DNA of 64,000 nt. Origin: a virus. This document shows positions 1-64,000 of this stretch, in pieces. The notes beneath the pieces were generated by a model that had not been told where the DNA came from, searched no databases, and saw only the letters and a list, made by a program, of their open reading frames with translations. The position numbers were made by a program, and so were the translations under genes. The stretch is taken from positions 1-64,000 of IMG/VR virus record IMGVR_UViG_3300021963_000049. One strand, given 5' to 3'. Numbering within the stretch: the first letter of the stretch is position 1; each line of letters begins with the position of its first letter.

Positions 1-32
1 CTAAGCAATATATCATTGACTATACAGGTCAA

Positions 33-2318
33 ATGGTTTCTAATATGAAACCTACTGGAGATGTAGTAAGAGAAGTAGCTAAAGAAGTAAACTCTCAAGC
101 TGATCCTAGTGAACCATCTAATACTAAAGAGTCACAGATTCTAAAGAATAATCCAAAAGAATCATCTACTGCAGAGCAACTAAGAGTTTATAATGCTGAT
201 GAAAATCCATTTGATGTTATGCCAGGTACAAAAACTCCTGAGCCATTAATTCAATATGATCCAGTTACTCAAAATGCAGAAGTACCTGCTACAGAACCAG
301 TTGCAGCTAATAATGTTTACACTGGAGCAATGGGCTCTACAAATGAAGAGTTCTGTTATCCAAGTGGAGTATGTTATTCAAAAACAGAGCCACAACAGTA
401 TGATTCTGCATTATTTACTGAAATACCAAGAGTACTTTCAAAATATGCAAGTGATAATAATTTAGATTTTACTCAATTAAATGAACATGGATACCCAGTA
501 AAATTAGATTTATCTAAAGTAACTAAAGATGATGTAGTAAATGCTATTAAAAATGATGAAAGATGGTTAGACTTATCTGGTGTACCAATAGGTGAAATTA
601 CTAATCTTGATGATTATGCTGATCAATGGTTAAAGTATCAGCAAGCAAATCAGAAAGCTTATGGTAATACAGATTATGATAGTTTTTGGAATGATGATGC
701 ATACTCTGATTGGTTAAATGTTACAGGAACTCCAGGAGAAGATGGGCCAAATGATATCTGGACTACAGTGCCATTATTAAAAATGCAACAAAAACAATAT
801 GGTGGTGCTAGCTCAGAAATGGGTGGCTTTGTAAGTCAGAAAGATCCATTATATAAATTTATATATGGAGGTGATGATGTTATGATGCCATATGATGACC
901 AAGATCTACCAATGGCACAAAATGGTGGTGGCCCAGGATGGCAATATTATACAGATTGGTTATATAATCAACCAACTAAAATATATAATACAGGAGAAGA
1001 TCCATATGAACTTACAACAAGACCTTTACCTGAAGAACTAATTACTTTAAATGAAACTGGAGATGAAACTACAGATGAAGCTGTAGATAGCCCATCAGTA
1101 AGAAAAGCCCAATTAAATTATATACCTAGATATAGAACAACTTCAGGTGGTTTATTTAGAACATTAGCTCCTTGGAATCCAATTGCAGGATATGCTGGAT
1201 CTTGGGCAAAACAAATGACATTACCATATATGGTAGGTAGCAATACTCCATATGGCGGTAGCATGTCTGGCTTAACTCCTGTTGCAAGACAAGTAACTAA
1301 AACTGGGTTGTTAAGTGGAAGACCAAAGAAATGGGTTGACTATTATCAAACCCCAGGAGTATCAGGATCTACATTATATAAAAGCTCAACAGGTGATCTA
1401 CAGATGTATAATCCAAATAGTGTAAACTTAATGGAGTCTATTAACCAACAAAGAGGGGAAAGACAAGCTCCAGCAGATAAGTATGGTGTAGAAGAAGAAA
1501 CTTGGAAAGAGTTGTCTGCTCCAACTAAAGGAGCTATTAAAAGAGGATATAGAAAAGGTGAAAGAAATGATAGAAGAGCAGCAAGGGCTGAAGAAAAAGA
1601 AAAGTTTTTTCCAGGTGGATCTATACTAAATAGTAGTACAGATGATAATCCATTTAATACTCAGCCTGCATGCCCTCCGGGATACTTTAAAGATCCAGCA
1701 TCTGGAGTATGTAAAAACTTTGCGGGAGAAGTAGTGGCATCTAATCAAGCTTCATCAGCTGTAAAGACTTTCCAAAGTGGAGCTCAAGATCAAATGAATA
1801 CTAATGCATTCCAAGCAACTGGTACTAATCCTCTTACTGGTCAAGACTATGCTTATACTAAAGATGGAAAACTAACAAAAAATAATTTAGATCCGGTATC
1901 TAATTTAGATCAACAATCAGAACTTGTTGGTGTAGAGTATAAGAATAAGAACATGTATAACATTGATCCAGAAGCTGGATTAAATGTATTCAATGCTGGT
2001 GTCAGAGGTGTACTTGGTAAAGTTGATGAGATAAGAAATAAAAAACTTGAAAATCAACTGATGAAAGATACAACAGCAGTTGAAAACATATACTCATCAC
2101 AGACACCACAATTTAGAGGAGACTGGGTTGATTATGGTTCACAAGTTGGTCAGTTTAGACAACCTGAGATGGGACAGAATAGAAGTAGTTTCTCATCATA
2201 TGGACAAAGAGGTGGCTTTATGCAGACCGGTGGATTTACACAAGATGATGAAGTGTACATGACAGATGAAGAAATAGCAGACTTCATAGCAAATGGAGGT
2301 GAAATAGAATACTTATAA
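33..2318 (+). CDS. Putative internal virion (cargo) protein with repeated x-x-GG motifs; may begin upstream of the window
   Basis: 761-aa ORF, low-complexity and G/Q/T/P-rich; KQYGG, SEMGG, FIYGG, AQNGG, GQRGG, MQTGG, IANGG; first gene of the + strand structural block. Confidence 0.6.
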   Translation: MVSNMKPTGDVVREVAKEVNSQADPSEPSNTKESQILKNNPKESSTAEQLRVYNADENPFDVMPGTKTPEPLIQYDPVTQNAEVPATEPVAANNVYTGAMGSTNEEFCYPSGVCYSKTEPQQYDSALFTEIPRVLSKYASDNNLDFTQLNEHGYPVKLDLSKVTKDDVVNAIKNDERWLDLSGVPIGEITNLDDYADQWLKYQQANQKAYGNTDYDSFWNDDAYSDWLNVTGTPGEDGPNDIWTTVPLLKMQQKQYGGASSEMGGFVSQKDPLYKFIYGGDDVMMPYDDQDLPMAQNGGGPGWQYYTDWLYNQPTKIYNTGEDPYELTTRPLPEELITLNETGDETTDEAVDSPSVRKAQLNYIPRYRTTSGGLFRTLAPWNPIAGYAGSWAKQMTLPYMVGSNTPYGGSMSGLTPVARQVTKTGLLSGRPKKWVDYYQTPGVSGSTLYKSSTGDLQMYNPNSVNLMESINQQRGERQAPADKYGVEEETWKELSAPTKGAIKRGYRKGERNDRRAARAEEKEKFFPGGSILNSSTDDNPFNTQPACPPGYFKDPASGVCKNFAGEVVASNQASSAVKTFQSGAQDQMNTNAFQATGTNPLTGQDYAYTKDGKLTKNNLDPVSNLDQQSELVGVEYKNKNMYNIDPEAGLNVFNAGVRGVLGKVDEIRNKKLENQLMKDTTAVENIYSSQTPQFRGDWVDYGSQVGQFRQPEMGQNRSSFSSYGQRGGFMQTGGFTQDDEVYMTDEEIADFIANGGEIEYL

Positions 2319-2326
2319 CTTACAAT

Positions 2327-5300
2327 ATGTATAGAAAAGTTAGAATAAAAAAGGCACCACAAGCCAGAACAGGATACCAAGTTCAGGGAGCATTAGTAAA
2401 TGATGTTCCAGCAATGGGTGGTAAAGACTATAATGCCTATATTGGAAAACCACAATTAGCATTAAGTAAATATATTACTGGTGTTCCTAGAGAAGAAGCA
2501 AATCTTGAGGCAGAAGGAGGTGAAACTGTTTATGGAGATATCAATGGAGATGGAATGGCTGAGCATAAGATTATCAAAGGCCCAAGACACTCTAGTGGAG
2601 GTGTTCCATTAAACTTACCAGATGATACTTTTATCTTCAGTGATACAAGATCTATGAGAGTTAAGAAGCCAGAGATCTTAAAGATGTTTGGTAAAGGAGC
2701 TGGTTCATATACACCAGCACAATTAGCTAAGCAATATGATGTAGAGAAGTATAGAAAAATTCTACAGGATCCAAACTCTGATGTATTAGATAGAAAAACT
2801 GCAGAGTTAATGATCAAGAATTATACTATGAAACTTGGTGCATTAGCCTTAGCACAAGAAGCTTCAAAAGGATTCCCTCAAGGAGTTCCAGTTGTTGCTC
2901 AACCTTATATGGAAGCTCATGGGTTAACAATTGAAGATTTTATTCCAAGAGAAGTTTCTAATACTGTAGATAGTTTGAAAGCTAAAAGCACTTCTCAAGA
3001 AGCAAATGCAGTTGAGACAGAGCAATCAGAAGATCAAATGCAACAAGCTCAAGAGTTAAACCAGGGTCAACCAGTTGCAGCACCAATGTCAGAGCAAGAT
3101 GCAATGATGCAACAGCAAGGAATCCCACAAGAAGGTATGATGAGATTTGGTGGACCAATGGCAGCATATGGTATGACAATGGGAGGTTATGATATGCCTT
3201 TTGCTGAATATGGTATGCCAATGGGATCTGGTATGTCTCAAAACTATCAAGGAAGAGGCAGAAGAATGCAAGGAAGCGGACCTATGTTTGCAAGAGGCGG
3301 TTACTTGCCAAAAGCTCAAGATGGTTTTGAAGTTGATGTAACTGGTATGGATGAAGCTGCAAAAAATAGAGCTTTATTTGATGCTAGAAAAAACAATCCA
3401 GGTAAACAGATTATTGTAGTAGATAATGGTAAAAAGTCAACTTTAAAATATGAACGTGCAGCTCCTACAGAAACTGGTAAACTTGATATGAATCAATGGG
3501 GTAATACTTCACAAGCTAAAGCTGCTGCAGCACAATATGCTTTATTAGAAGAGCAATTAAATGATGAAGAAGTTCTTAATAAATTATATGAAGAAACTAC
3601 AAATGCATTAAAGGATAAGAAATCTTATTTAAGTAAAAAAGGTTACCAAGGTCAAACTTGGGAAGAAAGGGGTTATGCTTTACCAACTAAAGAAGAAATA
3701 AAACAACAATATCTTAATCACCAGAAAAGAAACTTGATGTTCCAAGCAAAAGCAATTGATCCTAGATTATTTAATGATAGTGGTCAAGGTCTTGCTCCTG
3801 CTGAAGATATTTTAAAACTTGGTGCTTTAAATCCACAAACAGGTGAGCCTATTAAAACACTTGATGAAGCTAAGCAAGTAAAAGAATACATGCGTAATAC
3901 TTATGGTGGTAAATTAAAAGATGGAAGTGGAAAAGTAGTTGACCTTTCAGTAAATGAAGTAGCAACTAAAATTGGAGTTCCTCTTGATCCATCTGGTAAA
4001 GATAGAGCTCTTCAACAAGCTACCTTCCATGGGTATTCTAAAATGATCCAAAACTTATCATCATATGATGCAGATACACAATTTGAGTTAAGAAACTTTG
4101 TACCTGAGAATGTTCAAGCTGGGGTAGGTGATGAAGTCAGTATGGGTGGATTGTTTAATAATAAAGGTGTTCAGGTATCTCCTATTGATGACTTTAGAGC
4201 TCCTGAACAATCATACTATGGTAATACTACATTAGGTCACTTAGGATTAGCAGGTGTAGATAAATATAGTTATGAGCCAATTGATGCTGCTAAGTGTCAA
4301 TGTGATGATCCTAATGCTGCAGGTTATCAAGCTAAAGATGCAGAGGGTAATTGTCCGTGTGATCAAAAAGCAGTAGTACAAGATAAGTGTCCTTGTGAAC
4401 AATCTGATGGTGCTACAATAGATACTGGAGTAAATCCAAATACTGGTGAATGTAATCCTTGTCAAGAAGATGTACCATATGATGTAGAGCAACCAGCTCC
4501 TTGGTGGTTACAAGATACCATTAAAACTGCCGGTGCTTTTGGAGATTTAATGAGCATTAAGAAATATATGCCGTGGGCTCCAGGAGTAGACTTAGAAACC
4601 CCAAGACCTACATTCTTAGATCCTACAAGAGAACTAGCTGCAAATGCTGAGCAATCAAATATTGCTACTCAAGCATTAGCACAATTTGCAGGACCACAAG
4701 CTTTATCTGCAAGAGCATCTTCTGTTCAAGGAACGGCTGCTAAAAATGCTGCGGATATCCTATCAAGATATAACAATGCTAATGTTAACCTGGCTAATCA
4801 ATTTGAAACAAATATAGTTAATACAAGAAACCAAGAGTCTATGTTAAGACAGGCTGCTGCTTCTAAACTATATGATCAAAATACAATAGCAAATCAACAG
4901 TATGATAACTCTAAAATGGCAATGAAGAACCAACTTAGAAATTACTATACTAATGCTATTACTAATAGATGGCAAACAGATGCTCTTAACCAAATGTATC
5001 CTAACTATGCGGTTGATCCATCAGTTGGTGGTCAAATGGCATTTACAGGTGCAGATCAAGCTTATAAACCAGAAGCTTCATCAGGTGCTGGTTATTTCTC
5101 TATAAGAGAGCAGTGTAAGCAAGAGCTTGGTGCCGGAGCTACCAATGATGAGTTAGAAGCATGTGCTAAAAATGCAGCAGCTTCAGCAGGAGCATTAGCA
5201 TCAGGCACAGGCTCAGAATATCAGGAAAGAGTAAATGCAGTAAGCAACATGTATCCACAAACACCTCAAGGACAAAAAGGAGGTTCAGTACCAGGGTTTG

Positions 5301-5335
5301 TGTATGCAGATATTATTACTCCATTCCTCTTATAA
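2327..5335 (+). CDS. Putative internal virion (cargo) protein
   Basis: 1002 aa; N-terminal NLEAEGGE...GPRHSSGG...FIFSD block I recognise from crAss-like structural regions; GG motifs; CxC repeat; Q/N/A-rich helical C-terminus. Confidence 0.65.
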   Translation: MYRKVRIKKAPQARTGYQVQGALVNDVPAMGGKDYNAYIGKPQLALSKYITGVPREEANLEAEGGETVYGDINGDGMAEHKIIKGPRHSSGGVPLNLPDDTFIFSDTRSMRVKKPEILKMFGKGAGSYTPAQLAKQYDVEKYRKILQDPNSDVLDRKTAELMIKNYTMKLGALALAQEASKGFPQGVPVVAQPYMEAHGLTIEDFIPREVSNTVDSLKAKSTSQEANAVETEQSEDQMQQAQELNQGQPVAAPMSEQDAMMQQQGIPQEGMMRFGGPMAAYGMTMGGYDMPFAEYGMPMGSGMSQNYQGRGRRMQGSGPMFARGGYLPKAQDGFEVDVTGMDEAAKNRALFDARKNNPGKQIIVVDNGKKSTLKYERAAPTETGKLDMNQWGNTSQAKAAAAQYALLEEQLNDEEVLNKLYEETTNALKDKKSYLSKKGYQGQTWEERGYALPTKEEIKQQYLNHQKRNLMFQAKAIDPRLFNDSGQGLAPAEDILKLGALNPQTGEPIKTLDEAKQVKEYMRNTYGGKLKDGSGKVVDLSVNEVATKIGVPLDPSGKDRALQQATFHGYSKMIQNLSSYDADTQFELRNFVPENVQAGVGDEVSMGGLFNNKGVQVSPIDDFRAPEQSYYGNTTLGHLGLAGVDKYSYEPIDAAKCQCDDPNAAGYQAKDAEGNCPCDQKAVVQDKCPCEQSDGATIDTGVNPNTGECNPCQEDVPYDVEQPAPWWLQDTIKTAGAFGDLMSIKKYMPWAPGVDLETPRPTFLDPTRELAANAEQSNIATQALAQFAGPQALSARASSVQGTAAKNAADILSRYNNANVNLANQFETNIVNTRNQESMLRQAAASKLYDQNTIANQQYDNSKMAMKNQLRNYYTNAITNRWQTDALNQMYPNYAVDPSVGGQMAFTGADQAYKPEASSGAGYFSIREQCKQELGAGATNDELEACAKNAAASAGALASGTGSEYQERVNAVSNMYPQTPQGQKGGSVPGFVYADIITPFLL

Positions 5336-5398
5336 ACTTTGTAGGTTTAATAAACTTATAAAATTTTAATAGTTTTACAATATAGATAAAAACATATT

Positions 5399-8300
5399 AT
5401 GGCAACGTATTTACAAGGTGTCACAGACTACATACCAGATTATCAGCCTTTCCAGCCCAATCTAAATTTCTATGCAAATTTATTACAGGCTAAGCAGACT
5501 CAGTATGATACAAATTATAAGGCAATAAATAATCTTTATGCTCAATTGTACAATGCTGATCTTACAAGAACTGATAATATAGAAAAGAAAGATAATCTTT
5601 TAAAGCAAATAGACTTTAACTTAAAAAGAGTTAGTGGTCTAGATTTATCTTTACAACAGAATGTAGATCAAGCAACTCAAGTATTTAGACCATTCTATGA
5701 AGATAAGTATCTTATGAAAGATATGGCCTGGACTAAGAATTTTAATAATACTTATAACAGTGCCATAGGATTAAAGAACTCATCTGATGAAAAGCAAAGT
5801 AAAAAATATTGGGATACTGGTGTAAAAGAACTTCAGTATAGAAGAGAAGAGTTTAAAGATGCTGCAGCTGATGAGGCATTGAATATGGCAAGTCCAACAT
5901 ATACTCCATATGATAATGCATTAGAGAAATATTTAAAGGTTGCAAAGGATCTAGGTATCAGTGCAGATATAACAAAACCAGATTCCTCTGGTTTATATTT
6001 TGTAAGACAAAAGAATGGAAATCTTATAATGCCGGCTTTACAAAAGTTATTTATAAGCACATATGCAACAGATCCAAATCTTCAGAAAATATATCAAACC
6101 CAAGCTTATGTAGATAGAAAAGATTATATCTATCAAAATGCTGATCAAAAGTTTAATGGAGATAAGCTTGCTGCAGAAAAAGAATACTTACAAGAAAAGT
6201 ATAACTGGTTAAGTAACTATTCAGCAGAGCAATACAAGAAAAATTCTGAAGATACTAAAGCTACTGAAAGCAAAATAACTGCGGTTCAAAATGCAGTTAC
6301 TGAAGGTAATGTAAACTTTAAGCAAAAGTCTTACTTTGAAATGTTAGATCAAGCATTTAAAGTTAATTCTGTTGCAGAAGAAGAAAGTAAAAAGTTAAAT
6401 GATAAAATTAATGGTACTTCATCTTCTACAGTTTCAACTACTAATGGTCTAACACCAACACTAGATCTTAATAATATTGAACTTGCTAGATTAAAAGTAG
6501 ATGCTGGAGTAGCTAATTTTGCAGCTCAACAAGATGTTTTAGCAGCTGCTGATATCTATGCATATAAAGATTTTGTTCAGGATATTAAAGTAAACCCGGT
6601 AGGTCTTGAAGGTTTACAGCACTCAAATGCTGTAGCAAGACTTAATCTGACTCATTCACAAAAAATGCAGCAGATTGCTTATCAAGGTAAACTTAAAGAA
6701 CAAGCTGATGCAAAGAAAGCACTTGTAGAAAGTGGTCAGTATTATTATGATAGTTATGTAGATCCAGCAACTAATGAAGTTGTAATAGGCCCACTTAAAT
6801 TAAATGAGCAGTGGAATGTTCAAAATCAAACTCCAGGTAGCTCAGGACAAGCTGGTCCAGAAATTAAAATTGATCAGAATAATAGAGAAGCAACAAGACA
6901 GGCTGAAAATAAACTTACTGGAAATTATATAGATGACTGGTTTATTAAAATGGCTAATCTTGTTGAGCAAGGGGGAATTACAGAAGAGGAGGCTTGGGCT
7001 ATAATGAATGGTGGTACTAAAAATGGTACAAGAACTTTATCAGGAAATCAGATAGTACAAAGAACACCTATATCAAAACAAACAGCTGAAGAACTTCAAG
7101 CAAGTAAAAACTATAAAGGTAAGGTTGAAAAAGTAGGGGATAAATATTTTTCAGTGAGAGTTGATGAAAAATCAGCAAACTCAATTGAACAATTTAAAAA
7201 ATACTATCAAACTTGGTTATCAGATAAAGATGCTGGTAGAAAAGTTATTCAAGCTAAACTTACAGGTGTAATGGATGGTATGGATGAGTGGATGAAAAAG
7301 AATTCAGGACATCCAATGGCAGAAGGGTATTATAACCAAAACTATTCTAGTGCTAAACAGTGGGTTGGATTATGTGACTCTTATGAACAAGTAGAAATAG
7401 AAAATAAAAATAAAATTAAAGAAGCCTTAACTAAGGCAGCTGGAGGCACTAAAAAAGCAAAAGAAGTAGCTGATTTATATGTAAGAGTTTTAGAAAGTAT
7501 AGATTATGATCCTACTGGCGGCAATGCAAAATATTTATCTAATGTTGAAGAATTTGAAGAATTATTAAAACAAAACTATACAGCCAAAGAATTATTTGGA
7601 GATAAAGACTATGGTACTGAATATCTTGAAAAACATGCTACAACAACAGCAAAATCAAGATATCAACCAAAAGAAAAAATTAAAATATATCCAAGGGTTC
7701 CTGGATCAGCTGCATATACAGGATTACTTGAATCATTAAATAATAGTTATATGAATGTAACTACTAGTCTTGATCCAAATATAGGTTTAAAATCTGTAGT
7801 TCCTGTAACAGCAAGTGCAGGAGGTAAAGCAGCTTTATTTGCAGATAAATCATTCTATAATGTTAATCCAGCTATACCAGCTTCAATGGGATCTAAGGCT
7901 TTTATTGGAACCTATAATGACATAATGAGGATCAACTGGAATCAAGATTTTTCCCAGTATAAAGTATCTGATGAAGGTAGCACCATTACTGCAAGAAATT
8001 TAGATTCTGATTTTGCTAAATCACTCTTAAGTGAATTATATAATGGATTTAAGCCAGGTAGCAAAGTTGCTCCATTTAGAGTTGAGCAATCTCAAGTTGC
8101 TATGGAAAATAGAAAGCTTGGGGCAATGACTATTTATCCTACTATGGAGTTCTTAAAAGATAAAGTTAAATCTGTATATGATCCAGAAACTGAATCTTAC
8201 ACTTCAGAAACAGATGTTGTAAATAAAGCAATTCAAAAGATATATGAAAATGGTTTAACATTTACTGCACCAAGAACAGAATGGACTAATGATTTATTCT

Positions 8301-8674
8301 TAGGGAATGTGCCAACTCCAACAGAACAAATAATAAATGCTAAGGGTAAAATAGAATACAATGATGTAAATAACTCAGGCGGGTTTGTTATGGAAAAAGT
8401 AAATTTACCAAATGTTGATTATAGAATAGCATATAAACTAAGAAGCTTACAAAGTGATGGTTCTGTGATTGATATTCCTATGGATCCACAAAATTTAAAA
8501 AGAGGTAATAATGTAGACCAAGTTTATCAACTTGCTTTTGGAGCTGTTGAAAATATGTACAATGCTAACTTAGAAATGTACAGAAGCTTTCATAAGTCAA
8601 ATAATTTTGAGGCAATGAAAAAAGCTGAAGAGAATTTAGGTTTTACTCCAAGACAAGCAGGATTTAATTTTTAA
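5399..8674 (+). CDS. Putative virion/ejection protein
   Basis: 1091 aa; helical N-terminus (YQPFQPNLNFY...KQTQYD); immediately precedes the giant protein cluster. Confidence 0.6.
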   Translation: MATYLQGVTDYIPDYQPFQPNLNFYANLLQAKQTQYDTNYKAINNLYAQLYNADLTRTDNIEKKDNLLKQIDFNLKRVSGLDLSLQQNVDQATQVFRPFYEDKYLMKDMAWTKNFNNTYNSAIGLKNSSDEKQSKKYWDTGVKELQYRREEFKDAAADEALNMASPTYTPYDNALEKYLKVAKDLGISADITKPDSSGLYFVRQKNGNLIMPALQKLFISTYATDPNLQKIYQTQAYVDRKDYIYQNADQKFNGDKLAAEKEYLQEKYNWLSNYSAEQYKKNSEDTKATESKITAVQNAVTEGNVNFKQKSYFEMLDQAFKVNSVAEEESKKLNDKINGTSSSTVSTTNGLTPTLDLNNIELARLKVDAGVANFAAQQDVLAAADIYAYKDFVQDIKVNPVGLEGLQHSNAVARLNLTHSQKMQQIAYQGKLKEQADAKKALVESGQYYYDSYVDPATNEVVIGPLKLNEQWNVQNQTPGSSGQAGPEIKIDQNNREATRQAENKLTGNYIDDWFIKMANLVEQGGITEEEAWAIMNGGTKNGTRTLSGNQIVQRTPISKQTAEELQASKNYKGKVEKVGDKYFSVRVDEKSANSIEQFKKYYQTWLSDKDAGRKVIQAKLTGVMDGMDEWMKKNSGHPMAEGYYNQNYSSAKQWVGLCDSYEQVEIENKNKIKEALTKAAGGTKKAKEVADLYVRVLESIDYDPTGGNAKYLSNVEEFEELLKQNYTAKELFGDKDYGTEYLEKHATTTAKSRYQPKEKIKIYPRVPGSAAYTGLLESLNNSYMNVTTSLDPNIGLKSVVPVTASAGGKAALFADKSFYNVNPAIPASMGSKAFIGTYNDIMRINWNQDFSQYKVSDEGSTITARNLDSDFAKSLLSELYNGFKPGSKVAPFRVEQSQVAMENRKLGAMTIYPTMEFLKDKVKSVYDPETESYTSETDVVNKAIQKIYENGLTFTAPRTEWTNDLFLGNVPTPTEQIINAKGKIEYNDVNNSGGFVMEKVNLPNVDYRIAYKLRSLQSDGSVIDIPMDPQNLKRGNNVDQVYQLAFGAVENMYNANLEMYRSFHKSNNFEAMKKAEENLGFTPRQAGFNF

Positions 8675-8685
8675 TTAGAATAATA

Positions 8686-11600
8686 ATGGCAGAAGAAAAT
8701 ACAACAGATCCGGTAGGACAAATGTCAAATTTTAATTCTTTCATTGATCCTGCAAAGATTGAGATGGAAGCTTATAAACCTATTGGTACACCAGCTTTAT
8801 TTGATGCTCATTCATTACCTGGAGGTAACAATATTTCTAATCCTACATATGCAATTAAAGATGGGACATCTGGTTCTGCTCCTAACTTTCCTGTAAATTC
8901 TGCTTCACAAGTAGCAAAACAAGGTCAAGATAAAGGTATGCTTATAGCTCAAAAGCTTAAAGCAGATCTTAATTTATTAGAGGATAAAAATAATTATTCT
9001 AAAATATATGCTTATGATGCTGGTAAAAATGGTGCATTTAAGGCAAGATATAAAGCATATGGTCAAGAAACATTTGATAAAGTAGGTTTTCATCCATTAA
9101 TAGATAATGAAACTTGGTTTAATGCAAATACAACAGGGTGGGATGACTTTAAAAGAATGATGACTCATTCTGCTTTACCATTACTTACTCAAGGATTTAT
9201 GGATCCTATAAAAAGTTATGCAAGTTTCTTTGGTAATGGTGGAGATATAACAGGTGATTCACTTGGTGCTGCTAGTTATGATGAGTTATCTGCAATAGGT
9301 TATTCTACAAAAGGTGGTTTTGCCGGATTTACTACTAATCTTGTACAATCAGCAGCATACAGTGTTGGTATTTTAGCTGAAGGTGCTGTTGAAGGTGCAT
9401 TGGTTGGAGCAGCTGTAGGTGCAGCAGAAGGTGGTGTTACTGCAATTCCAGGTGCTGCAATTGGAGGTGCCGCTGGGTTTTTAAAAAGCTTATGGAGACT
9501 TCCAAGCGCATTAGCTAAAATGACATTTTCATTTGGTAAGATGGCTGTTAATCTTAATAGAGCAGCAAAATTAGCAGAAGCAAAAAATTTATTTGTCAAT
9601 GCAAGTAAATCTATGGGTAACTTTTTTAATCCATTAGAGAATACTAAGAATGCAGCAATGAACTATGTGTTCAAAAATCCAGATGACCTAACTGCATTAG
9701 CAAGAACTGCAAAAACTGCAGGAGCATTATGGCATGATGCTAAAAACTTAAACATGGCTCTTTCTGAAGGGAGACTTGAGGGAGGTATGGCTGAGAATAG
9801 AGTATATGAGAAATTATATAATGACCACTATAATGTGTATGGTGAGCCACCTGATGATGCAAAGCAACAAGAGTTTCATGATATAGCAAAACAAGCTAAT
9901 CTAACAAATACAATATCAAATAGTTTGCTTGTATTCTATAGTAATAAAATTGCATTTCCATCAATTACACAAGCCAAGTTCTTAAAAGGACTGCCTAAGA
10001 CAGGATTTGGTACTGTAATAGGTAATGTAGGTAAAGAGTATCAGTTAGTATATACTCCAGCTAAAGATGTTGCAGAAGCTGTGTATTCAGCAGAAAGAGT
10101 AAGTTTGGGTAATGCTGTTAAAGCATTTGTTAAACCGAAGATATATGGTAGAGTAGCATTAAATTACTTTAAGAAAAATCTTGTTGAAGGTTTCCAAGAA
10201 GTATCACAAGATGCATTAGCAACTGCAACAGAAGAGTATTATACTAATACATATTATGATCCAGCTGCAAAAAATTTCCAGTATGCAATGGGAACTCTTA
10301 GAGGAGGTTTTGCTAAACAGATGAGTGCGCAAGGTTTTGAAACTTTTTTATCTGGTTTTGCAATGGGTAGTATCCTACAAACACCTTCTACAATTGCTAA
10401 ATATATGAGCATAGGTTATAATAAATACTATAAGTATAGAGATAACTATGATGAATATCTTAAAAATGTAGGAGATAGTGCCAATGAAGCTGTAGATGCT
10501 TTAAACACTATGCATAAAAACGGTAAATATTTTTTTGATCCAAGATTAGGCAACTATGTAAATCAAGTCCTAATAGGTAAAAAAATAGATGATGAGGATA
10601 CTAGAACTAAGAATGAAATAAAGGATGATGAGTTTACTGCATTTACTTCAGCTGTAACAACAGCACTTAGAACAGGAACTTTTGATTTGTTCTTAAATAA
10701 TTTTGCAGGATACAAACAAGCAAGTCCAAAAGATATTGAAGAAGCTTGGAATCTAGAAGAGGGTCAAGGAGAAAAAGCTTTACAAAGTATAGATAAAGCT
10801 ATTAATGGAGCTAAGATTATAGCAAATAGATATAATGAGGCTAAGAAAAAGATGAAGTATCTTAGAAATCTTAGTGACTTAGAGCCAGGCACAGAAGAAT
10901 ATAAAATGGGCCAGTTATATAATGAAGCGTATGAAGCTGGATTAACTAACCTAGTTTATATGCAAAGCGCATTTGATGATAACTTGGGTAGATTAAATAA
11001 TTTATATCAAGACTTAGGTAATCTTAAATCTTTACAGGAAGTAGGATTTACTAATGTAGCTAATCTTGTAGAACCAGGTAAATTAAATAGAGAGATTCAA
11101 ATGCTTCAGACAGAAATTGAAGCAGCAGAAACTTATACAGATCCAACTGCAGTAGAACAAGTTGCAAGAAAGAAAAGTCTTTTAACTGCAATGACCAACT
11201 TTCAAAAAACTCAAGATGGTTTAGTAAATGCTTTTGTAAATAATGAAATAATAAAGCAAAGAAAAGCAGAACTTCTTGCAGAAGATTCATCTCTTACTCC
11301 AGACTCAGCAGAAATGAAAGTTATTGATGAGTTAATCCAAGAGTATGAGGATAATCAAACTAATCCATTCTTAGAGTATAAAGATGCTTTTGCTGAATTA
11401 TTAAGAGCCTATGTAGGTACTCCTGAAAAACAAATTCAGTTAGAGGATGAGATAATGAAAAAGGGTGGCTATGATAGCATGTTTGATGCACTAGTAGATA
11501 CACACATTATTAGAAAAGGAAATGCAGGTTTAATACAGTATATTAACTTACTTAATGATCCAAAAGGTTTCTATGAGCACATAGAAAGAAACTTTGAGTG

Positions 11601-14600
11601 GATGAAGAAGTTATATAATAGAAAAGAGCAGTATTATAAAGACATAGTAAACTCTGAGCTTACTAACATCCAAAGAAATGAGATATTAAATACTCTTGCA
11701 GCTCAAGGTATTTATGTTGACTTAGAAGAATTTGCTAATTGGGTAGAAAACCATGATAATCTTCCTTCTTATTTTATAGATGCTCCTAAAGGCATGATCA
11801 TCAATGAGGGCAGTATCTTATATGATGAGTATATAAAAATCTTTGATGATGCTGCTACACTAGAGGATAATCTTCCATCTAGTAAGATGACTGATAAGGA
11901 AATAGTAGATAGCAGAATCAATGAGATAGAGGATGAGAGAGTTGAAAAACTAGACCAAGCTAAATCTAGATATAATACTGCTCTTAAGAAAGAGATAGGT
12001 TATGATGAAAAAGAGTATGGTGAGAAGAAACAAGAGCTTGCTAATCAGGAAACTGTTTTAGAATCAGAAAAAGTTCAGTTACAAGATAGAAAAAAACTAC
12101 TTGAAAAATCTATCAAACAACTTAACTCATCAGATATAATTGAAGTTCAAGGAGTTTATGCTGCGGCACAAGAACTTGGATATATAACTGATGAGCTTTA
12201 CCAACAGGCTGAAGAAGCGGTAATTGCTAATCCTGATAGACTTGCAGAAGCACAAAAAGCTTTAGCTAAATATGATCAATCAATTCCACAGCAAGATAGA
12301 GCTACCGCTGCATTCTATTCAGTTATACTAAAACCATTACTAGAAGATGCTATAGCTGAGATAGATGCTCAATTAGGCCAAGCTGCTCCTGAGTTAATTG
12401 ATCCGGTTACTACAAAATCATATGCAGTATTCCAAGAAGAGCTTAAAGCTATCAATGATAAGTATGATGGTCTAATACAGAATCTAAAGAATGACTTTAG
12501 AAAGCAAGGTATAAATCCAGATGCAGTAACTGAGATAACAGTAGAAACTCCGTATGAGCAAATGCCTCAAGATCTTAAAGACATATTAGATCCATTATTT
12601 GCTGAGCACTTAGAGTTTATTGAAATATCTCCAACACTAGCTGAAGTAGATCCAAATCAATACCAAAGTATTAGATCTAGATGGATTGAGTCTCAGGCAG
12701 CTGTTATTAGAAAATATAATACAGATAAAAAAGCAGAAGTTGCAGAAAGAGCTAAGAAATTAGCTGAGCCACCAGTATTAAAGTTTGCGCCAAAAGGTGA
12801 AAAGCCTGCAAAAATTACTGCTCAAACTAGTGGAACTGCATTATCTGAATACTATGAAAAGATTGCTAAGACTTTAGAAGACGGAGAATATACTAATAAG
12901 AAAAATGAACTAGTACAGTTAACTCCAGAAGATATTGAAAATATTAAAGCTGACTTAGCTGCATTAGAAGGTTATATTGATGCCAGAACAAAAACATATA
13001 GGCCTCAATCTATTGCTGAAGAAGTAGTAGACAATATAGTTAAGAATGTAATAAATGTACAAGACCAAGTAGTTGATGTATTTGATGAGTCTGGTAGAAA
13101 AATAGGTAGAAGATTTGCTGATACACCAGTAATTACAACAGGTGCTCCTATCTCTGCAACAACTGCTACTACAGATGCTAAAGCTGATATAGAAAGAAGA
13201 AGACAAGAAGAATTAACTGAACTCGGTCAAAAGCAATTAACAAAAGGTTTCAATACTTTATCAGAAGCAACCAAACCAGAACAAGTTGCTAATGCTATAG
13301 TAAATATTGAACAAAATAAAAATCAAGGAGCAAGGCTTTCAAAAGAACAAGAACAACAATTATCAGAAGCTAAGGCAAAATTAAAAAAAGAAGGATATGA
13401 AATAGTAGATTACAATATAGTTAGATACGGAGAGAATACAATAGTAGAAAGTGTAGATTTTTATAATAGTGAAAAAGATGTCCTTACAGAAGAACAAGCT
13501 AATGCAATAGAATCAAAAATAAATTCATTAGAAAAAAGAGGAGAAGAAGTTCATGTAGATGACTTGCCATCACCTGTATCAAGAACTATTAAACCACTAA
13601 TTAAAAAAGATGGGGTAATGGTTCAAGCCGCAAAAGTTAATACTTTAATTTTTGAAAGTGTTGAACAAGCAAGAGAAGCTATTAAAAAATCAAGAGAAGC
13701 TGGTAATAAAAAACCTAATGCAGCTGATAAAATCAATGCTAAATATGATGCAGAACTAGCTGCTTTAGGAACTGCTCCAACTCAGACAACTGAAGTTATA
13801 TCAAATCTACCTACTAGGGCTACAAAAGTTGCAGAACAAGTTGATCTTGAAATAACAGGTAAAGATCCTTTTCTTTATAATAGATTGGAGGATGAGACTA
13901 TTCAAAAAGACTTTAGAATAGCATTAAATAGCCAAGATATAAAGGATGAAGAGAGACTTAACTTCTTCATGACTGCATTTGAAAAGAAAAATTATCCTGC
14001 ATTTAGATCTAAGAGAAAACTAAAGTTACTTAGAACTTCTCTTGAAAATAATTTTACAGAGGAGAATCTAGTTAATACAGTACAAAGATTGGCTTATGAT
14101 GAGTCAACAATTGCTGGAGATAATGTAGATAATTTAATTAGAGATTTCTTAACTCCTGATGCTGTAACTGGATTTAAACAAATTACTTGGGATCCAAATG
14201 TAATGACAGAAGAGGCATTCAATACTTTATTTCATCCTGCAACAGGTATTGTAACTAAACTTAGACAAGGTATTATTGATGGTCAATATACTATCTTATC
14301 TGAGAATGTTAAAGTATTTGATAGAAATTATAAAGACAATGGTATCACAGGTGAGTTAGACTTATTAGCCATTGACAAAGATGGTAATGTCTCAATTATA
14401 GATATCAAAACTGGTAGATTTAAAAACTGGGAAGCCTATGGAACTGGTGCAAAATCAGATAAGCAAACATACTTCCGGGCTCAGCAATCTATATACAAAA
14501 ATCTATTCTATAACATGACTGGAATAGATGTCCAAAGAATAAGTTTATTACCTATTGGTATAACAACTGATCTTGATGGTAAGATACTAGAGCTTGGATT

Positions 14601-16959
14601 AACAGAACTTACACCTGAAGGTGAGGATACTCTTGAATTAGAATATCTTCCAGAAGTAGAGGCAGCTGGAGTAACTAAAATTGCACCAGTTGAGGCAGCT
14701 CCTACACCTACAACAGTAGCATCTACTGAAGATATAGAAACAAAAAGAAAAAGTGTCTTATTAAGAAAGGAAGATTTAAGTAAAGCTCCTGAGTTTGCAC
14801 AAAAAGCAATTGCTAAAACTGTAGAAGCTATAGATGAAGATATCAGACTACAAGTAATTGAAAAAGCTTATGAAGGAGTTACAGCAAGTCCGATTGCTAA
14901 AGAATTAGGATTAACCACAGAACAAGTAAGAAGTATAAGAACATACTATGGTGTACCTGATATAGCAGATAAACAAGATTATCAAAAATGGAAATCAGGT
15001 ATTGATGCAGAACTAGCTGCTTTAGAAAAAGGAGTTACCGAATCTAAAAAAACAATCCCACTATCTGATCCATCAAAAGTTTCACTAGAAGAAAACTTAA
15101 ACAAGCCGATTGTGTATAATGGCAGACTTGGTAAATTAATTCTTTTAGATGATGGGGTATTTGGTGTAGAGCTAGATCAATCTAGTAAAGTAACTGAATT
15201 AAGTCTAGTACTTGAAGGATTGAAAGCTAGTTTAGAAGTAGAGTTAGGTGAGTTTGGTAATCCTACACAAGCCGCAGAACTTAAAAATACAATTGCTGAA
15301 GTACAAACTGAGTTAGATAAACAAGCTCAAACTAAACAAATCATTGAGTTAACTAGAGATCTGATGCCAGTAAAAGATGGTAAACTATTACTATCTCAGG
15401 CAGGAATATTTCCAATTAATAATATAACTGAAGTAGCTCAAGTAACTGTAATAAATAAAGAGCAATATGATGCTAAGTTTGATGATCCATCAGAAAAAAC
15501 AGCAACAATAAATGGTGTTAAATACACAGTAAATAGAAATGCCCAAGGTAACATAGTTTCATTATCCTATGGAGTTAATGATAAAGCTATTGCAGACATA
15601 GAAGCTGAAACAAAAGCTATTTCAGATAGAATACAAAGTTTAAGAGCTAAGTTTTCTCAAGCCACAACTGAAGAAAAAAGTGTATTGTCTAAAGAGATAA
15701 GTACAGAACTTTCTAAGATTAATCAGCTTAACAGAAAAAGACTAGATCTTTTTGAATCTAATGCCCAGAGAACTGTTTCAGGTGGTAATGCAAACAATTT
15801 AATTTTTGCACTTAACAGACTTCCAAATAGTTTCCAAAAAGGACATCAGCAAAAGAAAGCTAGTGATGAAAAGAGAGAGTTAAAAGAAATAGCAAGTTTA
15901 TCTTCTGCATCAGATGCAGCAAATAAAGCAATGGATGATATCTTAGGATACCAGTATCCGGCTGCTTTAGACAAGCTATTTGAACAAGGTGTATCAAAAG
16001 TATCCAACCAGGATCTATATAAAATATCCATTTGGGCGGAGGATGCATTAGCTAAACTTGAAGAGTTAGCATCAATAATGTATAACAACAATGAAGTAGT
16101 AACAGATATATTTAATCAGATAAATGCTATAGAGGGTCTATTAAATGATCTTCAGTTAATTAAACTAACTAAAAATGGACAAATCAGCAAACAGCAACCA
16201 AAAGAACTCAAAGAACTCTTTGGACCAACAAGGAAAGAATTACCGAACAGGCCTAGTGTATCTGAGGTTCAAGTCCCTGTCGGAGGAAAAACAGAAGCAG
16301 TTTCTAGACAAGCAACAGATGAGGAACTTAGTAAACTCAGAGAAAAAGTAAGAAACATCAAGACTAAAGGTGATGAGCTTATTGGAGAAATTTCTTTAGA
16401 AGAAACTAAACCTACATCTCCAGTTGTTGAAGAAATTCAGAAAACAAAAGATCCGGTTAAGCTTAAAGAAATTTATGATAGAGCTATTATCCAAGAAGCT
16501 AAGAACCCAGGTACTGTAGATCTTAATGCTGCAAAAGAAGCCTTTGACCAAAGAATGACAGAAATTGCAACAGTAATGGACATAGAAAACATTGTTGTTG
16601 ATGAGCCGGTATTATCTAAAAAAGATATAGGTGAAGCTTTGGCAGGTAGCACTTTCTTAGTATCTTCGTTTAGAGGAAATAAGGTCTATATAACCAACCT
16701 AAAAACTGGTAAAGGCCAGTGGTACAATAATAGTGAACTTGTGGAAAATTTTAAGAAAGCTCCGGTAGAAGGTATAGAAATGGAAAAAGAAGTAGAACTT
16801 ACACTAGATGATGTTGAAGATTTCAAATTAAATACTGAAACAGTTAATAATACTCTAGAAGATATAGATGCATTAAATGCTGCAGCTAAATCTGTAGAGG
16901 AAGCTCAAACAAAAGGAAGTTTTAGAAATCAGTTGAAGAATAAAAATTGTAATATTTAA
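8686..16959 (+). CDS. Giant ejected virion protein 1, multidomain, with a PD-(D/E)XK nuclease domain
   Basis: 2757 aa; Gly/Ala hydrophobic segment (GALVGAAVGAAEGG...GAAIGGAAG); coiled coils; GELDLLAID...IIDIKTG...QQSIY nuclease motif at about 14341-14495. Confidence 0.75.
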   Translation: MAEENTTDPVGQMSNFNSFIDPAKIEMEAYKPIGTPALFDAHSLPGGNNISNPTYAIKDGTSGSAPNFPVNSASQVAKQGQDKGMLIAQKLKADLNLLEDKNNYSKIYAYDAGKNGAFKARYKAYGQETFDKVGFHPLIDNETWFNANTTGWDDFKRMMTHSALPLLTQGFMDPIKSYASFFGNGGDITGDSLGAASYDELSAIGYSTKGGFAGFTTNLVQSAAYSVGILAEGAVEGALVGAAVGAAEGGVTAIPGAAIGGAAGFLKSLWRLPSALAKMTFSFGKMAVNLNRAAKLAEAKNLFVNASKSMGNFFNPLENTKNAAMNYVFKNPDDLTALARTAKTAGALWHDAKNLNMALSEGRLEGGMAENRVYEKLYNDHYNVYGEPPDDAKQQEFHDIAKQANLTNTISNSLLVFYSNKIAFPSITQAKFLKGLPKTGFGTVIGNVGKEYQLVYTPAKDVAEAVYSAERVSLGNAVKAFVKPKIYGRVALNYFKKNLVEGFQEVSQDALATATEEYYTNTYYDPAAKNFQYAMGTLRGGFAKQMSAQGFETFLSGFAMGSILQTPSTIAKYMSIGYNKYYKYRDNYDEYLKNVGDSANEAVDALNTMHKNGKYFFDPRLGNYVNQVLIGKKIDDEDTRTKNEIKDDEFTAFTSAVTTALRTGTFDLFLNNFAGYKQASPKDIEEAWNLEEGQGEKALQSIDKAINGAKIIANRYNEAKKKMKYLRNLSDLEPGTEEYKMGQLYNEAYEAGLTNLVYMQSAFDDNLGRLNNLYQDLGNLKSLQEVGFTNVANLVEPGKLNREIQMLQTEIEAAETYTDPTAVEQVARKKSLLTAMTNFQKTQDGLVNAFVNNEIIKQRKAELLAEDSSLTPDSAEMKVIDELIQEYEDNQTNPFLEYKDAFAELLRAYVGTPEKQIQLEDEIMKKGGYDSMFDALVDTHIIRKGNAGLIQYINLLNDPKGFYEHIERNFEWMKKLYNRKEQYYKDIVNSELTNIQRNEILNTLAAQGIYVDLEEFANWVENHDNLPSYFIDAPKGMIINEGSILYDEYIKIFDDAATLEDNLPSSKMTDKEIVDSRINEIEDERVEKLDQAKSRYNTALKKEIGYDEKEYGEKKQELANQETVLESEKVQLQDRKKLLEKSIKQLNSSDIIEVQGVYAAAQELGYITDELYQQAEEAVIANPDRLAEAQKALAKYDQSIPQQDRATAAFYSVILKPLLEDAIAEIDAQLGQAAPELIDPVTTKSYAVFQEELKAINDKYDGLIQNLKNDFRKQGINPDAVTEITVETPYEQMPQDLKDILDPLFAEHLEFIEISPTLAEVDPNQYQSIRSRWIESQAAVIRKYNTDKKAEVAERAKKLAEPPVLKFAPKGEKPAKITAQTSGTALSEYYEKIAKTLEDGEYTNKKNELVQLTPEDIENIKADLAALEGYIDARTKTYRPQSIAEEVVDNIVKNVINVQDQVVDVFDESGRKIGRRFADTPVITTGAPISATTATTDAKADIERRRQEELTELGQKQLTKGFNTLSEATKPEQVANAIVNIEQNKNQGARLSKEQEQQLSEAKAKLKKEGYEIVDYNIVRYGENTIVESVDFYNSEKDVLTEEQANAIESKINSLEKRGEEVHVDDLPSPVSRTIKPLIKKDGVMVQAAKVNTLIFESVEQAREAIKKSREAGNKKPNAADKINAKYDAELAALGTAPTQTTEVISNLPTRATKVAEQVDLEITGKDPFLYNRLEDETIQKDFRIALNSQDIKDEERLNFFMTAFEKKNYPAFRSKRKLKLLRTSLENNFTEENLVNTVQRLAYDESTIAGDNVDNLIRDFLTPDAVTGFKQITWDPNVMTEEAFNTLFHPATGIVTKLRQGIIDGQYTILSENVKVFDRNYKDNGITGELDLLAIDKDGNVSIIDIKTGRFKNWEAYGTGAKSDKQTYFRAQQSIYKNLFYNMTGIDVQRISLLPIGITTDLDGKILELGLTELTPEGEDTLELEYLPEVEAAGVTKIAPVEAAPTPTTVASTEDIETKRKSVLLRKEDLSKAPEFAQKAIAKTVEAIDEDIRLQVIEKAYEGVTASPIAKELGLTTEQVRSIRTYYGVPDIADKQDYQKWKSGIDAELAALEKGVTESKKTIPLSDPSKVSLEENLNKPIVYNGRLGKLILLDDGVFGVELDQSSKVTELSLVLEGLKASLEVELGEFGNPTQAAELKNTIAEVQTELDKQAQTKQIIELTRDLMPVKDGKLLLSQAGIFPINNITEVAQVTVINKEQYDAKFDDPSEKTATINGVKYTVNRNAQGNIVSLSYGVNDKAIADIEAETKAISDRIQSLRAKFSQATTEEKSVLSKEISTELSKINQLNRKRLDLFESNAQRTVSGGNANNLIFALNRLPNSFQKGHQQKKASDEKRELKEIASLSSASDAANKAMDDILGYQYPAALDKLFEQGVSKVSNQDLYKISIWAEDALAKLEELASIMYNNNEVVTDIFNQINAIEGLLNDLQLIKLTKNGQISKQQPKELKELFGPTRKELPNRPSVSEVQVPVGGKTEAVSRQATDEELSKLREKVRNIKTKGDELIGEISLEETKPTSPVVEEIQKTKDPVKLKEIYDRAIIQEAKNPGTVDLNAAKEAFDQRMTEIATVMDIENIVVDEPVLSKKDIGEALAGSTFLVSSFRGNKVYITNLKTGKGQWYNNSELVENFKKAPVEGIEMEKEVELTLDDVEDFKLNTETVNNTLEDIDALNAAAKSVEEAQTKGSFRNQLKNKNCNI
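13746..15025 (+). repeat. 23-bp perfect intragenic direct repeat TGATGCAGAACTAGCTGCTTTAG (encodes DAELAAL)
   Basis: Copies at 13746-13768 and 15003-15025. Confidence 0.9.
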
Positions 16960-16963
16960 AAAA

Positions 16964-19900
16964 ATGGCTTGTTTATTAGATAAAGTAGATATTCTTGCAC
17001 TTTATAGTGACATCTATGAAGATATTTTAGGGAGAATTAATGGTGAGATAAAAACTAAATTTAATCCTGAAGAATATATTAAACAATTACATAATGAGAT
17101 TGCAGAGGTAAATGATCCTAAGTTTGCTTTAGAAGTAGCACAAGCTACTCCTGAAATCATGTTGCAGGTAATTGCTACAAGAAAAAATGTAAGAGAATAC
17201 TTTGTTAAAAATGAAATAAGCCAAGATCTAATTTCTAAAAGATCTATTGAGTTTGAGAACATAGATGAAGTTATAAAGTTTGTTGCTGTACCACAAAAGA
17301 CTAGAGAGGAAATAGATGAAGAGATTAAACAAGCTAATAAAGCTTCATATAATAAACCTCCTGCTGAACCTTTGCCGGCTAATATCCAGTGGTCATATAA
17401 TGAAAACAATGGTTATAAAGTTGCATATCCATTAGCAACTGTAGGTCAACAAGCTTATGCTGTAAATCCAGCAACAGCAACTGAAGCAGAAAAGAATGTA
17501 AAAGATCCTGAAAAAAATCTATTCTATGATGTTATTAAAGGCATAGTAGCTTTATCAAGAGCTAGAACTTCTGAATCTGATGAAATTATATATCAAGGAA
17601 GATCTCTAGCATTAACAGCTGTTAAAGATTCTGAATTTCCTGAAGATAGTATTACAGCAGCAGATAAAAAGTATCTAGAAAAACCAGATGCCCAAAGAGG
17701 TATCATTGCAGCAATAACAGATACTAATGGAGACTATATTTATTTTACCAATGATGGTGACATAACAGACAATCCAGACAATGGTAGAATTGTATACCAG
17801 TATCTTAGAAGGGTAAACCTAATTGGTGGCAAGCTTTATCTATCAAGTGAATCTGAAAAAAATATTACTCTTGTTCCTGCAGAAACTTTGGCAAAAAGAG
17901 AAGCCCAAAGAATGAGAGATAATGGTGTAGAGGTAACTGAAGAAGATGAAAAGCAAATAGTTAAAAGAATTGCTGATAAACAAACCAATGAGCTTAACCA
18001 GTTATATAGACTTAGGCAGTATATAATGAGTGATGAAGGTACTCCAGTTGTATTACCAATTAATGGTGGTACCTTTGGAATTAGTACAGAAAACATTAAA
18101 GTAATTTCATTTTTAGAGTCTGGATTAACAGAAGAAGATATTGCTAACTATCAGTTAATCAGTACTCCTGGTGAGTTTAATGGTCAAAACTTCTTTACTA
18201 TTACTACAAAAAAAGCAGGAGTACAAATTGATCAAAATATTTTTATGCAAAGAGGGGACATGGATAGAACTCTTGCTGAAAAAATTGCTACAGTATTAAC
18301 TACAACTGCTAAGTTAAAAGGTGAGGAGTTAACACCTGAAGAAAGGCAGAACTTTTTTGAAATCTTCATTAATAATACCACATCAAAGAAATATGGTGGA
18401 TTAAATAGAGATAGAATAACTGCAAAAGCCACATATAGAAATCGGAGATTAGTACTAGCTGTTAATATAAATGGTGAAGAAATACCTCAAGAAGAACTTT
18501 ATACAGAAGAGGCTAAGCAAAAGATAATCAACCACTTACTTGCTGCTGTTCCAAGTACAACAGAGGAAGGCAGATTATATCCTGCAAATATTCAGTATAA
18601 TAAAAAATACCACGGAGGTGAGTTTACAGATTATGAAATATCTGGTGATACAATTAAAGAAGTAAAGAAAAATCACTTTGATACTATTAAGCCTTACATT
18701 AAAATAATTTATAGTACTGAGGATGATAAACTTAAGAATGGTTTAAATGCATATTTAACTTATTCTATTCCTCAGAATATAGTTCCTGCCGGAGAAGTAA
18801 ATTACCAACCAGGAATTCCGCAGCCTAAAAAAACAGAAACAGAAACTAAAAAAGTAACTCAAGCTCCAGCAACAGTAGGAGCTCAGTTTACATATTACAA
18901 TAAATACTCAGATGCCAAAGCTGCTCATAATGATAAGAAGGGAACTTGGGGTCTAAGACCAGCATTAGGTCTTGAGCCAGTAGTTCCTTTTCAGGAACAC
19001 TTTGGAAATCCTTGGGATATAAAAGAAGACAAGTTAAATAAAGTAAAAGCAGTTGATACTCTAGAAGAAGCAGTACAAAACTATGAAGACTGGCTTACTG
19101 GTAAGAAGTTTAAGAATATTCAGAAAGAAAGAAGAAAGTGGATACTTGATCAGATTAATTCTGGAGCCTTAGATACTGCTAATTTTATTTATTATAATCC
19201 TAGAAAAACTGTTAAGACTCATGTTCATGTATTAGTGGATATGATTAATAACAGAGATAAAACAAAAGCTCCTGAGATTGTTGAGCCGGCACCAGTAAAA
19301 ACAACAAAAGAAGAGAAAGTTGAGGTTGACAAAAAAATCTTAAATCTACAAAGTGTTCTTAGCATGCCTTCAAGAACATTGTATAAGAGAGAAAAAGTTA
19401 GACAGAGTTTTCTTGATAGAGTGTTTACATCTAAAGCTGATCTTAAAAAAGCAGATAACTGGTGGAATAACTCAGGTCTATCTCAGATAAAAGTAAATGG
19501 TAAAGTATTATTACCACTTGAAAGAATAACAGAGATAGTTAATTCAGATGCATTTGCCACATTTACAGAAAATGGTATTACATTATATGAGGCTGATGGT
19601 GGTACTCCAATAGATCTTTACCATGAGGCATGGCACGGGTTCTCTCAGCTTGTCCTTACTCCAGAACAAAAGACTGATTTATATAATGAACTTAGAACAT
19701 ATCCTAAGTGGTCTAATGCAGAGTTCTTTGATATAGAGGAGGATATTGCTGAAGACTTCAGATCATTTATGAAGTTCAATAAAAAATTCCCGGGCTTATT
19801 AGGAAAAATATTTGAAGCAATAGGTAAGTTACTTAGAAAGCTTTATGGTAGAATTACCAGACAAGATATGACAAGACCAAGAGATATTGCTTCTGTAAGA

Positions 19901-22900
19901 GAATATTTTGACTTGTTATATAAATCAGATAAGAATCCTGAAGTATTCCAACAGTTTAGTCCAAGTGTAAACAATTTAATGTTTACAAAGTTGAATAGAT
20001 CTAAAACTATTCAGCCTCTTAAAGCTCAGGCAAAGCATTATCTTGAGTTTACATTAGAAGAGAGTACTAAAGCTGTAAGAGTTATAGATAGTTTAATTGG
20101 AATTGAGTTTCAAAACTATAACAGAGATAACAATACAACTGCCGGAGCAGTAAGAATTTTAGCTAATCCACAGAATAGATCATTGCTTTATAGATCAGTT
20201 AGAGATAGACTAGAGAATATTAGAATAGCTTATACTGAAGCATATGAAAAAGCTTTCTTTGAAAATGAGGAATCTGAAAATCCAGATCTATTCTTACAGC
20301 AGGATCTAGAAAACAAGATGCTATATTTTACAAAGCTTGTAGAAAACTTTGGAGATGTAGATCTTTCATTAGAAGGAAAACAAAAGACTGGTGTGGTTGC
20401 ATATCACATGAAGAAGTCTAAGTTTTCTGCAATTAAACAAGCCTATGCTGATTTAACTGAAGATCCAACTGATTTAGATAACAGTCAAATATTTAAGCAA
20501 GATGGTGGTAATACAGTAGCTTCTAAAGATATTGCAAGTGAAGAAACCATGATGTTGTTGTCTAGTATATTTAAAGTACAGAGAACAGCAGATGGGGAAA
20601 TAGAAGAAATAACTGATGAGTTTGGTATTCCTGAGTTAGAAGATCCAGATACTATTTGGAATAGACTTGCAAAAGTTCTTGCTGGTTCATTTGATGAAAC
20701 TGAAATGTATAAGAGAATAGTTGAAAGTTCAAATAACTATCCTGAGTTTTATCAATTGCAAAGTTTATTGCCAAATCCATATGTTCTTTCTCCAGGAAGT
20801 TATGTAACTAACACAGAGTTTGATACTGAAACTAAGTTTTGGCAGGATCTTAAAAAGCCAAGGATACCATATATACAGTTAAATCTTACAAAGAATACTG
20901 AAGGAAAGAGAGCTGGTACATATGAAGCTAGGCTTTCAAAGGCAAACTTTGATGTATATAAAGTTATCAGTGACTGGTCTTCTAATTTTATTACAGCTGA
21001 TACTTCTGTTAACCCTTATATAGTTGAGGATGGTTATAACAGAAACATGCTTGACATTGATAAGTTACTAGATCCTAAAAAGTTTGGTAATAAAGAGTTA
21101 CTTAACAGTGCAGAGTCTATTGAGTTATTAAAAGCATTAGGAATTAATCTTGATACAAGTAGCCCAGCAATTATGGCTATTGTAAATAGTAGGAGTCAAC
21201 TTTTCTCTAATAGATTTGGTATCAATAGAATTTTAAGTGTTCTAAAGCAAGTAAATAAAGCTACAGATCAAGGAGCAATAGATGAATTCAGAAGAACACC
21301 ATTAACATTTTTACTTAATGGGTTATCCTATGATTTAAGGATAGATAAGTCAGAGACTGAAGAAATGAAAACTAGGATAAGAGTCTTGGCTGAATTACAA
21401 AACATGTATTCTGATTCATATTCTAACTTTAGTGTATTGAGTCCAGAAAGAAACAGAGTATGGGAGCATTTCTTAGATAATACAATCACTAGAGTTGTAA
21501 CATCACTTAGAAAAGCTGAAAACTGGGAAGAGCTTACATCTGATGAGGCTGATCCAAATGGTATTTTTAAACACATGAGATGGTTGTCTGAGAATAATAA
21601 TACATTCTCTAACTTCTCTAAGTTATTAAATACTGTATTCTATCTTGATCCATTATCAAAAAACTACGGTAAAAAGAAACCAGATGCAAATCTTGTATTA
21701 AATAATGTAGCAGGTACACAGTTAGTTGGTAAAAGCTATGATGAAACTACTGGAGTTTCTACAGCATCAATGGATGCTACAAGTAAATTCCTACAAGAGT
21801 TTAATACTTTATTGTTAAATGGTATAGAGGAGTTCATGAGGCATGCTTCTAAGAACACTGCAATGGGATTAACTTCAGCAACTAAAATAGAAACTTATCA
21901 AGGTAAAAACTCAGATAAGTTATATGTTGATGTTGAGGCATTTAGACCTGGTAGTTTTGGGGAATCCAAAGCCTTTGATATCATATCCGGATATTTATCT
22001 GGTGAGGCTAACAGAATCTTTAGATTTAGTTCTGATATAAAGAAGTTTGCACAGTTTGCAGGTTATAATAGAGAGGTAAGAAGAAAGGATGGCAGAATAG
22101 TTATGGCCGGTCAAGCATTTACTGCATTTGATGATGTCTTATCTTTAAACATACAGAAAGAACTATATACAATTATAGATAATGCTGTTAAGAATAAACA
22201 AGCAGACTTCAATATGATGGATGTTCTAGATCAAGATTTAGATTTAAGAGCCAGAGTAGAGAAAGATGTTAGAAATTATTTTGATAAGCAAACACAAAAA
22301 AACCAAGATAGATTAAATAAAGCAAGATATGTAGATGCATCATTAGTAAATAAAGCTGATGTTCAATATATAGATCTTACTTTAGATCAAGTAGACAATA
22401 TACTTGTTAAAGCATATAGTTACAACTCTTGGATACATAAGTTTGAGACTGCAATAATTGCCTATGGTGACTTTGCACAATACAATCATGAAAAAGAAGA
22501 GTTCCATAAAAGAAATGCTGGTTTAGGCTCAGGTGGTAGAGGATTCCGTGCAGATTTAAGAGCCCAGACTTTTGTAAATAATCCTACTCTATTCAAGAGA
22601 TATTATGCAGATAGAATGGGTTATGCTACAAGAAAGTATGATGGTACTTTACATACTGCTATAATTAAAGAGATAGAGTTACCATCAAAAATGTATGATG
22701 AGTATCATAAAGAACTTGTAGATGTATATACTAAAAGACTAGGTAATAAAGAAGAGGCTAAGAAGTTGGCAGATACTGCAATGAAAGAGTATAAGTCAAT
22801 GAAGATTGCAGATGGTCAAGGTCACATAACTTTTGAGACATATAGAATGCTTAAGAAACTTGAGGGTAACTGGACTGATCCACAAGAAAAATTATACAGG

Positions 22901-23509
22901 CAAGTATCACTTGGAGAAAATATTGCTATAGAAGATGTAGTAGAGTATTTTCCACCTTATAAGCTGCAGTATTATGGTAATATTCAAACTACTGGTCTTC
23001 CAGTAACTTCATTCCATAAGTTCTCACTTGCTCCAATTATACCTGGTGTTGCTAAGGAAGGTACTCCACTTTATGATTTGCATCAACAGATGATGGCTCA
23101 GAAAATAGACTATGCTTTATTTGAGTCTGGTTCTAAAGTTGGGCATATTGGATCAGGAGATCAAATACTAAATCCTGATGGTACCTTTAATAAAGATGTG
23201 CAGTTTACTAACAATGTAGTTTTTGCTGAGTATCTTAAGAATCAGACAGAAGTAAATTCAAGCTTTAAGAAAAAATCTATCTTCTCTACTCAGATGAGAA
23301 AGTTAATTCTTGAAGGTTTGTATGAGAAAGGTGTGATTGATACAACAGAGGAAGATAAGATAACATCTCCAATAGTAAATAAATATCTTAATGATGTTTC
23401 TGAGTATACAGACTTGTTAAAGCTAGAGTTCTTAGAAGAAATAGGCTATGATGAAACTACTCCGGGAGAGTATACTCCTAGAGATAAGAACAGCATGGGT
23501 AACTTGTGA
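16964..23509 (+). CDS. Virion RNA polymerase, N-terminal part (zincin HExxH motif, DUF4326-like insert, probable first double-psi barrel region)
   Basis: 2181 aa; HEAWH at 19622-19636; ADGQGHIT at about 22808-22831; overlaps the DFDID-bearing ORF by GTGA. Confidence 0.75.
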   Translation: MACLLDKVDILALYSDIYEDILGRINGEIKTKFNPEEYIKQLHNEIAEVNDPKFALEVAQATPEIMLQVIATRKNVREYFVKNEISQDLISKRSIEFENIDEVIKFVAVPQKTREEIDEEIKQANKASYNKPPAEPLPANIQWSYNENNGYKVAYPLATVGQQAYAVNPATATEAEKNVKDPEKNLFYDVIKGIVALSRARTSESDEIIYQGRSLALTAVKDSEFPEDSITAADKKYLEKPDAQRGIIAAITDTNGDYIYFTNDGDITDNPDNGRIVYQYLRRVNLIGGKLYLSSESEKNITLVPAETLAKREAQRMRDNGVEVTEEDEKQIVKRIADKQTNELNQLYRLRQYIMSDEGTPVVLPINGGTFGISTENIKVISFLESGLTEEDIANYQLISTPGEFNGQNFFTITTKKAGVQIDQNIFMQRGDMDRTLAEKIATVLTTTAKLKGEELTPEERQNFFEIFINNTTSKKYGGLNRDRITAKATYRNRRLVLAVNINGEEIPQEELYTEEAKQKIINHLLAAVPSTTEEGRLYPANIQYNKKYHGGEFTDYEISGDTIKEVKKNHFDTIKPYIKIIYSTEDDKLKNGLNAYLTYSIPQNIVPAGEVNYQPGIPQPKKTETETKKVTQAPATVGAQFTYYNKYSDAKAAHNDKKGTWGLRPALGLEPVVPFQEHFGNPWDIKEDKLNKVKAVDTLEEAVQNYEDWLTGKKFKNIQKERRKWILDQINSGALDTANFIYYNPRKTVKTHVHVLVDMINNRDKTKAPEIVEPAPVKTTKEEKVEVDKKILNLQSVLSMPSRTLYKREKVRQSFLDRVFTSKADLKKADNWWNNSGLSQIKVNGKVLLPLERITEIVNSDAFATFTENGITLYEADGGTPIDLYHEAWHGFSQLVLTPEQKTDLYNELRTYPKWSNAEFFDIEEDIAEDFRSFMKFNKKFPGLLGKIFEAIGKLLRKLYGRITRQDMTRPRDIASVREYFDLLYKSDKNPEVFQQFSPSVNNLMFTKLNRSKTIQPLKAQAKHYLEFTLEESTKAVRVIDSLIGIEFQNYNRDNNTTAGAVRILANPQNRSLLYRSVRDRLENIRIAYTEAYEKAFFENEESENPDLFLQQDLENKMLYFTKLVENFGDVDLSLEGKQKTGVVAYHMKKSKFSAIKQAYADLTEDPTDLDNSQIFKQDGGNTVASKDIASEETMMLLSSIFKVQRTADGEIEEITDEFGIPELEDPDTIWNRLAKVLAGSFDETEMYKRIVESSNNYPEFYQLQSLLPNPYVLSPGSYVTNTEFDTETKFWQDLKKPRIPYIQLNLTKNTEGKRAGTYEARLSKANFDVYKVISDWSSNFITADTSVNPYIVEDGYNRNMLDIDKLLDPKKFGNKELLNSAESIELLKALGINLDTSSPAIMAIVNSRSQLFSNRFGINRILSVLKQVNKATDQGAIDEFRRTPLTFLLNGLSYDLRIDKSETEEMKTRIRVLAELQNMYSDSYSNFSVLSPERNRVWEHFLDNTITRVVTSLRKAENWEELTSDEADPNGIFKHMRWLSENNNTFSNFSKLLNTVFYLDPLSKNYGKKKPDANLVLNNVAGTQLVGKSYDETTGVSTASMDATSKFLQEFNTLLLNGIEEFMRHASKNTAMGLTSATKIETYQGKNSDKLYVDVEAFRPGSFGESKAFDIISGYLSGEANRIFRFSSDIKKFAQFAGYNREVRRKDGRIVMAGQAFTAFDDVLSLNIQKELYTIIDNAVKNKQADFNMMDVLDQDLDLRARVEKDVRNYFDKQTQKNQDRLNKARYVDASLVNKADVQYIDLTLDQVDNILVKAYSYNSWIHKFETAIIAYGDFAQYNHEKEEFHKRNAGLGSGGRGFRADLRAQTFVNNPTLFKRYYADRMGYATRKYDGTLHTAIIKEIELPSKMYDEYHKELVDVYTKRLGNKEEAKKLADTAMKEYKSMKIADGQGHITFETYRMLKKLEGNWTDPQEKLYRQVSLGENIAIEDVVEYFPPYKLQYYGNIQTTGLPVTSFHKFSLAPIIPGVAKEGTPLYDLHQQMMAQKIDYALFESGSKVGHIGSGDQILNPDGTFNKDVQFTNNVVFAEYLKNQTEVNSSFKKKSIFSTQMRKLILEGLYEKGVIDTTEEDKITSPIVNKYLNDVSEYTDLLKLEFLEEIGYDETTPGEYTPRDKNSMGNL

Positions 23510-26500
23510 ATATAATTAGAGAGAACTTAGAAAGAGAAGACTTGCTAAGTGATGATTTAATAGAATTCATAGATGTATATGATACTACTGGAGACTTGGT
23601 ACATGACTTATCTTTGCATCCAGACTCTGGTAAAATTGAAAAGCTTTTGCTTTCAATGATTAATAAAAGAATTATTAAGCAAAAAGTAAAAGGTGAGCCA
23701 CTAGTTCAAGTATCTTCTGGTTTTTATGAAAATACATTCAGAACTCCTGCTAATTTAAAAGGAGCAACAGATGAGCAAAGAAAGAAGTGGAATGCAACTA
23801 ACTTATTACCAACTTATTACAGAAAAGCAAATGGTTTAACTGCTGCTATGAAAGTAATGGTTGCAATGCAAGGAGATTATTACAGTTTATTTAATCTAGA
23901 ATATGCTAATGGAGAAACCATTGGTATGTTTAATGAAGAGGGTGTTTTAGATATGAACAAATCTCTGGCTAGATTAAATGAGAAAATAAAAGATGATGCT
24001 TGGTTAGATGCAGATAATGGAGCTAACAGAAAAGCAATTACTATGGTGGGTGTTAGGATACCAGTTCAGGGTCTTAACTCTATGGAATTCATGGAAGTAT
24101 TTGAGTTCTTACCACCACAAGCAGGTAACATTATTATTCCACCAGCAGAAATAGTTGCTAAGTCAGGGGGTGACTTTGATATTGATAAGTTAACAATCTT
24201 CATGACTAACTTAAACTCAGAAGGAAAGATCAAAGGAAAAATACTTGATGATAATGCCTGGGTTAAAGAAAGAATTAAAGAACTAAGAGAGTCTGGGGAA
24301 TCAGTATCACAAATGTTCTCTGAACAAAAAGCAGGTTTAGAGAATGAGCTAATAGAAGATATCAGAAAGATACTTGAGCTACCACAGAACTACTCATCAC
24401 TTATTACACCAAATGGTACCTTCTTATTAAAATCTATTGCTGAAGACTTAGCACAGGATGTAATGGACTATGATCCATTTGAAAACATGAGCTCTGAGGA
24501 AAGTAACATTAGTGCTGATGGTAAGAAAAAAGTAATCAGCCCAACAAGAGTACTGGAAGCATTATATAATGTCTACAAGCATGAGTCTAATATAGTAGGT
24601 AAGAAGACATTAGGACTAGGAGCTATTGAGAACACATTTAATGTAATCATGAATGCTGCCGGTGCATATATGCCTTCTGTATATGGTACAGCTGAACAGC
24701 CAAGAGAATCTTTATTATTTTTAAGACATAACAAAGACACAGATCCTAATGGAAGAGAAGTAATCTCTATCTCTAGTAGATTTGATGTAGATAACAAAAA
24801 CAAAATAGCTGATGTTATCTCACAGATGATGAATGGCTGGGTGGATGTTGAGAAAGATGCATGGATCTTCTTTATCCAGGGTAACTATGAAGTGGCTCCA
24901 AGCTTATTATATCTGATCAAAGCTGGTGTACCAGTTAAAGAAGCTATTTACTTTGTATCAAATCCATTAGTAAGAGACTATGTAAATGAGCAAAGAATGG
25001 CTAAGTCTACATATGCAGATGTGTTAGGAAAGAAACCAGACTCACCAAATTTTGCAAAATATCAAGCAGCCTCTGAGGTTATTACTAAATATTTTAAAGC
25101 TGATGAGCTTGGTAAGTTCTCTAAAAACTATGATAGATACCTATTAGGTAAAGAGTTATCTGAGAAAGTTCTTGAGGGCAGAGATGAGGATAAAAAATAT
25201 TTCACTGAAAATGAAATGAGAAAACTGATAGCTGATTATAAAACAGGAACAGCTACAGATAAACAAATGGACATGTCAAAAGCAATGTTCTTGCATTATC
25301 TTCAGATAGAAAACCAAATAGGTGGTCTTACTCAGTTAAAGATGAATACTAACCCAGATACAAGTACTAAATCTACTTTGTCTGATGTAGAAAGAACTGA
25401 GTCAAACATAGATAACTTAATGTATGATAACAGAATTGCACCGGAGCTTTTGGGAACATTAATGAATGACTCAGTATTAAAATCATTTTTTAATGGAGAC
25501 TTAGCTCTAGCAGTGAGTAGACCATTATTCAAACTAAGATATCACAAAGCAATAAGTGATTACTTAATTGTAAAAGGTCAAACTTTAAAAGAAGCATCTG
25601 AATCTACATTTGGAGAAAATAGAGTGGATACTTTTATCAATACATTCAGAAATGATATAGTAAGCTTCATCTTCCAGAATGCATTAAGAAGATACAAACT
25701 TGGAGATTCTTACATGTCTTATAATCTTAAGATGGAAGTTCCAGTTAAGTATGCTGCTGAGTTAAAAAGAGGAGCTTTTGTTAAAGAAGAAACTGATGGA
25801 ACAAAGACATTATATGTTGATGAGAAACAGTTAAGAAAAGAATTCATAGACAAAGCTTGGGCTAAAAATTCTGATGCTGAGAATTCATATACTGATAGAG
25901 GATTATATCCACTAGAGTTAGCAGCCTTTATGAAGAATAAGGACTTGAACTTTAACCAGTACTTAAGATTTGTAGCAGAAAGAGAATACATAAGATCTAT
26001 AGAACCAATTTCTGAAGTATCTGAAACTAAGTATTTTAAATCTCAGATGAAAGCTGTAAAACAAGTAAATCCAGATTTAGCAAATGAAAAAGTTGCAAGG
26101 TTTACATATGAGAAGTATATAGCAGAAAAAGCTCTAGAGAATACATTCAATTTACACTACATGTTTAAGAAGAAAGAATCAGCCTTGGCTGTTAAGTATT
26201 CTGACTTCTTAATAAACAATAGAGAGCTTGCATCTAAGTATAGAGTGTTGAGTGTACTAAAACTGGATACAAACCAGGATGACAGTACCTTTAATATCTA
26301 CCTGGCAGATAAAGACTTGAACAATGAAAAGGCTACTGAATACACTAAGAATTTAATGGATCTTTCCAATGTCAATGTTAAAAAAGTATCAGATCCAGAA
26401 GAAAATGCAAGGATCAGTGAGATGTTCTCTAAGTTATCTCTATTCGCATTCATGCAGACAGGTCTTAATAAATCTAAACTAAGCTTTACTAGCATAGTAA

Positions 26501-27336
26501 ACTATAGTGACTTCTTAGATATTGTTGAGAAAGAGTCAGAGTTATTCCAAAAAGCATTGGACAAAAATGGAAATGCAATCTTGGATAACTTCTTTAGCAT
26601 CTTCATGAGAGAAAACAATGTTTATAACCAGGATAAAAATAGATTCAAAGACTATTTATCTACTCTTGACTATGGTAATCTAGATAAGGTAGCTGGATTA
26701 ACTGCAACTACTGCAAAAAGAAAGTCTAAAGAAACTACACCTACTGATGAAAGTATAACCGATGAGCCGGTAATATTCCAAAGATTTGGCTTGAAGGAAA
26801 CAAGAAATCCTAATATCTTGACTTATAACACAACTGATAAGGATAACTTATTCTATGAAGAACTAAGTGATAAGAATAAAGATGTAGTATTTGCATACAA
26901 TGTTACTTTCTTGGAGCTTAAAGAGAAGTTCTTAAAATCATTCCCGGGACAAAGTTCTTTCAATAGATTTGCTCCAGACATGAGTATAAATATTCCAACC
27001 AGTTTGAATAAGCCAGATGATAGCCATTCACTAACCAATCCAGCAGTATTCAAAGATCTTATAGATTTATTTGAGAGAAGGATACAAGCACTTAAAGAAT
27101 TGTCTGATTCTGGTATTAAAATAGCTTTCCCTGAGACAGGTTTTGGTAATCCAGGTAAGATGCCTCAAGAATTATTTGTATATTTAAGTAGGAGGTTATA
27201 TGAAGAATTTGGATATTTGAATCCTGGTTCTACAGTATATGAAGAATTAAGAGAAATTGTAGGTGAATCCCAAGGTATAACTGATGAAGAAATTCTACAG
27301 AGATTAGGCCTAGAGGAAGATCCATTTAAATGCTAA
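23506..27336 (+). CDS. Virion RNA polymerase, C-terminal catalytic part
   Basis: 1276 aa; RIPVQG followed by SGGDFDIDKL (DxDxD, 24172-24186), the signature of crAss-like two-barrel virion RNAPs. Confidence 0.88.
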   Translation: MNIIRENLEREDLLSDDLIEFIDVYDTTGDLVHDLSLHPDSGKIEKLLLSMINKRIIKQKVKGEPLVQVSSGFYENTFRTPANLKGATDEQRKKWNATNLLPTYYRKANGLTAAMKVMVAMQGDYYSLFNLEYANGETIGMFNEEGVLDMNKSLARLNEKIKDDAWLDADNGANRKAITMVGVRIPVQGLNSMEFMEVFEFLPPQAGNIIIPPAEIVAKSGGDFDIDKLTIFMTNLNSEGKIKGKILDDNAWVKERIKELRESGESVSQMFSEQKAGLENELIEDIRKILELPQNYSSLITPNGTFLLKSIAEDLAQDVMDYDPFENMSSEESNISADGKKKVISPTRVLEALYNVYKHESNIVGKKTLGLGAIENTFNVIMNAAGAYMPSVYGTAEQPRESLLFLRHNKDTDPNGREVISISSRFDVDNKNKIADVISQMMNGWVDVEKDAWIFFIQGNYEVAPSLLYLIKAGVPVKEAIYFVSNPLVRDYVNEQRMAKSTYADVLGKKPDSPNFAKYQAASEVITKYFKADELGKFSKNYDRYLLGKELSEKVLEGRDEDKKYFTENEMRKLIADYKTGTATDKQMDMSKAMFLHYLQIENQIGGLTQLKMNTNPDTSTKSTLSDVERTESNIDNLMYDNRIAPELLGTLMNDSVLKSFFNGDLALAVSRPLFKLRYHKAISDYLIVKGQTLKEASESTFGENRVDTFINTFRNDIVSFIFQNALRRYKLGDSYMSYNLKMEVPVKYAAELKRGAFVKEETDGTKTLYVDEKQLRKEFIDKAWAKNSDAENSYTDRGLYPLELAAFMKNKDLNFNQYLRFVAEREYIRSIEPISEVSETKYFKSQMKAVKQVNPDLANEKVARFTYEKYIAEKALENTFNLHYMFKKKESALAVKYSDFLINNRELASKYRVLSVLKLDTNQDDSTFNIYLADKDLNNEKATEYTKNLMDLSNVNVKKVSDPEENARISEMFSKLSLFAFMQTGLNKSKLSFTSIVNYSDFLDIVEKESELFQKALDKNGNAILDNFFSIFMRENNVYNQDKNRFKDYLSTLDYGNLDKVAGLTATTAKRKSKETTPTDESITDEPVIFQRFGLKETRNPNILTYNTTDKDNLFYEELSDKNKDVVFAYNVTFLELKEKFLKSFPGQSSFNRFAPDMSINIPTSLNKPDDSHSLTNPAVFKDLIDLFERRIQALKELSDSGIKIAFPETGFGNPGKMPQELFVYLSRRLYEEFGYLNPGSTVYEELREIVGESQGITDEEILQRLGLEEDPFKC

Positions 27337-27340
27337 TAAA

Positions 27341-30300
27341 ATGGTTTGTGAAGTTAAAGTCAACTCAATAAGGTTTTTACAGAATAATGGTGCTATTGAT
27401 GACATAAGAACAATAACTAATCTTAATAGATTTGAGGAGCTTAATGATAAGCTTACAAGAGTTGCTATAGAAAAGTATGGGTTGAATACTGGTGGCCAAC
27501 AGTTATTTGCTGTCAATACATCTGAGCTAACAGATAGAAAAGGTTCAAGATATTGGAGAGATAATAAGATAGATATCAAAAGAGCTATACCTAATGACAG
27601 GTTATTTGATGAACTACAGGCTCTTAAAAATATTAAGGATAACAGACCGGAGGCTCCTATGTTTATGAAAACTCCAGATGTAGACTTTTCATTAAAAATT
27701 GTAGGTGCTTTAGATAAAATAAACAGAAATAAGTTTGAGTCTTCAAAGTTACAAGGTTGGTTGAATGATCTTCAAAAACAAGGTGTATCTGCACAACAAC
27801 TTGAATTATTTAAAGAAGTTGCAAAACCAGGTATGACTAAAGAAGAAATAGCTGCTGCTATTACTGCTACTTATAGTTATACTGTTGAGATTAATATTGC
27901 TAAAGAGGTTAAGCCAATAGGTAGTGATGGAGAATATTTTGATGAAAATGGTCAACAAATAAGTAAAAAAGAATTTGAAAACTTATCTAAAGATAGACCT
28001 ACTCAGTATTATTCTAACCTAACAGTCCCAGGAGGAACTAACTATATAGAAAATGAATTAGCCACACCTGCTATTATACCAAGTATTAAAGGACATGCTC
28101 AGTTTGCTACAGATAAAGGTATAGGTTGGTTTAGAAGTGATGATAAGGTAGAAGCTATATCAAAACAAGTTTCAAAATCTAAAGTAAATTTTAAAGAAAG
28201 TGAAGATAGGGTAGAAAAAAGAGGTGATAAATGGGTTGCAATTAATAATACAATTGGAGTATTGGATACTTTTAATACAAAAGAAGAAGCTTTATCTTTT
28301 TTAGGTTTAGATGTATCTGAAAAAATAAAAGTAAGTGATGTTAAAACTCGTAGAATACTAGAATTCCAATCTGATTTGTTTCAGAAAGGTAGAGAGTCTG
28401 AATTATTGGTTAATACTTTAAACAGGGATAGAAAAGATAATGTAAGAATACTACAATTAGAAAATATATCTTATGATAGAAATCTTACTAAAGAAGAAGA
28501 ACAAGAATTGAGAAAACTAAATGAACCTAATTTTAATAAAGAAGGTAATCAATTCTTACAACTCCTAAACAAAAACAACAACTGGGTAACATTCTTTATT
28601 AAATCTATTGTACAAGATAGTGCTAAGAAAGGATATGAGAAAGTATTATTTCCTAGTGGTAATACAGCTAGTAAAGTAGAAGGACATACTACTTTAGAAG
28701 AGTTTAAGAAGCAGAAACAAGATAGGATTAAAGAACTTGAGAAAGAAAATCAAGAACTTAAAAATAAAAAATTAGATCTTGAAGTTGAAAAAGCTTATGC
28801 ATCTTTATTTGAACCAATAACACAAGAACAATTTGATAAAGCAAATAAAAATCAAATTGAAAGTAATAATAGAGAAATAAACCAACTTAAACAAGAACTT
28901 GAAAGAGTAGAAGGACCAGAAGGATTTGGTGCTTTAAGACCTATATTTAACTTCTATGAAACAACTGTAGCTAATATCCTTAAAAAACAAGGATATAATC
29001 CTAAGCAAGTTACAGATGAGTATGGTAATACTTGGAATGAAATAAGTATAGAATCTACAAGAGATTTAGGTACAATCATGATGATGAGACCAGATGCCTT
29101 AGTAGATGTTCAAGGTATTCCAATGGTTAATATTGATTTAGGCACTATAAATAATGCTAGATCAAAAGAGATTGGAAATGTATTGGGTCAAAGACTATCT
29201 CAAAGCATGCAGCAAGGTTTTCAAAATATTACTGAAGCTGAGGCAAGAGAACTATTAAAAGCTAGAAAGATACCATATAATGGTGAGCCGGCCTTTTACT
29301 TTGCAGGAACAGTATATGTTGTTGGAGATAATATAAATATAGATACAGTTCTCCATGAATTCTCTCATCCATTATTACAAGGTATAAGAAGATCTAATCC
29401 TAAGTTGTTTAATAACCTCTATAATCTTTTAAAAGGCACAACTGAAGGAGAGCAAATAATAGAATTAGTAAAACAGAGATACCCTGAATTAGAAGAAGAA
29501 AGTGATCTATTTAAAGAAGAAGCATTAGCTTGGAGTCTTCAAAGGAAAGCTTCAAATAAAGTGACTCAACAGGTTGAAACTGAGGGCTTTGACAATTATA
29601 TAAAGAAGATACTTGCAGCTATAAAACAGTTCTTAAGAAATGTATTTGGTGATAAAGTAAATGTAGCTAAGCTAGATGTTAATACTACTCTGGATGAACT
29701 TGCAGACATGCTTTTGGAAAAAGATTTTCAGTTTGAAACTCCAAAAGTTACTGAGGAGGATATAATCATGTATGGTAAGTTCATGCTGTCTGCTGCTGAA
29801 AGAGCTACAGAACTAACTAAAGTAAGTAGTTCAAAATCATTAGAGCAGCTTATTAAAGAAGTATATACCAGAAACTTAGAGCTTTTAAATACAGCAAGAA
29901 AGTTTAAATCAGACAAGGTAATAGGTAATATGATGAAGGAGTCTTTATTTAGAAAAGGAACCTCAGAATATTTACCTGGAATCCAAAGAACATTAAGAGA
30001 TTATCTTGAAGATTTAAGCAAGCCAAATGTTAATGAGCTTATAGAAAATGCAATTAATGCTGAGGAAAGAAGAATCAAAGAAGACAATGCAAGGGCAACT
30101 GCACTAGTAACTTCACTAGATACTATCAATACTACAGTAGATAATATACTCAAGGATCTAAGAAAGATAGAGAATCTACCTAATTTAAATTCAAGAAGTG
30201 TAATTGGGCTTTTAGGTTTATATAAAAGTTTAGCCAGTGCATGGTATGAAAACATAAAAGACATTGATGCAATTCTATCTGAAGAAGTAGATGTAGATGT

Positions 30301-33300
30301 AAACAATCCTTTCTACCAGACAATAAATGAGATAGCTTATAATATTACCAGAGTTCAAGCTAGAATTGGAAACTTGTATAAGAAGAACAATGTTCAGTTT
30401 GTAGTAGAGATTACAAGCTACATGAATGAGTTTGTAACCAAGAGGCTTAATGAAAACTTAGGTAAGGCATTAAAGGGAGCAATTCCTGAGAATCAATTGG
30501 AAGATACACTAAATGAGGTATATAATAAAGTAATAAACCAAAGTTTTACAGATGATGATGCTGCAGAACTAGTAAAGAAAGGTGTTCCAAAGCATATCTT
30601 AGATAAATTTCTTAAAGAGTACAAAGATTTCTTTGTAACTCCAGAAGAAATTAGAAAGCACTTAAGCGGTGAGGCTAGAGATGTTACATTCTTTAACCGG
30701 TGGTTGGAGAGTTATAGCTCCAGTAATGATATTATAGTCGGGCCTGTTGCCATGTTCATACAGGATCAGAAGACTGAAGTAGAAAACAAAGTCTGGAAAG
30801 ACTCAATGGAGTTTAGAAGAAAGCTCCAAGATCTATTGCCTAGAGTAGGCTTCAGTAAATTAAATACAACTCAAGTAAGAGATTTAGTATCTGAAGAAGA
30901 TACAATAATGTATTTTGACAAAGAGACCGGTAAGCCAGTAGAAAAGAAAGTAAGAACTTTTCTTAATGAGTTTGGTAATGGCTGGAGATACCAACAAGAT
31001 ATCTTAGAGTACAATCTTGCTATGGCAAAGGAATCAAAGGATCAAGAAGCTATTTCTAAAGCCCAGGCAGAACTTAGACAGTTCAATAGAGACTACATGT
31101 ATGATGAGTATGTTCCAGAGTACTATGAGAAGGATGAGATATTTAATAGATCTGAAGTAGGTGGATTAGCATATTTAGCAAGAAGAGAGGCTCTTAATGA
31201 GTATAATAACTTAGTCAATCAGTTTGATAATGAACTAGAAAGACTAGAAAACTACTCTTCTATTCAAGCTGCTTGGAGAAAGTACACACAGTTATCTGAG
31301 TTATATTATGAAGATGGTACTCCAAAGGTAGATGATCCAGAAAATGGTATCTATGACCTTAGTATTGCAAAGGTATTACTAGAGTACAAAGAAGCTACAA
31401 AAGATTTTTCTGAGTTTGTTCCAATTGAGGGCTCCTTACAAACATCTTATAATGAAGTTGTTGCACTGCTTGAGTCTCAAGGAATAACAAAAGGATCCGG
31501 AGAATTTAAGAGAAAAATTAGAGAGTGGGAAAGACAAAACTTAAGAATTGTAAACACAGAAGAATTCTATGAAGAAAGAGCTGCAGCTATAGAAAAGATA
31601 ATCAGACTGCAAGCTAAGATGAATTCTGTAATGAATACTCAGTTTAATGTTGGGGATGCATACAAAAAAATATCTGAGTTAATTTTTGCTTATAAAGATG
31701 AACAAGGTCAGCCAATAAGCACTGCATTAAGTGAAGATAGGTTAAAAATGATCAAAGACACAGAGCAACAAATCATAGACTTCAAGTTTAACTTTGACAT
31801 AAAGACTGGTCTTACAAAGGATCAAGCTGGTGAATTAGAGATACTTGCTGAAATTGCAAAGAAGAGACCGGATGATATGACTCCTGAGCAAGAATCCAGA
31901 TATGTATATCTAATCAATCTACAGAATAATGCTGGTATAAATCCACAGGATGCATTGGATCTTCAAGATGCATTTAAAGAACTAAGTAATCTTCAGACTA
32001 GAATACCTACTGAATATTACATGGAGGCATTAAACTATAATCTCTCAAAGCAGAATGTAAAAGAGCTGAATGAAGATGAGGTAGATGACTTTATAAACTC
32101 AGATGAGTTCCAGTTGCTGCTTGATGCAGATGAGAATTTCAAAAAATGGTTTAACCTTAATCACATTACCAAAAAAGTCTTTAATAAAAAGCTCAATGAC
32201 TATGAAGAGGTATATGATAAGACTAGAGCAAATACTGTTGCTGTACCAAGGAACTCTAAATATATCAAGACTACCAAGATAATAGATACAGAAACTAATC
32301 AGGAAATAACTCTTATGGGTGTTCCTAATATTAGACACTCAAGATACCAGGTAAAGAATAAGTACAGAACAATTCCATTTGGAGAAGATAAGTCTCAGTA
32401 TGTTGGTAAGTATATAGATAATAAAGGAAACTATTTACCAAGGCCATTTAATCCAAATGATAAAAATAGTGCTAAGGATGCTAGGTTTATCAATAAAGAA
32501 TACCTTAAATTAAAAGCTGAGAACTCACCAAGATTCCAATTGTTAGAAGCAATGAAAGAATATTCATTGTCTCAACAAGAAGGCATGTCCAACTATGGTA
32601 AGCTATATTTAGATCTACCTAGATATGCTATAAAAAGAATGGATATCTACCAAGTTATGCAGAAAGGTAAGTATGGAGAGAGATTTAAAGAGCTTGGTTC
32701 AAATATTAAAGAATGGCTTAAGCAATCAGTTGGTAAGTCAGCTGTAGATTTTGAGAATGACTTAAACTATGATCCAAAAAATAACTTGGTAAATACAAAT
32801 CTTCAAGGAGATAGAGTAAGTTATATTCCTGTAACAGGTATCTATAATCTAGATCTAGATATTACTGATGCTGATGTATTAAATGGTTTGTTTAGATATG
32901 CTATGTCCATTCAAAGCCAGGGTAAATTATATGAAAGTTTACCATTAGTTGAAGGTTTGTTAGATACATTAGAGGATCCGGCAAATAAGCCTAAAAATCT
33001 TGATAAGTTCCAGAAAGGAATGTTTAATCTAAGAAACAAACTACAAAATGTAAATAAAGAAGGAGCTACAAACAATAGACTTGGACAGTTAAGGTCACTA
33101 ATTGAAAGAGAATACTATGGTAAAAGAGTTGTTGGTATGGAGGAAAACCATCCAAGAATTTCTAAATGGCTTCAGACTATTCAAGGATTATCAGCTAGAG
33201 GATCTCTTGCTGTAAACATTCCTTCAGACTTAAAGAATAAATACTCTGGGTATGTCCAAACTCTTATTGAAGCTGCAGGAGGTGAATTTATAACATTAAA

Positions 33301-34684
33301 AGATCTTGCATTAGCAACTCCGTGGGCTACTAAAACTATGTTAGAGTGGACTAGTAAAGGTATCTATGCAGTTGGGCCGGGCCCATTATCCACACAAATA
33401 GTAGAAATATTTGACCCAGCATTTAAAACTAAAGATGAATTTGGTAGATCTGTAACAAGAAGTTTATTCAAAGACTTAGTTAATGGTGAGTGGATGTACA
33501 TGCATAGAAAGTTTGGTGAGATGGAAGTAGCAATGAAGCTATTTGGATCTTTTATGTATGGACAAAAAGTAGATCAAATGCTATCTGATGGTAAAGTAAA
33601 GTCTATAAGATACATTGATGCTTGGGAGAAAGATCCTGAAACTGGAATTGCAAGATTAAAGAAAGGTATACACCCGGCATGGAGTAATTTATCAGTATTC
33701 CATACTTATATAAAAGGTGAGACACTAGAGGAGATAGCAAAGAAATACTATATTACAAAAGAAGAGTTGATGGCTAAAAATAAAATTAAGTCAGAGACTC
33801 AGTTGGAAGATGGTCAGGAGATTATAATTGCAAAATCTGAGAAGTTTAAAGCATTTAAAAATCAAATACAAGGAGTATCAAGAAAACTCTTTGGGGTTTA
33901 TGATGAATTTGGTCAGCCAGAGGGTAATAAATTAATGCTCTATAGAATGTTTATGTTCTTAAGAAAGTGGTTTACACCAATGCTTGTGAATAGATTTGGT
34001 ATGGACACATCTAAAGAAAACTTTGGTAACTATAGATATGACTGGGCATTAGGTAAATATACTAAAGGTTACTATGTTAGTGCTTTCCAAACTTTATGGG
34101 GATTAATAAAGAGCAAAGGTCAGGATTATAAATACATGTCCAAAGATCAAAAAGCTGCGCTTATTAAAACTGCATCTGAAGCTCTGGCAATGATAATGTT
34201 TACTTTAATTGTAAGTGCTCTATTTGGATTTGATCCAGATGATGAAGAAAAATGGAAAAAATTAAAAGCTAAATCTGGGCCTTTATTTAGCCCAACATTT
34301 AAAACCTATGGTTGGTTATCAAATCATGCTCTTAATTTAATATTAGGAATTGAAGCTGAGACAGGTGCCTTTATTCCATTACCAAGTATCTTTGGAATGA
34401 ATCTAGGATCTGATGATTATATCAAAATGCTAACTTCAACTTCAGCTGCATTCTCAAATACATTGGTATTATATACACAAATACTTGGGGACTTCTTTAA
34501 CTTTATTACTTTTGATGAAGCTGATAGATATAAAAAAGAAACTGGTCCATACTGGTGGCAACAAAAAGGTTCATTAAAGTTATGGGGTAGATTATTTAAA
34601 ACTATAGGATTTACAGGAATTAGTGGTAGACCAGAGACTTTAATTGAAAACATGCAAGAAAGTGCAACTAGAATAGGTGGTTAA
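27341..34684 (+). CDS. Giant ejected virion protein 3 with a zincin HExxH motif, a LysM domain and a C-terminal hydrophobic segment
   Basis: 2447 aa; HEFSH at 29354-29368 with downstream EEALA; KGETLEEIAKKY...L...N.I....L..GQEIII LysM at about 33701-33830; ALAMIMFTLIVSALFGF. Confidence 0.75.
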   Translation: MVCEVKVNSIRFLQNNGAIDDIRTITNLNRFEELNDKLTRVAIEKYGLNTGGQQLFAVNTSELTDRKGSRYWRDNKIDIKRAIPNDRLFDELQALKNIKDNRPEAPMFMKTPDVDFSLKIVGALDKINRNKFESSKLQGWLNDLQKQGVSAQQLELFKEVAKPGMTKEEIAAAITATYSYTVEINIAKEVKPIGSDGEYFDENGQQISKKEFENLSKDRPTQYYSNLTVPGGTNYIENELATPAIIPSIKGHAQFATDKGIGWFRSDDKVEAISKQVSKSKVNFKESEDRVEKRGDKWVAINNTIGVLDTFNTKEEALSFLGLDVSEKIKVSDVKTRRILEFQSDLFQKGRESELLVNTLNRDRKDNVRILQLENISYDRNLTKEEEQELRKLNEPNFNKEGNQFLQLLNKNNNWVTFFIKSIVQDSAKKGYEKVLFPSGNTASKVEGHTTLEEFKKQKQDRIKELEKENQELKNKKLDLEVEKAYASLFEPITQEQFDKANKNQIESNNREINQLKQELERVEGPEGFGALRPIFNFYETTVANILKKQGYNPKQVTDEYGNTWNEISIESTRDLGTIMMMRPDALVDVQGIPMVNIDLGTINNARSKEIGNVLGQRLSQSMQQGFQNITEAEARELLKARKIPYNGEPAFYFAGTVYVVGDNINIDTVLHEFSHPLLQGIRRSNPKLFNNLYNLLKGTTEGEQIIELVKQRYPELEEESDLFKEEALAWSLQRKASNKVTQQVETEGFDNYIKKILAAIKQFLRNVFGDKVNVAKLDVNTTLDELADMLLEKDFQFETPKVTEEDIIMYGKFMLSAAERATELTKVSSSKSLEQLIKEVYTRNLELLNTARKFKSDKVIGNMMKESLFRKGTSEYLPGIQRTLRDYLEDLSKPNVNELIENAINAEERRIKEDNARATALVTSLDTINTTVDNILKDLRKIENLPNLNSRSVIGLLGLYKSLASAWYENIKDIDAILSEEVDVDVNNPFYQTINEIAYNITRVQARIGNLYKKNNVQFVVEITSYMNEFVTKRLNENLGKALKGAIPENQLEDTLNEVYNKVINQSFTDDDAAELVKKGVPKHILDKFLKEYKDFFVTPEEIRKHLSGEARDVTFFNRWLESYSSSNDIIVGPVAMFIQDQKTEVENKVWKDSMEFRRKLQDLLPRVGFSKLNTTQVRDLVSEEDTIMYFDKETGKPVEKKVRTFLNEFGNGWRYQQDILEYNLAMAKESKDQEAISKAQAELRQFNRDYMYDEYVPEYYEKDEIFNRSEVGGLAYLARREALNEYNNLVNQFDNELERLENYSSIQAAWRKYTQLSELYYEDGTPKVDDPENGIYDLSIAKVLLEYKEATKDFSEFVPIEGSLQTSYNEVVALLESQGITKGSGEFKRKIREWERQNLRIVNTEEFYEERAAAIEKIIRLQAKMNSVMNTQFNVGDAYKKISELIFAYKDEQGQPISTALSEDRLKMIKDTEQQIIDFKFNFDIKTGLTKDQAGELEILAEIAKKRPDDMTPEQESRYVYLINLQNNAGINPQDALDLQDAFKELSNLQTRIPTEYYMEALNYNLSKQNVKELNEDEVDDFINSDEFQLLLDADENFKKWFNLNHITKKVFNKKLNDYEEVYDKTRANTVAVPRNSKYIKTTKIIDTETNQEITLMGVPNIRHSRYQVKNKYRTIPFGEDKSQYVGKYIDNKGNYLPRPFNPNDKNSAKDARFINKEYLKLKAENSPRFQLLEAMKEYSLSQQEGMSNYGKLYLDLPRYAIKRMDIYQVMQKGKYGERFKELGSNIKEWLKQSVGKSAVDFENDLNYDPKNNLVNTNLQGDRVSYIPVTGIYNLDLDITDADVLNGLFRYAMSIQSQGKLYESLPLVEGLLDTLEDPANKPKNLDKFQKGMFNLRNKLQNVNKEGATNNRLGQLRSLIEREYYGKRVVGMEENHPRISKWLQTIQGLSARGSLAVNIPSDLKNKYSGYVQTLIEAAGGEFITLKDLALATPWATKTMLEWTSKGIYAVGPGPLSTQIVEIFDPAFKTKDEFGRSVTRSLFKDLVNGEWMYMHRKFGEMEVAMKLFGSFMYGQKVDQMLSDGKVKSIRYIDAWEKDPETGIARLKKGIHPAWSNLSVFHTYIKGETLEEIAKKYYITKEELMAKNKIKSETQLEDGQEIIIAKSEKFKAFKNQIQGVSRKLFGVYDEFGQPEGNKLMLYRMFMFLRKWFTPMLVNRFGMDTSKENFGNYRYDWALGKYTKGYYVSAFQTLWGLIKSKGQDYKYMSKDQKAALIKTASEALAMIMFTLIVSALFGFDPDDEEKWKKLKAKSGPLFSPTFKTYGWLSNHALNLILGIEAETGAFIPLPSIFGMNLGSDDYIKMLTSTSAAFSNTLVLYTQILGDFFNFITFDEADRYKKETGPYWWQQKGSLKLWGRLFKTIGFTGISGRPETLIENMQESATRIGG

Positions 34685-34697
34685 TAATAAATAGAAA

Positions 34698-34838
34698 ATG
34701 GCAAAGGCAACTTCAGGAACAGTAAAAAGATTTGAAAAAAGTAGAGTGTCAAGACCTGGTATTCATGCTAAGACAAAGACATCTAAGCTTAAGAAATCTA
34801 AGAATTACCGCAAGGCATATAGAGCTCAGGGCCGGTAA
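34698..34838 (+). CDS. Small, very basic protein (46 aa), probably nucleic-acid binding; missing from the ORF track
   Basis: Hand translation MAKATSGTVKRFEKSRVSRPGIHAKTKTSKLKKSKNYRKAYRAQGR; A-rich leader; stops just before the terminator. Confidence 0.75.
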   Translation: MAKATSGTVKRFEKSRVSRPGIHAKTKTSKLKKSKNYRKAYRAQGR

Positions 34839-34839
34839 G

Positions 34840-34873
34840 AAAAAAAAAGGGGAACCCGAAGGCTCCCCATTTT
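34840..34873 (-). terminator. Intrinsic terminator at the convergence of the two genome arms, possibly bidirectional
   Basis: Minus strand GGGGAGCC-TTCG-GGTTCCCC then T9; cUUCGg tetraloop; a short T run also follows on the plus strand. Confidence 0.85.
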
Positions 34874-35060
34874 ATTCTTCTTCATCACAGCAGTCACATT
34901 CTTCTGACTCTTGTGGTCCATATTCATTATCAAACCATTCTCTGGCTTGTGATTTATTAGGCATTTCATAATAGCCACAATACATACTGCTTGCTCCAGC
35001 TAGATATGCTTCAAGCATAGCTTTTTTAAATGCTGTTGGATGCATCTTGTTCATTGTCAA
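34872..35060 (-). CDS. Hypothetical protein with an acidic, Cys-containing tail
   Basis: 62-aa ORF ending ECDCCDEEE; last gene of the minus arm. Confidence 0.55.
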   Translation of the reverse strand: MTMNKMHPTAFKKAMLEAYLAGASSMYCGYYEMPNKSQAREWFDNEYGPQESEECDCCDEEE

Positions 35061-35433
35061 TTATATCTTTAATTTGAGGCGGGAAATAACCGGGCCCTTT
35101 TAATATTTTACCATCTTGTCTAAAGATAGGTTTACCATCTTCTCCAAGCTTACTCATATTACTAGACTGTATTCTATCAAATACTTCTTCTATAATATGT
35201 TGCATACCATGTGTAAGTATGGTACCACATAAAATATATAACTGGTCTCCCAAAGCATCAGCAATCTCTACTAAAGAGTTCTTATAGCAAGCTTCTAAAT
35301 ACTCATCATTCTCCTCCTTCATAAGACTATGTCTTAGATTATATATACCATTGGGTACATTCTGTGGCCACTTACCATCTTTCTGACCAAATGCTTTATG
35401 AAATTCTGCTACAGCATCTAATTGTTTCTTCAT
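35026..35433 (-). CDS. MazG-like / PRA-PH family nucleoside triphosphate pyrophosphohydrolase
   Basis: EFHKAFG, EENDEY...EIADALGD, SNMSK...GKPIFRQDGKILKG. Confidence 0.85.
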   Translation of the reverse strand: MKKQLDAVAEFHKAFGQKDGKWPQNVPNGIYNLRHSLMKEENDEYLEACYKNSLVEIADALGDQLYILCGTILTHGMQHIIEEVFDRIQSSNMSKLGEDGKPIFRQDGKILKGPGYFPPQIKDIIDNEQDASNSI

Positions 35434-35445
35434 ATTTTATTTTTT

Positions 35446-35454
35446 GCAAAGATA
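35446..35454 (-). promoter_or_regulatory. Bacteroidota sigma70-type -7 element (TAnnTTTG)
   Basis: TATCTTTG on the minus strand about 13 nt upstream of the MazG-like start, directly after a terminator; no clear -33 element. Confidence 0.55.
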
Positions 35455-35484
35455 AAAAAAGGAAGACAGCAACTGCCATCTTCC
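35454..35484 (-). terminator. Intrinsic terminator
   Basis: GGAAGATGGC-AGTT-GCTGTCTTCC followed by T7. Confidence 0.75.
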
Positions 35485-35519
35485 CTTTTTTGTTGTTGAT
35501 CTACTTTGTCAAGCAGCTT

Positions 35520-36803
35520 TTAAAAAAAGTCTGGGCCTTCTTCAGTTGGTTCATCAGTAAAATCATCTAAGTCCCAATTAAAACTTTCTTGTTGTTCTTC
35601 TTCTGTAAGCAAACTAAATCCTTGACTTGTTTGTGGCACAGGTGTAGTGTCTATAATTTCTAAGTTAGCTTCTTCTTCTAATTCAAAGTTATCTTCTTCA
35701 GCAAATGGATTTTCTTCTTGTTGAAGTTGCTCAGCTTCAAAAATCATATGATCTTCTGGTGTTGGTTCCAATGAAGGACTGGTTTCCCATATTAAAGCTT
35801 CTAAAACTTCAGTATCTTCTTTAGCTTGTTCTACCATTTTCTCTTCAAGCATTTCAGTAAATGTTTCTACAACAGGAACTTCAAAGCTATTACCTTGAGG
35901 ATCAGTGTATTGAATGACCTCATCTAAAGTAACACTTGAAGCTTCTTCTTGCTGATTTTCAATTTCAGCTATTTGAATTAGAATATTAGTCTGGTTTTCT
36001 GGTTGACCATAATTATTAGCTAATGGGTCTTCTATGGTTTCACTAACAGTGTTGATAGGTTCTTCTATCTGTGCAGGTGCACTGCACTGCTGGAAGTTAT
36101 AGATACTAGAAATAAAATGATGAAGAATTCTCTGATCTTCCATCCAGGTTCTTGGATGTGATTGTTGTAGAGCAAGAGTAACATAGTTATAAAAGGCCCA
36201 AAGACTATCATTACTTTCAAATGTAAAAGATGGTTTTTTCATTTGGTCTCTAATAAAACTTGCTTGTTCTGTAGTTAGAATTCCATACTCTGCAAACAAT
36301 ACACCTAAGAGCTGAGCTTGTTTTCTTGTGTTTAGCATCATCTCTTTCATGGCTGCTTTATCAGAAACTAACTGGTTATAATACATGTAAGCATTTGTTA
36401 CATAATCATCAATTGTAGCTTTTGTTTCTGTATCTGCAGTTCCCATATGCTTTCTAACCCAGCTACCCATATCACCAGAAATCATAACTGAGCCGGTATC
36501 ATTTATATAAGCACCAACCACACATTTAAACTTTACTTGTTTATTATAACTGTTTGTCCAAGCAAACATCATTGATAACTCAGGATCAGAATTAAACTGA
36601 AGTTTATAAATTCCCTGAGCAATTTGTCCATCAGCAGTACATCTGTACTCTTCTTCTACAATACCAAACCCTCCATTAGCAAGGGCTTGATAAGCATAAT
36701 CAATTACAAATTGGTGACTAATTACAGTATAAGTAGCACCATGATTTGGTAAAGGCACACTAATAATATGTGCCTTTGTTGTGTTTTGAATTTTCTTTGG
36801 CAT
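35520..36803 (-). CDS. DUF932-like domain protein with a long acidic C-terminal tail
   Basis: TYTVISH, NSYNKQ, VRKHMG, LWAFYNYVT pattern; last ~180 aa D/E-rich. Confidence 0.6.
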   Translation of the reverse strand: MPKKIQNTTKAHIISVPLPNHGATYTVISHQFVIDYAYQALANGGFGIVEEEYRCTADGQIAQGIYKLQFNSDPELSMMFAWTNSYNKQVKFKCVVGAYINDTGSVMISGDMGSWVRKHMGTADTETKATIDDYVTNAYMYYNQLVSDKAAMKEMMLNTRKQAQLLGVLFAEYGILTTEQASFIRDQMKKPSFTFESNDSLWAFYNYVTLALQQSHPRTWMEDQRILHHFISSIYNFQQCSAPAQIEEPINTVSETIEDPLANNYGQPENQTNILIQIAEIENQQEEASSVTLDEVIQYTDPQGNSFEVPVVETFTEMLEEKMVEQAKEDTEVLEALIWETSPSLEPTPEDHMIFEAEQLQQEENPFAEEDNFELEEEANLEIIDTTPVPQTSQGFSLLTEEEQQESFNWDLDDFTDEPTEEGPDFF

Positions 36804-36804
36804 T

Positions 36805-38703
36805 TTAAAATAAACTTAATTGGTTTAAATTTGGTTCAAGAGAAGCTATCTCTTTCTTTATCCTTTGTAGATAATAGTCATAGTTGATACTATAATTAGA
36901 AAAGTCTTGCTCTTCATGATCAATATAGACTGTTTGGAGCCAAGGTCCGGCTTCTACTTGTATTTCTCTAGAGTCAGTAAGATTTGTTTTAATAATCTTA
37001 CTACCTTTTTTAGATATATAATATCTGATTGTATGCTGCAGAGGAGTCTTTAAATATTCTCCATCAACTACTTTGTGTTCATAAAACTTCCAGTCACCTT
37101 TTATTTTTACACCACCACAAAAATCAAATATATTTGTGTTAGCTTTAATAAAGTCTTCTGGTCTTATTCCTTTAACAAAATATGCCTGGAGTGCTTTTGG
37201 TATAATTAAGAAGCTCTTGTTTTTATGAAGAGCTAAGTTATCATACTCAAATCTACCTTTACATTTAGACTTACCATCCTCTGTTACAGCAATATAATTA
37301 TTTACATCACCAAGAACAATCTTAGAATATGTACCGTGTTCTAACTCAAGACTGGTAATTTCTTCCCATCTTTTGCAGATCTCCATATACTTATCCATAT
37401 ATTCTCTTGGAATCATAGTCTCTAAACCATCAGTATTCTGCATAAGTGGAACTGCTCCGGGAATTTCTTCACAGATCATTTCATACAGCATGCTTAGACT
37501 TAGCTGACCATTGATAGTAATCCTCATAGTAAACTCAGGATCATATAGAAAACTATTCTCATCATTACTTAAACCATAAGTAGAATTTAGAATAATCTTA
37601 TATACATAATTCTTAGGATTGCTCTTAGGTATTTTCTTTCTTTCTTCAAAGAACCATTCATACAAAGCACAGAATTCTTCTTTTGGCAAGTGTGCCGGAG
37701 CCCATTTATTTCTAATTGCAAGATTAGGATAATAACTGACAACATCTGAAGTCATGATAACCATATCTTGGTTAGACTTATAAACTTTAGTAGTTCTGGC
37801 ACCATGAATACCACCAAGACCATAATCTGTCTTTACACCTTTATACTTTATAGAATATTTAAAACCACCTTTAGTTTCTTCTGGAAATATAGTTATATCC
37901 TGAAATTTCTTTAACAAAGTCTGAAAGGTTGCAGTTTTAAATTCTATATAAGGTAAGATTATATCTTTAACCACAATCTTACTCCTATGAGTTCTCATGT
38001 TTCTAAGATCATATTTCTTGATCCCAGTTTGCTTACTCAAAAAGTATAAGAATAGTTCTTTAGATATTCTTGGCTCAGAAGCAGAAAATAAATCAATATT
38101 ATACTCTTCAGTTAAAGATTTTCTTAGTGAAATTTGCTCTTTACTTAGATGCATAATTGCCTTAGTAGACTTAACATCATTAATACAATAGGTTATAATC
38201 TCAGGAATTTGTTCTGCAGTAACTTCAGTAGTATGATGAATTGGCATATCTATAATATTCTTCCAATCCATACTAAACTGAATCCACTTTAAACTAGATC
38301 TCTTAGCATTATTGTCCCAGTGATTAAGCTTATAAACATCTACTTGTCTAATACTTAAATCTCTTGGACTAAATTCTAAGAACTGCCCTTCATTACTTCT
38401 TCTGATTGTATCCTGTGCTTTGCCATATAAGAACTTGGCAATGGTCTTACCATCTTGTTCTATTAACTGTTCTGCATTCTTTAGGATGTGCTCGGTGATT
38501 TGGCTATCAAAACCAATCCCATTAAAACTAACATGCCATTCATCCCGGTCTTTATTCCCAAGCAAGAAATATACTAAGCTTGTGATATCATTCCTAGACT
38601 CATGGCATACAAAGATCTCTTGATCTTCTGATCTGATATCTTCAAACACTGCAATAAAACAGTTGCTTAAAGTCTCATAATCCATTACCCAATGTGTTCT
38701 CAT
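36805..38703 (-). CDS. polB: DNA polymerase family B with 3'-5' exonuclease
   Basis: Exo DYET, FNGIGFD, YCINDV; polymerase SDVVSYYPN, KIILNSTYG, NTDG. Confidence 0.92.
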   Translation of the reverse strand: MRTHWVMDYETLSNCFIAVFEDIRSEDQEIFVCHESRNDITSLVYFLLGNKDRDEWHVSFNGIGFDSQITEHILKNAEQLIEQDGKTIAKFLYGKAQDTIRRSNEGQFLEFSPRDLSIRQVDVYKLNHWDNNAKRSSLKWIQFSMDWKNIIDMPIHHTTEVTAEQIPEIITYCINDVKSTKAIMHLSKEQISLRKSLTEEYNIDLFSASEPRISKELFLYFLSKQTGIKKYDLRNMRTHRSKIVVKDIILPYIEFKTATFQTLLKKFQDITIFPEETKGGFKYSIKYKGVKTDYGLGGIHGARTTKVYKSNQDMVIMTSDVVSYYPNLAIRNKWAPAHLPKEEFCALYEWFFEERKKIPKSNPKNYVYKIILNSTYGLSNDENSFLYDPEFTMRITINGQLSLSMLYEMICEEIPGAVPLMQNTDGLETMIPREYMDKYMEICKRWEEITSLELEHGTYSKIVLGDVNNYIAVTEDGKSKCKGRFEYDNLALHKNKSFLIIPKALQAYFVKGIRPEDFIKANTNIFDFCGGVKIKGDWKFYEHKVVDGEYLKTPLQHTIRYYISKKGSKIIKTNLTDSREIQVEAGPWLQTVYIDHEEQDFSNYSINYDYYLQRIKKEIASLEPNLNQLSLF

Positions 38704-38930
38704 CTTACCTTTTTAAATAAACCTTCATAAATTGGATCTTGTAATTTTTTACTGTCAATCCATACTCTTGTTTCATTAGGCATTATTGCTTCACATTCTG
38801 AACAATGCTCAATCCTTTCTGAATGATTAGGACTACAACAGTTGCATTTAATTGGAAAATTAAAATAGGTAATTCTTAATGGACCATCTATTTCACAATA
38901 CTGACAAGGTCCCCATGGTAATTCTCCCAT
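38700..38930 (-). CDS. Small Cys-rich (Zn-binding) hypothetical protein
   Basis: CQYC, CNCC, HCSEC; ATGA overlap with polB. Confidence 0.6.
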   Translation of the reverse strand: MGELPWGPCQYCEIDGPLRITYFNFPIKCNCCSPNHSERIEHCSECEAIMPNETRVWIDSKKLQDPIYEGLFKKVR

Positions 38931-38971
38931 AATACTTGTGTTCAGTTAAGCTGTTCCCCCATTTAGTTTAT

Positions 38972-39005
38972 AAAAAATTCTAGGGTATTGTGAGTACCCT
39001 AGAAT
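38972..39005 (-). terminator. Intrinsic terminator / hairpin
   Basis: Perfect 11-bp inverted repeat ATTCTAGGGTA...TACCCTAGAAT with a T run on the minus strand. Confidence 0.7.
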
Positions 39006-39018
39006 AATTATTAATTAA

Positions 39019-39375
39019 TTATTTGGATACTTCAGCCTCCATAAAAGCATTATAGTCAAATGTATCTGCATTTACTGCAAATCCATGTACTAAATCTTTA
39101 ATAGCTACTTTATCTTCAATGTAGAACTCCTGAAATACTTCCAGCTTGTGTCTTTCTTGTTTGATACCTTTGGCACCAGAAAGAGCTTGACCATAATCAT
39201 CTAGCTTAGGAAGCATGTGCAAGGTTACCTTCTTAATTTTAGATATGATAACAAATACTTTGCTATCAGGATCAAATATACATTCTACATAAGGACATGA
39301 TTCTGTTAAAGGAATCAGTCTAAAAGTTTGTTTGTCCTGCCAAGTGGCTTGGACCATCATCATTGATTTTTCCAT
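39019..39375 (-). CDS. Hypothetical protein
   Basis: 118-aa ORF with phage-like codon usage. Confidence 0.7.
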   Translation of the reverse strand: MEKSMMMVQATWQDKQTFRLIPLTESCPYVECIFDPDSKVFVIISKIKKVTLHMLPKLDDYGQALSGAKGIKQERHKLEVFQEFYIEDKVAIKDLVHGFAVNADTFDYNAFMEAEVSK

Positions 39376-39388
39376 TTTGTTGATTTTT

Positions 39389-39961
39389 TTACAAATTTAG
39401 TTTAGTTTCTATATTTTCCAAGTCTGCAACAGCCATTATTAGTTGTTCTTTTTCTAAATCAGGTTTGCTACAGAGCTCACCAACTGAGATAAGAGTTTCA
39501 ACATCTACTCCTAAAAGCTCTGCATAATTACTATAATGCTTCTCAGGAAGCAAATAACTATGCATATAGGAATAATTGCCACTATACTTATCAAAGAAGT
39601 TTAAAATTTGTTGCTTTAAATTCAGACTTAGTTTGCTGTATTTACCATTCAGAAAGTGTGACCAATCATCACCTAAATCAGAAAAATCAAATGTTACAAC
39701 TGTTGTGCTATCATTTACTCTTACAAAGTCATTCAGCCTAGTATGCTTGAGTAATATATTTTTCTCAAACTGTACATACTCTGCATCTTCTCTACTATGA
39801 TATACACATACCAGTTTCATATCCTCGGGAGCATATGTGTCATTCCAACTAAGATAAGTCTCAGCCGGAATTACACTTGTCCCTCTTTTAATTCCAAGGA
39901 GCGGATATATAAAAACCTTGGACTTTTGAAAGTATTTACTATACACAGAACTTAAAGCCAT
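39389..39961 (-). CDS. Hypothetical protein
   Basis: 190-aa ORF in a tightly packed operon. Confidence 0.7.
   Translation of the reverse strand: MALSSVYSKYFQKSKVFIYPLLGIKRGTSVIPAETYLSWNDTYAPEDMKLVCVYHSREDAEYVQFEKNILLKHTRLNDFVRVNDSTTVVTFDFSDLGDDWSHFLNGKYSKLSLNLKQQILNFFDKYSGNYSYMHSYLLPEKHYSNYAELLGVDVETLISVGELCSKPDLEKEQLIMAVADLENIETKLNL
39392..39399 (-). promoter_or_regulatory. Possible Bacteroidota -7 promoter element
   Basis: TAAATTTG on the minus strand about 16 nt upstream of the 39375 start. Confidence 0.4.
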
Positions 39962-39966
39962 AAAAT

Positions 39967-40986
39967 TTACAATTTTGTATTACCTACTGCTAAGTCATAT
40001 GGTAGATCATATCTCTTGTTCTTATAGTGCCATTCAGCAATTTTAAGAACTTGTTTAAAATCTATTCTCCATTGTGACATAGATTCTTCTGACACTTGGA
40101 AAGGATAAACTAAATTGTATTTGTCAATTACAATATAAGTTACTTGCATTTTCCAAAGGTGTTTGTCTGGCATGTCTTTTAAGAATTTATCTGCAGCTAG
40201 TACAATATAGATAACAGCTTGTATCCAATATTTGTAATACTCAACAGCTTCAGGAAAATCTTGAATAGACTTGCCAGTTGTCTTTAAATCATTAATAAAA
40301 ATTGTTTTAGACTGCTTATCAATAACTATGTTATCAAGAACTCCATGAAGACCAAAAGGCAATCTGTCATGATCCATCTGAATATGCAACTCATTATATA
40401 CTTCAATGTGATCATCTTCCTCTGTCTTATCTAGCTGTAATAAAGCTCTTACATCCTTATTACTTTTTAGTATCTCTACCTGTGCTTTGCAGCCATCCAA
40501 AGTAGGTTGATCTACTACTATTTTGTCTAAACTTTTCTTGAGGAATTCAAAATACTCTTTATTCTCTTCAGTGAGAACTTTTTCTATTCTTTGAGCATCT
40601 GTTTTAAGGGCTTGATAAAGATTTGCTACAAGTAGCTGTGTGAGTATATCTTGAGAGTAGTCTTCCAAAAGTAAAGAATTATTTCCAACTGAGCAATGTA
40701 TCCGGAAAATATTATCAATAATTTTTCTTTGACTGTCTGTAGGAAACTTCCCTGGCATGCTCATAAACTTATCATCATATGTATCAGGTTCAAATAATAG
40801 ACAGTGCAGGACACTCCCTCCTATGAGGTGAGCATCCTTACTATCTTCTCTTTGGTTGAGCACATAATGGTTATAAAAAGCTGCGGGTGAAAAAAGTAGT
40901 TTGTTTAAACCACTGTAGCTAAAATAAAATTTCTTCTGATAGAATTTTTCTAATTCATCAGAACCACTCAAAGTCACTGGTGTCAT
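39967..40986 (-). CDS. PD-(D/E)XK exonuclease (RecE / DUF3799-like)
   Basis: FSYSGL, GSVLHCLL, GVLDNI...INDLKTT, YWIQAVIY. Confidence 0.85.
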   Translation of the reverse strand: MTPVTLSGSDELEKFYQKKFYFSYSGLNKLLFSPAAFYNHYVLNQREDSKDAHLIGGSVLHCLLFEPDTYDDKFMSMPGKFPTDSQRKIIDNIFRIHCSVGNNSLLLEDYSQDILTQLLVANLYQALKTDAQRIEKVLTEENKEYFEFLKKSLDKIVVDQPTLDGCKAQVEILKSNKDVRALLQLDKTEEDDHIEVYNELHIQMDHDRLPFGLHGVLDNIVIDKQSKTIFINDLKTTGKSIQDFPEAVEYYKYWIQAVIYIVLAADKFLKDMPDKHLWKMQVTYIVIDKYNLVYPFQVSEESMSQWRIDFKQVLKIAEWHYKNKRYDLPYDLAVGNTKL

Positions 40987-42226
40987 TTTTCTCTTCTGTT
41001 TGATTAATATTTAATTCTTCTTCAGGGACCCCTGTAGACTCTTCTAATTCTATTAACTCTGACTTAAGCTCATTTCTCTCAATTCTTAGTAATGCAGTTT
41101 CTATATCTTCATCAATAATTTCATGCTCCTGAAAAAGGGTGGCTTCAGAAGCTCCTTCTGGAACAAAGTCTTCTAGATGCTGATAACTATAATTAGTATT
41201 TACTATCTTAAGAGCTTCTTCATTTATAGTAATGGTCTTTACTTTAAAATAAGTTGTGCTACCAGAATCATAAATTTCATCAGAATAATTGGCCATTAGA
41301 ATATTTAGCTTATCAGTATCAAGAACACCCTTGTTTATTAAAGACATTACTATTTCGTCAATACTAGTACTCATATAATTTTTATTCTTACCAAGATAGC
41401 CTAGCAAAGATTTAAAATTAACATGGTTCTTAGTATGACAGTTACTCATTTGGTAATAGTGCTCTTTAAATAACATTTCAATATACAGCAAGCTTTCTAG
41501 ATAATTAGAATTTGCCATAATCTCCATGGCCAAGATATGATTATCATTATCTGAACTCTCAAACATATCAGATAACTGCTCAAACATAGCACCATCTATA
41601 ATAACTGCATCTTGTCCATTAATATGTTTAAGTAATTTGCTTTCATTATATACTTTAATATTTAAAACATGTGGAAAATAGGCCTTGTAGCTATCATTCA
41701 CTTTATAAAAAGAGTTAGAATATTGCAAAGAGCTAACTACTTCTGGAATTTGTCTTGCCCCATAAAATAATTTTGAGTTTCTAATCTCACTAGATGAACT
41801 ATAACTTATAAATATTACATCCTCTTTATAAAATTCCAATGCAGATTCTACATTCTCTGAATAATACTCATCAACATATTCTTTTACAGATTCAAATACT
41901 TGTTTAAATAGCTCTGTTGGCATACTATAATACCAGCTATGATCAGATATTTTATGTACTGTAGATCTACATGCAAAAATATGTGTAGCATCTTCAATAT
42001 ATCTCACAGATTTAATACCATATTCCATGGTTAAATCTTTCAATTTTACTCTTGGTATGTTTACTCCAGGTAAAAAATATAACTTATCTCCCTTGGTAGG
42101 AATATAATCATCATCTGATAATGGTATACCAGAACTAGATGTATCAATAGTACCAAATACTGGTTCTACTTTTATTTGTACATCACTACTATTTGTTTCA
42201 ATTTCAAAATATAAATAGTTCTTCAT
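40958..42226 (-). CDS. Hypothetical protein with a possible BRCT-like segment and an M-x-x-S-x-D-x-D-N motif
   Basis: KLYFLPGVNIPRVKL...GIKSVRYIEDATHIF is BRCT-like; MFESSDNDNHILAMEI; acidic tail. Confidence 0.55.
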   Translation of the reverse strand: MKNYLYFEIETNSSDVQIKVEPVFGTIDTSSSGIPLSDDDYIPTKGDKLYFLPGVNIPRVKLKDLTMEYGIKSVRYIEDATHIFACRSTVHKISDHSWYYSMPTELFKQVFESVKEYVDEYYSENVESALEFYKEDVIFISYSSSSEIRNSKLFYGARQIPEVVSSLQYSNSFYKVNDSYKAYFPHVLNIKVYNESKLLKHINGQDAVIIDGAMFEQLSDMFESSDNDNHILAMEIMANSNYLESLLYIEMLFKEHYYQMSNCHTKNHVNFKSLLGYLGKNKNYMSTSIDEIVMSLINKGVLDTDKLNILMANYSDEIYDSGSTTYFKVKTITINEEALKIVNTNYSYQHLEDFVPEGASEATLFQEHEIIDEDIETALLRIERNELKSELIELEESTGVPEEELNINQTEEKNDTSDFEWF

Positions 42227-42239
42227 AGATTTAATATTA

Positions 42240-42265
42240 ATAGAGGGAGACTTATCCCCCTCTAT
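42240..42265 (-). terminator. Hairpin, possible terminator or processing site
   Basis: ATAGAGGG...CCCTCTAT inverted repeat in the intergenic gap. Confidence 0.45.
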
Positions 42266-42319
42266 GTTTGTTTTAATTAAATTAATGGCTCACTAAAGGG
42301 GAAAATCCTTTATGTTGAT

Positions 42320-43489
42320 TTATTTTACAGCCATCTTCACCACGTCTTGGTTCATCATGAGCTGGCTAAACTTAACCTTATTACCATTGACTATCTCTTT
42401 GATCATATAATATCTCAAGTCATTGGTAAAAGCTTCACAGTCTGTAGTTAGCTTAGCAATTCTATCTATGATAGGCTTAGCTACTGAACCTTTCTCAGCC
42501 AAAGTCAAAGAATAATTTATGACCCTGGTTGCAATTACACTAGATATATCAGCCCGGAACTCATCATCTTTACCAACTGCATTGGTTAAAGAGTTCATTA
42601 CATACTGCTCATCCTTGGTCAAGATATCTTCTGGACTAATAATTCTATCCAGCTTATTGTTAATAAACATGGTAAACATAGAACTAAAATCTACTCCAAC
42701 TGAACCCTCACCAATCATTTGCACAAGAGGCAGGCTATCTTCAAACTTGCCAATAGAACTAATTGCATTGAAGAAAGTAGTAATAGATCTTGGATTAACT
42801 CTTTGATTTACCAGTTCTGGATGCATCAACATGAAGTTAATACATCTACCATCTATGCCAGCTTTCTCTGCCCACTTAGCCCAAACATCAGCATCATACT
42901 TTAACTCAACAGAAATAAATCTAGTCTTCTGAGCTACATCCAGAGAAGTTACATTATAATCACCATTGTCTGGATTAGTAGTCAAGATAACATGCCAGTT
43001 CTTTGGTAGCTTCCAAGAAACATATTCTTGTCTATCTAATATCTCCATAGTAGCTTGCATAAATCTATGGTCTGCCCTAGTATAATCATCAAGAATCAAG
43101 AATCCACCTTCTCCTTTCCCCTGAATCCATTCAGGAGCAGCATGTGACATTCTCTTTCCTATAACTTTATAACCTTTGCTAGTTGCTGCAGTTATCTGAG
43201 ATTCATTAATCCAAGTAGTCTTACCTTCTGCATTTTGTATTTCAAATTCTTTAACAGGAAACCCAACCAAGTCACCTAATTCTTCCAGCTGAGATAAATT
43301 CAGCTTAACTACTTGCATACCAAGTTCTTTACCCAATTGCATGATTGCAGAAGTTTTACCCAAACCAGCATCACCCTCAATATTAATTGCCACAGGAACT
43401 TTACCTTCCTTCTGAATGTGTTGGTTATTATTAACCATGTGCTTAATAAAGTTTTTTAACTCTTCTACATTTAATTGTACTTGATTCAT
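42320..43489 (-). CDS. MoxR-like AAA+ ATPase
   Basis: Walker A GDAGLGKT, GDLVGFP, Walker B ILDDYTRA, TTNP, LDVAQKTRF. Confidence 0.85.
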   Translation of the reverse strand: MNQVQLNVEELKNFIKHMVNNNQHIQKEGKVPVAINIEGDAGLGKTSAIMQLGKELGMQVVKLNLSQLEELGDLVGFPVKEFEIQNAEGKTTWINESQITAATSKGYKVIGKRMSHAAPEWIQGKGEGGFLILDDYTRADHRFMQATMEILDRQEYVSWKLPKNWHVILTTNPDNGDYNVTSLDVAQKTRFISVELKYDADVWAKWAEKAGIDGRCINFMLMHPELVNQRVNPRSITTFFNAISSIGKFEDSLPLVQMIGEGSVGVDFSSMFTMFINNKLDRIISPEDILTKDEQYVMNSLTNAVGKDDEFRADISSVIATRVINYSLTLAEKGSVAKPIIDRIAKLTTDCEAFTNDLRYYMIKEIVNGNKVKFSQLMMNQDVVKMAVK

Positions 43490-43500
43490 TTTTCTTTTTT

Positions 43501-44682
43501 TTATAGTTCTAACTTAATTACTTTGCCTGGTAAACTTTCATTCATATAGGATCTTTCTGATAAGACCCAAAGAACATTGCCTCTTGGCTTTACATCTGCA
43601 GTGCACTCACCATCAGTAAAATATACTAGGCTTGTATATTTTTTCAGGTTTGCATTATAATACTCAAGGACAGGATCAAATTCAGTCCCACCTCTACCAT
43701 TTACATTTATCTCATTCTTGCCTTTATATGGCTCAATAGATTTAATACTAGTATCACATTGTATAATAGTTATATCCACTCCAGCCTTATAAATATGATG
43801 AATCTCATTCATAAATTCTTTAAGTTCATCATTACTTACTGAACCTGAAGTATCTATGGCCAACAACATATGTTGTCTCATCTTAATCTTCAGACCTGGA
43901 TTGTCACTAAATCTGCGGTTCTCTTTTCTTCTGATCTTTTTGGTAAATACTTTTGTACTAATACCAGTAAACCTTCTAATAAAACCTCTCCAGTCAAATT
44001 TAGGCGGAACAATTTCTTCTATTATAATAACCCCTTCTATCTCTCCAGGAATAGTACCCCTTTTCTTTATAGTCTGTTCTTTAGCATCATTAAGAACTTT
44101 CTGTAGTTGTTTCTCTATAAGCTTCTGTTCTGCTTCTGTAAGATTCTCAAACTCTTCCCAGGTGCTATGATCAGGTATATTACCATTCTCTATGTCCTCT
44201 AGAAGTTTATCCATATTAGAGTCACCAGTGGTACCAGTTTTATCCTTTTCATCCTGAAGTTGATTCAGTTTGTCATAATAATATCTAGCACCGGCCTTTC
44301 TATCTAGTTGGATATCAGTATAATTATCTATGTCAATACCACCTTCTGGTAAATATTCTTTATCAATATACTGATTAATCTCCATATCCATAGCCACATT
44401 TGCAAGTCTTTTATTTGTAAACTTAAAAAATGTAGTCAGGTGTCCAAAAGCAATATGAAGTAACTCATGCTTCAATAATCCAAGTCTGTGCTCTTCACTA
44501 AGACTTTCCCAAAACTCCGGATTAATTGCAAGCTGATAGTTAATTCCATTCTTGCTTACACCAGCTGTGGGAACTCTTTTACCATCCCACAACTTATTGA
44601 GCATAATAAGAAAGAACCCATAATAGGGCTCTTTCAACATCAGCTCTTTACTTGTTTTACTAAGACTTTGCTGTTTATCCAT
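43501..44682 (-). CDS. Metallopeptidase plus VWA domain protein (DUF2201 family)
   Basis: HELLH...NVAMDMEINQ; MIDAS motifs IDTSGS, GRGGT, YFTDG. Confidence 0.88.
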   Translation of the reverse strand: MDKQQSLSKTSKELMLKEPYYGFFLIMLNKLWDGKRVPTAGVSKNGINYQLAINPEFWESLSEEHRLGLLKHELLHIAFGHLTTFFKFTNKRLANVAMDMEINQYIDKEYLPEGGIDIDNYTDIQLDRKAGARYYYDKLNQLQDEKDKTGTTGDSNMDKLLEDIENGNIPDHSTWEEFENLTEAEQKLIEKQLQKVLNDAKEQTIKKRGTIPGEIEGVIIIEEIVPPKFDWRGFIRRFTGISTKVFTKKIRRKENRRFSDNPGLKIKMRQHMLLAIDTSGSVSNDELKEFMNEIHHIYKAGVDITIIQCDTSIKSIEPYKGKNEINVNGRGGTEFDPVLEYYNANLKKYTSLVYFTDGECTADVKPRGNVLWVLSERSYMNESLPGKVIKLEL

Positions 44683-45067
44683 TGTCTTTTAGTGTTATGT
44701 TAATCTCAAAACTATCTGTTGGGTACCCAATTTGCTCAAGCATCTTGGTCATATCCCTTACAAAATACTCCATAAATAACTCTATTGAAGTCTTAGAACC
44801 TTTGTTTGCTGTTATCAAACTCAAAGTTGCTGGACTTGTTAAAGGCTTATCAGGCAGTATTTTAACTAATTTCTTATAAATAGGTAAGCAGTTTTTTTCC
44901 CAATATTTAATATCATGACTGCTATATTTGTACATTACAAGGATCTCTCCTACATAATCTTCAAACTTTACATTCTTAAGAGTTTCAAATGCTATGATAT
45001 GGTTATCTGCATCTGAAGACTTAAGCATATTAATCAGATTCTTTGTTTCTTCTTTGTTAAAAATCAT
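44675..45067 (-). CDS. Hypothetical protein with an M-x-x-S-x-D-x-D-N motif
   Basis: 130 aa; NMLKSSDADNHIIAFETL. Confidence 0.65.
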   Translation of the reverse strand: MIFNKEETKNLINMLKSSDADNHIIAFETLKNVKFEDYVGEILVMYKYSSHDIKYWEKNCLPIYKKLVKILPDKPLTSPATLSLITANKGSKTSIELFMEYFVRDMTKMLEQIGYPTDSFEINITLKDNG

Positions 45068-45410
45068 CAGTCTTCAATTTTGTGACCTAATACTTTTGTT
45101 ACATACTCTTTATATTCTGCTCTAGTTAATACATGTAGTCCTTCATATGTTTCACCTGCATCAAATATTTTCTTTACAGCATATAAAACATCAATGGTTT
45201 TCATATACATCTCACCCATAAATGATACCTCTCTATTAAAAAGAGAAGGATCTAATTCTAATGAAGTTATCTTCTTTTCTCCATCTTTTGTTATAGTAAG
45301 TGTCATTACTAATTCTGATTCATCAGGATTTGCTTCATTTGTGAAAACAACTCTAATTTTTTCATTTTTTAATTCAACTTCTTTTACATTTTCCATTAGT
45401 CTTCAATTTT
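45065..45410. repeat. 17-bp direct repeat (16/17 identical) CATyAGTCTTCAATTTT at two successive gene junctions
   Basis: Copies at 45065-45081 and 45394-45410; both genes end in KIED-stop overlapping the next ATG. Confidence 0.8.
45067..45396 (-). CDS. Hypothetical protein flanked by direct repeats
   Basis: 109 aa; translationally coupled at both ends (TAATG / TGATG). Confidence 0.65.
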   Translation of the reverse strand: MENVKEVELKNEKIRVVFTNEANPDESELVMTLTITKDGEKKITSLELDPSLFNREVSFMGEMYMKTIDVLYAVKKIFDAGETYEGLHVLTRAEYKEYVTKVLGHKIED

Positions 45411-45743
45411 AAGTGTTTTAATCATCCATTCTTCAGGTTTGCCAGACTCTAAAGCCTTTACCCATTCTTTTGCACTAGGAATATATCCAAAGCAATCTTC
45501 TTTAACATGCTGTTCACCAATATATCTTGTGTATACAGTTTTTCCTACAGAGTTTACAAAACTAACTCCAAAGACTCTTTCCAATTCAAATATACCTTCA
45601 CTATGGTGTCTAAACATTCTATGTTTACTGTGCCCAATCCAACTTTTAGTTTCATCAAACCACTCATGGTACTTTAAGTACTCTTCAGGTTCTCCACCAA
45701 ATTTCTTAGAAGAGCTTCTACTGTGATCCCAAGGATGTGCCAT
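45396..45743 (-). CDS. DUF6915-like His-rich protein
   Basis: HPWDHSRSS.KKFGG, HEWFDETK, HRMFRHHSEG, GEQHVKED. Confidence 0.7.
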   Translation of the reverse strand: MAHPWDHSRSSSKKFGGEPEEYLKYHEWFDETKSWIGHSKHRMFRHHSEGIFELERVFGVSFVNSVGKTVYTRYIGEQHVKEDCFGYIPSAKEWVKALESGKPEEWMIKTLKIED

Positions 45744-45913
45744 TATATACTATCTAAATAATCTAACATATTACCTCTAGCATTATTAAAGCCTTCTGCT
45801 CTAGCATCATCACATAACTCTTCTACTCTTGTTATTATTTCTTCTTTTAACTCATCTGTTAATGTTTGAAGGTCCAAACCTTCAATCCATTCATTAAATT
45901 CATCTATATTCAT
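45743..45913 (-). CDS. Small acidic hypothetical protein (56 aa); missing from the ORF track
   Basis: MNIDEFNEWIEGLDLQTLTDELKEEII...YLDSI; fills the gap exactly with TAATG coupling at both ends. Confidence 0.7.
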   Translation of the reverse strand: MNIDEFNEWIEGLDLQTLTDELKEEIITRVEELCDDARAEGFNNARGNMLDYLDSI

Positions 45914-46314
45914 TAGTCTGCAGATTTTTCTATTAAACTTCCTTCATGCTGATAATCCTCTGTGTTATAATATCTAACATGATTCTCAATTATATACTTA
46001 CCAGATGGTACACAAATACATAAATCACCAAAACCACCTTCATTATTCCACCAGTCTTCTATATCATCAAGAATTTTATATGCAAAGGTTTCTATTGCTG
46101 CATATGCTTCTTGATCTAAATCTGCAAGACTATTCTCATGACCCCATGATTCAGTTTTATCATCTACATCTTCTGGAGTTTCACAAGGTTCAGCTGTATA
46201 GTTTATTGATTCTATGGCACCGGAGTCTCCTCCACCATCATAATGTATCTTAATACCAGTAACACCAAGGTCAGCCAACTTCAAGAGAAGGCTTGTCATT
46301 TCTAATTCTGTCAT
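45913..46314 (-). CDS. DUF6878-like protein
   Basis: GVTGIKIHYDGGGDSG...DWWNNEGGFG. Confidence 0.65.
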   Translation of the reverse strand: MTELEMTSLLLKLADLGVTGIKIHYDGGGDSGAIESINYTAEPCETPEDVDDKTESWGHENSLADLDQEAYAAIETFAYKILDDIEDWWNNEGGFGDLCICVPSGKYIIENHVRYYNTEDYQHEGSLIEKSAD

Positions 46315-46315
46315 A

Positions 46316-46741
46316 TCATTTTGTTTTATAGAAGCGGCCTAAAATATTTCCATTAAGAAACACTTCTTTCTCAAGCACTTCATATTTGAATTGATGTTTT
46401 ACTTCTTGGTATGTTAACTCCATCTGGGAGTAACATATTCTAAGAATTACTCTGTTAATCACAACACCTGCTTTATGGGCATCTTTTAAGATCTTATTAC
46501 TACTGTAATATCTCATAAAATCAGGTTTAAGCTCTCTTACATATTTCTTTAGTCTTTTGTCTGTTGACATAGCCAAAGCTTTTTTACCAAGAGGTCTTTT
46601 AATATTAGCAAAGAAGTTCTTCTTGCCAATATATGCTACAGACTTACCATCTATGATAGCAGTCATAATATAGATGAACCCTACACCTCCTTCAGGTATA
46701 TCACCTTCAGTAAATTCTTTACCTTGATATATCCAACTCAT
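46316..46741 (-). CDS. Short GIY-YIG family nuclease
   Basis: GFIYIM...AYIGKK, YYSSN, terminal FLNGNI. Confidence 0.7.
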   Translation of the reverse strand: MSWIYQGKEFTEGDIPEGGVGFIYIMTAIIDGKSVAYIGKKNFFANIKRPLGKKALAMSTDKRLKKYVRELKPDFMRYYSSNKILKDAHKAGVVINRVILRICYSQMELTYQEVKHQFKYEVLEKEVFLNGNILGRFYKTK

Positions 46742-47718
46742 AATGCTTGTTTTAATAATGGAAATAATTTATCTCTTACAGCTTCAACACCAAAGTCTTT
46801 TACTGAATCAGATAGATCTTTAGACATATCCAGAATTATTTTATTAATTCCATACTTGTCCTTATATCTATCAGCAGCTTTTATACCTGGTTCATCATTA
46901 TCAAACAGGACAATGATTTTGCTATACTTTGGAAATAACTTATTCATTGTAGTTTCTCCAATCATTGTATTCTCACTATCTGGAGCAATACACTCTATAT
47001 TCCCTATGTTAAGCTTTGTAAAAGCCATAAGATCTTTAAGAGAAGATACAATTAGTAAATACTTTTTCTCATAAGTTAACTGGTCAATACCTTGAGTATA
47101 GTTATGGACTTTAATAAACTTTTTATCTGGATTCTTTGGAAGATAAATCTTAAACAACTCACCATCATCTCTAAAGTAACCATACATGTATGGCTTAGAG
47201 AATCTAAATGAAGTTATAGTACCATCTTCTTCCCGCTTCTCCATTATAAAATAACTAAGTGGAGAAACATTATATTTTTCCAGAATAGAAGACCCAATCT
47301 TATAACTCAACCAATACTTCTGATCTAGATTATTCCAGTGTCTAATTTCATGGTCTACTACTTTAAATTTATCATGAGACTTAATCTCCGGCCTTTCTGC
47401 TGTAGTATTATGTTTTAAATACTCTTCATAGTCAGAAATAACTTTCTTAGCAGCAGCATCTCTATTGGCCATGTTAAACATAAACTTTACCAACTCAATA
47501 CCATCTCCCTGAAAACCAGAGGAAAAATCTTTAAACTTATAAGAGTTACTGTTATCTGTATAGATAAACATAGAAGGAACTTTGTCCTTAGAATTAAATA
47601 CAGATAGTATTTTTACATTTTGACCAGTAAGATTTTCTTTTAAACCTAAATAATATTCAAATATCCAAGTGCTTGGAACATCAAATATATTACTTACATA
47701 AATTCTAGTAGAAATCAT
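46738..47718 (-). CDS. DNA primase (Toprim)
   Basis: N-terminal SVF...DKVPSM...FKDFSSG..GD; SSLKD; LFDNDEPG; KDLSD. Confidence 0.85.
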   Translation of the reverse strand: MISTRIYVSNIFDVPSTWIFEYYLGLKENLTGQNVKILSVFNSKDKVPSMFIYTDNSNSYKFKDFSSGFQGDGIELVKFMFNMANRDAAAKKVISDYEEYLKHNTTAERPEIKSHDKFKVVDHEIRHWNNLDQKYWLSYKIGSSILEKYNVSPLSYFIMEKREEDGTITSFRFSKPYMYGYFRDDGELFKIYLPKNPDKKFIKVHNYTQGIDQLTYEKKYLLIVSSLKDLMAFTKLNIGNIECIAPDSENTMIGETTMNKLFPKYSKIIVLFDNDEPGIKAADRYKDKYGINKIILDMSKDLSDSVKDFGVEAVRDKLFPLLKQAL

Positions 47719-47736
47719 AACACCTAAATTAAAATA

Positions 47737-47769
47737 TTAAGGGGGAAACTTTTCTGATTCCCCCTTAAC
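47737..47769 (-). terminator. Hairpin, possible terminator
   Basis: TTAAGGGGGAA...TTCCCCCTTAA perfect 11-bp inverted repeat after the SSB stop. Confidence 0.6.
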
Positions 47770-47774
47770 TATCA

Positions 47775-48458
47775 CTAGTCTAGGTCAAAATCAGAACCAA
47801 CTTTCTTTGGAAGTGATAAATCATCATCCTCCCCAAACTGTTTAACTTCAGTTACTTCAGCTTTCTTAAGGTGTGTAGCCTCAACATAAGTAACTACTTT
47901 ATCAGAACCTTTTTCAGCAAAAGCATATTTCCCTTTATCAGATTTTGGTAAATACATGTCATAGTTTGTATAACCAGTCTTGCTAATATATTCTTTACCA
48001 GCCACACAGAATTCTATATATTTATCTTTAAAAGGAGCAGATCTATTAAATTCTTTTATAAGATCTTCAATAGTATCATGAACATTATCTTGCTCAATAA
48101 ACCAATCATTTATTCCAAGAGTCTTACACAAGTTCTGCATAAAGATCATAATAGATCTATCTCTCTGAATTTTAATTCCAGATTTAGTCTCACCATCAGC
48201 AAATGCATATTGGCTAGCTTTTACTCTACCAATCTGACCTGCATAATGTCCAGCATCAGGATTATCTTTATCAAGCATAAAACCTTCAAATCCATCAATT
48301 GGTTCTGTTTCCACATTAAGAATTAAATGTAGAGCTCCAGGTATAAACTGATATTCTTCTAGTTGTATGCTATTAATTTTTAATGCATGGTTTCCTGGTG
48401 AAATTGTTTTTGGTAATCCTGAGCCTCCTGTGCCCAAATCTGTTGTACTTAAACCCAT
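47775..48458 (-). CDS. Putative single-stranded DNA-binding protein
   Basis: Lies between the Sak4-like ATPase and primase; beta-rich; acidic aromatic tail (DDDL...DFDLD). Confidence 0.55.
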   Translation of the reverse strand: MGLSTTDLGTGGSGLPKTISPGNHALKINSIQLEEYQFIPGALHLILNVETEPIDGFEGFMLDKDNPDAGHYAGQIGRVKASQYAFADGETKSGIKIQRDRSIMIFMQNLCKTLGINDWFIEQDNVHDTIEDLIKEFNRSAPFKDKYIEFCVAGKEYISKTGYTNYDMYLPKSDKGKYAFAEKGSDKVVTYVEATHLKKAEVTEVKQFGEDDDLSLPKKVGSDFDLD

Positions 48459-48476
48459 TTTTTTACTTTTTAATTA

Positions 48477-49196
48477 TTATATAAACACTTTGTCCCAACT
48501 GGTTGTTAGAACATTATCTACCATTTCAGATACTACTATCTCTTCATTTCTCAAATGCTCTGGTCTTGCACCACAGGTAACTTCTTCATTAGTTTTAAAA
48601 CTAAGAATAGTTTTGTTTCCCTTGCGGTACATGTAGCCAATTGCATCTGCATTTGCACAGATCAAAGATCTTATTTTACCTGTCAAATCTATATTAGCAG
48701 ACATTACAAGTTCACCTTTATCATCAACTTGTTTGTCTTTAATATGCCCTGATAAAATAATTGTGGGTGCTAATGTATCAATAAAATCCAATACCTGAAA
48801 AAATGCTTGCCTAATATATAAATATCCGGCACCATTAGGTAAGGTTACTACAGTATCCCCATCAAAGTTTTTACCCATTGGAGTTTGACGGTAAAGTTTT
48901 ATAGCTAAAGGCATTATCATTTCTTCTAATGCAGTTACAGTATCTACTGTAATAAACTTATAAGGTTTACCAGCTTCTTTAATAGCTTTACCAACATCTA
49001 GTAATTCTTGAAGACTTCCAATTTTAACCTTCAATGCATCCACATATTCAGTACCATTTTCTAAATCAAGAATCAGATTGTTGTCTAGACCAGCAAATGC
49101 TGTTGTCTTACCAGTTTTTGGCTTAGAATAAATCACAATTCTTTTAGGATTTACTCTTTCTGCCTTTACTTTACTTGTTGGAAGAACTATACTCAT
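48477..49196 (-). CDS. AAA_24 / Sak4-like ATPase (ssDNA annealing)
   Basis: YSKPKTGKTT, ILDLENG, TVDTVT, LSGH, ADAIGY. Confidence 0.8.
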   Translation of the reverse strand: MSIVLPTSKVKAERVNPKRIVIYSKPKTGKTTAFAGLDNNLILDLENGTEYVDALKVKIGSLQELLDVGKAIKEAGKPYKFITVDTVTALEEMIMPLAIKLYRQTPMGKNFDGDTVVTLPNGAGYLYIRQAFFQVLDFIDTLAPTIILSGHIKDKQVDDKGELVMSANIDLTGKIRSLICANADAIGYMYRKGNKTILSFKTNEEVTCGARPEHLRNEEIVVSEMVDNVLTTSWDKVFI

Positions 49197-49837
49197 ATTT
49201 CACTTTTTGTTTGTTTGATTAACTCATTCAACCAAGGTCTTGTACTTACTGGCTTAATTAGCATAATAGCTGCAAGATCCCGGATTGTAATCTCAGACAA
49301 AGGAGCATCTTCAGCATCTAAACTAGGAGCTTCTACTTCTGTTTTAGGAGCAAACTGTTCTTCAAAGTCTGGAAAAACTGAAAGTTTATTCTGTAATTTA
49401 GGCAACTCAGCTTCTTTTTCAGCTTTTCTTTTCTCATAAAGATTATAAGTTATCTCACTTCCATCAGTCATAATAGCTGTAAGCTCACTTACTGGAACTG
49501 TAAAGGAAGAATAGGGATCACCTTTTGCACTTATACCTTCTTTCTTTTCATACTCTTCCTGAAAATAAGGATTGTACTTGTACTTAAATAACTGCCTATC
49601 CTCTAACATAGGTACTACATCTTTAACACCATTAACTTCTATGTTATCATAGAACTCAACATAAAGATCTTCACCCTTTGCAAGCTCAGACTCAAAGAAT
49701 AATACTTGTCTTCCAAACTTACCTTTTTGATAAAATGCAGTTTTAATTAGAAAACAAGGATCTGCAAGTCCCAACTTTCTAAAAGTTTCCATGTGTTGTA
49801 CAAAGAAATCTTTTTCTTTTTCTTTTCTCATTGTCAT
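49193..49837 (-). CDS. Hypothetical protein in the replication module
   Basis: 214-aa ORF coupled to its neighbours. Confidence 0.7.
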   Translation of the reverse strand: MTMRKEKEKDFFVQHMETFRKLGLADPCFLIKTAFYQKGKFGRQVLFFESELAKGEDLYVEFYDNIEVNGVKDVVPMLEDRQLFKYKYNPYFQEEYEKKEGISAKGDPYSSFTVPVSELTAIMTDGSEITYNLYEKRKAEKEAELPKLQNKLSVFPDFEEQFAPKTEVEAPSLDAEDAPLSEITIRDLAAIMLIKPVSTRPWLNELIKQTKSEI

Positions 49838-49840
49838 AAT

Positions 49841-50836
49841 TTAAATTTTAATTTTTGTACCTGCTTGTGCTGGTGGGTCAATTTCTATAATTCTCATTGT
49901 ATCTCTGTCCAACTTGAAAAAACTAATTCTGGTGGTGCCATTTCTTGACTTCAGAAAGTGAAATACTAAAATGTCCTCATCATGAATAATAAATTTTTCA
50001 GGGCCATAGTGTCTAATCTTCCTTATAGAAGGTTTGTTAATACCCATAACCACATCAGCATGCTGTAATAAAGCATCAGAACCATATATATCAGAATCTA
50101 ATACATAATTACCATATTCACCATCTCTTGATCTTTCTGGAGCATCAATATTTCTATTTAATTGGCTTAGGACTAAAAAGGCCACGGGATAGTGCTTCTT
50201 CATGTGAGTCAATGCTTCACCTAATGCACCTAACATATCAAATTTATCCTTTTGCCCTTTAGCCAACCTAAATAATGCAGAGTGATCTATAGTTACAAGC
50301 ATGTTAGTATACTTTCCATCTTTCTTGTGTTTCTCCATTTGATAATGGATAGTTGCACACATTTCATCTACTGTACATGCATCATAAACCACATCCACAA
50401 AATCTGTTGCTTCAGTTTTTTGATAATAATCTACACATTTCTGGAAGATTGTCTTATCAACAAGCTGGTTCTTACTCATTAATGTATTGTAATCAGCACC
50501 TGTAATCAGACTAAATTTTCTTATTCCACTGGTTTCATCAACCATTTCCATTTGGAACTTAAGTATTCTATATTCTTGATCAGTATTTAGTTCTATAATA
50601 TCACTAATTAACTGCTCCATGAATAAAGTCTTACCAGTTCCTGGTCTAGCACCTACTACAGTGATAGTTCTCCATTCTAATCCATCACAAAAGGCATCAT
50701 TAAATTTTGGCCAGACACTTTTGAGTACTTTTAACTCACCGTTTCTTTTTGCTTTCATCTTTAAGAGTCCCTTCTTTAGAGCATCTCTTTCACTGACCGG
50801 TAGTAAAGGTCTAGCATTATTAAATAATTCTGCCAT
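49841..50836 (-). CDS. dnaB: Replicative helicase, DnaB C-terminal domain only
   Basis: GARPGTGKT, FQMEM, IDH, LSQLNR, SDIYGSDALLQHADVV, KSRNG. Confidence 0.9.
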   Translation of the reverse strand: MAELFNNARPLLPVSERDALKKGLLKMKAKRNGELKVLKSVWPKFNDAFCDGLEWRTITVVGARPGTGKTLFMEQLISDIIELNTDQEYRILKFQMEMVDETSGIRKFSLITGADYNTLMSKNQLVDKTIFQKCVDYYQKTEATDFVDVVYDACTVDEMCATIHYQMEKHKKDGKYTNMLVTIDHSALFRLAKGQKDKFDMLGALGEALTHMKKHYPVAFLVLSQLNRNIDAPERSRDGEYGNYVLDSDIYGSDALLQHADVVMGINKPSIRKIRHYGPEKFIIHDEDILVFHFLKSRNGTTRISFFKLDRDTMRIIEIDPPAQAGTKIKI

Positions 50837-50837
50837 A

Positions 50838-51020
50838 TTATTCTGGATTTACATTATTAATTCTTTCCTTACCTATATTATATATCTCATGAAATATTGA
50901 AATAACAAGTTCAATTACTATAAATTGCCATAGTGCCATATTTACAATAAAAAGATCAGTTATGTAATAGCCCAAGAGAGTACCAATAATAGCAAGAAAG
51001 AGTAGTCTTACTCTTGTCAT
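50838..51020 (-). CDS. Small membrane protein
   Basis: 60 aa with two hydrophobic segments. Confidence 0.6.
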   Translation of the reverse strand: MTRVRLLFLAIIGTLLGYYITDLFIVNMALWQFIVIELVISIFHEIYNIGKERINNVNPE

Positions 51021-51604
51021 ACAATTCTCTCTTTAAAATATACCTGATGGTCATCAGGATTTGATGTAATAAGTTCACAATAATTTGCTAAATCAGATTC
51101 AAAACTTTTATCAGTATTCTGTTTTCTTAAAAAGTACTGAGATGTCCTCATGTAGTCAAAGTTTCTAACTTCATACTCACCAACATACCTCTCAGTAGCT
51201 TTTATTATTATATCCCAATCATAATCATAATTTTCAAAGAACCATCTAAAGGCAACTTCTAGATTCTTAGGAGTAGTTCTTGCATATTTTCCAGAGGACA
51301 GTTTCCTATTAGGAAATATATTCACATACTCCTGTATTTTTTGCAGAAAATCTGCACCCATTAAATCTTTAGAAGTTTTCTTTTTGCTTTTCTTGAAATA
51401 ACCATTTATTTCTTCAATAAAGATAAGACTTTTGCTTGTTAATTGCAAATCTTCTGTCAACCAACCTTCAGTTTGCAGCCTTTTGCATTCAAGTTCTTTG
51501 TTCACAAATTTATATGGAACTGTTTTCTCCCGGATGCAATGCAACACATAATAAGTATTTGGTGTTAGTCCTTCTTGAACCAGCCTTGTAAATATATCTG
51601 TCAT
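51017..51604 (-). CDS. Hypothetical protein, possibly a replication initiator or helicase loader
   Basis: 195 aa upstream of dnaB; winged-helix-like N-terminus; function inferred from position only. Confidence 0.45.
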   Translation of the reverse strand: MTDIFTRLVQEGLTPNTYYVLHCIREKTVPYKFVNKELECKRLQTEGWLTEDLQLTSKSLIFIEEINGYFKKSKKKTSKDLMGADFLQKIQEYVNIFPNRKLSSGKYARTTPKNLEVAFRWFFENYDYDWDIIIKATERYVGEYEVRNFDYMRTSQYFLRKQNTDKSFESDLANYCELITSNPDDHQVYFKERIV

Positions 51605-51605
51605 A

Positions 51606-52301
51606 CTACCAAGTTATGTTTTTATACTTTTGAATATCTATAAATAAATTATTAGAGTTCCATTTGGATCCGCTATATGCTGCACTTGCAGGATGCTTTA
51701 CAAAAAACTTAGTGTTATTTGTTTCATCTATTATCTCAGACCACTCTTCTGCCTTTTTACCCATAAATACATATACCAGTCCTGGGTTATAATTATTCAG
51801 CCAGTCTAGTAAATAAGCAGTAAAAGGCTTCCATATATCATAATGGCTACCAATTTTATTTACTTCAGTTGTAAGAGCTGTATTAAGCATCAGTATACCC
51901 TGATTAGACCATCTTTTAAGATCTACATCTTTTGTAACTTCATGCCCATTATACAGTGTCCTATTTATTTCTTCAAAAATATATCTAAGACTTGGCTGTA
52001 ATCTATTAGTATTACTACAGCTAAATGCTATTCCATCAGCTACTCCAATTTGAGGATAAGGATCTTGACCAACCATAACTAATTGTAGTTTATTATATGG
52101 ACATTCTTCAAAGGCCCTAAATACTTGTTTTAATGGTGGTGTAAACCTTTTGTCAGCTTCAGTTAAATTCCAAAGTTTAGTAAGTATCTCATCAAAGTCA
52201 TTACTAAATATAAAAGATTTAAAAACTCTGCTCCAACCACTTGGCTCTAGCTTTTCAAACATTTTTTGTTTAATCAGTTCAAGATCTAAATTTTGTTTCA
52301 T
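51606..52301 (-). CDS. ung: Uracil-DNA glycosylase family 1
   Basis: GQDPYP, GIAFS, PSLR, QGILMLNTALT, HPAS. Confidence 0.93.
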   Translation of the reverse strand: MKQNLDLELIKQKMFEKLEPSGWSRVFKSFIFSNDFDEILTKLWNLTEADKRFTPPLKQVFRAFEECPYNKLQLVMVGQDPYPQIGVADGIAFSCSNTNRLQPSLRYIFEEINRTLYNGHEVTKDVDLKRWSNQGILMLNTALTTEVNKIGSHYDIWKPFTAYLLDWLNNYNPGLVYVFMGKKAEEWSEIIDETNNTKFFVKHPASAAYSGSKWNSNNLFIDIQKYKNITW

Positions 52302-52308
52302 ACATTTG
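52301..52308 (+). promoter_or_regulatory. Bacteroidota -7 element for the lone plus-strand gene
   Basis: TACATTTG 15 nt upstream of the 52324 ATG. Confidence 0.5.
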
Positions 52309-52323
52309 TTTTAAAAATTAATT

Positions 52324-52638
52324 ATGGCTATCAAAGTAAAAGAGATGAAAGATGATGCTATTGTTAACATACCAGTTAATAAGAGCTATTATCTAATGAT
52401 GAAAGGTTTATCCTATTATCTATTTACTTATATGGGTAAAGTAGAAAATCCTGATGAATATCTCAAAGATACTTTAAGTAAAAAATATCAAGACCTTGAT
52501 GACCTCCAAAAATCTTTTTATACTGTAGCTTTATTTCTTGGACAGGTTGAACAACAAACAAGAGATGAAGAAAAATACATAGAAAAAGAAATATTAGAGC
52601 CTGGGGATGAAGGATACATTCCACCTAAGCAAGATTAA
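52324..52638 (+). CDS. Hypothetical protein, oriented against the surrounding operon
   Basis: 104 aa; occupies a gap free of minus-strand genes; protein-like composition. Confidence 0.7.
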   Translation: MAIKVKEMKDDAIVNIPVNKSYYLMMKGLSYYLFTYMGKVENPDEYLKDTLSKKYQDLDDLQKSFYTVALFLGQVEQQTRDEEKYIEKEILEPGDEGYIPPKQD

Positions 52639-52999
52639 TATTCAAATCTTTTCCAATTTCTATACAAGCTTCAATAGCCAAGGCTATTTCATCTTTGCTG
52701 CAGTCTTTAAAAGATTTACACTCTTCCATTCCATCTATGATATAGCATAGTCCAGAATGCTTTTTAACAAGAGTCTTCATCTCTTCAAATGTATAACCAG
52801 ATTCTTTAGCCAATTCTCTAATACAAGCATGCACTTTTGCTAACTGTGCTAGACTATGATCTGAATCAGCTATGTTAATATACATCTCTACTTTCTGACC
52901 TTCTTTAATTTTATCAGAAAATATCTGGTAAGCTACTTTATCTTTAGGATGTTCATATGTAAGCTTACCATTCTTCTTAATTAGTTTTACTGTAACCAT
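52625..52999 (-). CDS. NinB/Orf-like protein
   Basis: SLAQLAKVHACIRELAKESGYTFEEMK...KSFKDCSKDE. Confidence 0.5.
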   Translation of the reverse strand: MVTVKLIKKNGKLTYEHPKDKVAYQIFSDKIKEGQKVEMYINIADSDHSLAQLAKVHACIRELAKESGYTFEEMKTLVKKHSGLCYIIDGMEECKSFKDCSKDEIALAIEACIEIGKDLNINLA

Positions 53000-53238
53000 G
53001 TTGTAGTAAGTTGTTTTAACATCTCAATACTCTGCCGGTCTCTAATCCTAGCACCTAACCAGTCAAAGTTTTTTACTTCCCAGTTATTATTATGAGCTAC
53101 ATCATTCTCATTAGAAACTAATACTAACTCATCCATTAATTTTAGCTGGTAATAATAATAGTCATAGCCATTTTGGCTATCTGCATCTAGGACATCAATC
53201 TTTTGAAATCCTAGATCAATTAAATCTTCTTCTGTCAT
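52987..53238 (-). CDS. Hypothetical protein
   Basis: 83 aa, MTEEDLIDLGF start. Confidence 0.65.
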   Translation of the reverse strand: MTEEDLIDLGFQKIDVLDADSQNGYDYYYYQLKLMDELVLVSNENDVAHNNNWEVKNFDWLGARIRDRQSIEMLKQLTTTWLQ

Positions 53239-53819
53239 TTATTTATTGGTTTTAAAAATATATCCTGAGATAGTATTTTAACTGGATAATCTTTTTGTAT
53301 CTCTGCATACTTAGAGTTATCTTCAGAGTATGCACCAAGTTCTTTTACTCGGGTGCTTCTCAGAGTCTTCATAGCAAGATATACTAAGTTAAAATTGTCT
53401 CTATCTTCTGAATTCAACATGTTCCACATGTTCTCTATCTCTTCAGCTGTTATATAACCAGTTTCTCTTAGTAATTGCATTTCTGCCATTAGTATAAATG
53501 GTTTATATTCTCCAGCTTTAGTTCCTCTTTTATATAGAAACCAGAGATAGTTTAGATTATTATCTACAGTTTTTGTCATCTCAAAATGTTCATCCACAAT
53601 TTCAGATATAAATACCTCAAATCCTTTTAGTTTTTCCATAATCTCATCAATTTTAAATAAGTACATAAGAGTATCCATGTTCATAGAATCATCTTGTACA
53701 TAGTAACCTTTACTTTCTAATTGATTTAAAGCATCTTTTGGATATCCAGGATACATGGGAGTATTCCATGTTTCATAAGGCCTTCTATTGTATACAGACC
53801 TTGTTAAATAGTTTGTCAT
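53235..53819 (-). CDS. Hypothetical protein with an M-x-x-S-x-D-x-D-N motif
   Basis: 194 aa; NMLNSEDRDNFNLV. Confidence 0.65.
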   Translation of the reverse strand: MTNYLTRSVYNRRPYETWNTPMYPGYPKDALNQLESKGYYVQDDSMNMDTLMYLFKIDEIMEKLKGFEVFISEIVDEHFEMTKTVDNNLNYLWFLYKRGTKAGEYKPFILMAEMQLLRETGYITAEEIENMWNMLNSEDRDNFNLVYLAMKTLRSTRVKELGAYSEDNSKYAEIQKDYPVKILSQDIFLKPINK

Positions 53820-53977
53820 CAGTCTAATTTTTTATATAGACAGGAGATTACTGCTATAAAAATAAAACTGCCAATTTGCTCACATAACTTCTTCATTTTT
53901 CAAAGTAGTTAATTATTATTGCTATTGCAATATAAACAAGAATTGCTGTTCCAATAATTATAAGTGTACCTAACATT

Positions 53978-54196
53978 TTATTTATTATTTCTTTGTTTAT
54001 CTTCTTTGTAGCTTATCCAAAAACCTATAGCTACAATTATATTCATACCAAAGGAAGCAATAAATTCATAAATATCCTCATATATGTTAGTCATTAAGTG
54101 AAAATGACCTAACATCCAGAAAGGTATAGATAAGTTTTGACTTACCCATACCACCAGATATTTTATAAAATGTTTCACTGTAAACTTTCTAGGCAC
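53978..54196 (-). CDS. Small membrane protein
   Basis: 72 aa with two hydrophobic segments. Confidence 0.55.
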   Translation of the reverse strand: MPRKFTVKHFIKYLVVWVSQNLSIPFWMLGHFHLMTNIYEDIYEFIASFGMNIIVAIGFWISYKEDKQRNNK

Positions 54197-54591
54197 TTAT
54201 CTGCCCATTTTGTACTCCACCAGCAAAATGCATCACCTAAATACATCTTTACATTTCTAGAAAAATATGTAACTTGTACAGTCTGTCCTGCAAATGTAAC
54301 TGTCTTATCTTCTTTAGTCTCTATAACATCCTTAACTAAGTTAAAAAAGTCTATCATATCTTGTTTAGATGTAAAACTTACTGTCTCATATACACTAATC
54401 TGTTGGTACTGGCAGTCTTTAAATACAATAGAGTAGCTGTATGAAGAATCAGAAGCTATAGACTTATACAAAGAATGAAAACCCATAGAGTGCCTATATA
54501 CTAATTCTGATTCTGGTGTATTTTCTACTGTAATCTGTGCAGATGCATTAATCCCTAATGCTAATACTGCTAAAAATAAAATTTTCTTCAT
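54175..54591 (-). CDS. Exported protein with a Sec signal peptide
   Basis: MKKILFLAVLALGINASA/Q, a Bacteroidota-type signal with Gln at +1. Confidence 0.7.
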   Translation of the reverse strand: MKKILFLAVLALGINASAQITVENTPESELVYRHSMGFHSLYKSIASDSSYSYSIVFKDCQYQQISVYETVSFTSKQDMIDFFNLVKDVIETKEDKTVTFAGQTVQVTYFSRNVKMYLGDAFCWWSTKWADKCLESLQ

Positions 54592-54621
54592 GTTTTTAAG
54601 TTTAAAAATTAATCACCTTCT

Positions 54622-54885
54622 TCATTGTTTATCCCTTTTTCTCTGTTCTTTTTTTGCTTCTTTATAGTACTGCGTGAACTCTCTTGTAATTTCAGATACC
54701 TTTGCAATCTCTCCTGAATTCTCTGATTCAAATTGCTGTTGTCTATCTTTCTCTTGTTGCTGCTCATATTCTTTCCATTCAAATATTTGTAATTCTTGCA
54801 TTCTTCTTAGATCAGCTATTGTAGCTTCTCCTGGTATATTACCATTTTGCATAATATCCATGTAAAGATCTTTCATTCTTCCCAT
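54622..54885 (-). CDS. Hypothetical protein
   Basis: 87 aa, MGRMKDLYM start. Confidence 0.6.
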   Translation of the reverse strand: MGRMKDLYMDIMQNGNIPGEATIADLRRMQELQIFEWKEYEQQQEKDRQQQFESENSGEIAKVSEITREFTQYYKEAKKEQRKRDKQ

Positions 54886-55310
54886 AATTTCAAGCTTTTT
54901 TCTATAAACAATTTGATTGTTTCTCTTATATCTTCATGGCCTAATATAGATCCGGCAGTTTTTAGTTTATTAATCACTTTAATATCAAGATCTAGCTGTA
55001 TACTTCTTATTTTGTTAACAGCTTTAGTCCTTTCTATTACACTAAAATCAAATGGAAAACTAACTGAGTAAACATAAACATTCTTTTTGTACATAGCATC
55101 TTTGTAAAAATCCAAAGCAATAGTCTTATTATGATTAATAGTAAATCTATTTATACCAGTTAAATTAGCAATTTGATGCTCAGACATCATGAATCTATAA
55201 GCTAAAATAGCAATTAGATAACTTCTTTGATCTACAAGTACTCTTTTCCTAGATTTCTTATCTAAAGAAGAAAGTGCTTTTAAGACATCTTCCTTTGTAT
55301 AATCTTCCAT
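54873..55310 (-). CDS. HTH protein resembling DnaA domain IV
   Basis: SRKRVLVDQRSYLIAIL...SEHQIANLTGINRFTINH. Confidence 0.5.
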   Translation of the reverse strand: MEDYTKEDVLKALSSLDKKSRKRVLVDQRSYLIAILAYRFMMSEHQIANLTGINRFTINHNKTIALDFYKDAMYKKNVYVYSVSFPFDFSVIERTKAVNKIRSIQLDLDIKVINKLKTAGSILGHEDIRETIKLFIEKSLKLWEE

Positions 55311-55313
55311 ATC

Positions 55314-55490
55314 TTAAATAAAAAATGGGAAAAGCAATCCCTTAATTTCACATACAAATGGAGCTATAATAATAGTGCTTAAGAATCCACTATCTTGAGC
55401 CCATAAATACCAAAAATAAAAAGTGTAAAAGTGAGCAATTATTAGGTAAATAGCAAGACTTACACTTAATAAGTTTAAGTTATTGAACAT
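55314..55490 (-). CDS. Small membrane protein (58 aa); missing from the ORF track
   Basis: MFNNLNLLSVSLAIYLIIAHFYTFYFWYLW...LLFPFFI; fills the intergenic gap. Confidence 0.55.
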   Translation of the reverse strand: MFNNLNLLSVSLAIYLIIAHFYTFYFWYLWAQDSGFLSTIIIAPFVCEIKGLLFPFFI

Positions 55491-55507
55491 AAATAAATAT
55501 ATTAAGT

Positions 55508-55771
55508 TTATACTAAATCTAATTCTGCTTCTTTAACTTCTTCAGATTCTAAAACCACTTCTTCAAATGGAACAAATCTATCAGCAGAATAGTATTCATA
55601 TGGAAATGAGTCAGGACTTAGTTGTACTTCTTTAAGTAAAAAGCCTAATTTTCCAGGAGTAAGTGCCATATTTACAAACTCTGTAACTGTATACACTTCA
55701 CCTTCTTTTATCCATTCATGTGCTGGAATTCTAGAAGGTTTGTTTTTAGCATCAATGCATATGACTTTCAT
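55508..55771 (-). CDS. Hypothetical protein, SH3-like beta fold possible
   Basis: MKVICID...WIKEGEVYTV...YSADRF. Confidence 0.6.
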   Translation of the reverse strand: MKVICIDAKNKPSRIPAHEWIKEGEVYTVTEFVNMALTPGKLGFLLKEVQLSPDSFPYEYYSADRFVPFEEVVLESEEVKEAELDLV

Positions 55772-56006
55772 TAATCTCAATTTCAGATATTATACCAAGA
55801 GAGTCTAGAATAGTGCTCATTTCATATACTTCATCAAAGGCACCAGATTTTACATGGCATTTACCATTATGATGTGCTATAGTAGCACATTGTTCAGCTT
55901 GTATTGGATCATGGCCACATTTCCTAATTAAACAAGCTATTATATAATGGAATGAATTCTCATCATCATTATACATTATTAGTTTATATGGTTTATTCTC
56001 TTCCAT
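55752..56006 (-). CDS. clpS: ClpS-like N-degron adaptor
   Basis: LIMYNDDENSFHYIIACL...QAEQCATIAHHNGKCHVKSG. Confidence 0.85.
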   Translation of the reverse strand: MEENKPYKLIMYNDDENSFHYIIACLIRKCGHDPIQAEQCATIAHHNGKCHVKSGAFDEVYEMSTILDSLGIISEIEINESHMH

Positions 56007-56026
56007 ACTCCAATATATAAAAAATT

Positions 56027-57133
56027 CTACATATTATCCAGATTTATATTATAGTCTTTCCAGATAATTTTACTTTGATCAAAGTCTTCAAGAGCTTCTT
56101 TTACCCATTTTTCATCTACTGTACCTACATAACATAGTATATGCACAATAGCTTTGTCATCTGGATTTAACCGGAGCAACCGACCAATTCTCTGAGAACT
56201 TTTTCTCTCATTACCATAAGCATGCATGATGATACCTTGTTTAAGATTAGGAATATTAACACCCTCATTTAACTGCAATACAGCAGAGAGTTTATTAATT
56301 TCTCCATTCTTAAACATCAACAGATTCTCTTCAGAATTAGTATTACCACTATGGTAGCTATGGTTACACAATTTATCAGCCTGAGCCTGTGTATTTGCAA
56401 ACAGAATACACTTTCCTTCTATGCTATTGAACAATATGCGGGCATATTTCTCTTTACTAGGATATTCCATAAGAGCTTTCATTCTCATTATCCTAATAAT
56501 ATGCACACCAGATGTTGCTACATCTAGCCTTCTTGTCCAATAACTATAGTTTAAATACTCAGAAGTCTTAAACTTTTTCTTTTGCATTTCTACTTCATAG
56601 TCTTTAACTTCACTAAGCTGTAGCATATGCACAATAATCTGATAGTCATTTAGTATTCCATTTTCTATAGCATCATCAGCTTTAAATGTATATACTATTG
56701 GACAGAATTCATTTACCAGCTTACCTTTCTCAGAGTGCTTATATTTTGGCGGAGTACCAGTCAATCCTAGTATCACACCTTTGTAATTATATAAAAAACC
56801 TCTGTGGGAGTCAAGCAAGCTGTGCACCTCATCCAGATATATAATATCATAATCATTAGGATTATGCTTATTAAGACTTAGATAAGTTGTAAAAGTAATT
56901 CTACCAAGTAAGTGATGCTTATCAAATTTCTCCGCATCATCTTTCCAAGATTGATAAATTGCTTTCTTTGGAGCAACAACCAGGCATCTCATTAGAGCTG
57001 TGCTATTTTTCTCCAGGTGAGTAAGACCAACTAAAGTTTTACCCACACCGGTTCCAAGAACTACACTGCATCTCTTGTGTCCTTCAGTTGCTTCAATAGC
57101 TTTTAACTGTATTTCATCTTTAGTCATAATCAA
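56027..57133 (-). CDS. Superfamily 2 helicase (DExH)
   Basis: GTGVGKT, LDEVH, GLTGT, LNEGVNIP, QRIGRLLR. Confidence 0.9.
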   Translation of the reverse strand: MIMTKDEIQLKAIEATEGHKRCSVVLGTGVGKTLVGLTHLEKNSTALMRCLVVAPKKAIYQSWKDDAEKFDKHHLLGRITFTTYLSLNKHNPNDYDIIYLDEVHSLLDSHRGFLYNYKGVILGLTGTPPKYKHSEKGKLVNEFCPIVYTFKADDAIENGILNDYQIIVHMLQLSEVKDYEVEMQKKKFKTSEYLNYSYWTRRLDVATSGVHIIRIMRMKALMEYPSKEKYARILFNSIEGKCILFANTQAQADKLCNHSYHSGNTNSEENLLMFKNGEINKLSAVLQLNEGVNIPNLKQGIIMHAYGNERKSSQRIGRLLRLNPDDKAIVHILCYVGTVDEKWVKEALEDFDQSKIIWKDYNINLDNM

Positions 57134-57541
57134 TTATTTTAACCATCCCATTAATCTAGCATCTCCTGGATTTGCATGAATCCAATCATGGCAGTTCCGG
57201 CATGCTCCTTTCCAAGTACTTTGAACTAAATAAAAAGCATCTCTGTTGGATCCAGCATATGTATGATGTATATCAGTTGCATTATGTGTACAACCTCCTA
57301 CTTTAATCATACATAATGGATTCTCTGTAAGATATCTTTCTCTTAGTTTGCTGTACTCAGCATCTTTCTTTGCTCTTTTAGCAGAAACGCGGGGGATAAC
57401 AGATTGTGTTGGTTTCTGTGTATCATTATCTTTGCTTTTGTGGCAACTCCAGCAGTATTTACAATACAATAATCCCCCGGTTCCACTACTCTTCCATATT
57501 GGTTTTTCTTCACCACATATATCACAAATTTTTACTTTCAT
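57134..57541 (-). CDS. HNH / NinG-like nuclease with an N-terminal Zn ribbon
   Basis: CDIC...CKYC; ATDIHH...CRNCHDWIH. Confidence 0.7.
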   Translation of the reverse strand: MKVKICDICGEEKPIWKSSGTGGLLYCKYCWSCHKSKDNDTQKPTQSVIPRVSAKRAKKDAEYSKLRERYLTENPLCMIKVGGCTHNATDIHHTYAGSNRDAFYLVQSTWKGACRNCHDWIHANPGDARLMGWLK

Positions 57542-57561
57542 ACTTAAACTTTTACTTTAAC

Positions 57562-58431
57562 TCAGAATATGTATCTTATTGTATTCCAAGGTATTATCTT
57601 ATCATGCAATTCTACAAACTGCTTAATATAATCTGCTTTTCTATTATGCTCATACCTAATATTTTTACCTCCATACTGTGATACTTTTCCTTCTTGTATT
57701 TTAGGTACCCATAATAGTTCTTCTCCAGGAAGTTTATGTGCTAGATTATACTTGTGCTTGTCTTCATTATGAGTTAAAAATATTACTTCAGCTTTGACAG
57801 AATTTTGTGGCCAATGATGTATATAACAGTGCTTTCCTATTATATCAAATAAGAACTCATATTCTATTAACCAATTATCATGAACTATTACAGGACTAAA
57901 ATTTAAATGGACATCATAACCTGCATCAAGAAAATCTGAAACAGAACGGAGTCTTTCATCAATAGAAGATGTATTAGGTTCAAGTATCTTTCTCCACCTT
58001 TCAGGCATTATACTAAATCTAATTCTAATTTTACCTTCAGGATTAAACATTAAAAGTTCTGGATTCACATATTTAGTAGCAAATGAACCCATAGCAAGTG
58101 GATGATCCCGGAAGAAAGCAAATATCTTCTCCCATTCATGATACTTAGCATGTAGTGCAAAATCTTCATTACAAGAGATATCATAAGTAATAAACTCCCC
58201 GGTCTGATTAGGCTTCTCTACATCAGCAAACCATACATGTGAATTAATTTCTGTCAGGATGTCCATAGTATTAGATGCTATAGATAGTCCTTCCGGCTTA
58301 TGCCTCTTCATGTAGCAGTAACTACAATTATATAAACACCCATGTCCAAAACTTGGAGAGATAAAATCTGTAGATCTACCAGATGGCCTAATTATCATAG
58401 ACTTCCTAGTAACTTTCTCTACCAGACTCAT
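57562..58431 (-). CDS. Spore photoproduct lyase-like radical SAM protein
   Basis: GCLYNCSYCY (CxxxCxxC), DISCNED, FATK, RIRFS, NFSPVI, terminal RYIF. Confidence 0.82.
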   Translation of the reverse strand: MSLVEKVTRKSMIIRPSGRSTDFISPSFGHGCLYNCSYCYMKRHKPEGLSIASNTMDILTEINSHVWFADVEKPNQTGEFITYDISCNEDFALHAKYHEWEKIFAFFRDHPLAMGSFATKYVNPELLMFNPEGKIRIRFSIMPERWRKILEPNTSSIDERLRSVSDFLDAGYDVHLNFSPVIVHDNWLIEYEFLFDIIGKHCYIHHWPQNSVKAEVIFLTHNEDKHKYNLAHKLPGEELLWVPKIQEGKVSQYGGKNIRYEHNRKADYIKQFVELHDKIIPWNTIRYIF

Positions 58432-58604
58432 TTCTTTAAGTATTTTTTCTCAAACTTTTCCCAGCCTTCAAAATTAGCAATCATCAAGTCTAAAGTAATC
58501 TCTTCTTGATGTTCTGAACACATTCCTATTCCTGCTAGATCTAAGTCAGGTTTATATACTCTATAAGCAGGCTTACCACACTTAATACATGTTTCTTTGC
58601 TCAT
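58428..58604 (-). CDS. Small Zn-finger-like protein (58 aa); missing from the ORF track
   Basis: MSKETCIKCGKPAY...MCSEH...KKYLKK; ATGA overlap with the SPL-like gene. Confidence 0.65.
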   Translation of the reverse strand: MSKETCIKCGKPAYRVYKPDLDLAGIGMCSEHQEEITLDLMIANFEGWEKFEKKYLKK

Positions 58605-58890
58605 TCTATTCTGATTTAAAGTTCATCAAATTGTTTCTGTAACTCATCTAGTTCAACAGTTACTAACTCTATCTCTTTTTCAATAGCTTCCTGCATTATA
58701 CTTTCATTTCTAAAATATAAGTCATCCAGTATATTGTGTGGACCAACTCTGAACTCTAATTTTATTTTTGACAAGTTACAACCTTTAGCATGATGTAGTT
58801 TATTTCTATAAGTATAGAGTGAATTATATTTTTCTTTTAACTCTTTAGCTTTATTAAATATATTGTCTTCCATTCTATTCTGATTTAAAG
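58602..58890. repeat. 20-bp perfect direct repeat CATTCTATTCTGATTTAAAG
   Basis: Copies at 58602-58621 and 58871-58890. Confidence 0.9.
58616..58873 (-). CDS. Hypothetical coiled-coil protein flanked by 20-bp direct repeats
   Basis: Probable start MEDNIF at 58873, just after the upstream stop. Confidence 0.6.
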   Translation of the reverse strand: MEDNIFNKAKELKEKYNSLYTYRNKLHHAKGCNLSKIKLEFRVGPHNILDDLYFRNESIMQEAIEKEIELVTVELDELQKQFDEL

Positions 58891-59117
58891 GTTTTGTTAT
58901 AGTAGTTTTCTGATTCATCATTTTCTTTTAAGAATGGAATAAAATAAGTATCAGAATCTAAATCACCAGCATTGAAAGCATCTCTTATTTGTTCCTTCTC
59001 CATTTCTTTGGCTTGTTCAATTAACTTATTAAATACCAATACATTTTCTAAATTTAACGGTAAATTAGTTTGTAATATAATTTCTTGTTGCAACCATTCT
59101 ACTGCTGTCTGTTTCAT
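58875..59117 (-). CDS. Small TAVEWL-family hypothetical protein
   Basis: KQTAVEWL...AKEMEKEQI...YYNKTFK. Confidence 0.7.
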   Translation of the reverse strand: MKQTAVEWLQQEIILQTNLPLNLENVLVFNKLIEQAKEMEKEQIRDAFNAGDLDSDTYFIPFLKENDESENYYNKTFKSE

Positions 59118-59347
59118 TGTTCTTGTTGTTTAAAGGTTTCGTTGTAATAATCTTCACCATATCTCCATATACTCAACATAGGACTTACACCCATAGTATA
59201 TGCTTTACATATTTGCTCTTTCTCAATTTCTTTGGCTTTATCCCAACAATTACGATTGTGTTCAAAATCCTTTTCTGAATATGGTTCTGTATTTAGATTT
59301 TCTAATAACCAATCTACTGCTGTTAACTGTTTTTCCATTCCTTCCAT
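59114..59347 (-). CDS. Small TAVEWL-family paralog
   Basis: KQLTAVDWL...AKEIEKEQI...YYNETFK; true start may be the second Met. Confidence 0.7.
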   Translation of the reverse strand: MEGMEKQLTAVDWLLENLNTEPYSEKDFEHNRNCWDKAKEIEKEQICKAYTMGVSPMLSIWRYGEDYYNETFKQQEQ

Positions 59348-59472
59348 GTATCAAAGTCTTTAAGTTTTTCCATTTGTTCCTGCATCCATTTAGCACCTGC
59401 TATAAACATATTAAATTCATCAGTTGTACTTGCTAATCTTTCAGCAGCTTCTTCTAGTGTTTCTTTTTCCAT
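59323..59472 (-). CDS. Small hypothetical protein (49 aa); missing from the ORF track
   Basis: MEKETLEEAAERL...FIAGAKWMQEQ...WKEWKNS. Confidence 0.6.
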   Translation of the reverse strand: MEKETLEEAAERLASTTDEFNMFIAGAKWMQEQMEKLKDFDTWKEWKNS

Positions 59473-59616
59473 ATCAAATCTTTTTAAGTATTGCTTTCAT
59501 CTTCTAATTCTTTAAGTATTCTTTCTATTTTATCAAGTTTACTTTCTAGTATATACCCAACAACACCTACCATTATAATTACCATAATAGCAGATGTATA
59601 TATAGCTCCAATCATA

Positions 59617-59931
59617 TTACTTAGTTTTAGTTAATACTTTATATTTATATCTTCTGTGGTCTCTTTGAGTAGCAGCCCACTCTTCACCACCTTTGTAGTA
59701 TATCATAGTACCACCTCTGGCAGCTCTGTTTGCTAAATCTCTTTCTTTCTTCTTAGGATCCTGTATAAAAGTGATTAGTCTCCTGGATACTTTAAACATC
59801 TTGGCTAGCTTCCTCTGACTCAGCCCTTGTTTAGTCCAGTATAAGACCATCTCTCTTTGACAAGGAAGAAGCTTAACTCTCCTGTCTAAGAATGGAGAAT
59901 CAAGCTTCATTTTATCTGTCTTATAAGGCAT
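59617..59931 (-). CDS. HTH DNA-binding protein
   Basis: GLSQRKLAKMFKVSRRLITFI. Confidence 0.75.
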   Translation of the reverse strand: MPYKTDKMKLDSPFLDRRVKLLPCQREMVLYWTKQGLSQRKLAKMFKVSRRLITFIQDPKKKERDLANRAARGGTMIYYKGGEEWAATQRDHRRYKYKVLTKTK

Positions 59932-59933
59932 TG

Positions 59934-60299
59934 TTATTTTACATAGTAATGATACCTATAGCATGTTTCATCATAAATAATAGCAAGGAAAAATCTCCCC
60001 TTATTATCTGATAGAGATACTAAACATTCTTTACCATTCTGATCTGTAGCATTCCATGTAATATTATGTCTTCTATCCATCAACTCTGATGTTAATGTAT
60101 AGGTATTTAGATTAGAGTATATCTTACCCTGCTCTATTTTGAACACTTCATAACTAAATGCAGGTTCCGGATCATATTTCCAGGCTTTTTTCTTTGCTTG
60201 CCAGTGACCAGTCTCCATTAAATAAGTCTTTAATGTGTCTTGTGAATGTGTTACTAATGCTCCCAGCACAAATAACACTGATAATACAGTTGTCTTCAT
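59934..60299 (-). CDS. Exported protein with a signal peptide
   Basis: MKTTVLSVLFVLGALVTHS/Q. Confidence 0.65.
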   Translation of the reverse strand: MKTTVLSVLFVLGALVTHSQDTLKTYLMETGHWQAKKKAWKYDPEPAFSYEVFKIEQGKIYSNLNTYTLTSELMDRRHNITWNATDQNGKECLVSLSDNKGRFFLAIIYDETCYRYHYYVK

Positions 60300-60304
60300 A
60301 AATT

Positions 60305-60335
60305 AAAAATTAAAGGCTCCCTATTACAGGAGCCT
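60305..60335 (-). terminator. Intrinsic terminator
   Basis: AGGCTCC...GGAGCCT stem followed by a T-rich run on the minus strand. Confidence 0.65.
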
Positions 60336-60344
60336 GGTTATTAC

Positions 60345-60569
60345 TTAGTCTTCAAGAAATTCTATCATACTTGGTGCACCAGTTAATTTCTTATACATTA
60401 ATTGCACTTTAGCAGCATTTACAGCTCCATTATATGATTTTAAAGCTAATTCTGCTGCTTTAAGATCATTTGTTTCTTCATATACACTTGCTGTAGAATC
60501 AGCAATATTTAATAACTGTGTTCTAACTTCACTAATTGTTTGTGTTTTTAGCTTCTTTACTCTTGACAT
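60345..60569 (-). CDS. Small helical hypothetical protein
   Basis: 74 aa overlapping the end of the Zn-finger gene. Confidence 0.6.
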   Translation of the reverse strand: MSRVKKLKTQTISEVRTQLLNIADSTASVYEETNDLKAAELALKSYNGAVNAAKVQLMYKKLTGAPSMIEFLED

Positions 60570-61308
60570 ACCTATAAAATTTAAGTTGTTTTCTTTTTAA
60601 TTCTAATATTTCTTGTGGAACATCTTCCAATTTAAAACCTAATCTGTTAGCAATAAATCCATCATTCATATGTTCAGATTGCATTTTAAGGACTACAGAT
60701 TTTGGTAATTTATCCACATTCTTATACTCTTCTGGATAATCATACTTTCTATTAGCTTTAGTTTTTTCTAACCATCTTTTTTTCCATTCTTCTTGATAAG
60801 TCTCAAGATCATAACCTTTAGCAAATACTTTTATGTATTTAGCTTTTTCTTTTTTAGTAGAACCTTCAGGATAATTATACTTTAGATTTTTCTTACCAGC
60901 TGTTAGTTTATTATTCATTTTAATAGCTTTCAGTTCTTCTTCAGTAGAAACTCCATATTTAATCATAAGCTTTTTATCTTTTCTTTGCATTGTCATTAGA
61001 CCATTGCACTTTTTGCAAACATGTCTAAAACTAATAGAATCAGCAGATAAAGGCTTACCCTTAACAATAGTTCCCTTTTTAGTAACTTTTTTATAAAAGT
61101 ATTCCCCAGTTAAAGGGAATACTTCTTTGCAGTTACTACAGGCTTTCTCAGTTTTCTTTGGTACTAAAACTACTCTACTATTTGCATATGCCCGAGAGCA
61201 GGTTATACACATAGATCTCAAACCATATTTACCTCTTTTTTGAACATGAAAATTATTTCTTGTAGCAGGTAAATTAGTATTACACTTGGTACAAACTTTA
61301 TAATTCAT
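60532..61308 (-). CDS. Basic protein with two tandem C4 Zn ribbons
   Basis: CTKC...CITC and CSNC...CKKC; repeated KY(N/D)YPE. Confidence 0.7.
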   Translation of the reverse strand: MNYKVCTKCNTNLPATRNNFHVQKRGKYGLRSMCITCSRAYANSRVVLVPKKTEKACSNCKEVFPLTGEYFYKKVTKKGTIVKGKPLSADSISFRHVCKKCNGLMTMQRKDKKLMIKYGVSTEEELKAIKMNNKLTAGKKNLKYNYPEGSTKKEKAKYIKVFAKGYDLETYQEEWKKRWLEKTKANRKYDYPEEYKNVDKLPKSVVLKMQSEHMNDGFIANRLGFKLEDVPQEILELKRKQLKFYRYVKSKEAKNTNN

Positions 61309-61310
61309 AA

Positions 61311-61802
61311 TTATGCTTTAGTTCTTAGTCTAGGTAACTGATTTGGATCTGTTGTTAAACTTAAAAAGTTTTTAGGTAACACTCCTTCTTGAATAAAGAT
61401 AGTGATTATATCCTCTTTGGATATATTTAAATCTTTAAAAGTTAAAGTATTCTTGAACTTTTCATCAACTTCAGAATTATCTAGAAAGAATGCTGTTATT
61501 GGACTCTTTGGGAAAAAAGATTCAAACAAAATATTAGTATATTTTATAGTAAGCTCCTGTTTGTATTTATTTATTACAGCTTGGGCTTTCTTATATACAT
61601 TTATTATTCTCTGCTTCTTTTTACTGCACATTTGTTCCAATTCTTGTGCACCAAGTGACTCTAATCCATATAGAGCTCTCTTGTACAAATAATTTTGATA
61701 TTGAGTATAGTTATCAGTTTCATACTGCATCACCAGTTTTTCATTCTTTAACTGGTATTTACCATTATACTCAAGACTCTGTTTTAATTTTTGCTTTTCC
61801 AT
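61311..61802 (-). CDS. Hypothetical protein
   Basis: 163-aa ORF. Confidence 0.7.
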   Translation of the reverse strand: MEKQKLKQSLEYNGKYQLKNEKLVMQYETDNYTQYQNYLYKRALYGLESLGAQELEQMCSKKKQRIINVYKKAQAVINKYKQELTIKYTNILFESFFPKSPITAFFLDNSEVDEKFKNTLTFKDLNISKEDIITIFIQEGVLPKNFLSLTTDPNQLPRLRTKA

Positions 61803-61828
61803 GTTATCATATACAATTAATCATTACT

Positions 61829-61860
61829 AAAAAAATAAAGGGAGCATTTCTGCCCCCTTT
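61829..61860 (-). terminator. Intrinsic terminator
   Basis: Minus strand AAAGGGGGCA...TGCTCCCTTT followed by A and a T run. Confidence 0.65.
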
Positions 61861-61877
61861 ACTACTATCTGTTAATA

Positions 61878-62357
61878 CTATCCTCCAATAGAGAAATCTG
61901 CATTAGGCTGAATAGCTTTTGCTTTTGCACTTTGTGCTGCATAAGCATTGCGCAATTCATCTACATTATCATGCTTAATAAGCATATCTTCTGCATTACC
62001 AGCAAATGAGAACTTAGTTCTGCGGTAGATTGGAAGACCTCCAAGAGTACATACTACTCCTGTCTCACCAGCAATTTTAAGATCTCTCTCTGGAGTTTTG
62101 TTATTGAATGGCTCAAGAGCTTCTTCAATTACAATTTTACCATCAAGTTGTTGACCAGCATAGAATCCAGATTCTTTTAGCTCAGCTACAGTACCAGGAA
62201 TTAATGCTGACACAGGTTTTCTTCTTAAGAAACCATTATCATCTATAAGTGTTCTTACTTGTTGCACACGGATGAAACCATAATCTGAATTGTTTTCAGA
62301 TACATTAACAACAGCTCCAGTTGTTTCATCAGCTAATACAGTTACTTTTGAGTTCAT
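61878..62357 (-). CDS. Hypothetical protein
   Basis: 159 aa with its own AT-rich leader and terminator. Confidence 0.75.
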   Translation of the reverse strand: MNSKVTVLADETTGAVVNVSENNSDYGFIRVQQVRTLIDDNGFLRRKPVSALIPGTVAELKESGFYAGQQLDGKIVIEEALEPFNNKTPERDLKIAGETGVVCTLGGLPIYRRTKFSFAGNAEDMLIKHDNVDELRNAYAAQSAKAKAIQPNADFSIGG

Positions 62358-62481
62358 AATCTCAGTTTTTAAAAGTTAATAAATAAATAATTAAATAGAT
62401 GTTTGTGAGTAGATGTGTACTATATCTTCAGTTACTCAGTCTGAATGATAAGTTAAATAGTATTCTATTGCAAGTCAAATA

Positions 62482-62754
62482 CTATGTATCCAGTGGGCCC
62501 ATAAGGTCAATGATATCATCAAATGGTTCATCATCTGATATTATATCATTTACATTTTCATCATCTGTGGCCAGATAATCAAAATCATAATACTTCTCTT
62601 TGGTGTTTTCTACAACAGCAGAATCAGAAAAAGGATTTATAATGTGTTCACCATAATCTATGGACATCAGATACTGAATGTCCTCATCTGTAAGATCAAG
62701 ATATTGTTCAAGTGTAATATAAATTACTTTACCATTAGGTAACTGGTATAACAT
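62482..62754 (-). CDS. Highly acidic small protein
   Basis: 90 aa, D/E-rich. Confidence 0.65.
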   Translation of the reverse strand: MLYQLPNGKVIYITLEQYLDLTDEDIQYLMSIDYGEHIINPFSDSAVVENTKEKYYDFDYLATDDENVNDIISDDEPFDDIIDLMGPLDT

Positions 62755-62840
62755 TATAAATACATAAAGATTAGTAAATGTATGATAATAAGTTTAACCA
62801 GTATAAGTGTAAAGTTTAAATTTTGACATTATATAGCTAA

Positions 62841-62868
62841 TAAAGGGGAATAGCCTAGACTACTCCCC
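62841..62868 (-). terminator. Hairpin, possible terminator
   Basis: Minus strand GGGGAGTAG...CTATTCCCC then TTTATT. Confidence 0.55.
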
Positions 62869-62910
62869 AGTATTACTGTTCAGGAAAAGCATATCTACAG
62901 ATATACTATT

Positions 62911-63330
62911 TTAAAATTCCTCTATAATCTCTAATTCATTAGTGCTTAAATAAGTAGCATCATCTTTTGTAGTACCATTATCTAACACATTTTTATATGA
63001 AACTTGGTACTGAGAATACTCATGGTAGCCTCTAAATTGTCTTACAGTTACAATTACTTTGTCTTCATCATCTGCAAATCTTTCCCGGATTCCTTCTTTG
63101 TTACTACCATAACCTAATCTTTCAACTTTAACTTTACATAAAGTCCCATCAGGTATGATATCTGGTAGCTTATTACCAAGCATAAGCTTAAAGAAATAAT
63201 CTACAGCTGATGAATTACTACAGATCATGGGAGTAAGTAACTTAACAAACTCCTGTGAATTTGGGTCTTTAATTACCTTTTCTAATGCTTTTGCAACATC
63301 AGAGTCATCATATGTTACAGATATTCTCAT
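62911..63330 (-). CDS. Hypothetical protein
   Basis: 139-aa ORF. Confidence 0.7.
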   Translation of the reverse strand: MRISVTYDDSDVAKALEKVIKDPNSQEFVKLLTPMICSNSSAVDYFFKLMLGNKLPDIIPDGTLCKVKVERLGYGSNKEGIRERFADDEDKVIVTVRQFRGYHEYSQYQVSYKNVLDNGTTKDDATYLSTNELEIIEEF

Positions 63331-63332
63331 GC

Positions 63333-63551
63333 TCAGTCATTAATTCTTCTATAATCTAATACTTTAGCTAACAGAGCTTCATTAAAGTTTGTAAAGAACT
63401 TTTTATCAATCATCTTGTGATTAATTACTGGCTCCTCACAGCTATAGCATGTAGACTTGATACCTGTCTTAATTATTTCTCCTTCCGGAGTCATAATATC
63501 TCTCTTAAGATTAAATCCTAAGACTGATGTAATTAAATAACTATCATTCAT
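63333..63551 (-). CDS. Hypothetical protein
   Basis: Probable start MNDSY overlapping the upstream gene end. Confidence 0.55.
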   Translation of the reverse strand: MNDSYLITSVLGFNLKRDIMTPEGEIIKTGIKSTCYSCEEPVINHKMIDKKFFTNFNEALLAKVLDYRRIND

Positions 63552-63867
63552 GGCTTCCAAATAAATTAGACATAATCTCACTAACAGTAGACTCCTTCCT
63601 GTGGTGGTCTACTATCTTTTGAAATATTAACATACTCATTGCAATTTCATTCTCATGTTTGCAGTAATTTATTATTTTTTCTAGCATAAGATGTAACTCT
63701 GAGTTACCATCAAATGCCTCTGCTGTGTTCTTTAGCAATTCTTTTACTCTATCCTCAGAGATCCCAAGAATTTCATGCATAAGTTCACTGTTATCATCAA
63801 TAAATAATAACTTAAATTTCCCATCTGTTGGGCATGCTTTTTTTCTTCTGAACAGTTTCATAATCAT
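63544..63867 (-). CDS. Hypothetical protein
   Basis: Start moved to MIMKLF because the longer ORF call runs into the tRNA. Confidence 0.6.
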   Translation of the reverse strand: MIMKLFRRKKACPTDGKFKLLFIDDNSELMHEILGISEDRVKELLKNTAEAFDGNSELHLMLEKIINYCKHENEIAMSMLIFQKIVDHHRKESTVSEIMSNLFGSHE

Positions 63868-63919
63868 AATTTTAAGATGTAATTTACTAAATATTTGAGT
63901 TATACACAAAAGTGCATAG

Positions 63920-63991
63920 TAGTTCCACCTGGACTCGAACCAGGAATACAAGCTTAGAAGGCTAGTGTTATATCCCTTTAACTATAGAACT
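63920..63991 (-). tRNA. tRNA-Arg (anticodon UCU), CCA not encoded
   Basis: Acceptor AGTTCTA/TGGAACT; D arm GTTA/TAAC; anticodon loop CT-TCT-AA; T arm CCTGG-TTCGAGT-CCAGG. Confidence 0.92.
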
Positions 63992-64000
63992 AAAAACAGG

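Follow-up and report, generated by a model that had tools for sequence, protein, structure and literature searches.

What does it mean that two unrelated segments of one giant viral protein are closed by the same stretch of DNA, identical even at the silent codon positions? In the window, that is, the whole stretch of 64,000 nucleotides that was analysed (positions 1 to 64,000 of the IMG/VR virus record IMGVR_UViG_3300021963_000049), the 23-mer TGATGCAGAACTAGCTGCTTTAG is present in exactly two copies, at 13746-13768 and 15003-15025, both on the plus strand, and the whole 116,688-bp virus record contains the same two copies only, with up to two mismatches allowed; at up to three mismatches, the window yields two matches vs 0.00 expected from 100 shuffles. 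Both copies are in frame within the open reading frame 8686-16959, where they encode DAELAAL (amino acids 1688-1694 and 2107-2113), and they are spaced by 1257 nucleotides, or 419 codons. The segments that they close, here denoted A and C, open with the peptides TTDAKADIERRRQEEL and STEDIETKRK, respectively, each after a linker rich in Thr, Ala and Pro, and a BLASTP alignment of the two is limited to their final 23 residues (E 0.025). The sequence-only reading of this DNA was correct in describing two segments of unrelated content with similar openings and an identical in-frame closing repeat, and also in noting that the first is more A-rich than its flanks: the AT skew is 0.38-0.41 in windows spanning 13100-13549 (segment A) vs 0.19-0.22 in the windows 12950-13249 and 13550-13999 that flank its A-rich part. 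The features of the locus are as follows.

8686..16959, plus strand: giant open reading frame P0001 (2757 amino acids), host of both cassettes, a relative of crAss001 gp47
12945..12970, plus strand: backbone look-alike IKADLAALEG (with TPEDIENI before it), from the repeat search; not a cassette border
13141..13182, plus strand: linker rich in Thr, Ala and Pro (the TPVITTGAPISATTATTDAK region) before cassette A; none of the six aligned orthologs has this stretch, by that alignment a part of the insert
13183..13215, plus strand: left handle of cassette A, ADIERRRQEEL (amino acids 1500-1510); N-terminal wrapper helix in the model
13216..13731, plus strand: payload of cassette A, an alpha/beta domain of approximately 170 amino acids with no assignable family, from the AlphaFold model and relatives
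13732..13768, plus strand: right handle of cassette A, a 12-residue motif that holds copy 1 of the 23-mer; predicted C-terminal wrapper helix
13769..13806, plus strand: linker after cassette A (TAPTQTTEVISN), the final piece of the insert; missing in the six aligned orthologs
13807..14700, plus strand: backbone domain with a PD-(D/E)XK-like motif (GELDLLAID...IIDIKTG), present in backbone orthologs; not a cassette
14728..14751, plus strand: degenerate left border of cassette C (EDIETKRK), after the linker PVEAAPTPTTVAST
14752..15003, plus strand: payload of cassette C, a small helix-turn-helix domain (SPIAKELGLTTEQVRSIRTYYGV; Pfam HTH_23, PHROG 7061)
15003..15025, plus strand: copy 2 of the 23-mer, which closes cassette C
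48477..49196, minus strand: Sak4-like single-strand annealing protein (phrog_124, E 6.7e-30)

The explanation that we consider probable is that segments A and C are hairpin-wrapped plug-in cassettes in a gp47-like cargo protein of a marine crAss-like phage, exchanged by recombination at their borders, the handles. The two cassettes sit in frame in linkers on either side of a nuclease-like domain, each unit consisting of a payload between putative amphipathic helices, with (K)ADIERRRQEEL at the start and the 12-residue motif at the end. The hairpin would join the two ends of the module, so that a surface linker could accommodate it while the host protein stays undisturbed. Across many divergent phages, the DNA encoding the helices is nearly the same even where the payloads are unrelated, over approximately 30-45 nucleotides on each side, the 23-mer included. 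We propose that payloads are gained, lost and exchanged between co-infecting phages through homologous recombination in the handles, possibly catalysed by the phage's own annealing protein (here, the Sak4-like protein is a candidate enzyme for such short-homology recombination), and payload exchange would re-equip the proteins that are injected with the genome. It is from comparative patterns that we infer recombination as the mechanism of exchange, the participation of this enzyme and any benefit to the phage.

The host gene is one of seven consecutive giant open reading frames on the plus strand that span 33-34684 and whose relatives co-occur in 40 of the 76 loci that carry the 23-mer. In a tblastn search, amino acids 1810-1957 of P0001 match crAss001 and its relatives (29.8-31.1% identity, E 2e-10 to 3e-10). 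The crAss001 gene under the match is gp47, and by this homology, which covers only 5% of P0001, the protein can be assigned to the gp47-type cargo proteins of the Crassvirales. According to the passages of PMC10172136 that deal with it, crAss001 gp47 is a 262.5-kDa protein found in virions by mass spectrometry, an RNA-polymerase-associated cargo that is housed in the capsid and believed to leave it in a partly unfolded state. By analogy, P0001 may be present in the virion and ejected into the host as well. The likeness, at about 30% identity, lies in the nuclease-like region of the backbone. In Pfam, P0001 as a whole has only two hits, both below threshold, namely PDDEXK_1 (E 0.025), in the PD-(D/E)XK region, and HTH_23 (E 1.4e-4); no sequence match to 13807..14700 was found in the PDB. 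The two segments do bracket this nuclease-like region, as had been noted; however, the region is conserved backbone in all aligned orthologs and not a payload, so the bracketing is incidental, and the nuclease does not count among the exchangeable cargo.

Comparison of orthologs indicates that segments A and C are inserts, not backbone, and that site C is an insertion hot spot. In a MAFFT alignment, segment A (amino acids ~1486-1707) is missing from all six orthologs, and segment C is missing from five and replaced in the sixth, P0002. In this closest ortholog, with a backbone 73-76% identical to that of P0001, an unrelated module of approximately 115 amino acids occupies site C between near-identical flanks and has the same continuation, ...DAELAALE-GVTESKKTIPLSD. 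When the sites are defined by flanking anchors, site A is empty in 35 of 36 orthologs, and the remaining one, P0040, holds a different wrapped cassette of 122 amino acids; site C is a linker of 20-28 amino acids in 31 of 48 orthologs and of 52 amino acids in three, and in 14 it contains inserts of 82-532 amino acids and of several kinds, eight of which possess the end motif. In P0030, P0033, P0037 and P0038, the insert at site C lacks the wrapper and is a P-loop kinase (Zeta toxin/AAA_33, precomputed Pfam). Thus, the content between the borders varies among relatives, and the fixed content that would speak against exchange is not what is found.

The borders themselves are widespread. In the related loci that were fetched, the pair formed by KADIERRRQEEL and the 12-residue end motif brackets 45 cassettes of 23-273 amino acids, the interiors of which fall into 41 BLASTP content clusters. 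The designation of these contents as effectors gained no support; Pfam recognises almost none of the payloads among the 46 cassettes searched. A profile of the wrapper matches the left handle of cassette A (13180-13296, E 1.3e-7) and has no match at EDIETKRK, where cassette C begins. In homologous cassettes of the C type, the opening peptide is SEIETRKNILL, and others of this type have DAELKAL or NAELAAL at their end. Judging from these sequences, the handles are not uniform, and cassette C has a degenerate left border. Among 1.84 billion representative proteins, the wrapper profile has 440 matches at E <= 0.001 and 67 at E <= 1e-10; up to nine wrapper stretches are found in one protein, and 87 of the 149 newly listed proteins are at least 1500 amino acids long. 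In the present genome, all three hits of the profile lie within the giant gene 8686..16959.

The right border is also conserved at silent sites. The exact 23-mer is present in 76 IMG/VR viral contig stretches, always in frame, and the 73 instances with full flanks represent 49 non-redundant contexts; in the GTDB collection of bacterial and archaeal genomes, the exact 23-mer was found in no stretch. None of the exact copies retrieved in these searches belonged to a gut phage record. In 40 of the 76 loci, the carriers of the identical 23-mer have giant proteins that are only 22-64% identical to those of the window. Given the peptide, the probability of the seven exact codons is 0.0042 under the codon usage of the window's giant open reading frames, and the probability that two independent copies agree in codons, computed from the same codon table, is about 0.004; CTA is a minor Leu codon (14% in the window, 11.5% in the loci). 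In a codon-blind scan for the peptide YDAELAAL, the counts of which cover the matches listed, all seven codons are shared in 14 of the 20 distinct cassette-type contexts among the matches listed, vs 0.4% expected. The same octapeptide is present in many viral contigs as part of a tail-fibre repeat (a stretch of 21 residues), in an unrelated context, with a GC content from 0.27 to 0.72 and freely varying codons, and provides a control: among the matches listed, none of the 26 tail-fibre contexts with GC <= 0.45 shares all codons, and none of the 54 distinct ones contains the 21-mer. The excess of synonymous conservation that had been anticipated at the border is therefore real and large.

Payloads also travel between proteins. 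Fourteen giant proteins with no other similarity to P0001 contain payload A at 56-94% identity, and four otherwise unrelated giants, P0073 to P0076, contain cassette C at 69-73.5% identity. In locus L001, homology with the window begins at 13180 and stops at 13768, at the handles of cassette A: between these positions, 553 of 589 nucleotides are identical (93.9%), compared with 43-44% in the 100 nucleotides on either side and only 32.6% amino-acid identity of the host protein. The likeness of payload A to GrpE, as judged from the model, is weak and not distinctive. No Pfam family was found in it at threshold. The best PDB hits of payload A in Foldseek are GrpE entries (E 0.018, probability 0.92), and GrpE alignments to the segment A model reach Z 5.2-5.7 over residues 44-174; yet a wide structure search with this model returned 660 chains at Z >= 5 with no GrpE in the top 50, and there is no Pfam GrpE match in P0001 or the cassettes. 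Cassette C matches Pfam HTH_23 (E 1.4e-4 for the whole protein, 1.3e-5 for the cassette alone, both below the curated cut-off) and PHROG 7061, a family of helix-turn-helix DNA-binding proteins (E 0.0027).

The borders likely have a structural role too, one that the earlier reading did not consider. In an AlphaFold model of the 57-residue minimal unit (pLDDT 84.7, pTM 0.66), helix 2-22 is joined by a loop to helix 30-55, and Foldseek retrieves helical hairpins only, none significant, with TM up to 0.84. In the model of segment A (pLDDT 84.9), the left handle lies within helix 6-42, and structural alignments to antiparallel hairpins span residues 1-220 and therefore use the first and last helices together. 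From the residues used by the structural aligners, it appears likely that the border helices pair into an antiparallel helical hairpin. One such alignment is to the MtbSI insertion of the RNA polymerase beta-prime subunit (5uh7_B; residues 1-220, Z 6.5, rmsd 3.8 A, 85 residues), which similarly sits on an antiparallel coiled-coil stalk; the similarity, however, is one of generic arrangement and does not indicate common descent. To our knowledge, no mobility is known for the lineage-specific hairpin insertions of RNA polymerases.

A plausible structural role accounts for conservation of the amino acids alone, so only the silent-site identity calls for a cause at the DNA level. Recent spread could supply that identity without the handles promoting exchange, and an alternative that we regard as unlikely holds that the wrapper is purely structural, that the identical DNA reflects recent descent and rapid spread, and that illegitimate recombination moves the modules, with selection then retaining the in-frame products. 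Apart from the hairpin models, this explanation draws on the fact that exchange is not confined to the handles. Among blastn HSPs between loci (at least 200 nt, at least 80% identity, untruncated ends), 28 of the 62 right ends and 28 of the 58 left ends are found away from the motifs, the payload A core is found without one or both motifs in P0023, P0025, P0028, P0029 and P0043, and in the chimeric P0080 a breakpoint falls within payload A. Furthermore, the first insertion at a handle-free site, such as site A in the 35 orthologs where it is empty, requires non-homologous joining in any case. Against it stand the other ends of the same homology blocks, over half of which fall exactly at the motifs: 34 of 62 right ends within 12 nt of the end of the 23-mer and 30 of 58 left ends at the left motif, where chance gives about 0.3%. 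Likewise, in four metagenome runs, 6-7 contigs per run depart from the sequence just before 13180 and 6-9 directly after 13768; one of these runs, X1, may be the source sample and then would not be independent. Handles that are identical at silent sites enclose unrelated payloads, which argues that junctions have repeatedly formed inside the handles or at their inner edge, and the same peptide in tail fibres drifts at silent sites. The proposal that the borders are recombination handles has thus gained from the varied contents, the silent-site excess, the border breakpoints and the swap in P0002, and it is from the breakpoints that we infer the handle role itself.

Even less likely, in our opinion, is a dual-coded signal for processing or packaging in the right motif, with ...AALE and the ensuing linker serving as a site of a head or cargo protease or as a capsid-targeting tag, the modules being released after assembly or ejection, and the DNA conservation being a by-product or a second function. 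A Glu follows the motif in 47 of the 49 non-redundant contexts and is itself followed by a flexible linker of Thr, Pro, Ser and Ala, and the resulting A-x-E is similar to the S/A/G-x-E sites at which the phiKZ head protease cuts. Moreover, in the main-text passages of PMC5512222, polyvalent proteins are proposed to be cut into functional units by a peptidase domain. However, copy 1 in the present locus and several others are followed by Gly, no Pfam peptidase domain is found in P0001 at E <= 1, and cuts at both cassettes would sever the backbone protein into pieces. The silent-site identity, the conserved left helix and the predicted pairing of the helices also would be left unexplained.

Another concern is that all sequences come from metagenome assemblies, so that the mosaicism might be an artefact of assemblers jumping between phages at the shared handle repeats. 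In the four metagenome runs, both handles of cassette A are places where contigs end, and each run has several further contigs with the handles; in run X2, part of payload A exists as two variants of similar depth. Since the handles are the repeats at which contigs break, some payload-backbone joins elsewhere could be mis-assemblies. Nevertheless, one contig from run X1 is unbroken from 13742 to 15627, through the nuclease region and cassette C and beyond. Backbone contigs enter the linkers and handles of cassette A from both sides, which indicates that site A truly holds a cassette. In-frame entry and exit at orthologous positions would be required of any chimera, the handles exist however the payloads were joined, and the same cassettes are found in proteins from many independent sources. 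As a general explanation, the artefact is very improbable. As for chance, codon bias or a local tandem duplication within the gene, the AT-rich genome, its biased codons and the generic-looking helix peptide might bring them to mind, and they are refuted, to the point of being negligible, by the shuffles, the codon probability with its minor Leu codon, the unrelated interiors of the two segments, the codon-blind scan and the 49 non-redundant contexts that the 23-mer closes elsewhere.

How do these cassettes relate to known systems? Domain mosaicism in giant injected proteins is already known. The polyvalent proteins, which similarly are very large mosaic multi-domain proteins delivered with invading DNA, display extensive mosaicism, and the cassettes of one kinase system have been called 'reminiscent of polymorphic toxin systems' (Iyer, Burroughs, Anand, de Souza, Aravind 2017, PMC5512222). 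The main text of PMC5512222 contains no occurrence of 'linker', 'low-complexity' or 'shuffl', and, in contrast to the present case, its passages describe no conserved two-sided border motif, although the supplementary alignments might hold the hairpin under another name. The signature domains of polyvalent proteins (MPTase peptidase, polyvalent-protein-associated) were not detected by Pfam in P0001 (E <= 1) or in the 46 cassettes (E <= 0.01), and no Pfam family was found in P0014 and P0076. The closest functional precedent is the 'recer' interdomain sequences of Gram-positive surface proteins, attributed to de Chateau and Bjorck (1996), in which short conserved nucleotides at junctions between unrelated domains reportedly promote in-frame, intron-free shuffling. 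The same two traits are found here: identical nucleotides at the junctions of non-homologous modules (49 contexts, 14 of 20 among the matches listed, 41 clusters) and gain, loss and replacement of modules with breakpoints at the junction sequences. The recer, however, is a single junction sequence between tandem modules of bacterial cell-wall proteins, whereas the present cassettes have two different border sequences that, according to the models, encode a paired hairpin in what are probably phage virion proteins.

In the polymorphic toxins, a short coding motif, VENN in CdiA and PxxxxDPxGL in Rhs, likewise marks the recombination point of variable domains; there, the C-terminal tip alone varies, an immunity gene is paired with it and silent orphan cassettes lie downstream. 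By contrast, the cassettes described here are internal, with conserved backbone on both sides and no C-terminal toxin position, and the next gene is another giant open reading frame rather than a partner gene. No spare cassette copies were found in the genome, where the handle DNA has only two copies and the wrapper hits lie in this gene only. The 'boundary sequences' of lambdoid phages and the PeSL cassettes of T4-type phages also are short conserved DNA at module junctions that mediates homologous exchange between co-infecting phages; these are located between genes, unlike the present junctions, which lie inside a reading frame and apparently also encode a working protein element. The literature searched contains no description of the motif pair or of a defined two-sided in-frame joint. 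What appears to be new is the joint itself, with its fixed silent-site spelling, the start and stop of homology blocks at it and its probable folding into an insertion-neutral hairpin.

Proteins that are injected with the phage genome act first, so their rate of change bears on host range and counter-defence. If the handles drive exchange, they would provide a concrete mechanism, open to testing, by which domains in viral proteins are shuffled without introns, a two-motif sequence tag with which hundreds of uncharacterised small payload domains could be harvested from viromes, and a natural design rule for domain insertion into large proteins. A bolder extension, which we put forward only tentatively, is that aquatic crAss-like phages possess an order-wide plug-and-play system, in which a hairpin of approximately 50 amino acids is a portable coding adaptor with ends kept identical in DNA for payload exchange. 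Very distant phages then would swap payloads through their own annealing recombinases, in a counterpart of 'recer' or of integron cassettes within a reading frame, and linker slots would be re-armed on ecological time scales with DNA-binding, chaperone-hijacking (the possibly GrpE-like fold here) and anti-defence modules.

Two mobile elements of other kinds were considered and rejected. An intein does not fit, no intein or Hint Pfam family being present in P0001 (E <= 1) or the cassettes; neither does a transposon or a MITE-like element with terminal inverted repeats (such as the Rickettsia palindromic elements), the best complementarity score between the left and right handles being 10, equal to the maximum of 200 shuffles. 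Upstream of cassette A, the backbone look-alike at 12945..12970 has 69% similarity to the 26-nt reference copy, and all six aligned orthologs retain this stretch at the same position.

The virus record measures 116,688 bp, is 99% complete according to CheckV, and contributes its first 64 kb to the window. Two of its genes are central here:
8686-16959, plus strand: open reading frame encoding the giant protein P0001 (2757 aa)
48477-49196, minus strand: Sak4-like single-strand annealing protein (phrog_124, E 6.7e-30)
Among deposited phages, the sole match of P0001 covers residues 1810-1957, at ~30% identity to crAss001 gp47 and its relatives, and, judged by its sequence, P0001 belongs with the gp47-type cargo proteins of crassviruses. 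In the crAss001 structure study, gp47 (262.5 kDa) is described as an RNA-polymerase-associated cargo protein detected in virions by mass spectrometry, for which a partly unfolded ejection is proposed (PMC10172136). Near the N-terminus of P0001 (aa 217-271) there is a Gly/Ala-rich, glycine-zipper-like segment with sub-threshold Pfam matches to DUF6861 and Gly-zipper families, where GC rises to 0.39-0.42 (9200-9650).

As had been claimed from the sequence alone, a 23-mer occurs twice in the P0001 gene, at 13746-13768 (copy 1) and 15003-15025 (copy 2), each time encoding DAELAAL in frame; the peptides that open the segments are likewise present, as are the Thr/Ala/Pro linkers, and the interiors of the two segments concerned, cassette A (~13183-13768) and cassette C (~14728-15025), are indeed unrelated. 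There is no further copy of the 23-mer in the window at up to three mismatches (0.00 expected) or in the whole genome at up to two. Given DAELAAL, the giant genes of the window would, by their codon usage, yield exactly these seven codons with a probability of 0.004; CTA, the codon of the first Leu, is among their minor ones (14%). A profile of the wrapper, that is, of the paired helices that open and close a cassette, matches this genome in three places only, two of them the ends of cassette A and the third the right border of cassette C, so that the left border of cassette C is a degenerate version. A candidate third motif copy, IKADLAALEG at 12945-12970, was rejected as a border; it is part of the backbone conserved among orthologs. 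The left and right handles, i.e. the DNA of the two border motifs, resemble each other (13174-13194, DAKADIE, versus 13735-13755, NAKYDAE; ~16/20 nt, local alignment score 14), a likeness that may reflect duplication of a helix or chance.

A search of 5.8 billion proteins with P0001 residues 1400-2200 retrieved 106 relatives, which BLASTP of P0001 sorts into three kinds: backbone orthologs, proteins that share segment A only and proteins that share segment C only. The backbone orthologs align at residues 1-~1480, 1708-~2001 and ~2106/2130-2757 with contiguous subject coordinates, so both segments are missing from them; segment A alone is common to 14 giant proteins (1605-4645 aa; 56-94% identity), and segment C alone to four proteins (69-73.5%). 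In a MAFFT alignment, segment A with its linkers (aa ~1486-1707) is absent from 6/6 orthologs, including P0002, whose backbone is 73-76% identical to that of P0001, and thus presents as a clean insertion. At the second site there is nothing in 5/6 aligned orthologs, and P0002 carries a different module of ~115 aa, starting PAEDIQVKKADIKRRREEEL, between flanks near-identical to those in the window, a replacement known at the protein level from this alignment. When metagenome contigs were scanned with the P0002 stretch, a single distant locus was recovered (L184, 46% identity). With flanking anchors applied to all relatives, site A is empty in 35/36, the remaining protein (P0040) having a different wrapped cassette, 122 aa long; at site C, 31/48 relatives have a linker of 20-28 aa, three have 52 aa, and 14 have inserts of 82-532 aa. 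Eight of these 14 have the motif at the end of the insert, and four carry a P-loop kinase without a wrapper. The kinase at this hot spot is seen in P0030, P0031, P0033, P0037 and P0038 (precomputed Pfam labels Zeta toxin, PF06414, and AAA_33, PF13671), and in P0031 it occurs alongside a wrapped cassette; P0056 bears a LysM label (PF01476) and P0063 the label PF25176.

The sequence-only reading also had the two segments bracket a PD-(D/E)XK nuclease. This PD-(D/E)XK-like region does lie between the two sites but is present in the orthologs and accordingly belongs to the backbone; it has no match among PDB sequences at E <= 1. Recombination between the two 23-mers of the window would, as that reading said, excise 419 codons in frame, and would also lose a domain that the orthologs keep.

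In the IMG/VR viral contig collection, the exact 23-mer is found in 76 stretches, and in the GTDB representative genomes in none. All instances read xDAELAAL(E/G) in frame and continue into a Thr/Pro/Ser/Ala/Gln-rich linker, while the 45 residues upstream are highly diverse. Dropping those with more than 70% identity in either flank reduces the 73 instances with 90-nt flanks to 49 contexts, across which the codons for INAKY (41-86% per base, the last base being fixed by the search pattern), the 23-mer and GAA form an island of conservation, with background on both sides. A search of the fetched loci for the border motifs gave 46 distinct stretches, each opened by a (K)ADIE(R/K)RRQEEL-type motif and closed by the next motif of the DAELAAL type in a single open reading frame. 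The proposal of swapped payloads (the domains between the borders) predicts varied content, and fixed content was not seen: the 45 cassettes of up to 400 aa are 23-273 aa long, and their interiors form 41 BLASTP clusters. Six contexts hold units of 44-47 aa with almost no payload, and tandem arrays exist, such as the three consecutive cassettes of P0110. Almost no payload is recognised by Pfam, which gave eight weak matches, each single-member, on the 46 cassettes, and no family in the giants P0014 and P0076, two unrelated carriers. When 1.84 billion representative proteins were searched with a profile of the minimal unit, 440 matched at E <= 0.001 and 67 at E <= 1e-10; these proteins are mostly very long, with up to nine matched stretches in one.

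The spelling of the border was compared with a codon-blind scan (TAY GAY GCN GAR YTN GCN GCN YTN G), which returned at least 120 stretches, with 80 loci listed, in two families. One is a tail-fibre-type repeat (L079-L145; e.g. L097:1855-1879 and 2041-2065) that encodes the same octapeptide as the cassette border, is widespread in viral contigs from GC 0.27 to 0.72 with freely varying codons, and served as a control. Among the matches listed, 54 distinct contexts belong to this family, and GC is <= 0.45 in 26; the 21-mer is found in none of the 54, the low-GC contexts departing from it at 2-5 positions. The cassette-type family, again among the matches listed, has 20 distinct contexts, all at GC <= 0.45, and synonymous conservation at its right border is evident: all seven codons are the same in 14/20 (0.4% expected), the remaining six differing at 1-4 positions. 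At the left handle the effect is weaker, one 27-mer accounting for 9/16 instances that encode ADIERRRQE (4% expected). The phages that share the identical spelling are deeply diverged: among the 76 carrier loci, at least 40 have genes for relatives of the giant cargo proteins in the window, with amino acid identities of just 22-64%.

Sequence similarity stops at the same borders. Between the window and the carrier locus L001, identity is 93.9% (553/589) over 13180-13768 and 43-44% in the adjoining 100 nt on each side; the L001 cassette is carried by a 2143-aa gp47-like protein, the N-terminal 1100 aa of which are 32.6% identical to P0001, and sits at a different place than in P0001, after another cassette ending KKYDEELDAL. 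When the untruncated ends of blastn matches (at least 200 nt, at least 80% identity) were collected from all loci, 34/62 right ends fell within 12 nt of the end of the 23-mer and 30/58 left ends at the left motif, against a chance expectation of ~0.3%. In four metagenome runs (by record marine, marine, estuary and freshwater), contigs over 12800-15900 were inspected; per run, 6-7 contigs diverge directly before 13180 and 6-9 directly after 13768. Runs X5 to X24, which have small shares, do not enter into this evidence. The run X1, which may be the source sample, has contigs on the window's own path at 12800-13198, 13187-13753 and 13742-15627, and these, being uninterrupted, support a cassette at site A, and cassette C over its full length, the join between payload A and the backbone resting on the assembler. 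No 13768-to-15026 joint, as expected of the 1257-bp deletion, is among the 15 joints listed of 29 in the four runs, which has no bearing either way because contigs drop rare variants. The run X2 holds two payload A variants at similar depth (13272-13435 and 13488-13613), one identical to the window and the other with 12 differences in 164 nt, so that sample contains the payload in two or more genomic versions. Exchange also occurs away from the handles, as indicated by the other block ends, by payload A copies and kinase inserts without wrappers, and by P0080 (1552 aa), in which the left handle and some 80 initial residues of payload A (residues ~1312-1400 of the protein) run on into unrelated sequence, so that this chimera has a breakpoint inside a payload.

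The AlphaFold model of the segment A region (18 aligned sequences, mean pLDDT 84.9) has an alpha/beta middle between a long first helix (6-42), which contains the left motif, and a last helix (194-210) with the right motif. Structural alignments with antiparallel hairpins and coiled coils, such as the Kif21A monomeric coiled coil, the seryl-tRNA synthetase arm and the MtbSI insertion of RNA polymerase beta-prime, draw on both ends of the model (ranges 1-220, 73-91 residues aligned), from which the first helix and the last are inferred to run next to each other. The 57-aa minimal unit is modelled as helix-loop-helix (pLDDT 84.7, pTM 0.66) and matches helical hairpins only, none significantly. 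For the middle of segment A, the best PDB match in Foldseek is GrpE (E 0.018), for which structural alignment gives Z 5.2-5.7; the likeness of payload A (13216-13731) to GrpE is not distinctive, as in a wide structural search Z >= 5 is reached by 660 chains and the top 50 include no GrpE. A chaperone-related theme may exist. The ESM Atlas gave no usable match for segment A and a Foldseek search of BFVD nothing at E <= 0.001, and the helix-turn-helix of cassette C is below the curated Pfam cut-off.

A hairpin wrapper would bring the two ends of a module together, so that any linker exposed by a host protein could accommodate it, and such insertability would explain the amino acid conservation of the two helices. 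This role, however, does not explain handles that are identical at silent sites around unrelated payloads, or homology blocks that end at the handles; taken together, these two patterns imply that junctions have formed repeatedly in the handles or at their inner edge. The right motif could also be a protease site, a role that may coexist with recombination: Glu follows the motif in 47/49 contexts, but copy 1 in the window is followed by Gly, and Pfam detects no peptidase in P0001. RNA or DNA structure in the handles was rejected because the folding z-scores against mononucleotide shuffles are inconsistent (-3.6 for copy 1, -1.3 for copy 2, +1.5 for the left handle), and no inverted-repeat, transposon-like ends were found at the handles.

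Exchange driven by the handles thus appears the most likely reading of these comparative patterns, all of which come from metagenome assemblies in which the handles are themselves repeats. Its simplest cause would be homologous recombination between co-infecting phages over the 30-45 nt of shared sequence, and recombination across the handles would also keep them homogeneous. Sak4-like annealing proteins support recombination on short, imperfect homology, and the one encoded here is a candidate enzyme of the exchange; its gene belongs to the replication module, where its neighbours encode a primase (46738-47718) and a DnaB-like helicase (49841-50836). Where a site has no handles to begin with, as at site A, a module would still have to enter first by a non-homologous event.

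In its way of working, the system is closest to 'recer', reportedly junction sequences in Gram-positive surface proteins. Motif-delimited exchange is shared with polymorphic toxins, but the defining features of polymorphic toxin systems are absent here, and the cassettes show the defining features of neither inteins nor inverted-repeat elements. The mosaicism works as in the polyvalent proteins of Iyer et al. (PMC5512222). Our literature search returned no description of the border motifs, including YDAELAALE, although the supplements of PMC5512222 may bear on the cataloguing of wrappers and payloads; among the 12 titles listed for crassvirales, domain shuffling and cargo, none is on the topic. 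Elsewhere in the window, a 258-aa open reading frame on the minus strand (60532-61308) weakly matches phrog_5558, a Lar-like restriction alleviation protein (E 2.9e-7).

Follow-up and report, generated by a model that had tools for sequence, protein, structure and literature searches.

The giant cargo proteins of crAss-like phages (protein 1, the virion-type RNA polymerase and protein 3) carry their cysteines at the termini that face one another in the module. We propose that in the virion these three proteins are joined head to tail by disulfides, with a probability of about 0.6; the proposal is built on sequence comparison and on analogy with the cyanopodophage A4. The DNA analyzed, called here the window, is a stretch of 64,000 nt (positions 1 to 64,000 of the IMG/VR virus record IMGVR_UViG_3300021963_000049).

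RESULTS

Cysteines of the giant ORFs in the window

All ORFs of at least 150 aa within the window were translated and their Cys counted. The four giant ORFs hold four Cys in 8661 aa, all at facing termini (Table 1). This pattern, with each Cys at most 3 residues from a junction terminus, had been noticed in the sequence-only reading, and it is exact by translation of all four ORFs: the count yields no further internal Cys, and the outer ends (protein 1 at its N-terminus, protein 3 at its C-terminus) are indeed without Cys. At the Cys content of the remaining ORFs of these loci (1.06%), a length of 8661 aa should contain about 91 Cys, and the Poisson probability of four or fewer is ∼6e-34. The chance of the four falling one in each of the four terminal 3-residue intervals is ∼3e-13. 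Of 84 further complete ORFs from these loci, taken as controls, one has Cys within the first 7 residues and two within the last 10. Chance is excluded as the source of the pattern in the window.

Table 1. Coordinates of the giant genes, their cysteine codons and related sites in the window
Feature	Position	Strand	Remarks
Protein 1, giant, cargo-type; gene precedes that of the polymerase	8686..16959	+	2757 aa; sole Cys is residue 2755
Cys2755 codon of protein 1, TGT	16948..16950	+	third residue from the end
Virion-type RNA polymerase	16964..27336	+	two ORFs in the record: ORF2, 16964-23509 (2181 aa; one Cys, residue 3), and ORF3, 23506-27336 (1276 aa; one Cys, last residue)
Cys3 codon of the polymerase, TGT	16970..16972	+	C3 invariant in 19 sequences
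Apparent frameshift site	23500..23509	+	A run one base short in the IMG/VR record
Catalytic motif DFDID of the polymerase	24172..24186	+	residues 223-227 of ORF3; aligns with DFDID of phi14:2 gp077
C-terminal Cys codon of the polymerase, TGC	27331..27333	+	last residue; invariant in 22 sequences
Protein 3	27341..34684	+	2447 aa; sole Cys is residue 3
Cys3 codon of protein 3, TGT	27347..27349	+	

Among the gene products, protein 3 has an HExxH motif (residue 672) and, near its C-terminus, a LysM domain (residues 2125-2163, Pfam). Protein 1 has only subthreshold Pfam matches, PHROGs holds no family for any of the four giant ORFs, and PDB sequence searches (phmmer) with ORF2 and ORF3 gave no match. 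Residues 176-491 of ORF3 align with residues 1314-1656 of phi14:2 gp077 (BLASTP E 1e-12; 24% identity around the motif), and crAss-like genes annotated "putative RNA polymerase" match the C-terminal part of ORF2. By the DFDxD motif and the similarity at the active site, the polymerase of the window is assigned to the crAss-like virion RNA polymerases (phi14:2 gp66 type). ORF2 (2181 aa) is not phi14:2 gp66 itself, since phi14:2 is a distinct record and the DFDID motif sits in ORF3. By analogy with phi14:2 and crAss001, the polymerase would be packaged in the virion and ejected.

The split of the polymerase

The sequence-only reading had also counted an internal split of the polymerase devoid of Cys. 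That boundary is not real. Logan contigs of the public runs X1 and X2 (possible sources) and X3 (from another study; a single contig covers the site in each run) show an extra A behind position 23500, which places ORF2 and ORF3 in one frame. With this A, the polymerase is one ORF of ∼3457 aa whose sole Cys are residue 3 and the final residue. Eleven relatives read straight through the site, with residues aligning on both sides. The ORF2/ORF3 split thus reflects one A missing from the record, so that there are three proteins and not four, and a genuine polymerase split lacking Cys is rejected.

Conservation in crAss-like phages

The clade of the window comprises the window and 41 IMG/VR loci with 25%-61% identity to ORF3; the loci L104-L106, with weak short matches, were left out of the counts. 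With Cys at most 10 residues from the upstream end and at most 7 from the downstream start as the criterion, Cys is present on both sides at 70 of 71 boundaries between adjacent giant ORFs, the single miss being the window's own frameshift artefact. Counted as distinct 30-residue tail pairs, the pair is found in 50 of 51. The giant proteins of the clade contain 129 Cys in 236,330 distinct residues, only five of them internal. An alignment of 19 relatives over the 200 C-terminal residues of protein 1 has the Cys as its sole invariant column.

An independent library was used for the polymerase only (150 listed representatives, of which the 26 shorter than 3000 aa were dropped). Among the 124 listed representatives kept, most of which span 3200-3700 aa, Cys occurs at most 12 residues from the C-terminus in all 124 and within the first 8 residues in 116, and 94 have no other Cys; internal Cys number 46 in 446,360 aa. 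The eight representatives without Cys in the first 8 residues may have wrong start calls. In crAss001-like contigs, the C-terminal Cys of protein 1 is kept in 43/43, and the pair is present at 50/50 polymerase/protein 3 boundaries (12 distinct).

In sixteen named genomes (crAss001, DAC15, phi14:2, IAS, cr108_1, cr1_1, cr50_1, cr10_1, cr118_1, cr114_1, cr115_1, cr7_1, Fpv1, p-crAssphage, crAss002 and cr271_1), a Cys pair is found at every separate boundary bar one ambiguous site in the IAS virus; two N-terminal Cys in this count (crAss002 gp33 and IAS) fit only after the starts were re-read. In the module of phi14:2 (GenBank numbering), the Cys of gp078 is at -1, those of gp077 are at 3 and -2, and that of gp076 is at 3; in the module of crAss001, gp47 has Cys at -3, gp50 at 5, at -9 and once internally, and gp49 at 5. 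The phi14:2 gp077 is the crystallized virion RNA polymerase of 2180 aa. The polymerase of the IAS virus appears as two ORFs; at their joint, where runs of N lie, the upstream side alone has a Cys. It is left as ambiguous, and a three-protein polyprotein is rejected for this virus. The Bohxovirus record, with no ORF of at least 900 aa even with TAG or TGA read through, was left out. The expectation that the terminal Cys would recur in homologs is thus borne out and, judged from these alignments and counts, the rule is valid across the whole order of crAss-like phages.

Fusions and false boundaries

In some relatives, proteins of the module are fused. Fused protein 1-polymerase proteins have no Cys in the inferred junction interval nor at the new N-terminus (8/8 tested; the junction of cr7_1 was left out of this test). 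In three polymerase-protein 3 fusions, in which BLAST placed no junction, the C-terminal Cys is gone and the N-terminal Cys is retained. Fusion or fission has occurred only a few times (twice at the least, perhaps three times), and related genomes share states. Two boundaries created by inserts also lack the pair: a group I intron-like insert in the locus L082, and an insert of ∼290 nt inside the DFDxD motif in cr108_1. In crAss001 and DAC15, protein 1 is encoded on the strand opposite to the polymerase and its C-terminal Cys is still present. Kept when the genes are not adjacent and absent in the protein 1-polymerase fusions, the terminal Cys behave as the paired feature of gene boundaries that had been suggested. 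These comparisons support a selected, paired feature at the protein level that tracks gene boundaries.

Two forms of protein processing do not fit the window. Both junctions carry a stop codon and 4 nt before the next ATG, with no continuous reading frame across either, and a protease-processed polyprotein is rejected. A split intein would need halves of tens of residues next to the junction Cys, for which the Cys lie too close to the ends (0-2 residues away at the C-termini, third residue at the N-termini).

Comparison with other ejected proteins

A similar arrangement occurs in the cyanopodophage A4 (Anabaena phage A-4L), where two consecutive large ejection proteins, otherwise Cys-free, have facing terminal Cys: the only Cys of gp27 (1717 aa) is at -3 and that of gp26 (1114 aa) at 5. 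In the cryo-EM paper on the pre-ejectosome, a gp27-gp26 disulfide (Cys1715-Cys5) is visible in the virion and adjoins a docked C-terminal helix; the bond is presented there neither as a rule nor as tied to gene fusion (PNAS 2025, PMC12002296). Unlike the window, A4 has one link, two proteins and no polymerase. The termini of A4 gp26 and gp27 have no detectable sequence relation to those of the window (hhalign probabilities 0.1%-0.3%); gp27 and gp26 appear to work like the proteins of the window but are of another protein family. The sequence-only reading knew of no description of such links. This holds for crAss-like phages, for which no printed description was found; the principle of a single disulfide link is already in print for A4.

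The cargo of phi14:2 and crAss001 forms the same three-protein module, with the same Cys rule, as in the window. The passages searched in the phi14:2 and crAss001 papers mention neither cysteine nor disulfides of the cargo. The papers describe cargo proteins left unresolved by cryo-EM in crAss001 (PMC10172136) and a phi14:2 polymerase purified with DTT and crystallized with DTT and TCEP (bioRxiv 10.1101/2020.03.07.982082), and neither structure therefore bears on the bond. The same account of crAss001 reports disulfides in the tail and portal-vertex proteins of the virion (PMC10172136); these join folded structural subunits, unlike the links proposed here between the ends of ejected proteins.

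Ejected proteins purged of Cys are also found in N4 and T7. In N4, the virion RNA polymerase (3500 aa), gp51 and gp52 together amount to 4294 aa and hold no Cys, and T7 gp15 and gp16 have 0 Cys in 2065 aa. The N4 paper compares the three crass proteins to the three parts of the N4 enzyme (PMC13434306). N4 differs in that the three parts are joined by peptide bonds, with no terminal Cys, and T7 differs in that gp14-gp15-gp16 have no facing Cys pairs, gp14 having a lone terminal Cys.

DISCUSSION

A putative disulfide chain

In the proposed mechanism, each gene boundary of the module would be bridged by one Cys near the upstream C-terminus and one near the downstream N-terminus, the intermolecular disulfide forming once the particle is assembled. 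The product would be a covalent chain, protein 1-polymerase-protein 3, of ∼8660 residues; the absence of Cys from the remainder of each protein would prevent wrong pairings. The stubs beyond the Cys are short in the clade of the window (at most 10 residues at the C-end and 7 at the N-end), and the cross-linked joint could pass a narrow tail channel. One protein would then draw the next through the tail, and the reducing cytoplasm would separate them; passage as one thread and release by cytoplasmic reduction are what we infer from the chain. Virion assembly takes place in a reducing cytoplasm, and the gut relatives live without oxygen; bond formation would thus be confined to a late stage or to the interior of the capsid.

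A complex prediction for the last 200 aa of protein 1 with the first 500 aa of the polymerase, run with purpose-made alignments, gave weak support for docking of the C-terminal segment on the next protein, with a score of 0.58 (runs 0.64, 0.52 and 0.58), the best of three controls reaching 0.00. The runs share at least 71% of contacts, with a partner pLDDT of at least 70. This is a weak pass: 58 out of 80 solved complexes attain the mark for such predictions, as do 2 of 110 mismatched pairs, but those that attain it with a score of 0.60 or less are only 7 of the 80 solved complexes and both of the passing mismatches.

Other roles for the terminal cysteines

The terminal Cys could instead bond elsewhere (in a homodimer, or with the portal, the capsid interior or smaller cargo), the termini being anchors and not chain links. 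Lone terminal Cys without a facing partner do exist, in p-crAssphage gp47 (at -2) and crAss002 gp30 (at -8) as in T7 gp14, and many disulfides are described between the tail proteins of crAss001 (PMC10172136). But in every architecture, wherever one protein of the module ends with such a Cys, the protein that follows has one at its N-terminus, the protein 1-polymerase fusion removes both members of the pair together, and the identical signature in A4 is a hetero-link; we consider bonding to other partners unlikely. Somewhat less probable still is a role in assembly or after entry in place of a stored link, the paired Cys serving in a transient covalent hand-over during packaging or as a redox switch of the self-inhibited polymerase. 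The phi14:2 polymerase does crystallize in a self-inhibited form, with its activation left unexplained (bioRxiv 10.1101/2020.03.07.982082). Against such a role, however, proteins 1 and 3, which are not polymerases, bear the same Cys, and the pair tracks gene boundaries and not polymerase domains.

That the two Cys share a metal ion, with no disulfide, would suit the His or acidic residues that adjoin the Cys in some tails. These neighbors are not conserved, however, the Cys standing alone as an invariant column at the end of protein 1; two thiolates alone make a poor metal site, and the A4 pair is a disulfide, so that we give metal binding a small probability. Least credible of all, and hardly to be entertained, is that the pattern merely follows from some nucleotide signal at the junctions (translational coupling or a promoter) or from chance in Cys-poor proteins. 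Both junctions of the window do read stop, 4 nt, ATGG-TTGT. Yet in the clade both codons are used (TGT 119, TGC 21), the offsets vary from 1 to 10 from the C-end and from 3 to 7 from the N-end, and in crAss001 and DAC15 the Cys is retained with genes on opposite strands; the rule is one of the protein level and not of the DNA level. The control ORFs and the probability for the window given above speak against chance. The head-to-tail disulfide chain is the reading we prefer.

Implications for ejection

The Cys rule is of use in annotation: it exposed the false frameshift of the window, cast doubt on two start codons, and pointed to introns in relatives. The biological question addressed is how podophages pass a cargo of megadalton size, with a polymerase of 2200-3500 residues in it, along a narrow tail. 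If the proteins are tethered covalently, head to tail, the order and the stoichiometry of ejection would be set, and it would be explained why some phages have module proteins fused and other phages have them separate. We can go further only tentatively. The disulfide chain, of ∼1 MDa, might be the ejection unit, in which the first protein, as it leaves, pulls along the polymerase and protein 3 through the tail as one thread, and reduction in the cytoplasm frees and switches on the self-inhibited polymerase; this is possible, and more doubtful than the chain itself. If true, infection would be gated by a redox step between particle and cell, and the peptide bond of a gene fusion and the disulfide of a terminal Cys pair would be solutions that can replace one another. 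The A4 pair suggests that the same design may have been reached by unrelated podophages.

Identity and cysteine layout of the giant proteins

Several very large ORFs stand together on the plus strand of the window, and the replication genes then lie on the opposite strand (Table). In ORF3, residues 176–491 match residues 1314–1656 of the virion RNA polymerase of Cellulophaga phage phi14:2 (2180 aa; E 1e-12), catalytic motif included (DFDID at residue 223), and the C-terminal part of ORF2 matches genes labeled "putative RNA polymerase" in gut crAss-like phages. These matches and the motif therefore identify a distant crAss-like phage, with the block as its cargo module: protein 1, polymerase (ORF2 and ORF3 read as one), and protein 3. 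Virions of phi14:2 and crAss001 are reported to contain this module. PHROGs has no family for any of the four ORFs; Pfam places a LysM domain close to the C-end of protein 3 (residues 2125–2163). An HExxH motif occurs at residue 672 of protein 3, and the consensus of its relatives shows a zincin-kind HExxH motif within residues 1–300.

Table. Features of the window and of the compared genomes (Cys by direct count in the four giant ORFs)
Feature	Position	Strand	Description
ORF just 5′ of protein 1	5399-8674		1091 aa; single Cys, internal (residue 659)
Protein 1	8686-16959	+	2757 aa; one Cys, residue 2755
ORF2	16964-23509	+	2181 aa; one Cys, residue 3
ORF3	23506-27336	+	1276 aa; one Cys, last residue
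Protein 3	27341-34684	+	2447 aa; one Cys, residue 3
Replication genes beyond the giant block		-	DNA polymerase, exonuclease, primase, helicase
Match to spore photoproduct lyase	57562-58431	-	289 aa; PF20903, E 5e-21
Insert in polymerase gene, locus L082	4390-5233		181-aa ORF and group I intron-like match
Insert in polymerase gene, cr108_1 (L122)	20405-20696		roughly 290 nt, exactly within the DFDxD motif
crAss002 gp33 (L110)	17088-17190		Cys at residue 35 from annotated start
Unannotated long ORF, cr10_1 (L112)	from about 24750		directly 3′ of the fused giant; Cys at residue 5

A recount shows that the sequence-only reading had the number and the terminal positions of the cysteines in the four ORFs exactly right. 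The same count finds none at the outer ends of the module (N-end of protein 1, C-end of protein 3). At both Cys-bearing junctions the stop codon and the next ATG are 4 nt apart. The ORF preceding protein 1 is Cys-poor and lies outside the terminal-Cys chain.

The apparent split of the polymerase

The ORF2/ORF3 joint holds no Cys, as had been noted, but the internal split of the polymerase assumed with it is not real. In all 11 relatives inspected, the reading is uninterrupted, with residues aligning on either side. Logan contigs of four sequencing runs (X1–X4) were compared with window 22800–24200. X4 has no cover at the joint; the contigs of the three other runs have one additional A behind position 23500, the run of A at 23500–23509 being one base short in the record. 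X1 and X2 are possible sources of the window DNA, hence not independent of the record; X3 comes from another study and differs from the window at many places elsewhere. With the additional A, ORF2 and ORF3 become one frame of about 3457 aa, and polymerase representatives are mostly single proteins of 3200–3700 aa. The split is an artefact of this record, a sequencing error. The sole Cys-free boundary is thus not a boundary. The module has three proteins, and both of its junctions carry a facing pair (a Cys near the upstream C-end and a Cys near the downstream N-end).

Conservation of the facing pairs

An IMG/VR scan with ORF3 gave 41 loci (25%–61% identity). Between adjacent ORFs of 450 aa or more in these loci and the window, a facing pair occurs at 70 of 71 boundaries (Cys at most 10 residues from the upstream C-end and at most 7 from the downstream N-end), and the lone miss is the frameshift artefact of the window; one further pair, 1256 nt apart in locus L027, is left out of the count. 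Counted by distinct 30-residue tails, the figure is 50/51. The giants of the window and the 41 loci have 129 Cys in 236,330 distinct residues (0.055%), five of them internal. As a control, the remaining complete ORFs of these loci (84) have 1.06% Cys, with a Cys in the first seven residues of 1/84 and in the last 10 of 2/84. When the C-terminal 200 residues of protein 1 are aligned over 19 loci, the sole invariant column is the Cys (mean column identity 24%). Both C3 and the C-terminal Cys of the polymerase are invariant in the relatives' alignments. The N-terminal Cys of protein 3 varies in offset and forms no single column in MAFFT; by direct count it is present in every locus.

In an independent library of 1.84 billion cluster representatives, the last 1200 polymerase residues match 1295 proteins with E values up to 0.001. 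Among the 150 listed, 26 are shorter than 3000 aa and were left out as fragments. In all 124 remaining listed representatives a Cys lies at most 12 residues from the C-end; in 116 the first eight residues include a Cys, and 94 have no further Cys (46 internal Cys per 446,360 residues over the 124). Wrong start calls are one possible explanation for the eight representatives lacking the N-terminal Cys.

The three genes are separate in phi14:2 (protein 1, Cys –1; polymerase, 3 and –2; protein 3, 3; negative offsets count from the C-end), in crAss001 (–3; 5 and –9 with one internal; 5), and in DAC15 (–3; 5 and –1 with three internal; 4 with one internal). In crAss001-like contigs, the C-terminal Cys of protein 1 occurs in 43/43 and the polymerase/protein 3 pair in 50/50 (12 distinct). 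Conservation of the terminal Cys, which the sequence-only reading had proposed to check in crAss-like gene trios, is found in near relatives and named genomes and, for the polymerase, in the library.

The start annotated for crAss002 gp33 probably lies too far upstream, since translation from the in-frame Met at residue 33 would begin Met-Ser-Cys, like the p-crAssphage and cr271_1 proteins. The unannotated ORF of cr10_1 is probably the protein 3 missing from the annotation. In two smaller cargo-type proteins the C-terminal Cys stands alone, no N-terminal Cys facing it: p-crAssphage gp47 (L108; 857 aa, only Cys –2) and crAss002 gp30 (557 aa, only Cys –8). Internal Cys are commoner in gut crAss-like polymerases (seven in p-crAssphage gp44, 14 in cr271_1 g48, 12 in cr7_1) than in the window clade, whose runs are labeled marine, freshwater, or estuary, and compare with none in 94 of the 124 library representatives; the difference may reflect oxygen exposure.

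Fused genes and boundaries made by inserts

A single ORF encodes protein 1 and polymerase in seven Suoliviridae, Flavobacterium phage Fpv1, and the steigvirus cr108_1. In the eight fusions tested (cr7_1 left out), the stretch from the BLAST anchor of the protein 1 end to that of the polymerase start is free of Cys, an approximate interval since the anchors lie 100–250 residues from the ends, and none lies at the new N-terminus. The pair with protein 3 is kept; the sole Cys of Fpv1 gp33 (4401 residues) is at –2. Fusion of polymerase with protein 3 into one ORF occurs in p-crAssphage, crAss002, and cr271_1, where the pair with protein 1 is retained and the C-terminal Cys is absent; the joint could not be located in these three. 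The fusion states are common to kin, and at least two independent fusion events, perhaps three, seem to lie behind them.

Boundaries made by inserts, in L082 and cr108_1, lack the facing pair. The intron-like match in L082 scores 44 bits (E 1.2e-9), below the Rfam gathering score of 50, and the cr108_1 insert is probably another intron. L082 is a crAss001-like contig, and three others (L077, L083, and L092) have polymerase gaps of about 840 nt, similar to the L082 insert.

Comparison with known ejection systems

In cyanopodophage A4, according to PMC12002296, gp26 receives the inserted C-terminal helix of gp27, and a Cys1715 (gp27)–Cys5 (gp26) disulfide stabilizes the contact. In the A-4L record, the only Cys of gp27 (1717 aa) is at –3 and that of gp26 (1114 aa) at 5, a signature identical in kind to that of the window. 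Profile comparison of A4 gp26 and gp27 with the termini of the window giants shows no relation, and A4 and the window would appear to use one device in unrelated proteins.

Interpretation of the terminal cysteines

A nucleotide signal as the source of the terminal Cys is excluded, since the protein 1 gene of crAss001 and DAC15 lies on the strand opposite the polymerase with its C-terminal Cys kept, both codons are used (TGT 119, TGC 21), and the offsets vary. A purge of Cys is common in ejected cargo: the vRNAP, gp51, and gp52 of N4 have no Cys in 4294 aa, and gp15 and gp16 of T7 none in 2065 aa (gp14 has one, residue 2), so that ejected cargo proteins in general seem purged. The facing pairs are the distinctive feature beyond this purge. 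The best-supported reading, at a probability of about 0.6, is one intermolecular disulfide per junction, by which protein 1, polymerase, and protein 3 would be chained in this order. Against such a chain, assembly takes place in the reducing cytoplasm and the gut relatives live oxygen-free; the additional internal Cys of those relatives, the lone Cys of gp47 and gp30, and the ambiguous IAS record also count against it.

A complex prediction with custom alignments (C-terminal 200 residues of protein 1 and N-terminal 500 of the polymerase) scores 0.58 (runs 0.64, 0.52, and 0.58; best of three controls 0.00), with contact agreement between runs of at least 71% and partner pLDDT of at least 70. 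The mark used is reached by 58/80 solved complexes and 2/110 mismatches; passing scores of 0.60 or under belong to seven of the 80 solved complexes and to both passing mismatches. The prediction weakly supports a protein 1–polymerase contact. The disulfide-joined chain would thread the phage tail, and reduction would then free its proteins; both steps fit the short stubs beyond each Cys and the published view that passage requires partial unfolding of the cargo.

Neither full-text literature searches nor passage searches of the phi14:2 preprint, the crAss001 atlas, a review of Crassvirales, and a 2026 paper on N4 turned up cysteines or disulfides in these cargo proteins. The sequence-only reading, unaware of any description, holds to that extent for crAss-like cargo, but a single such link, in A4, is in print. 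The window adds the tracing of the lone exception to a sequencing error, the count on the 124 listed representatives, and the steigvirus fusion of cr108_1. Cultured phages make the chain reading open to immediate testing.
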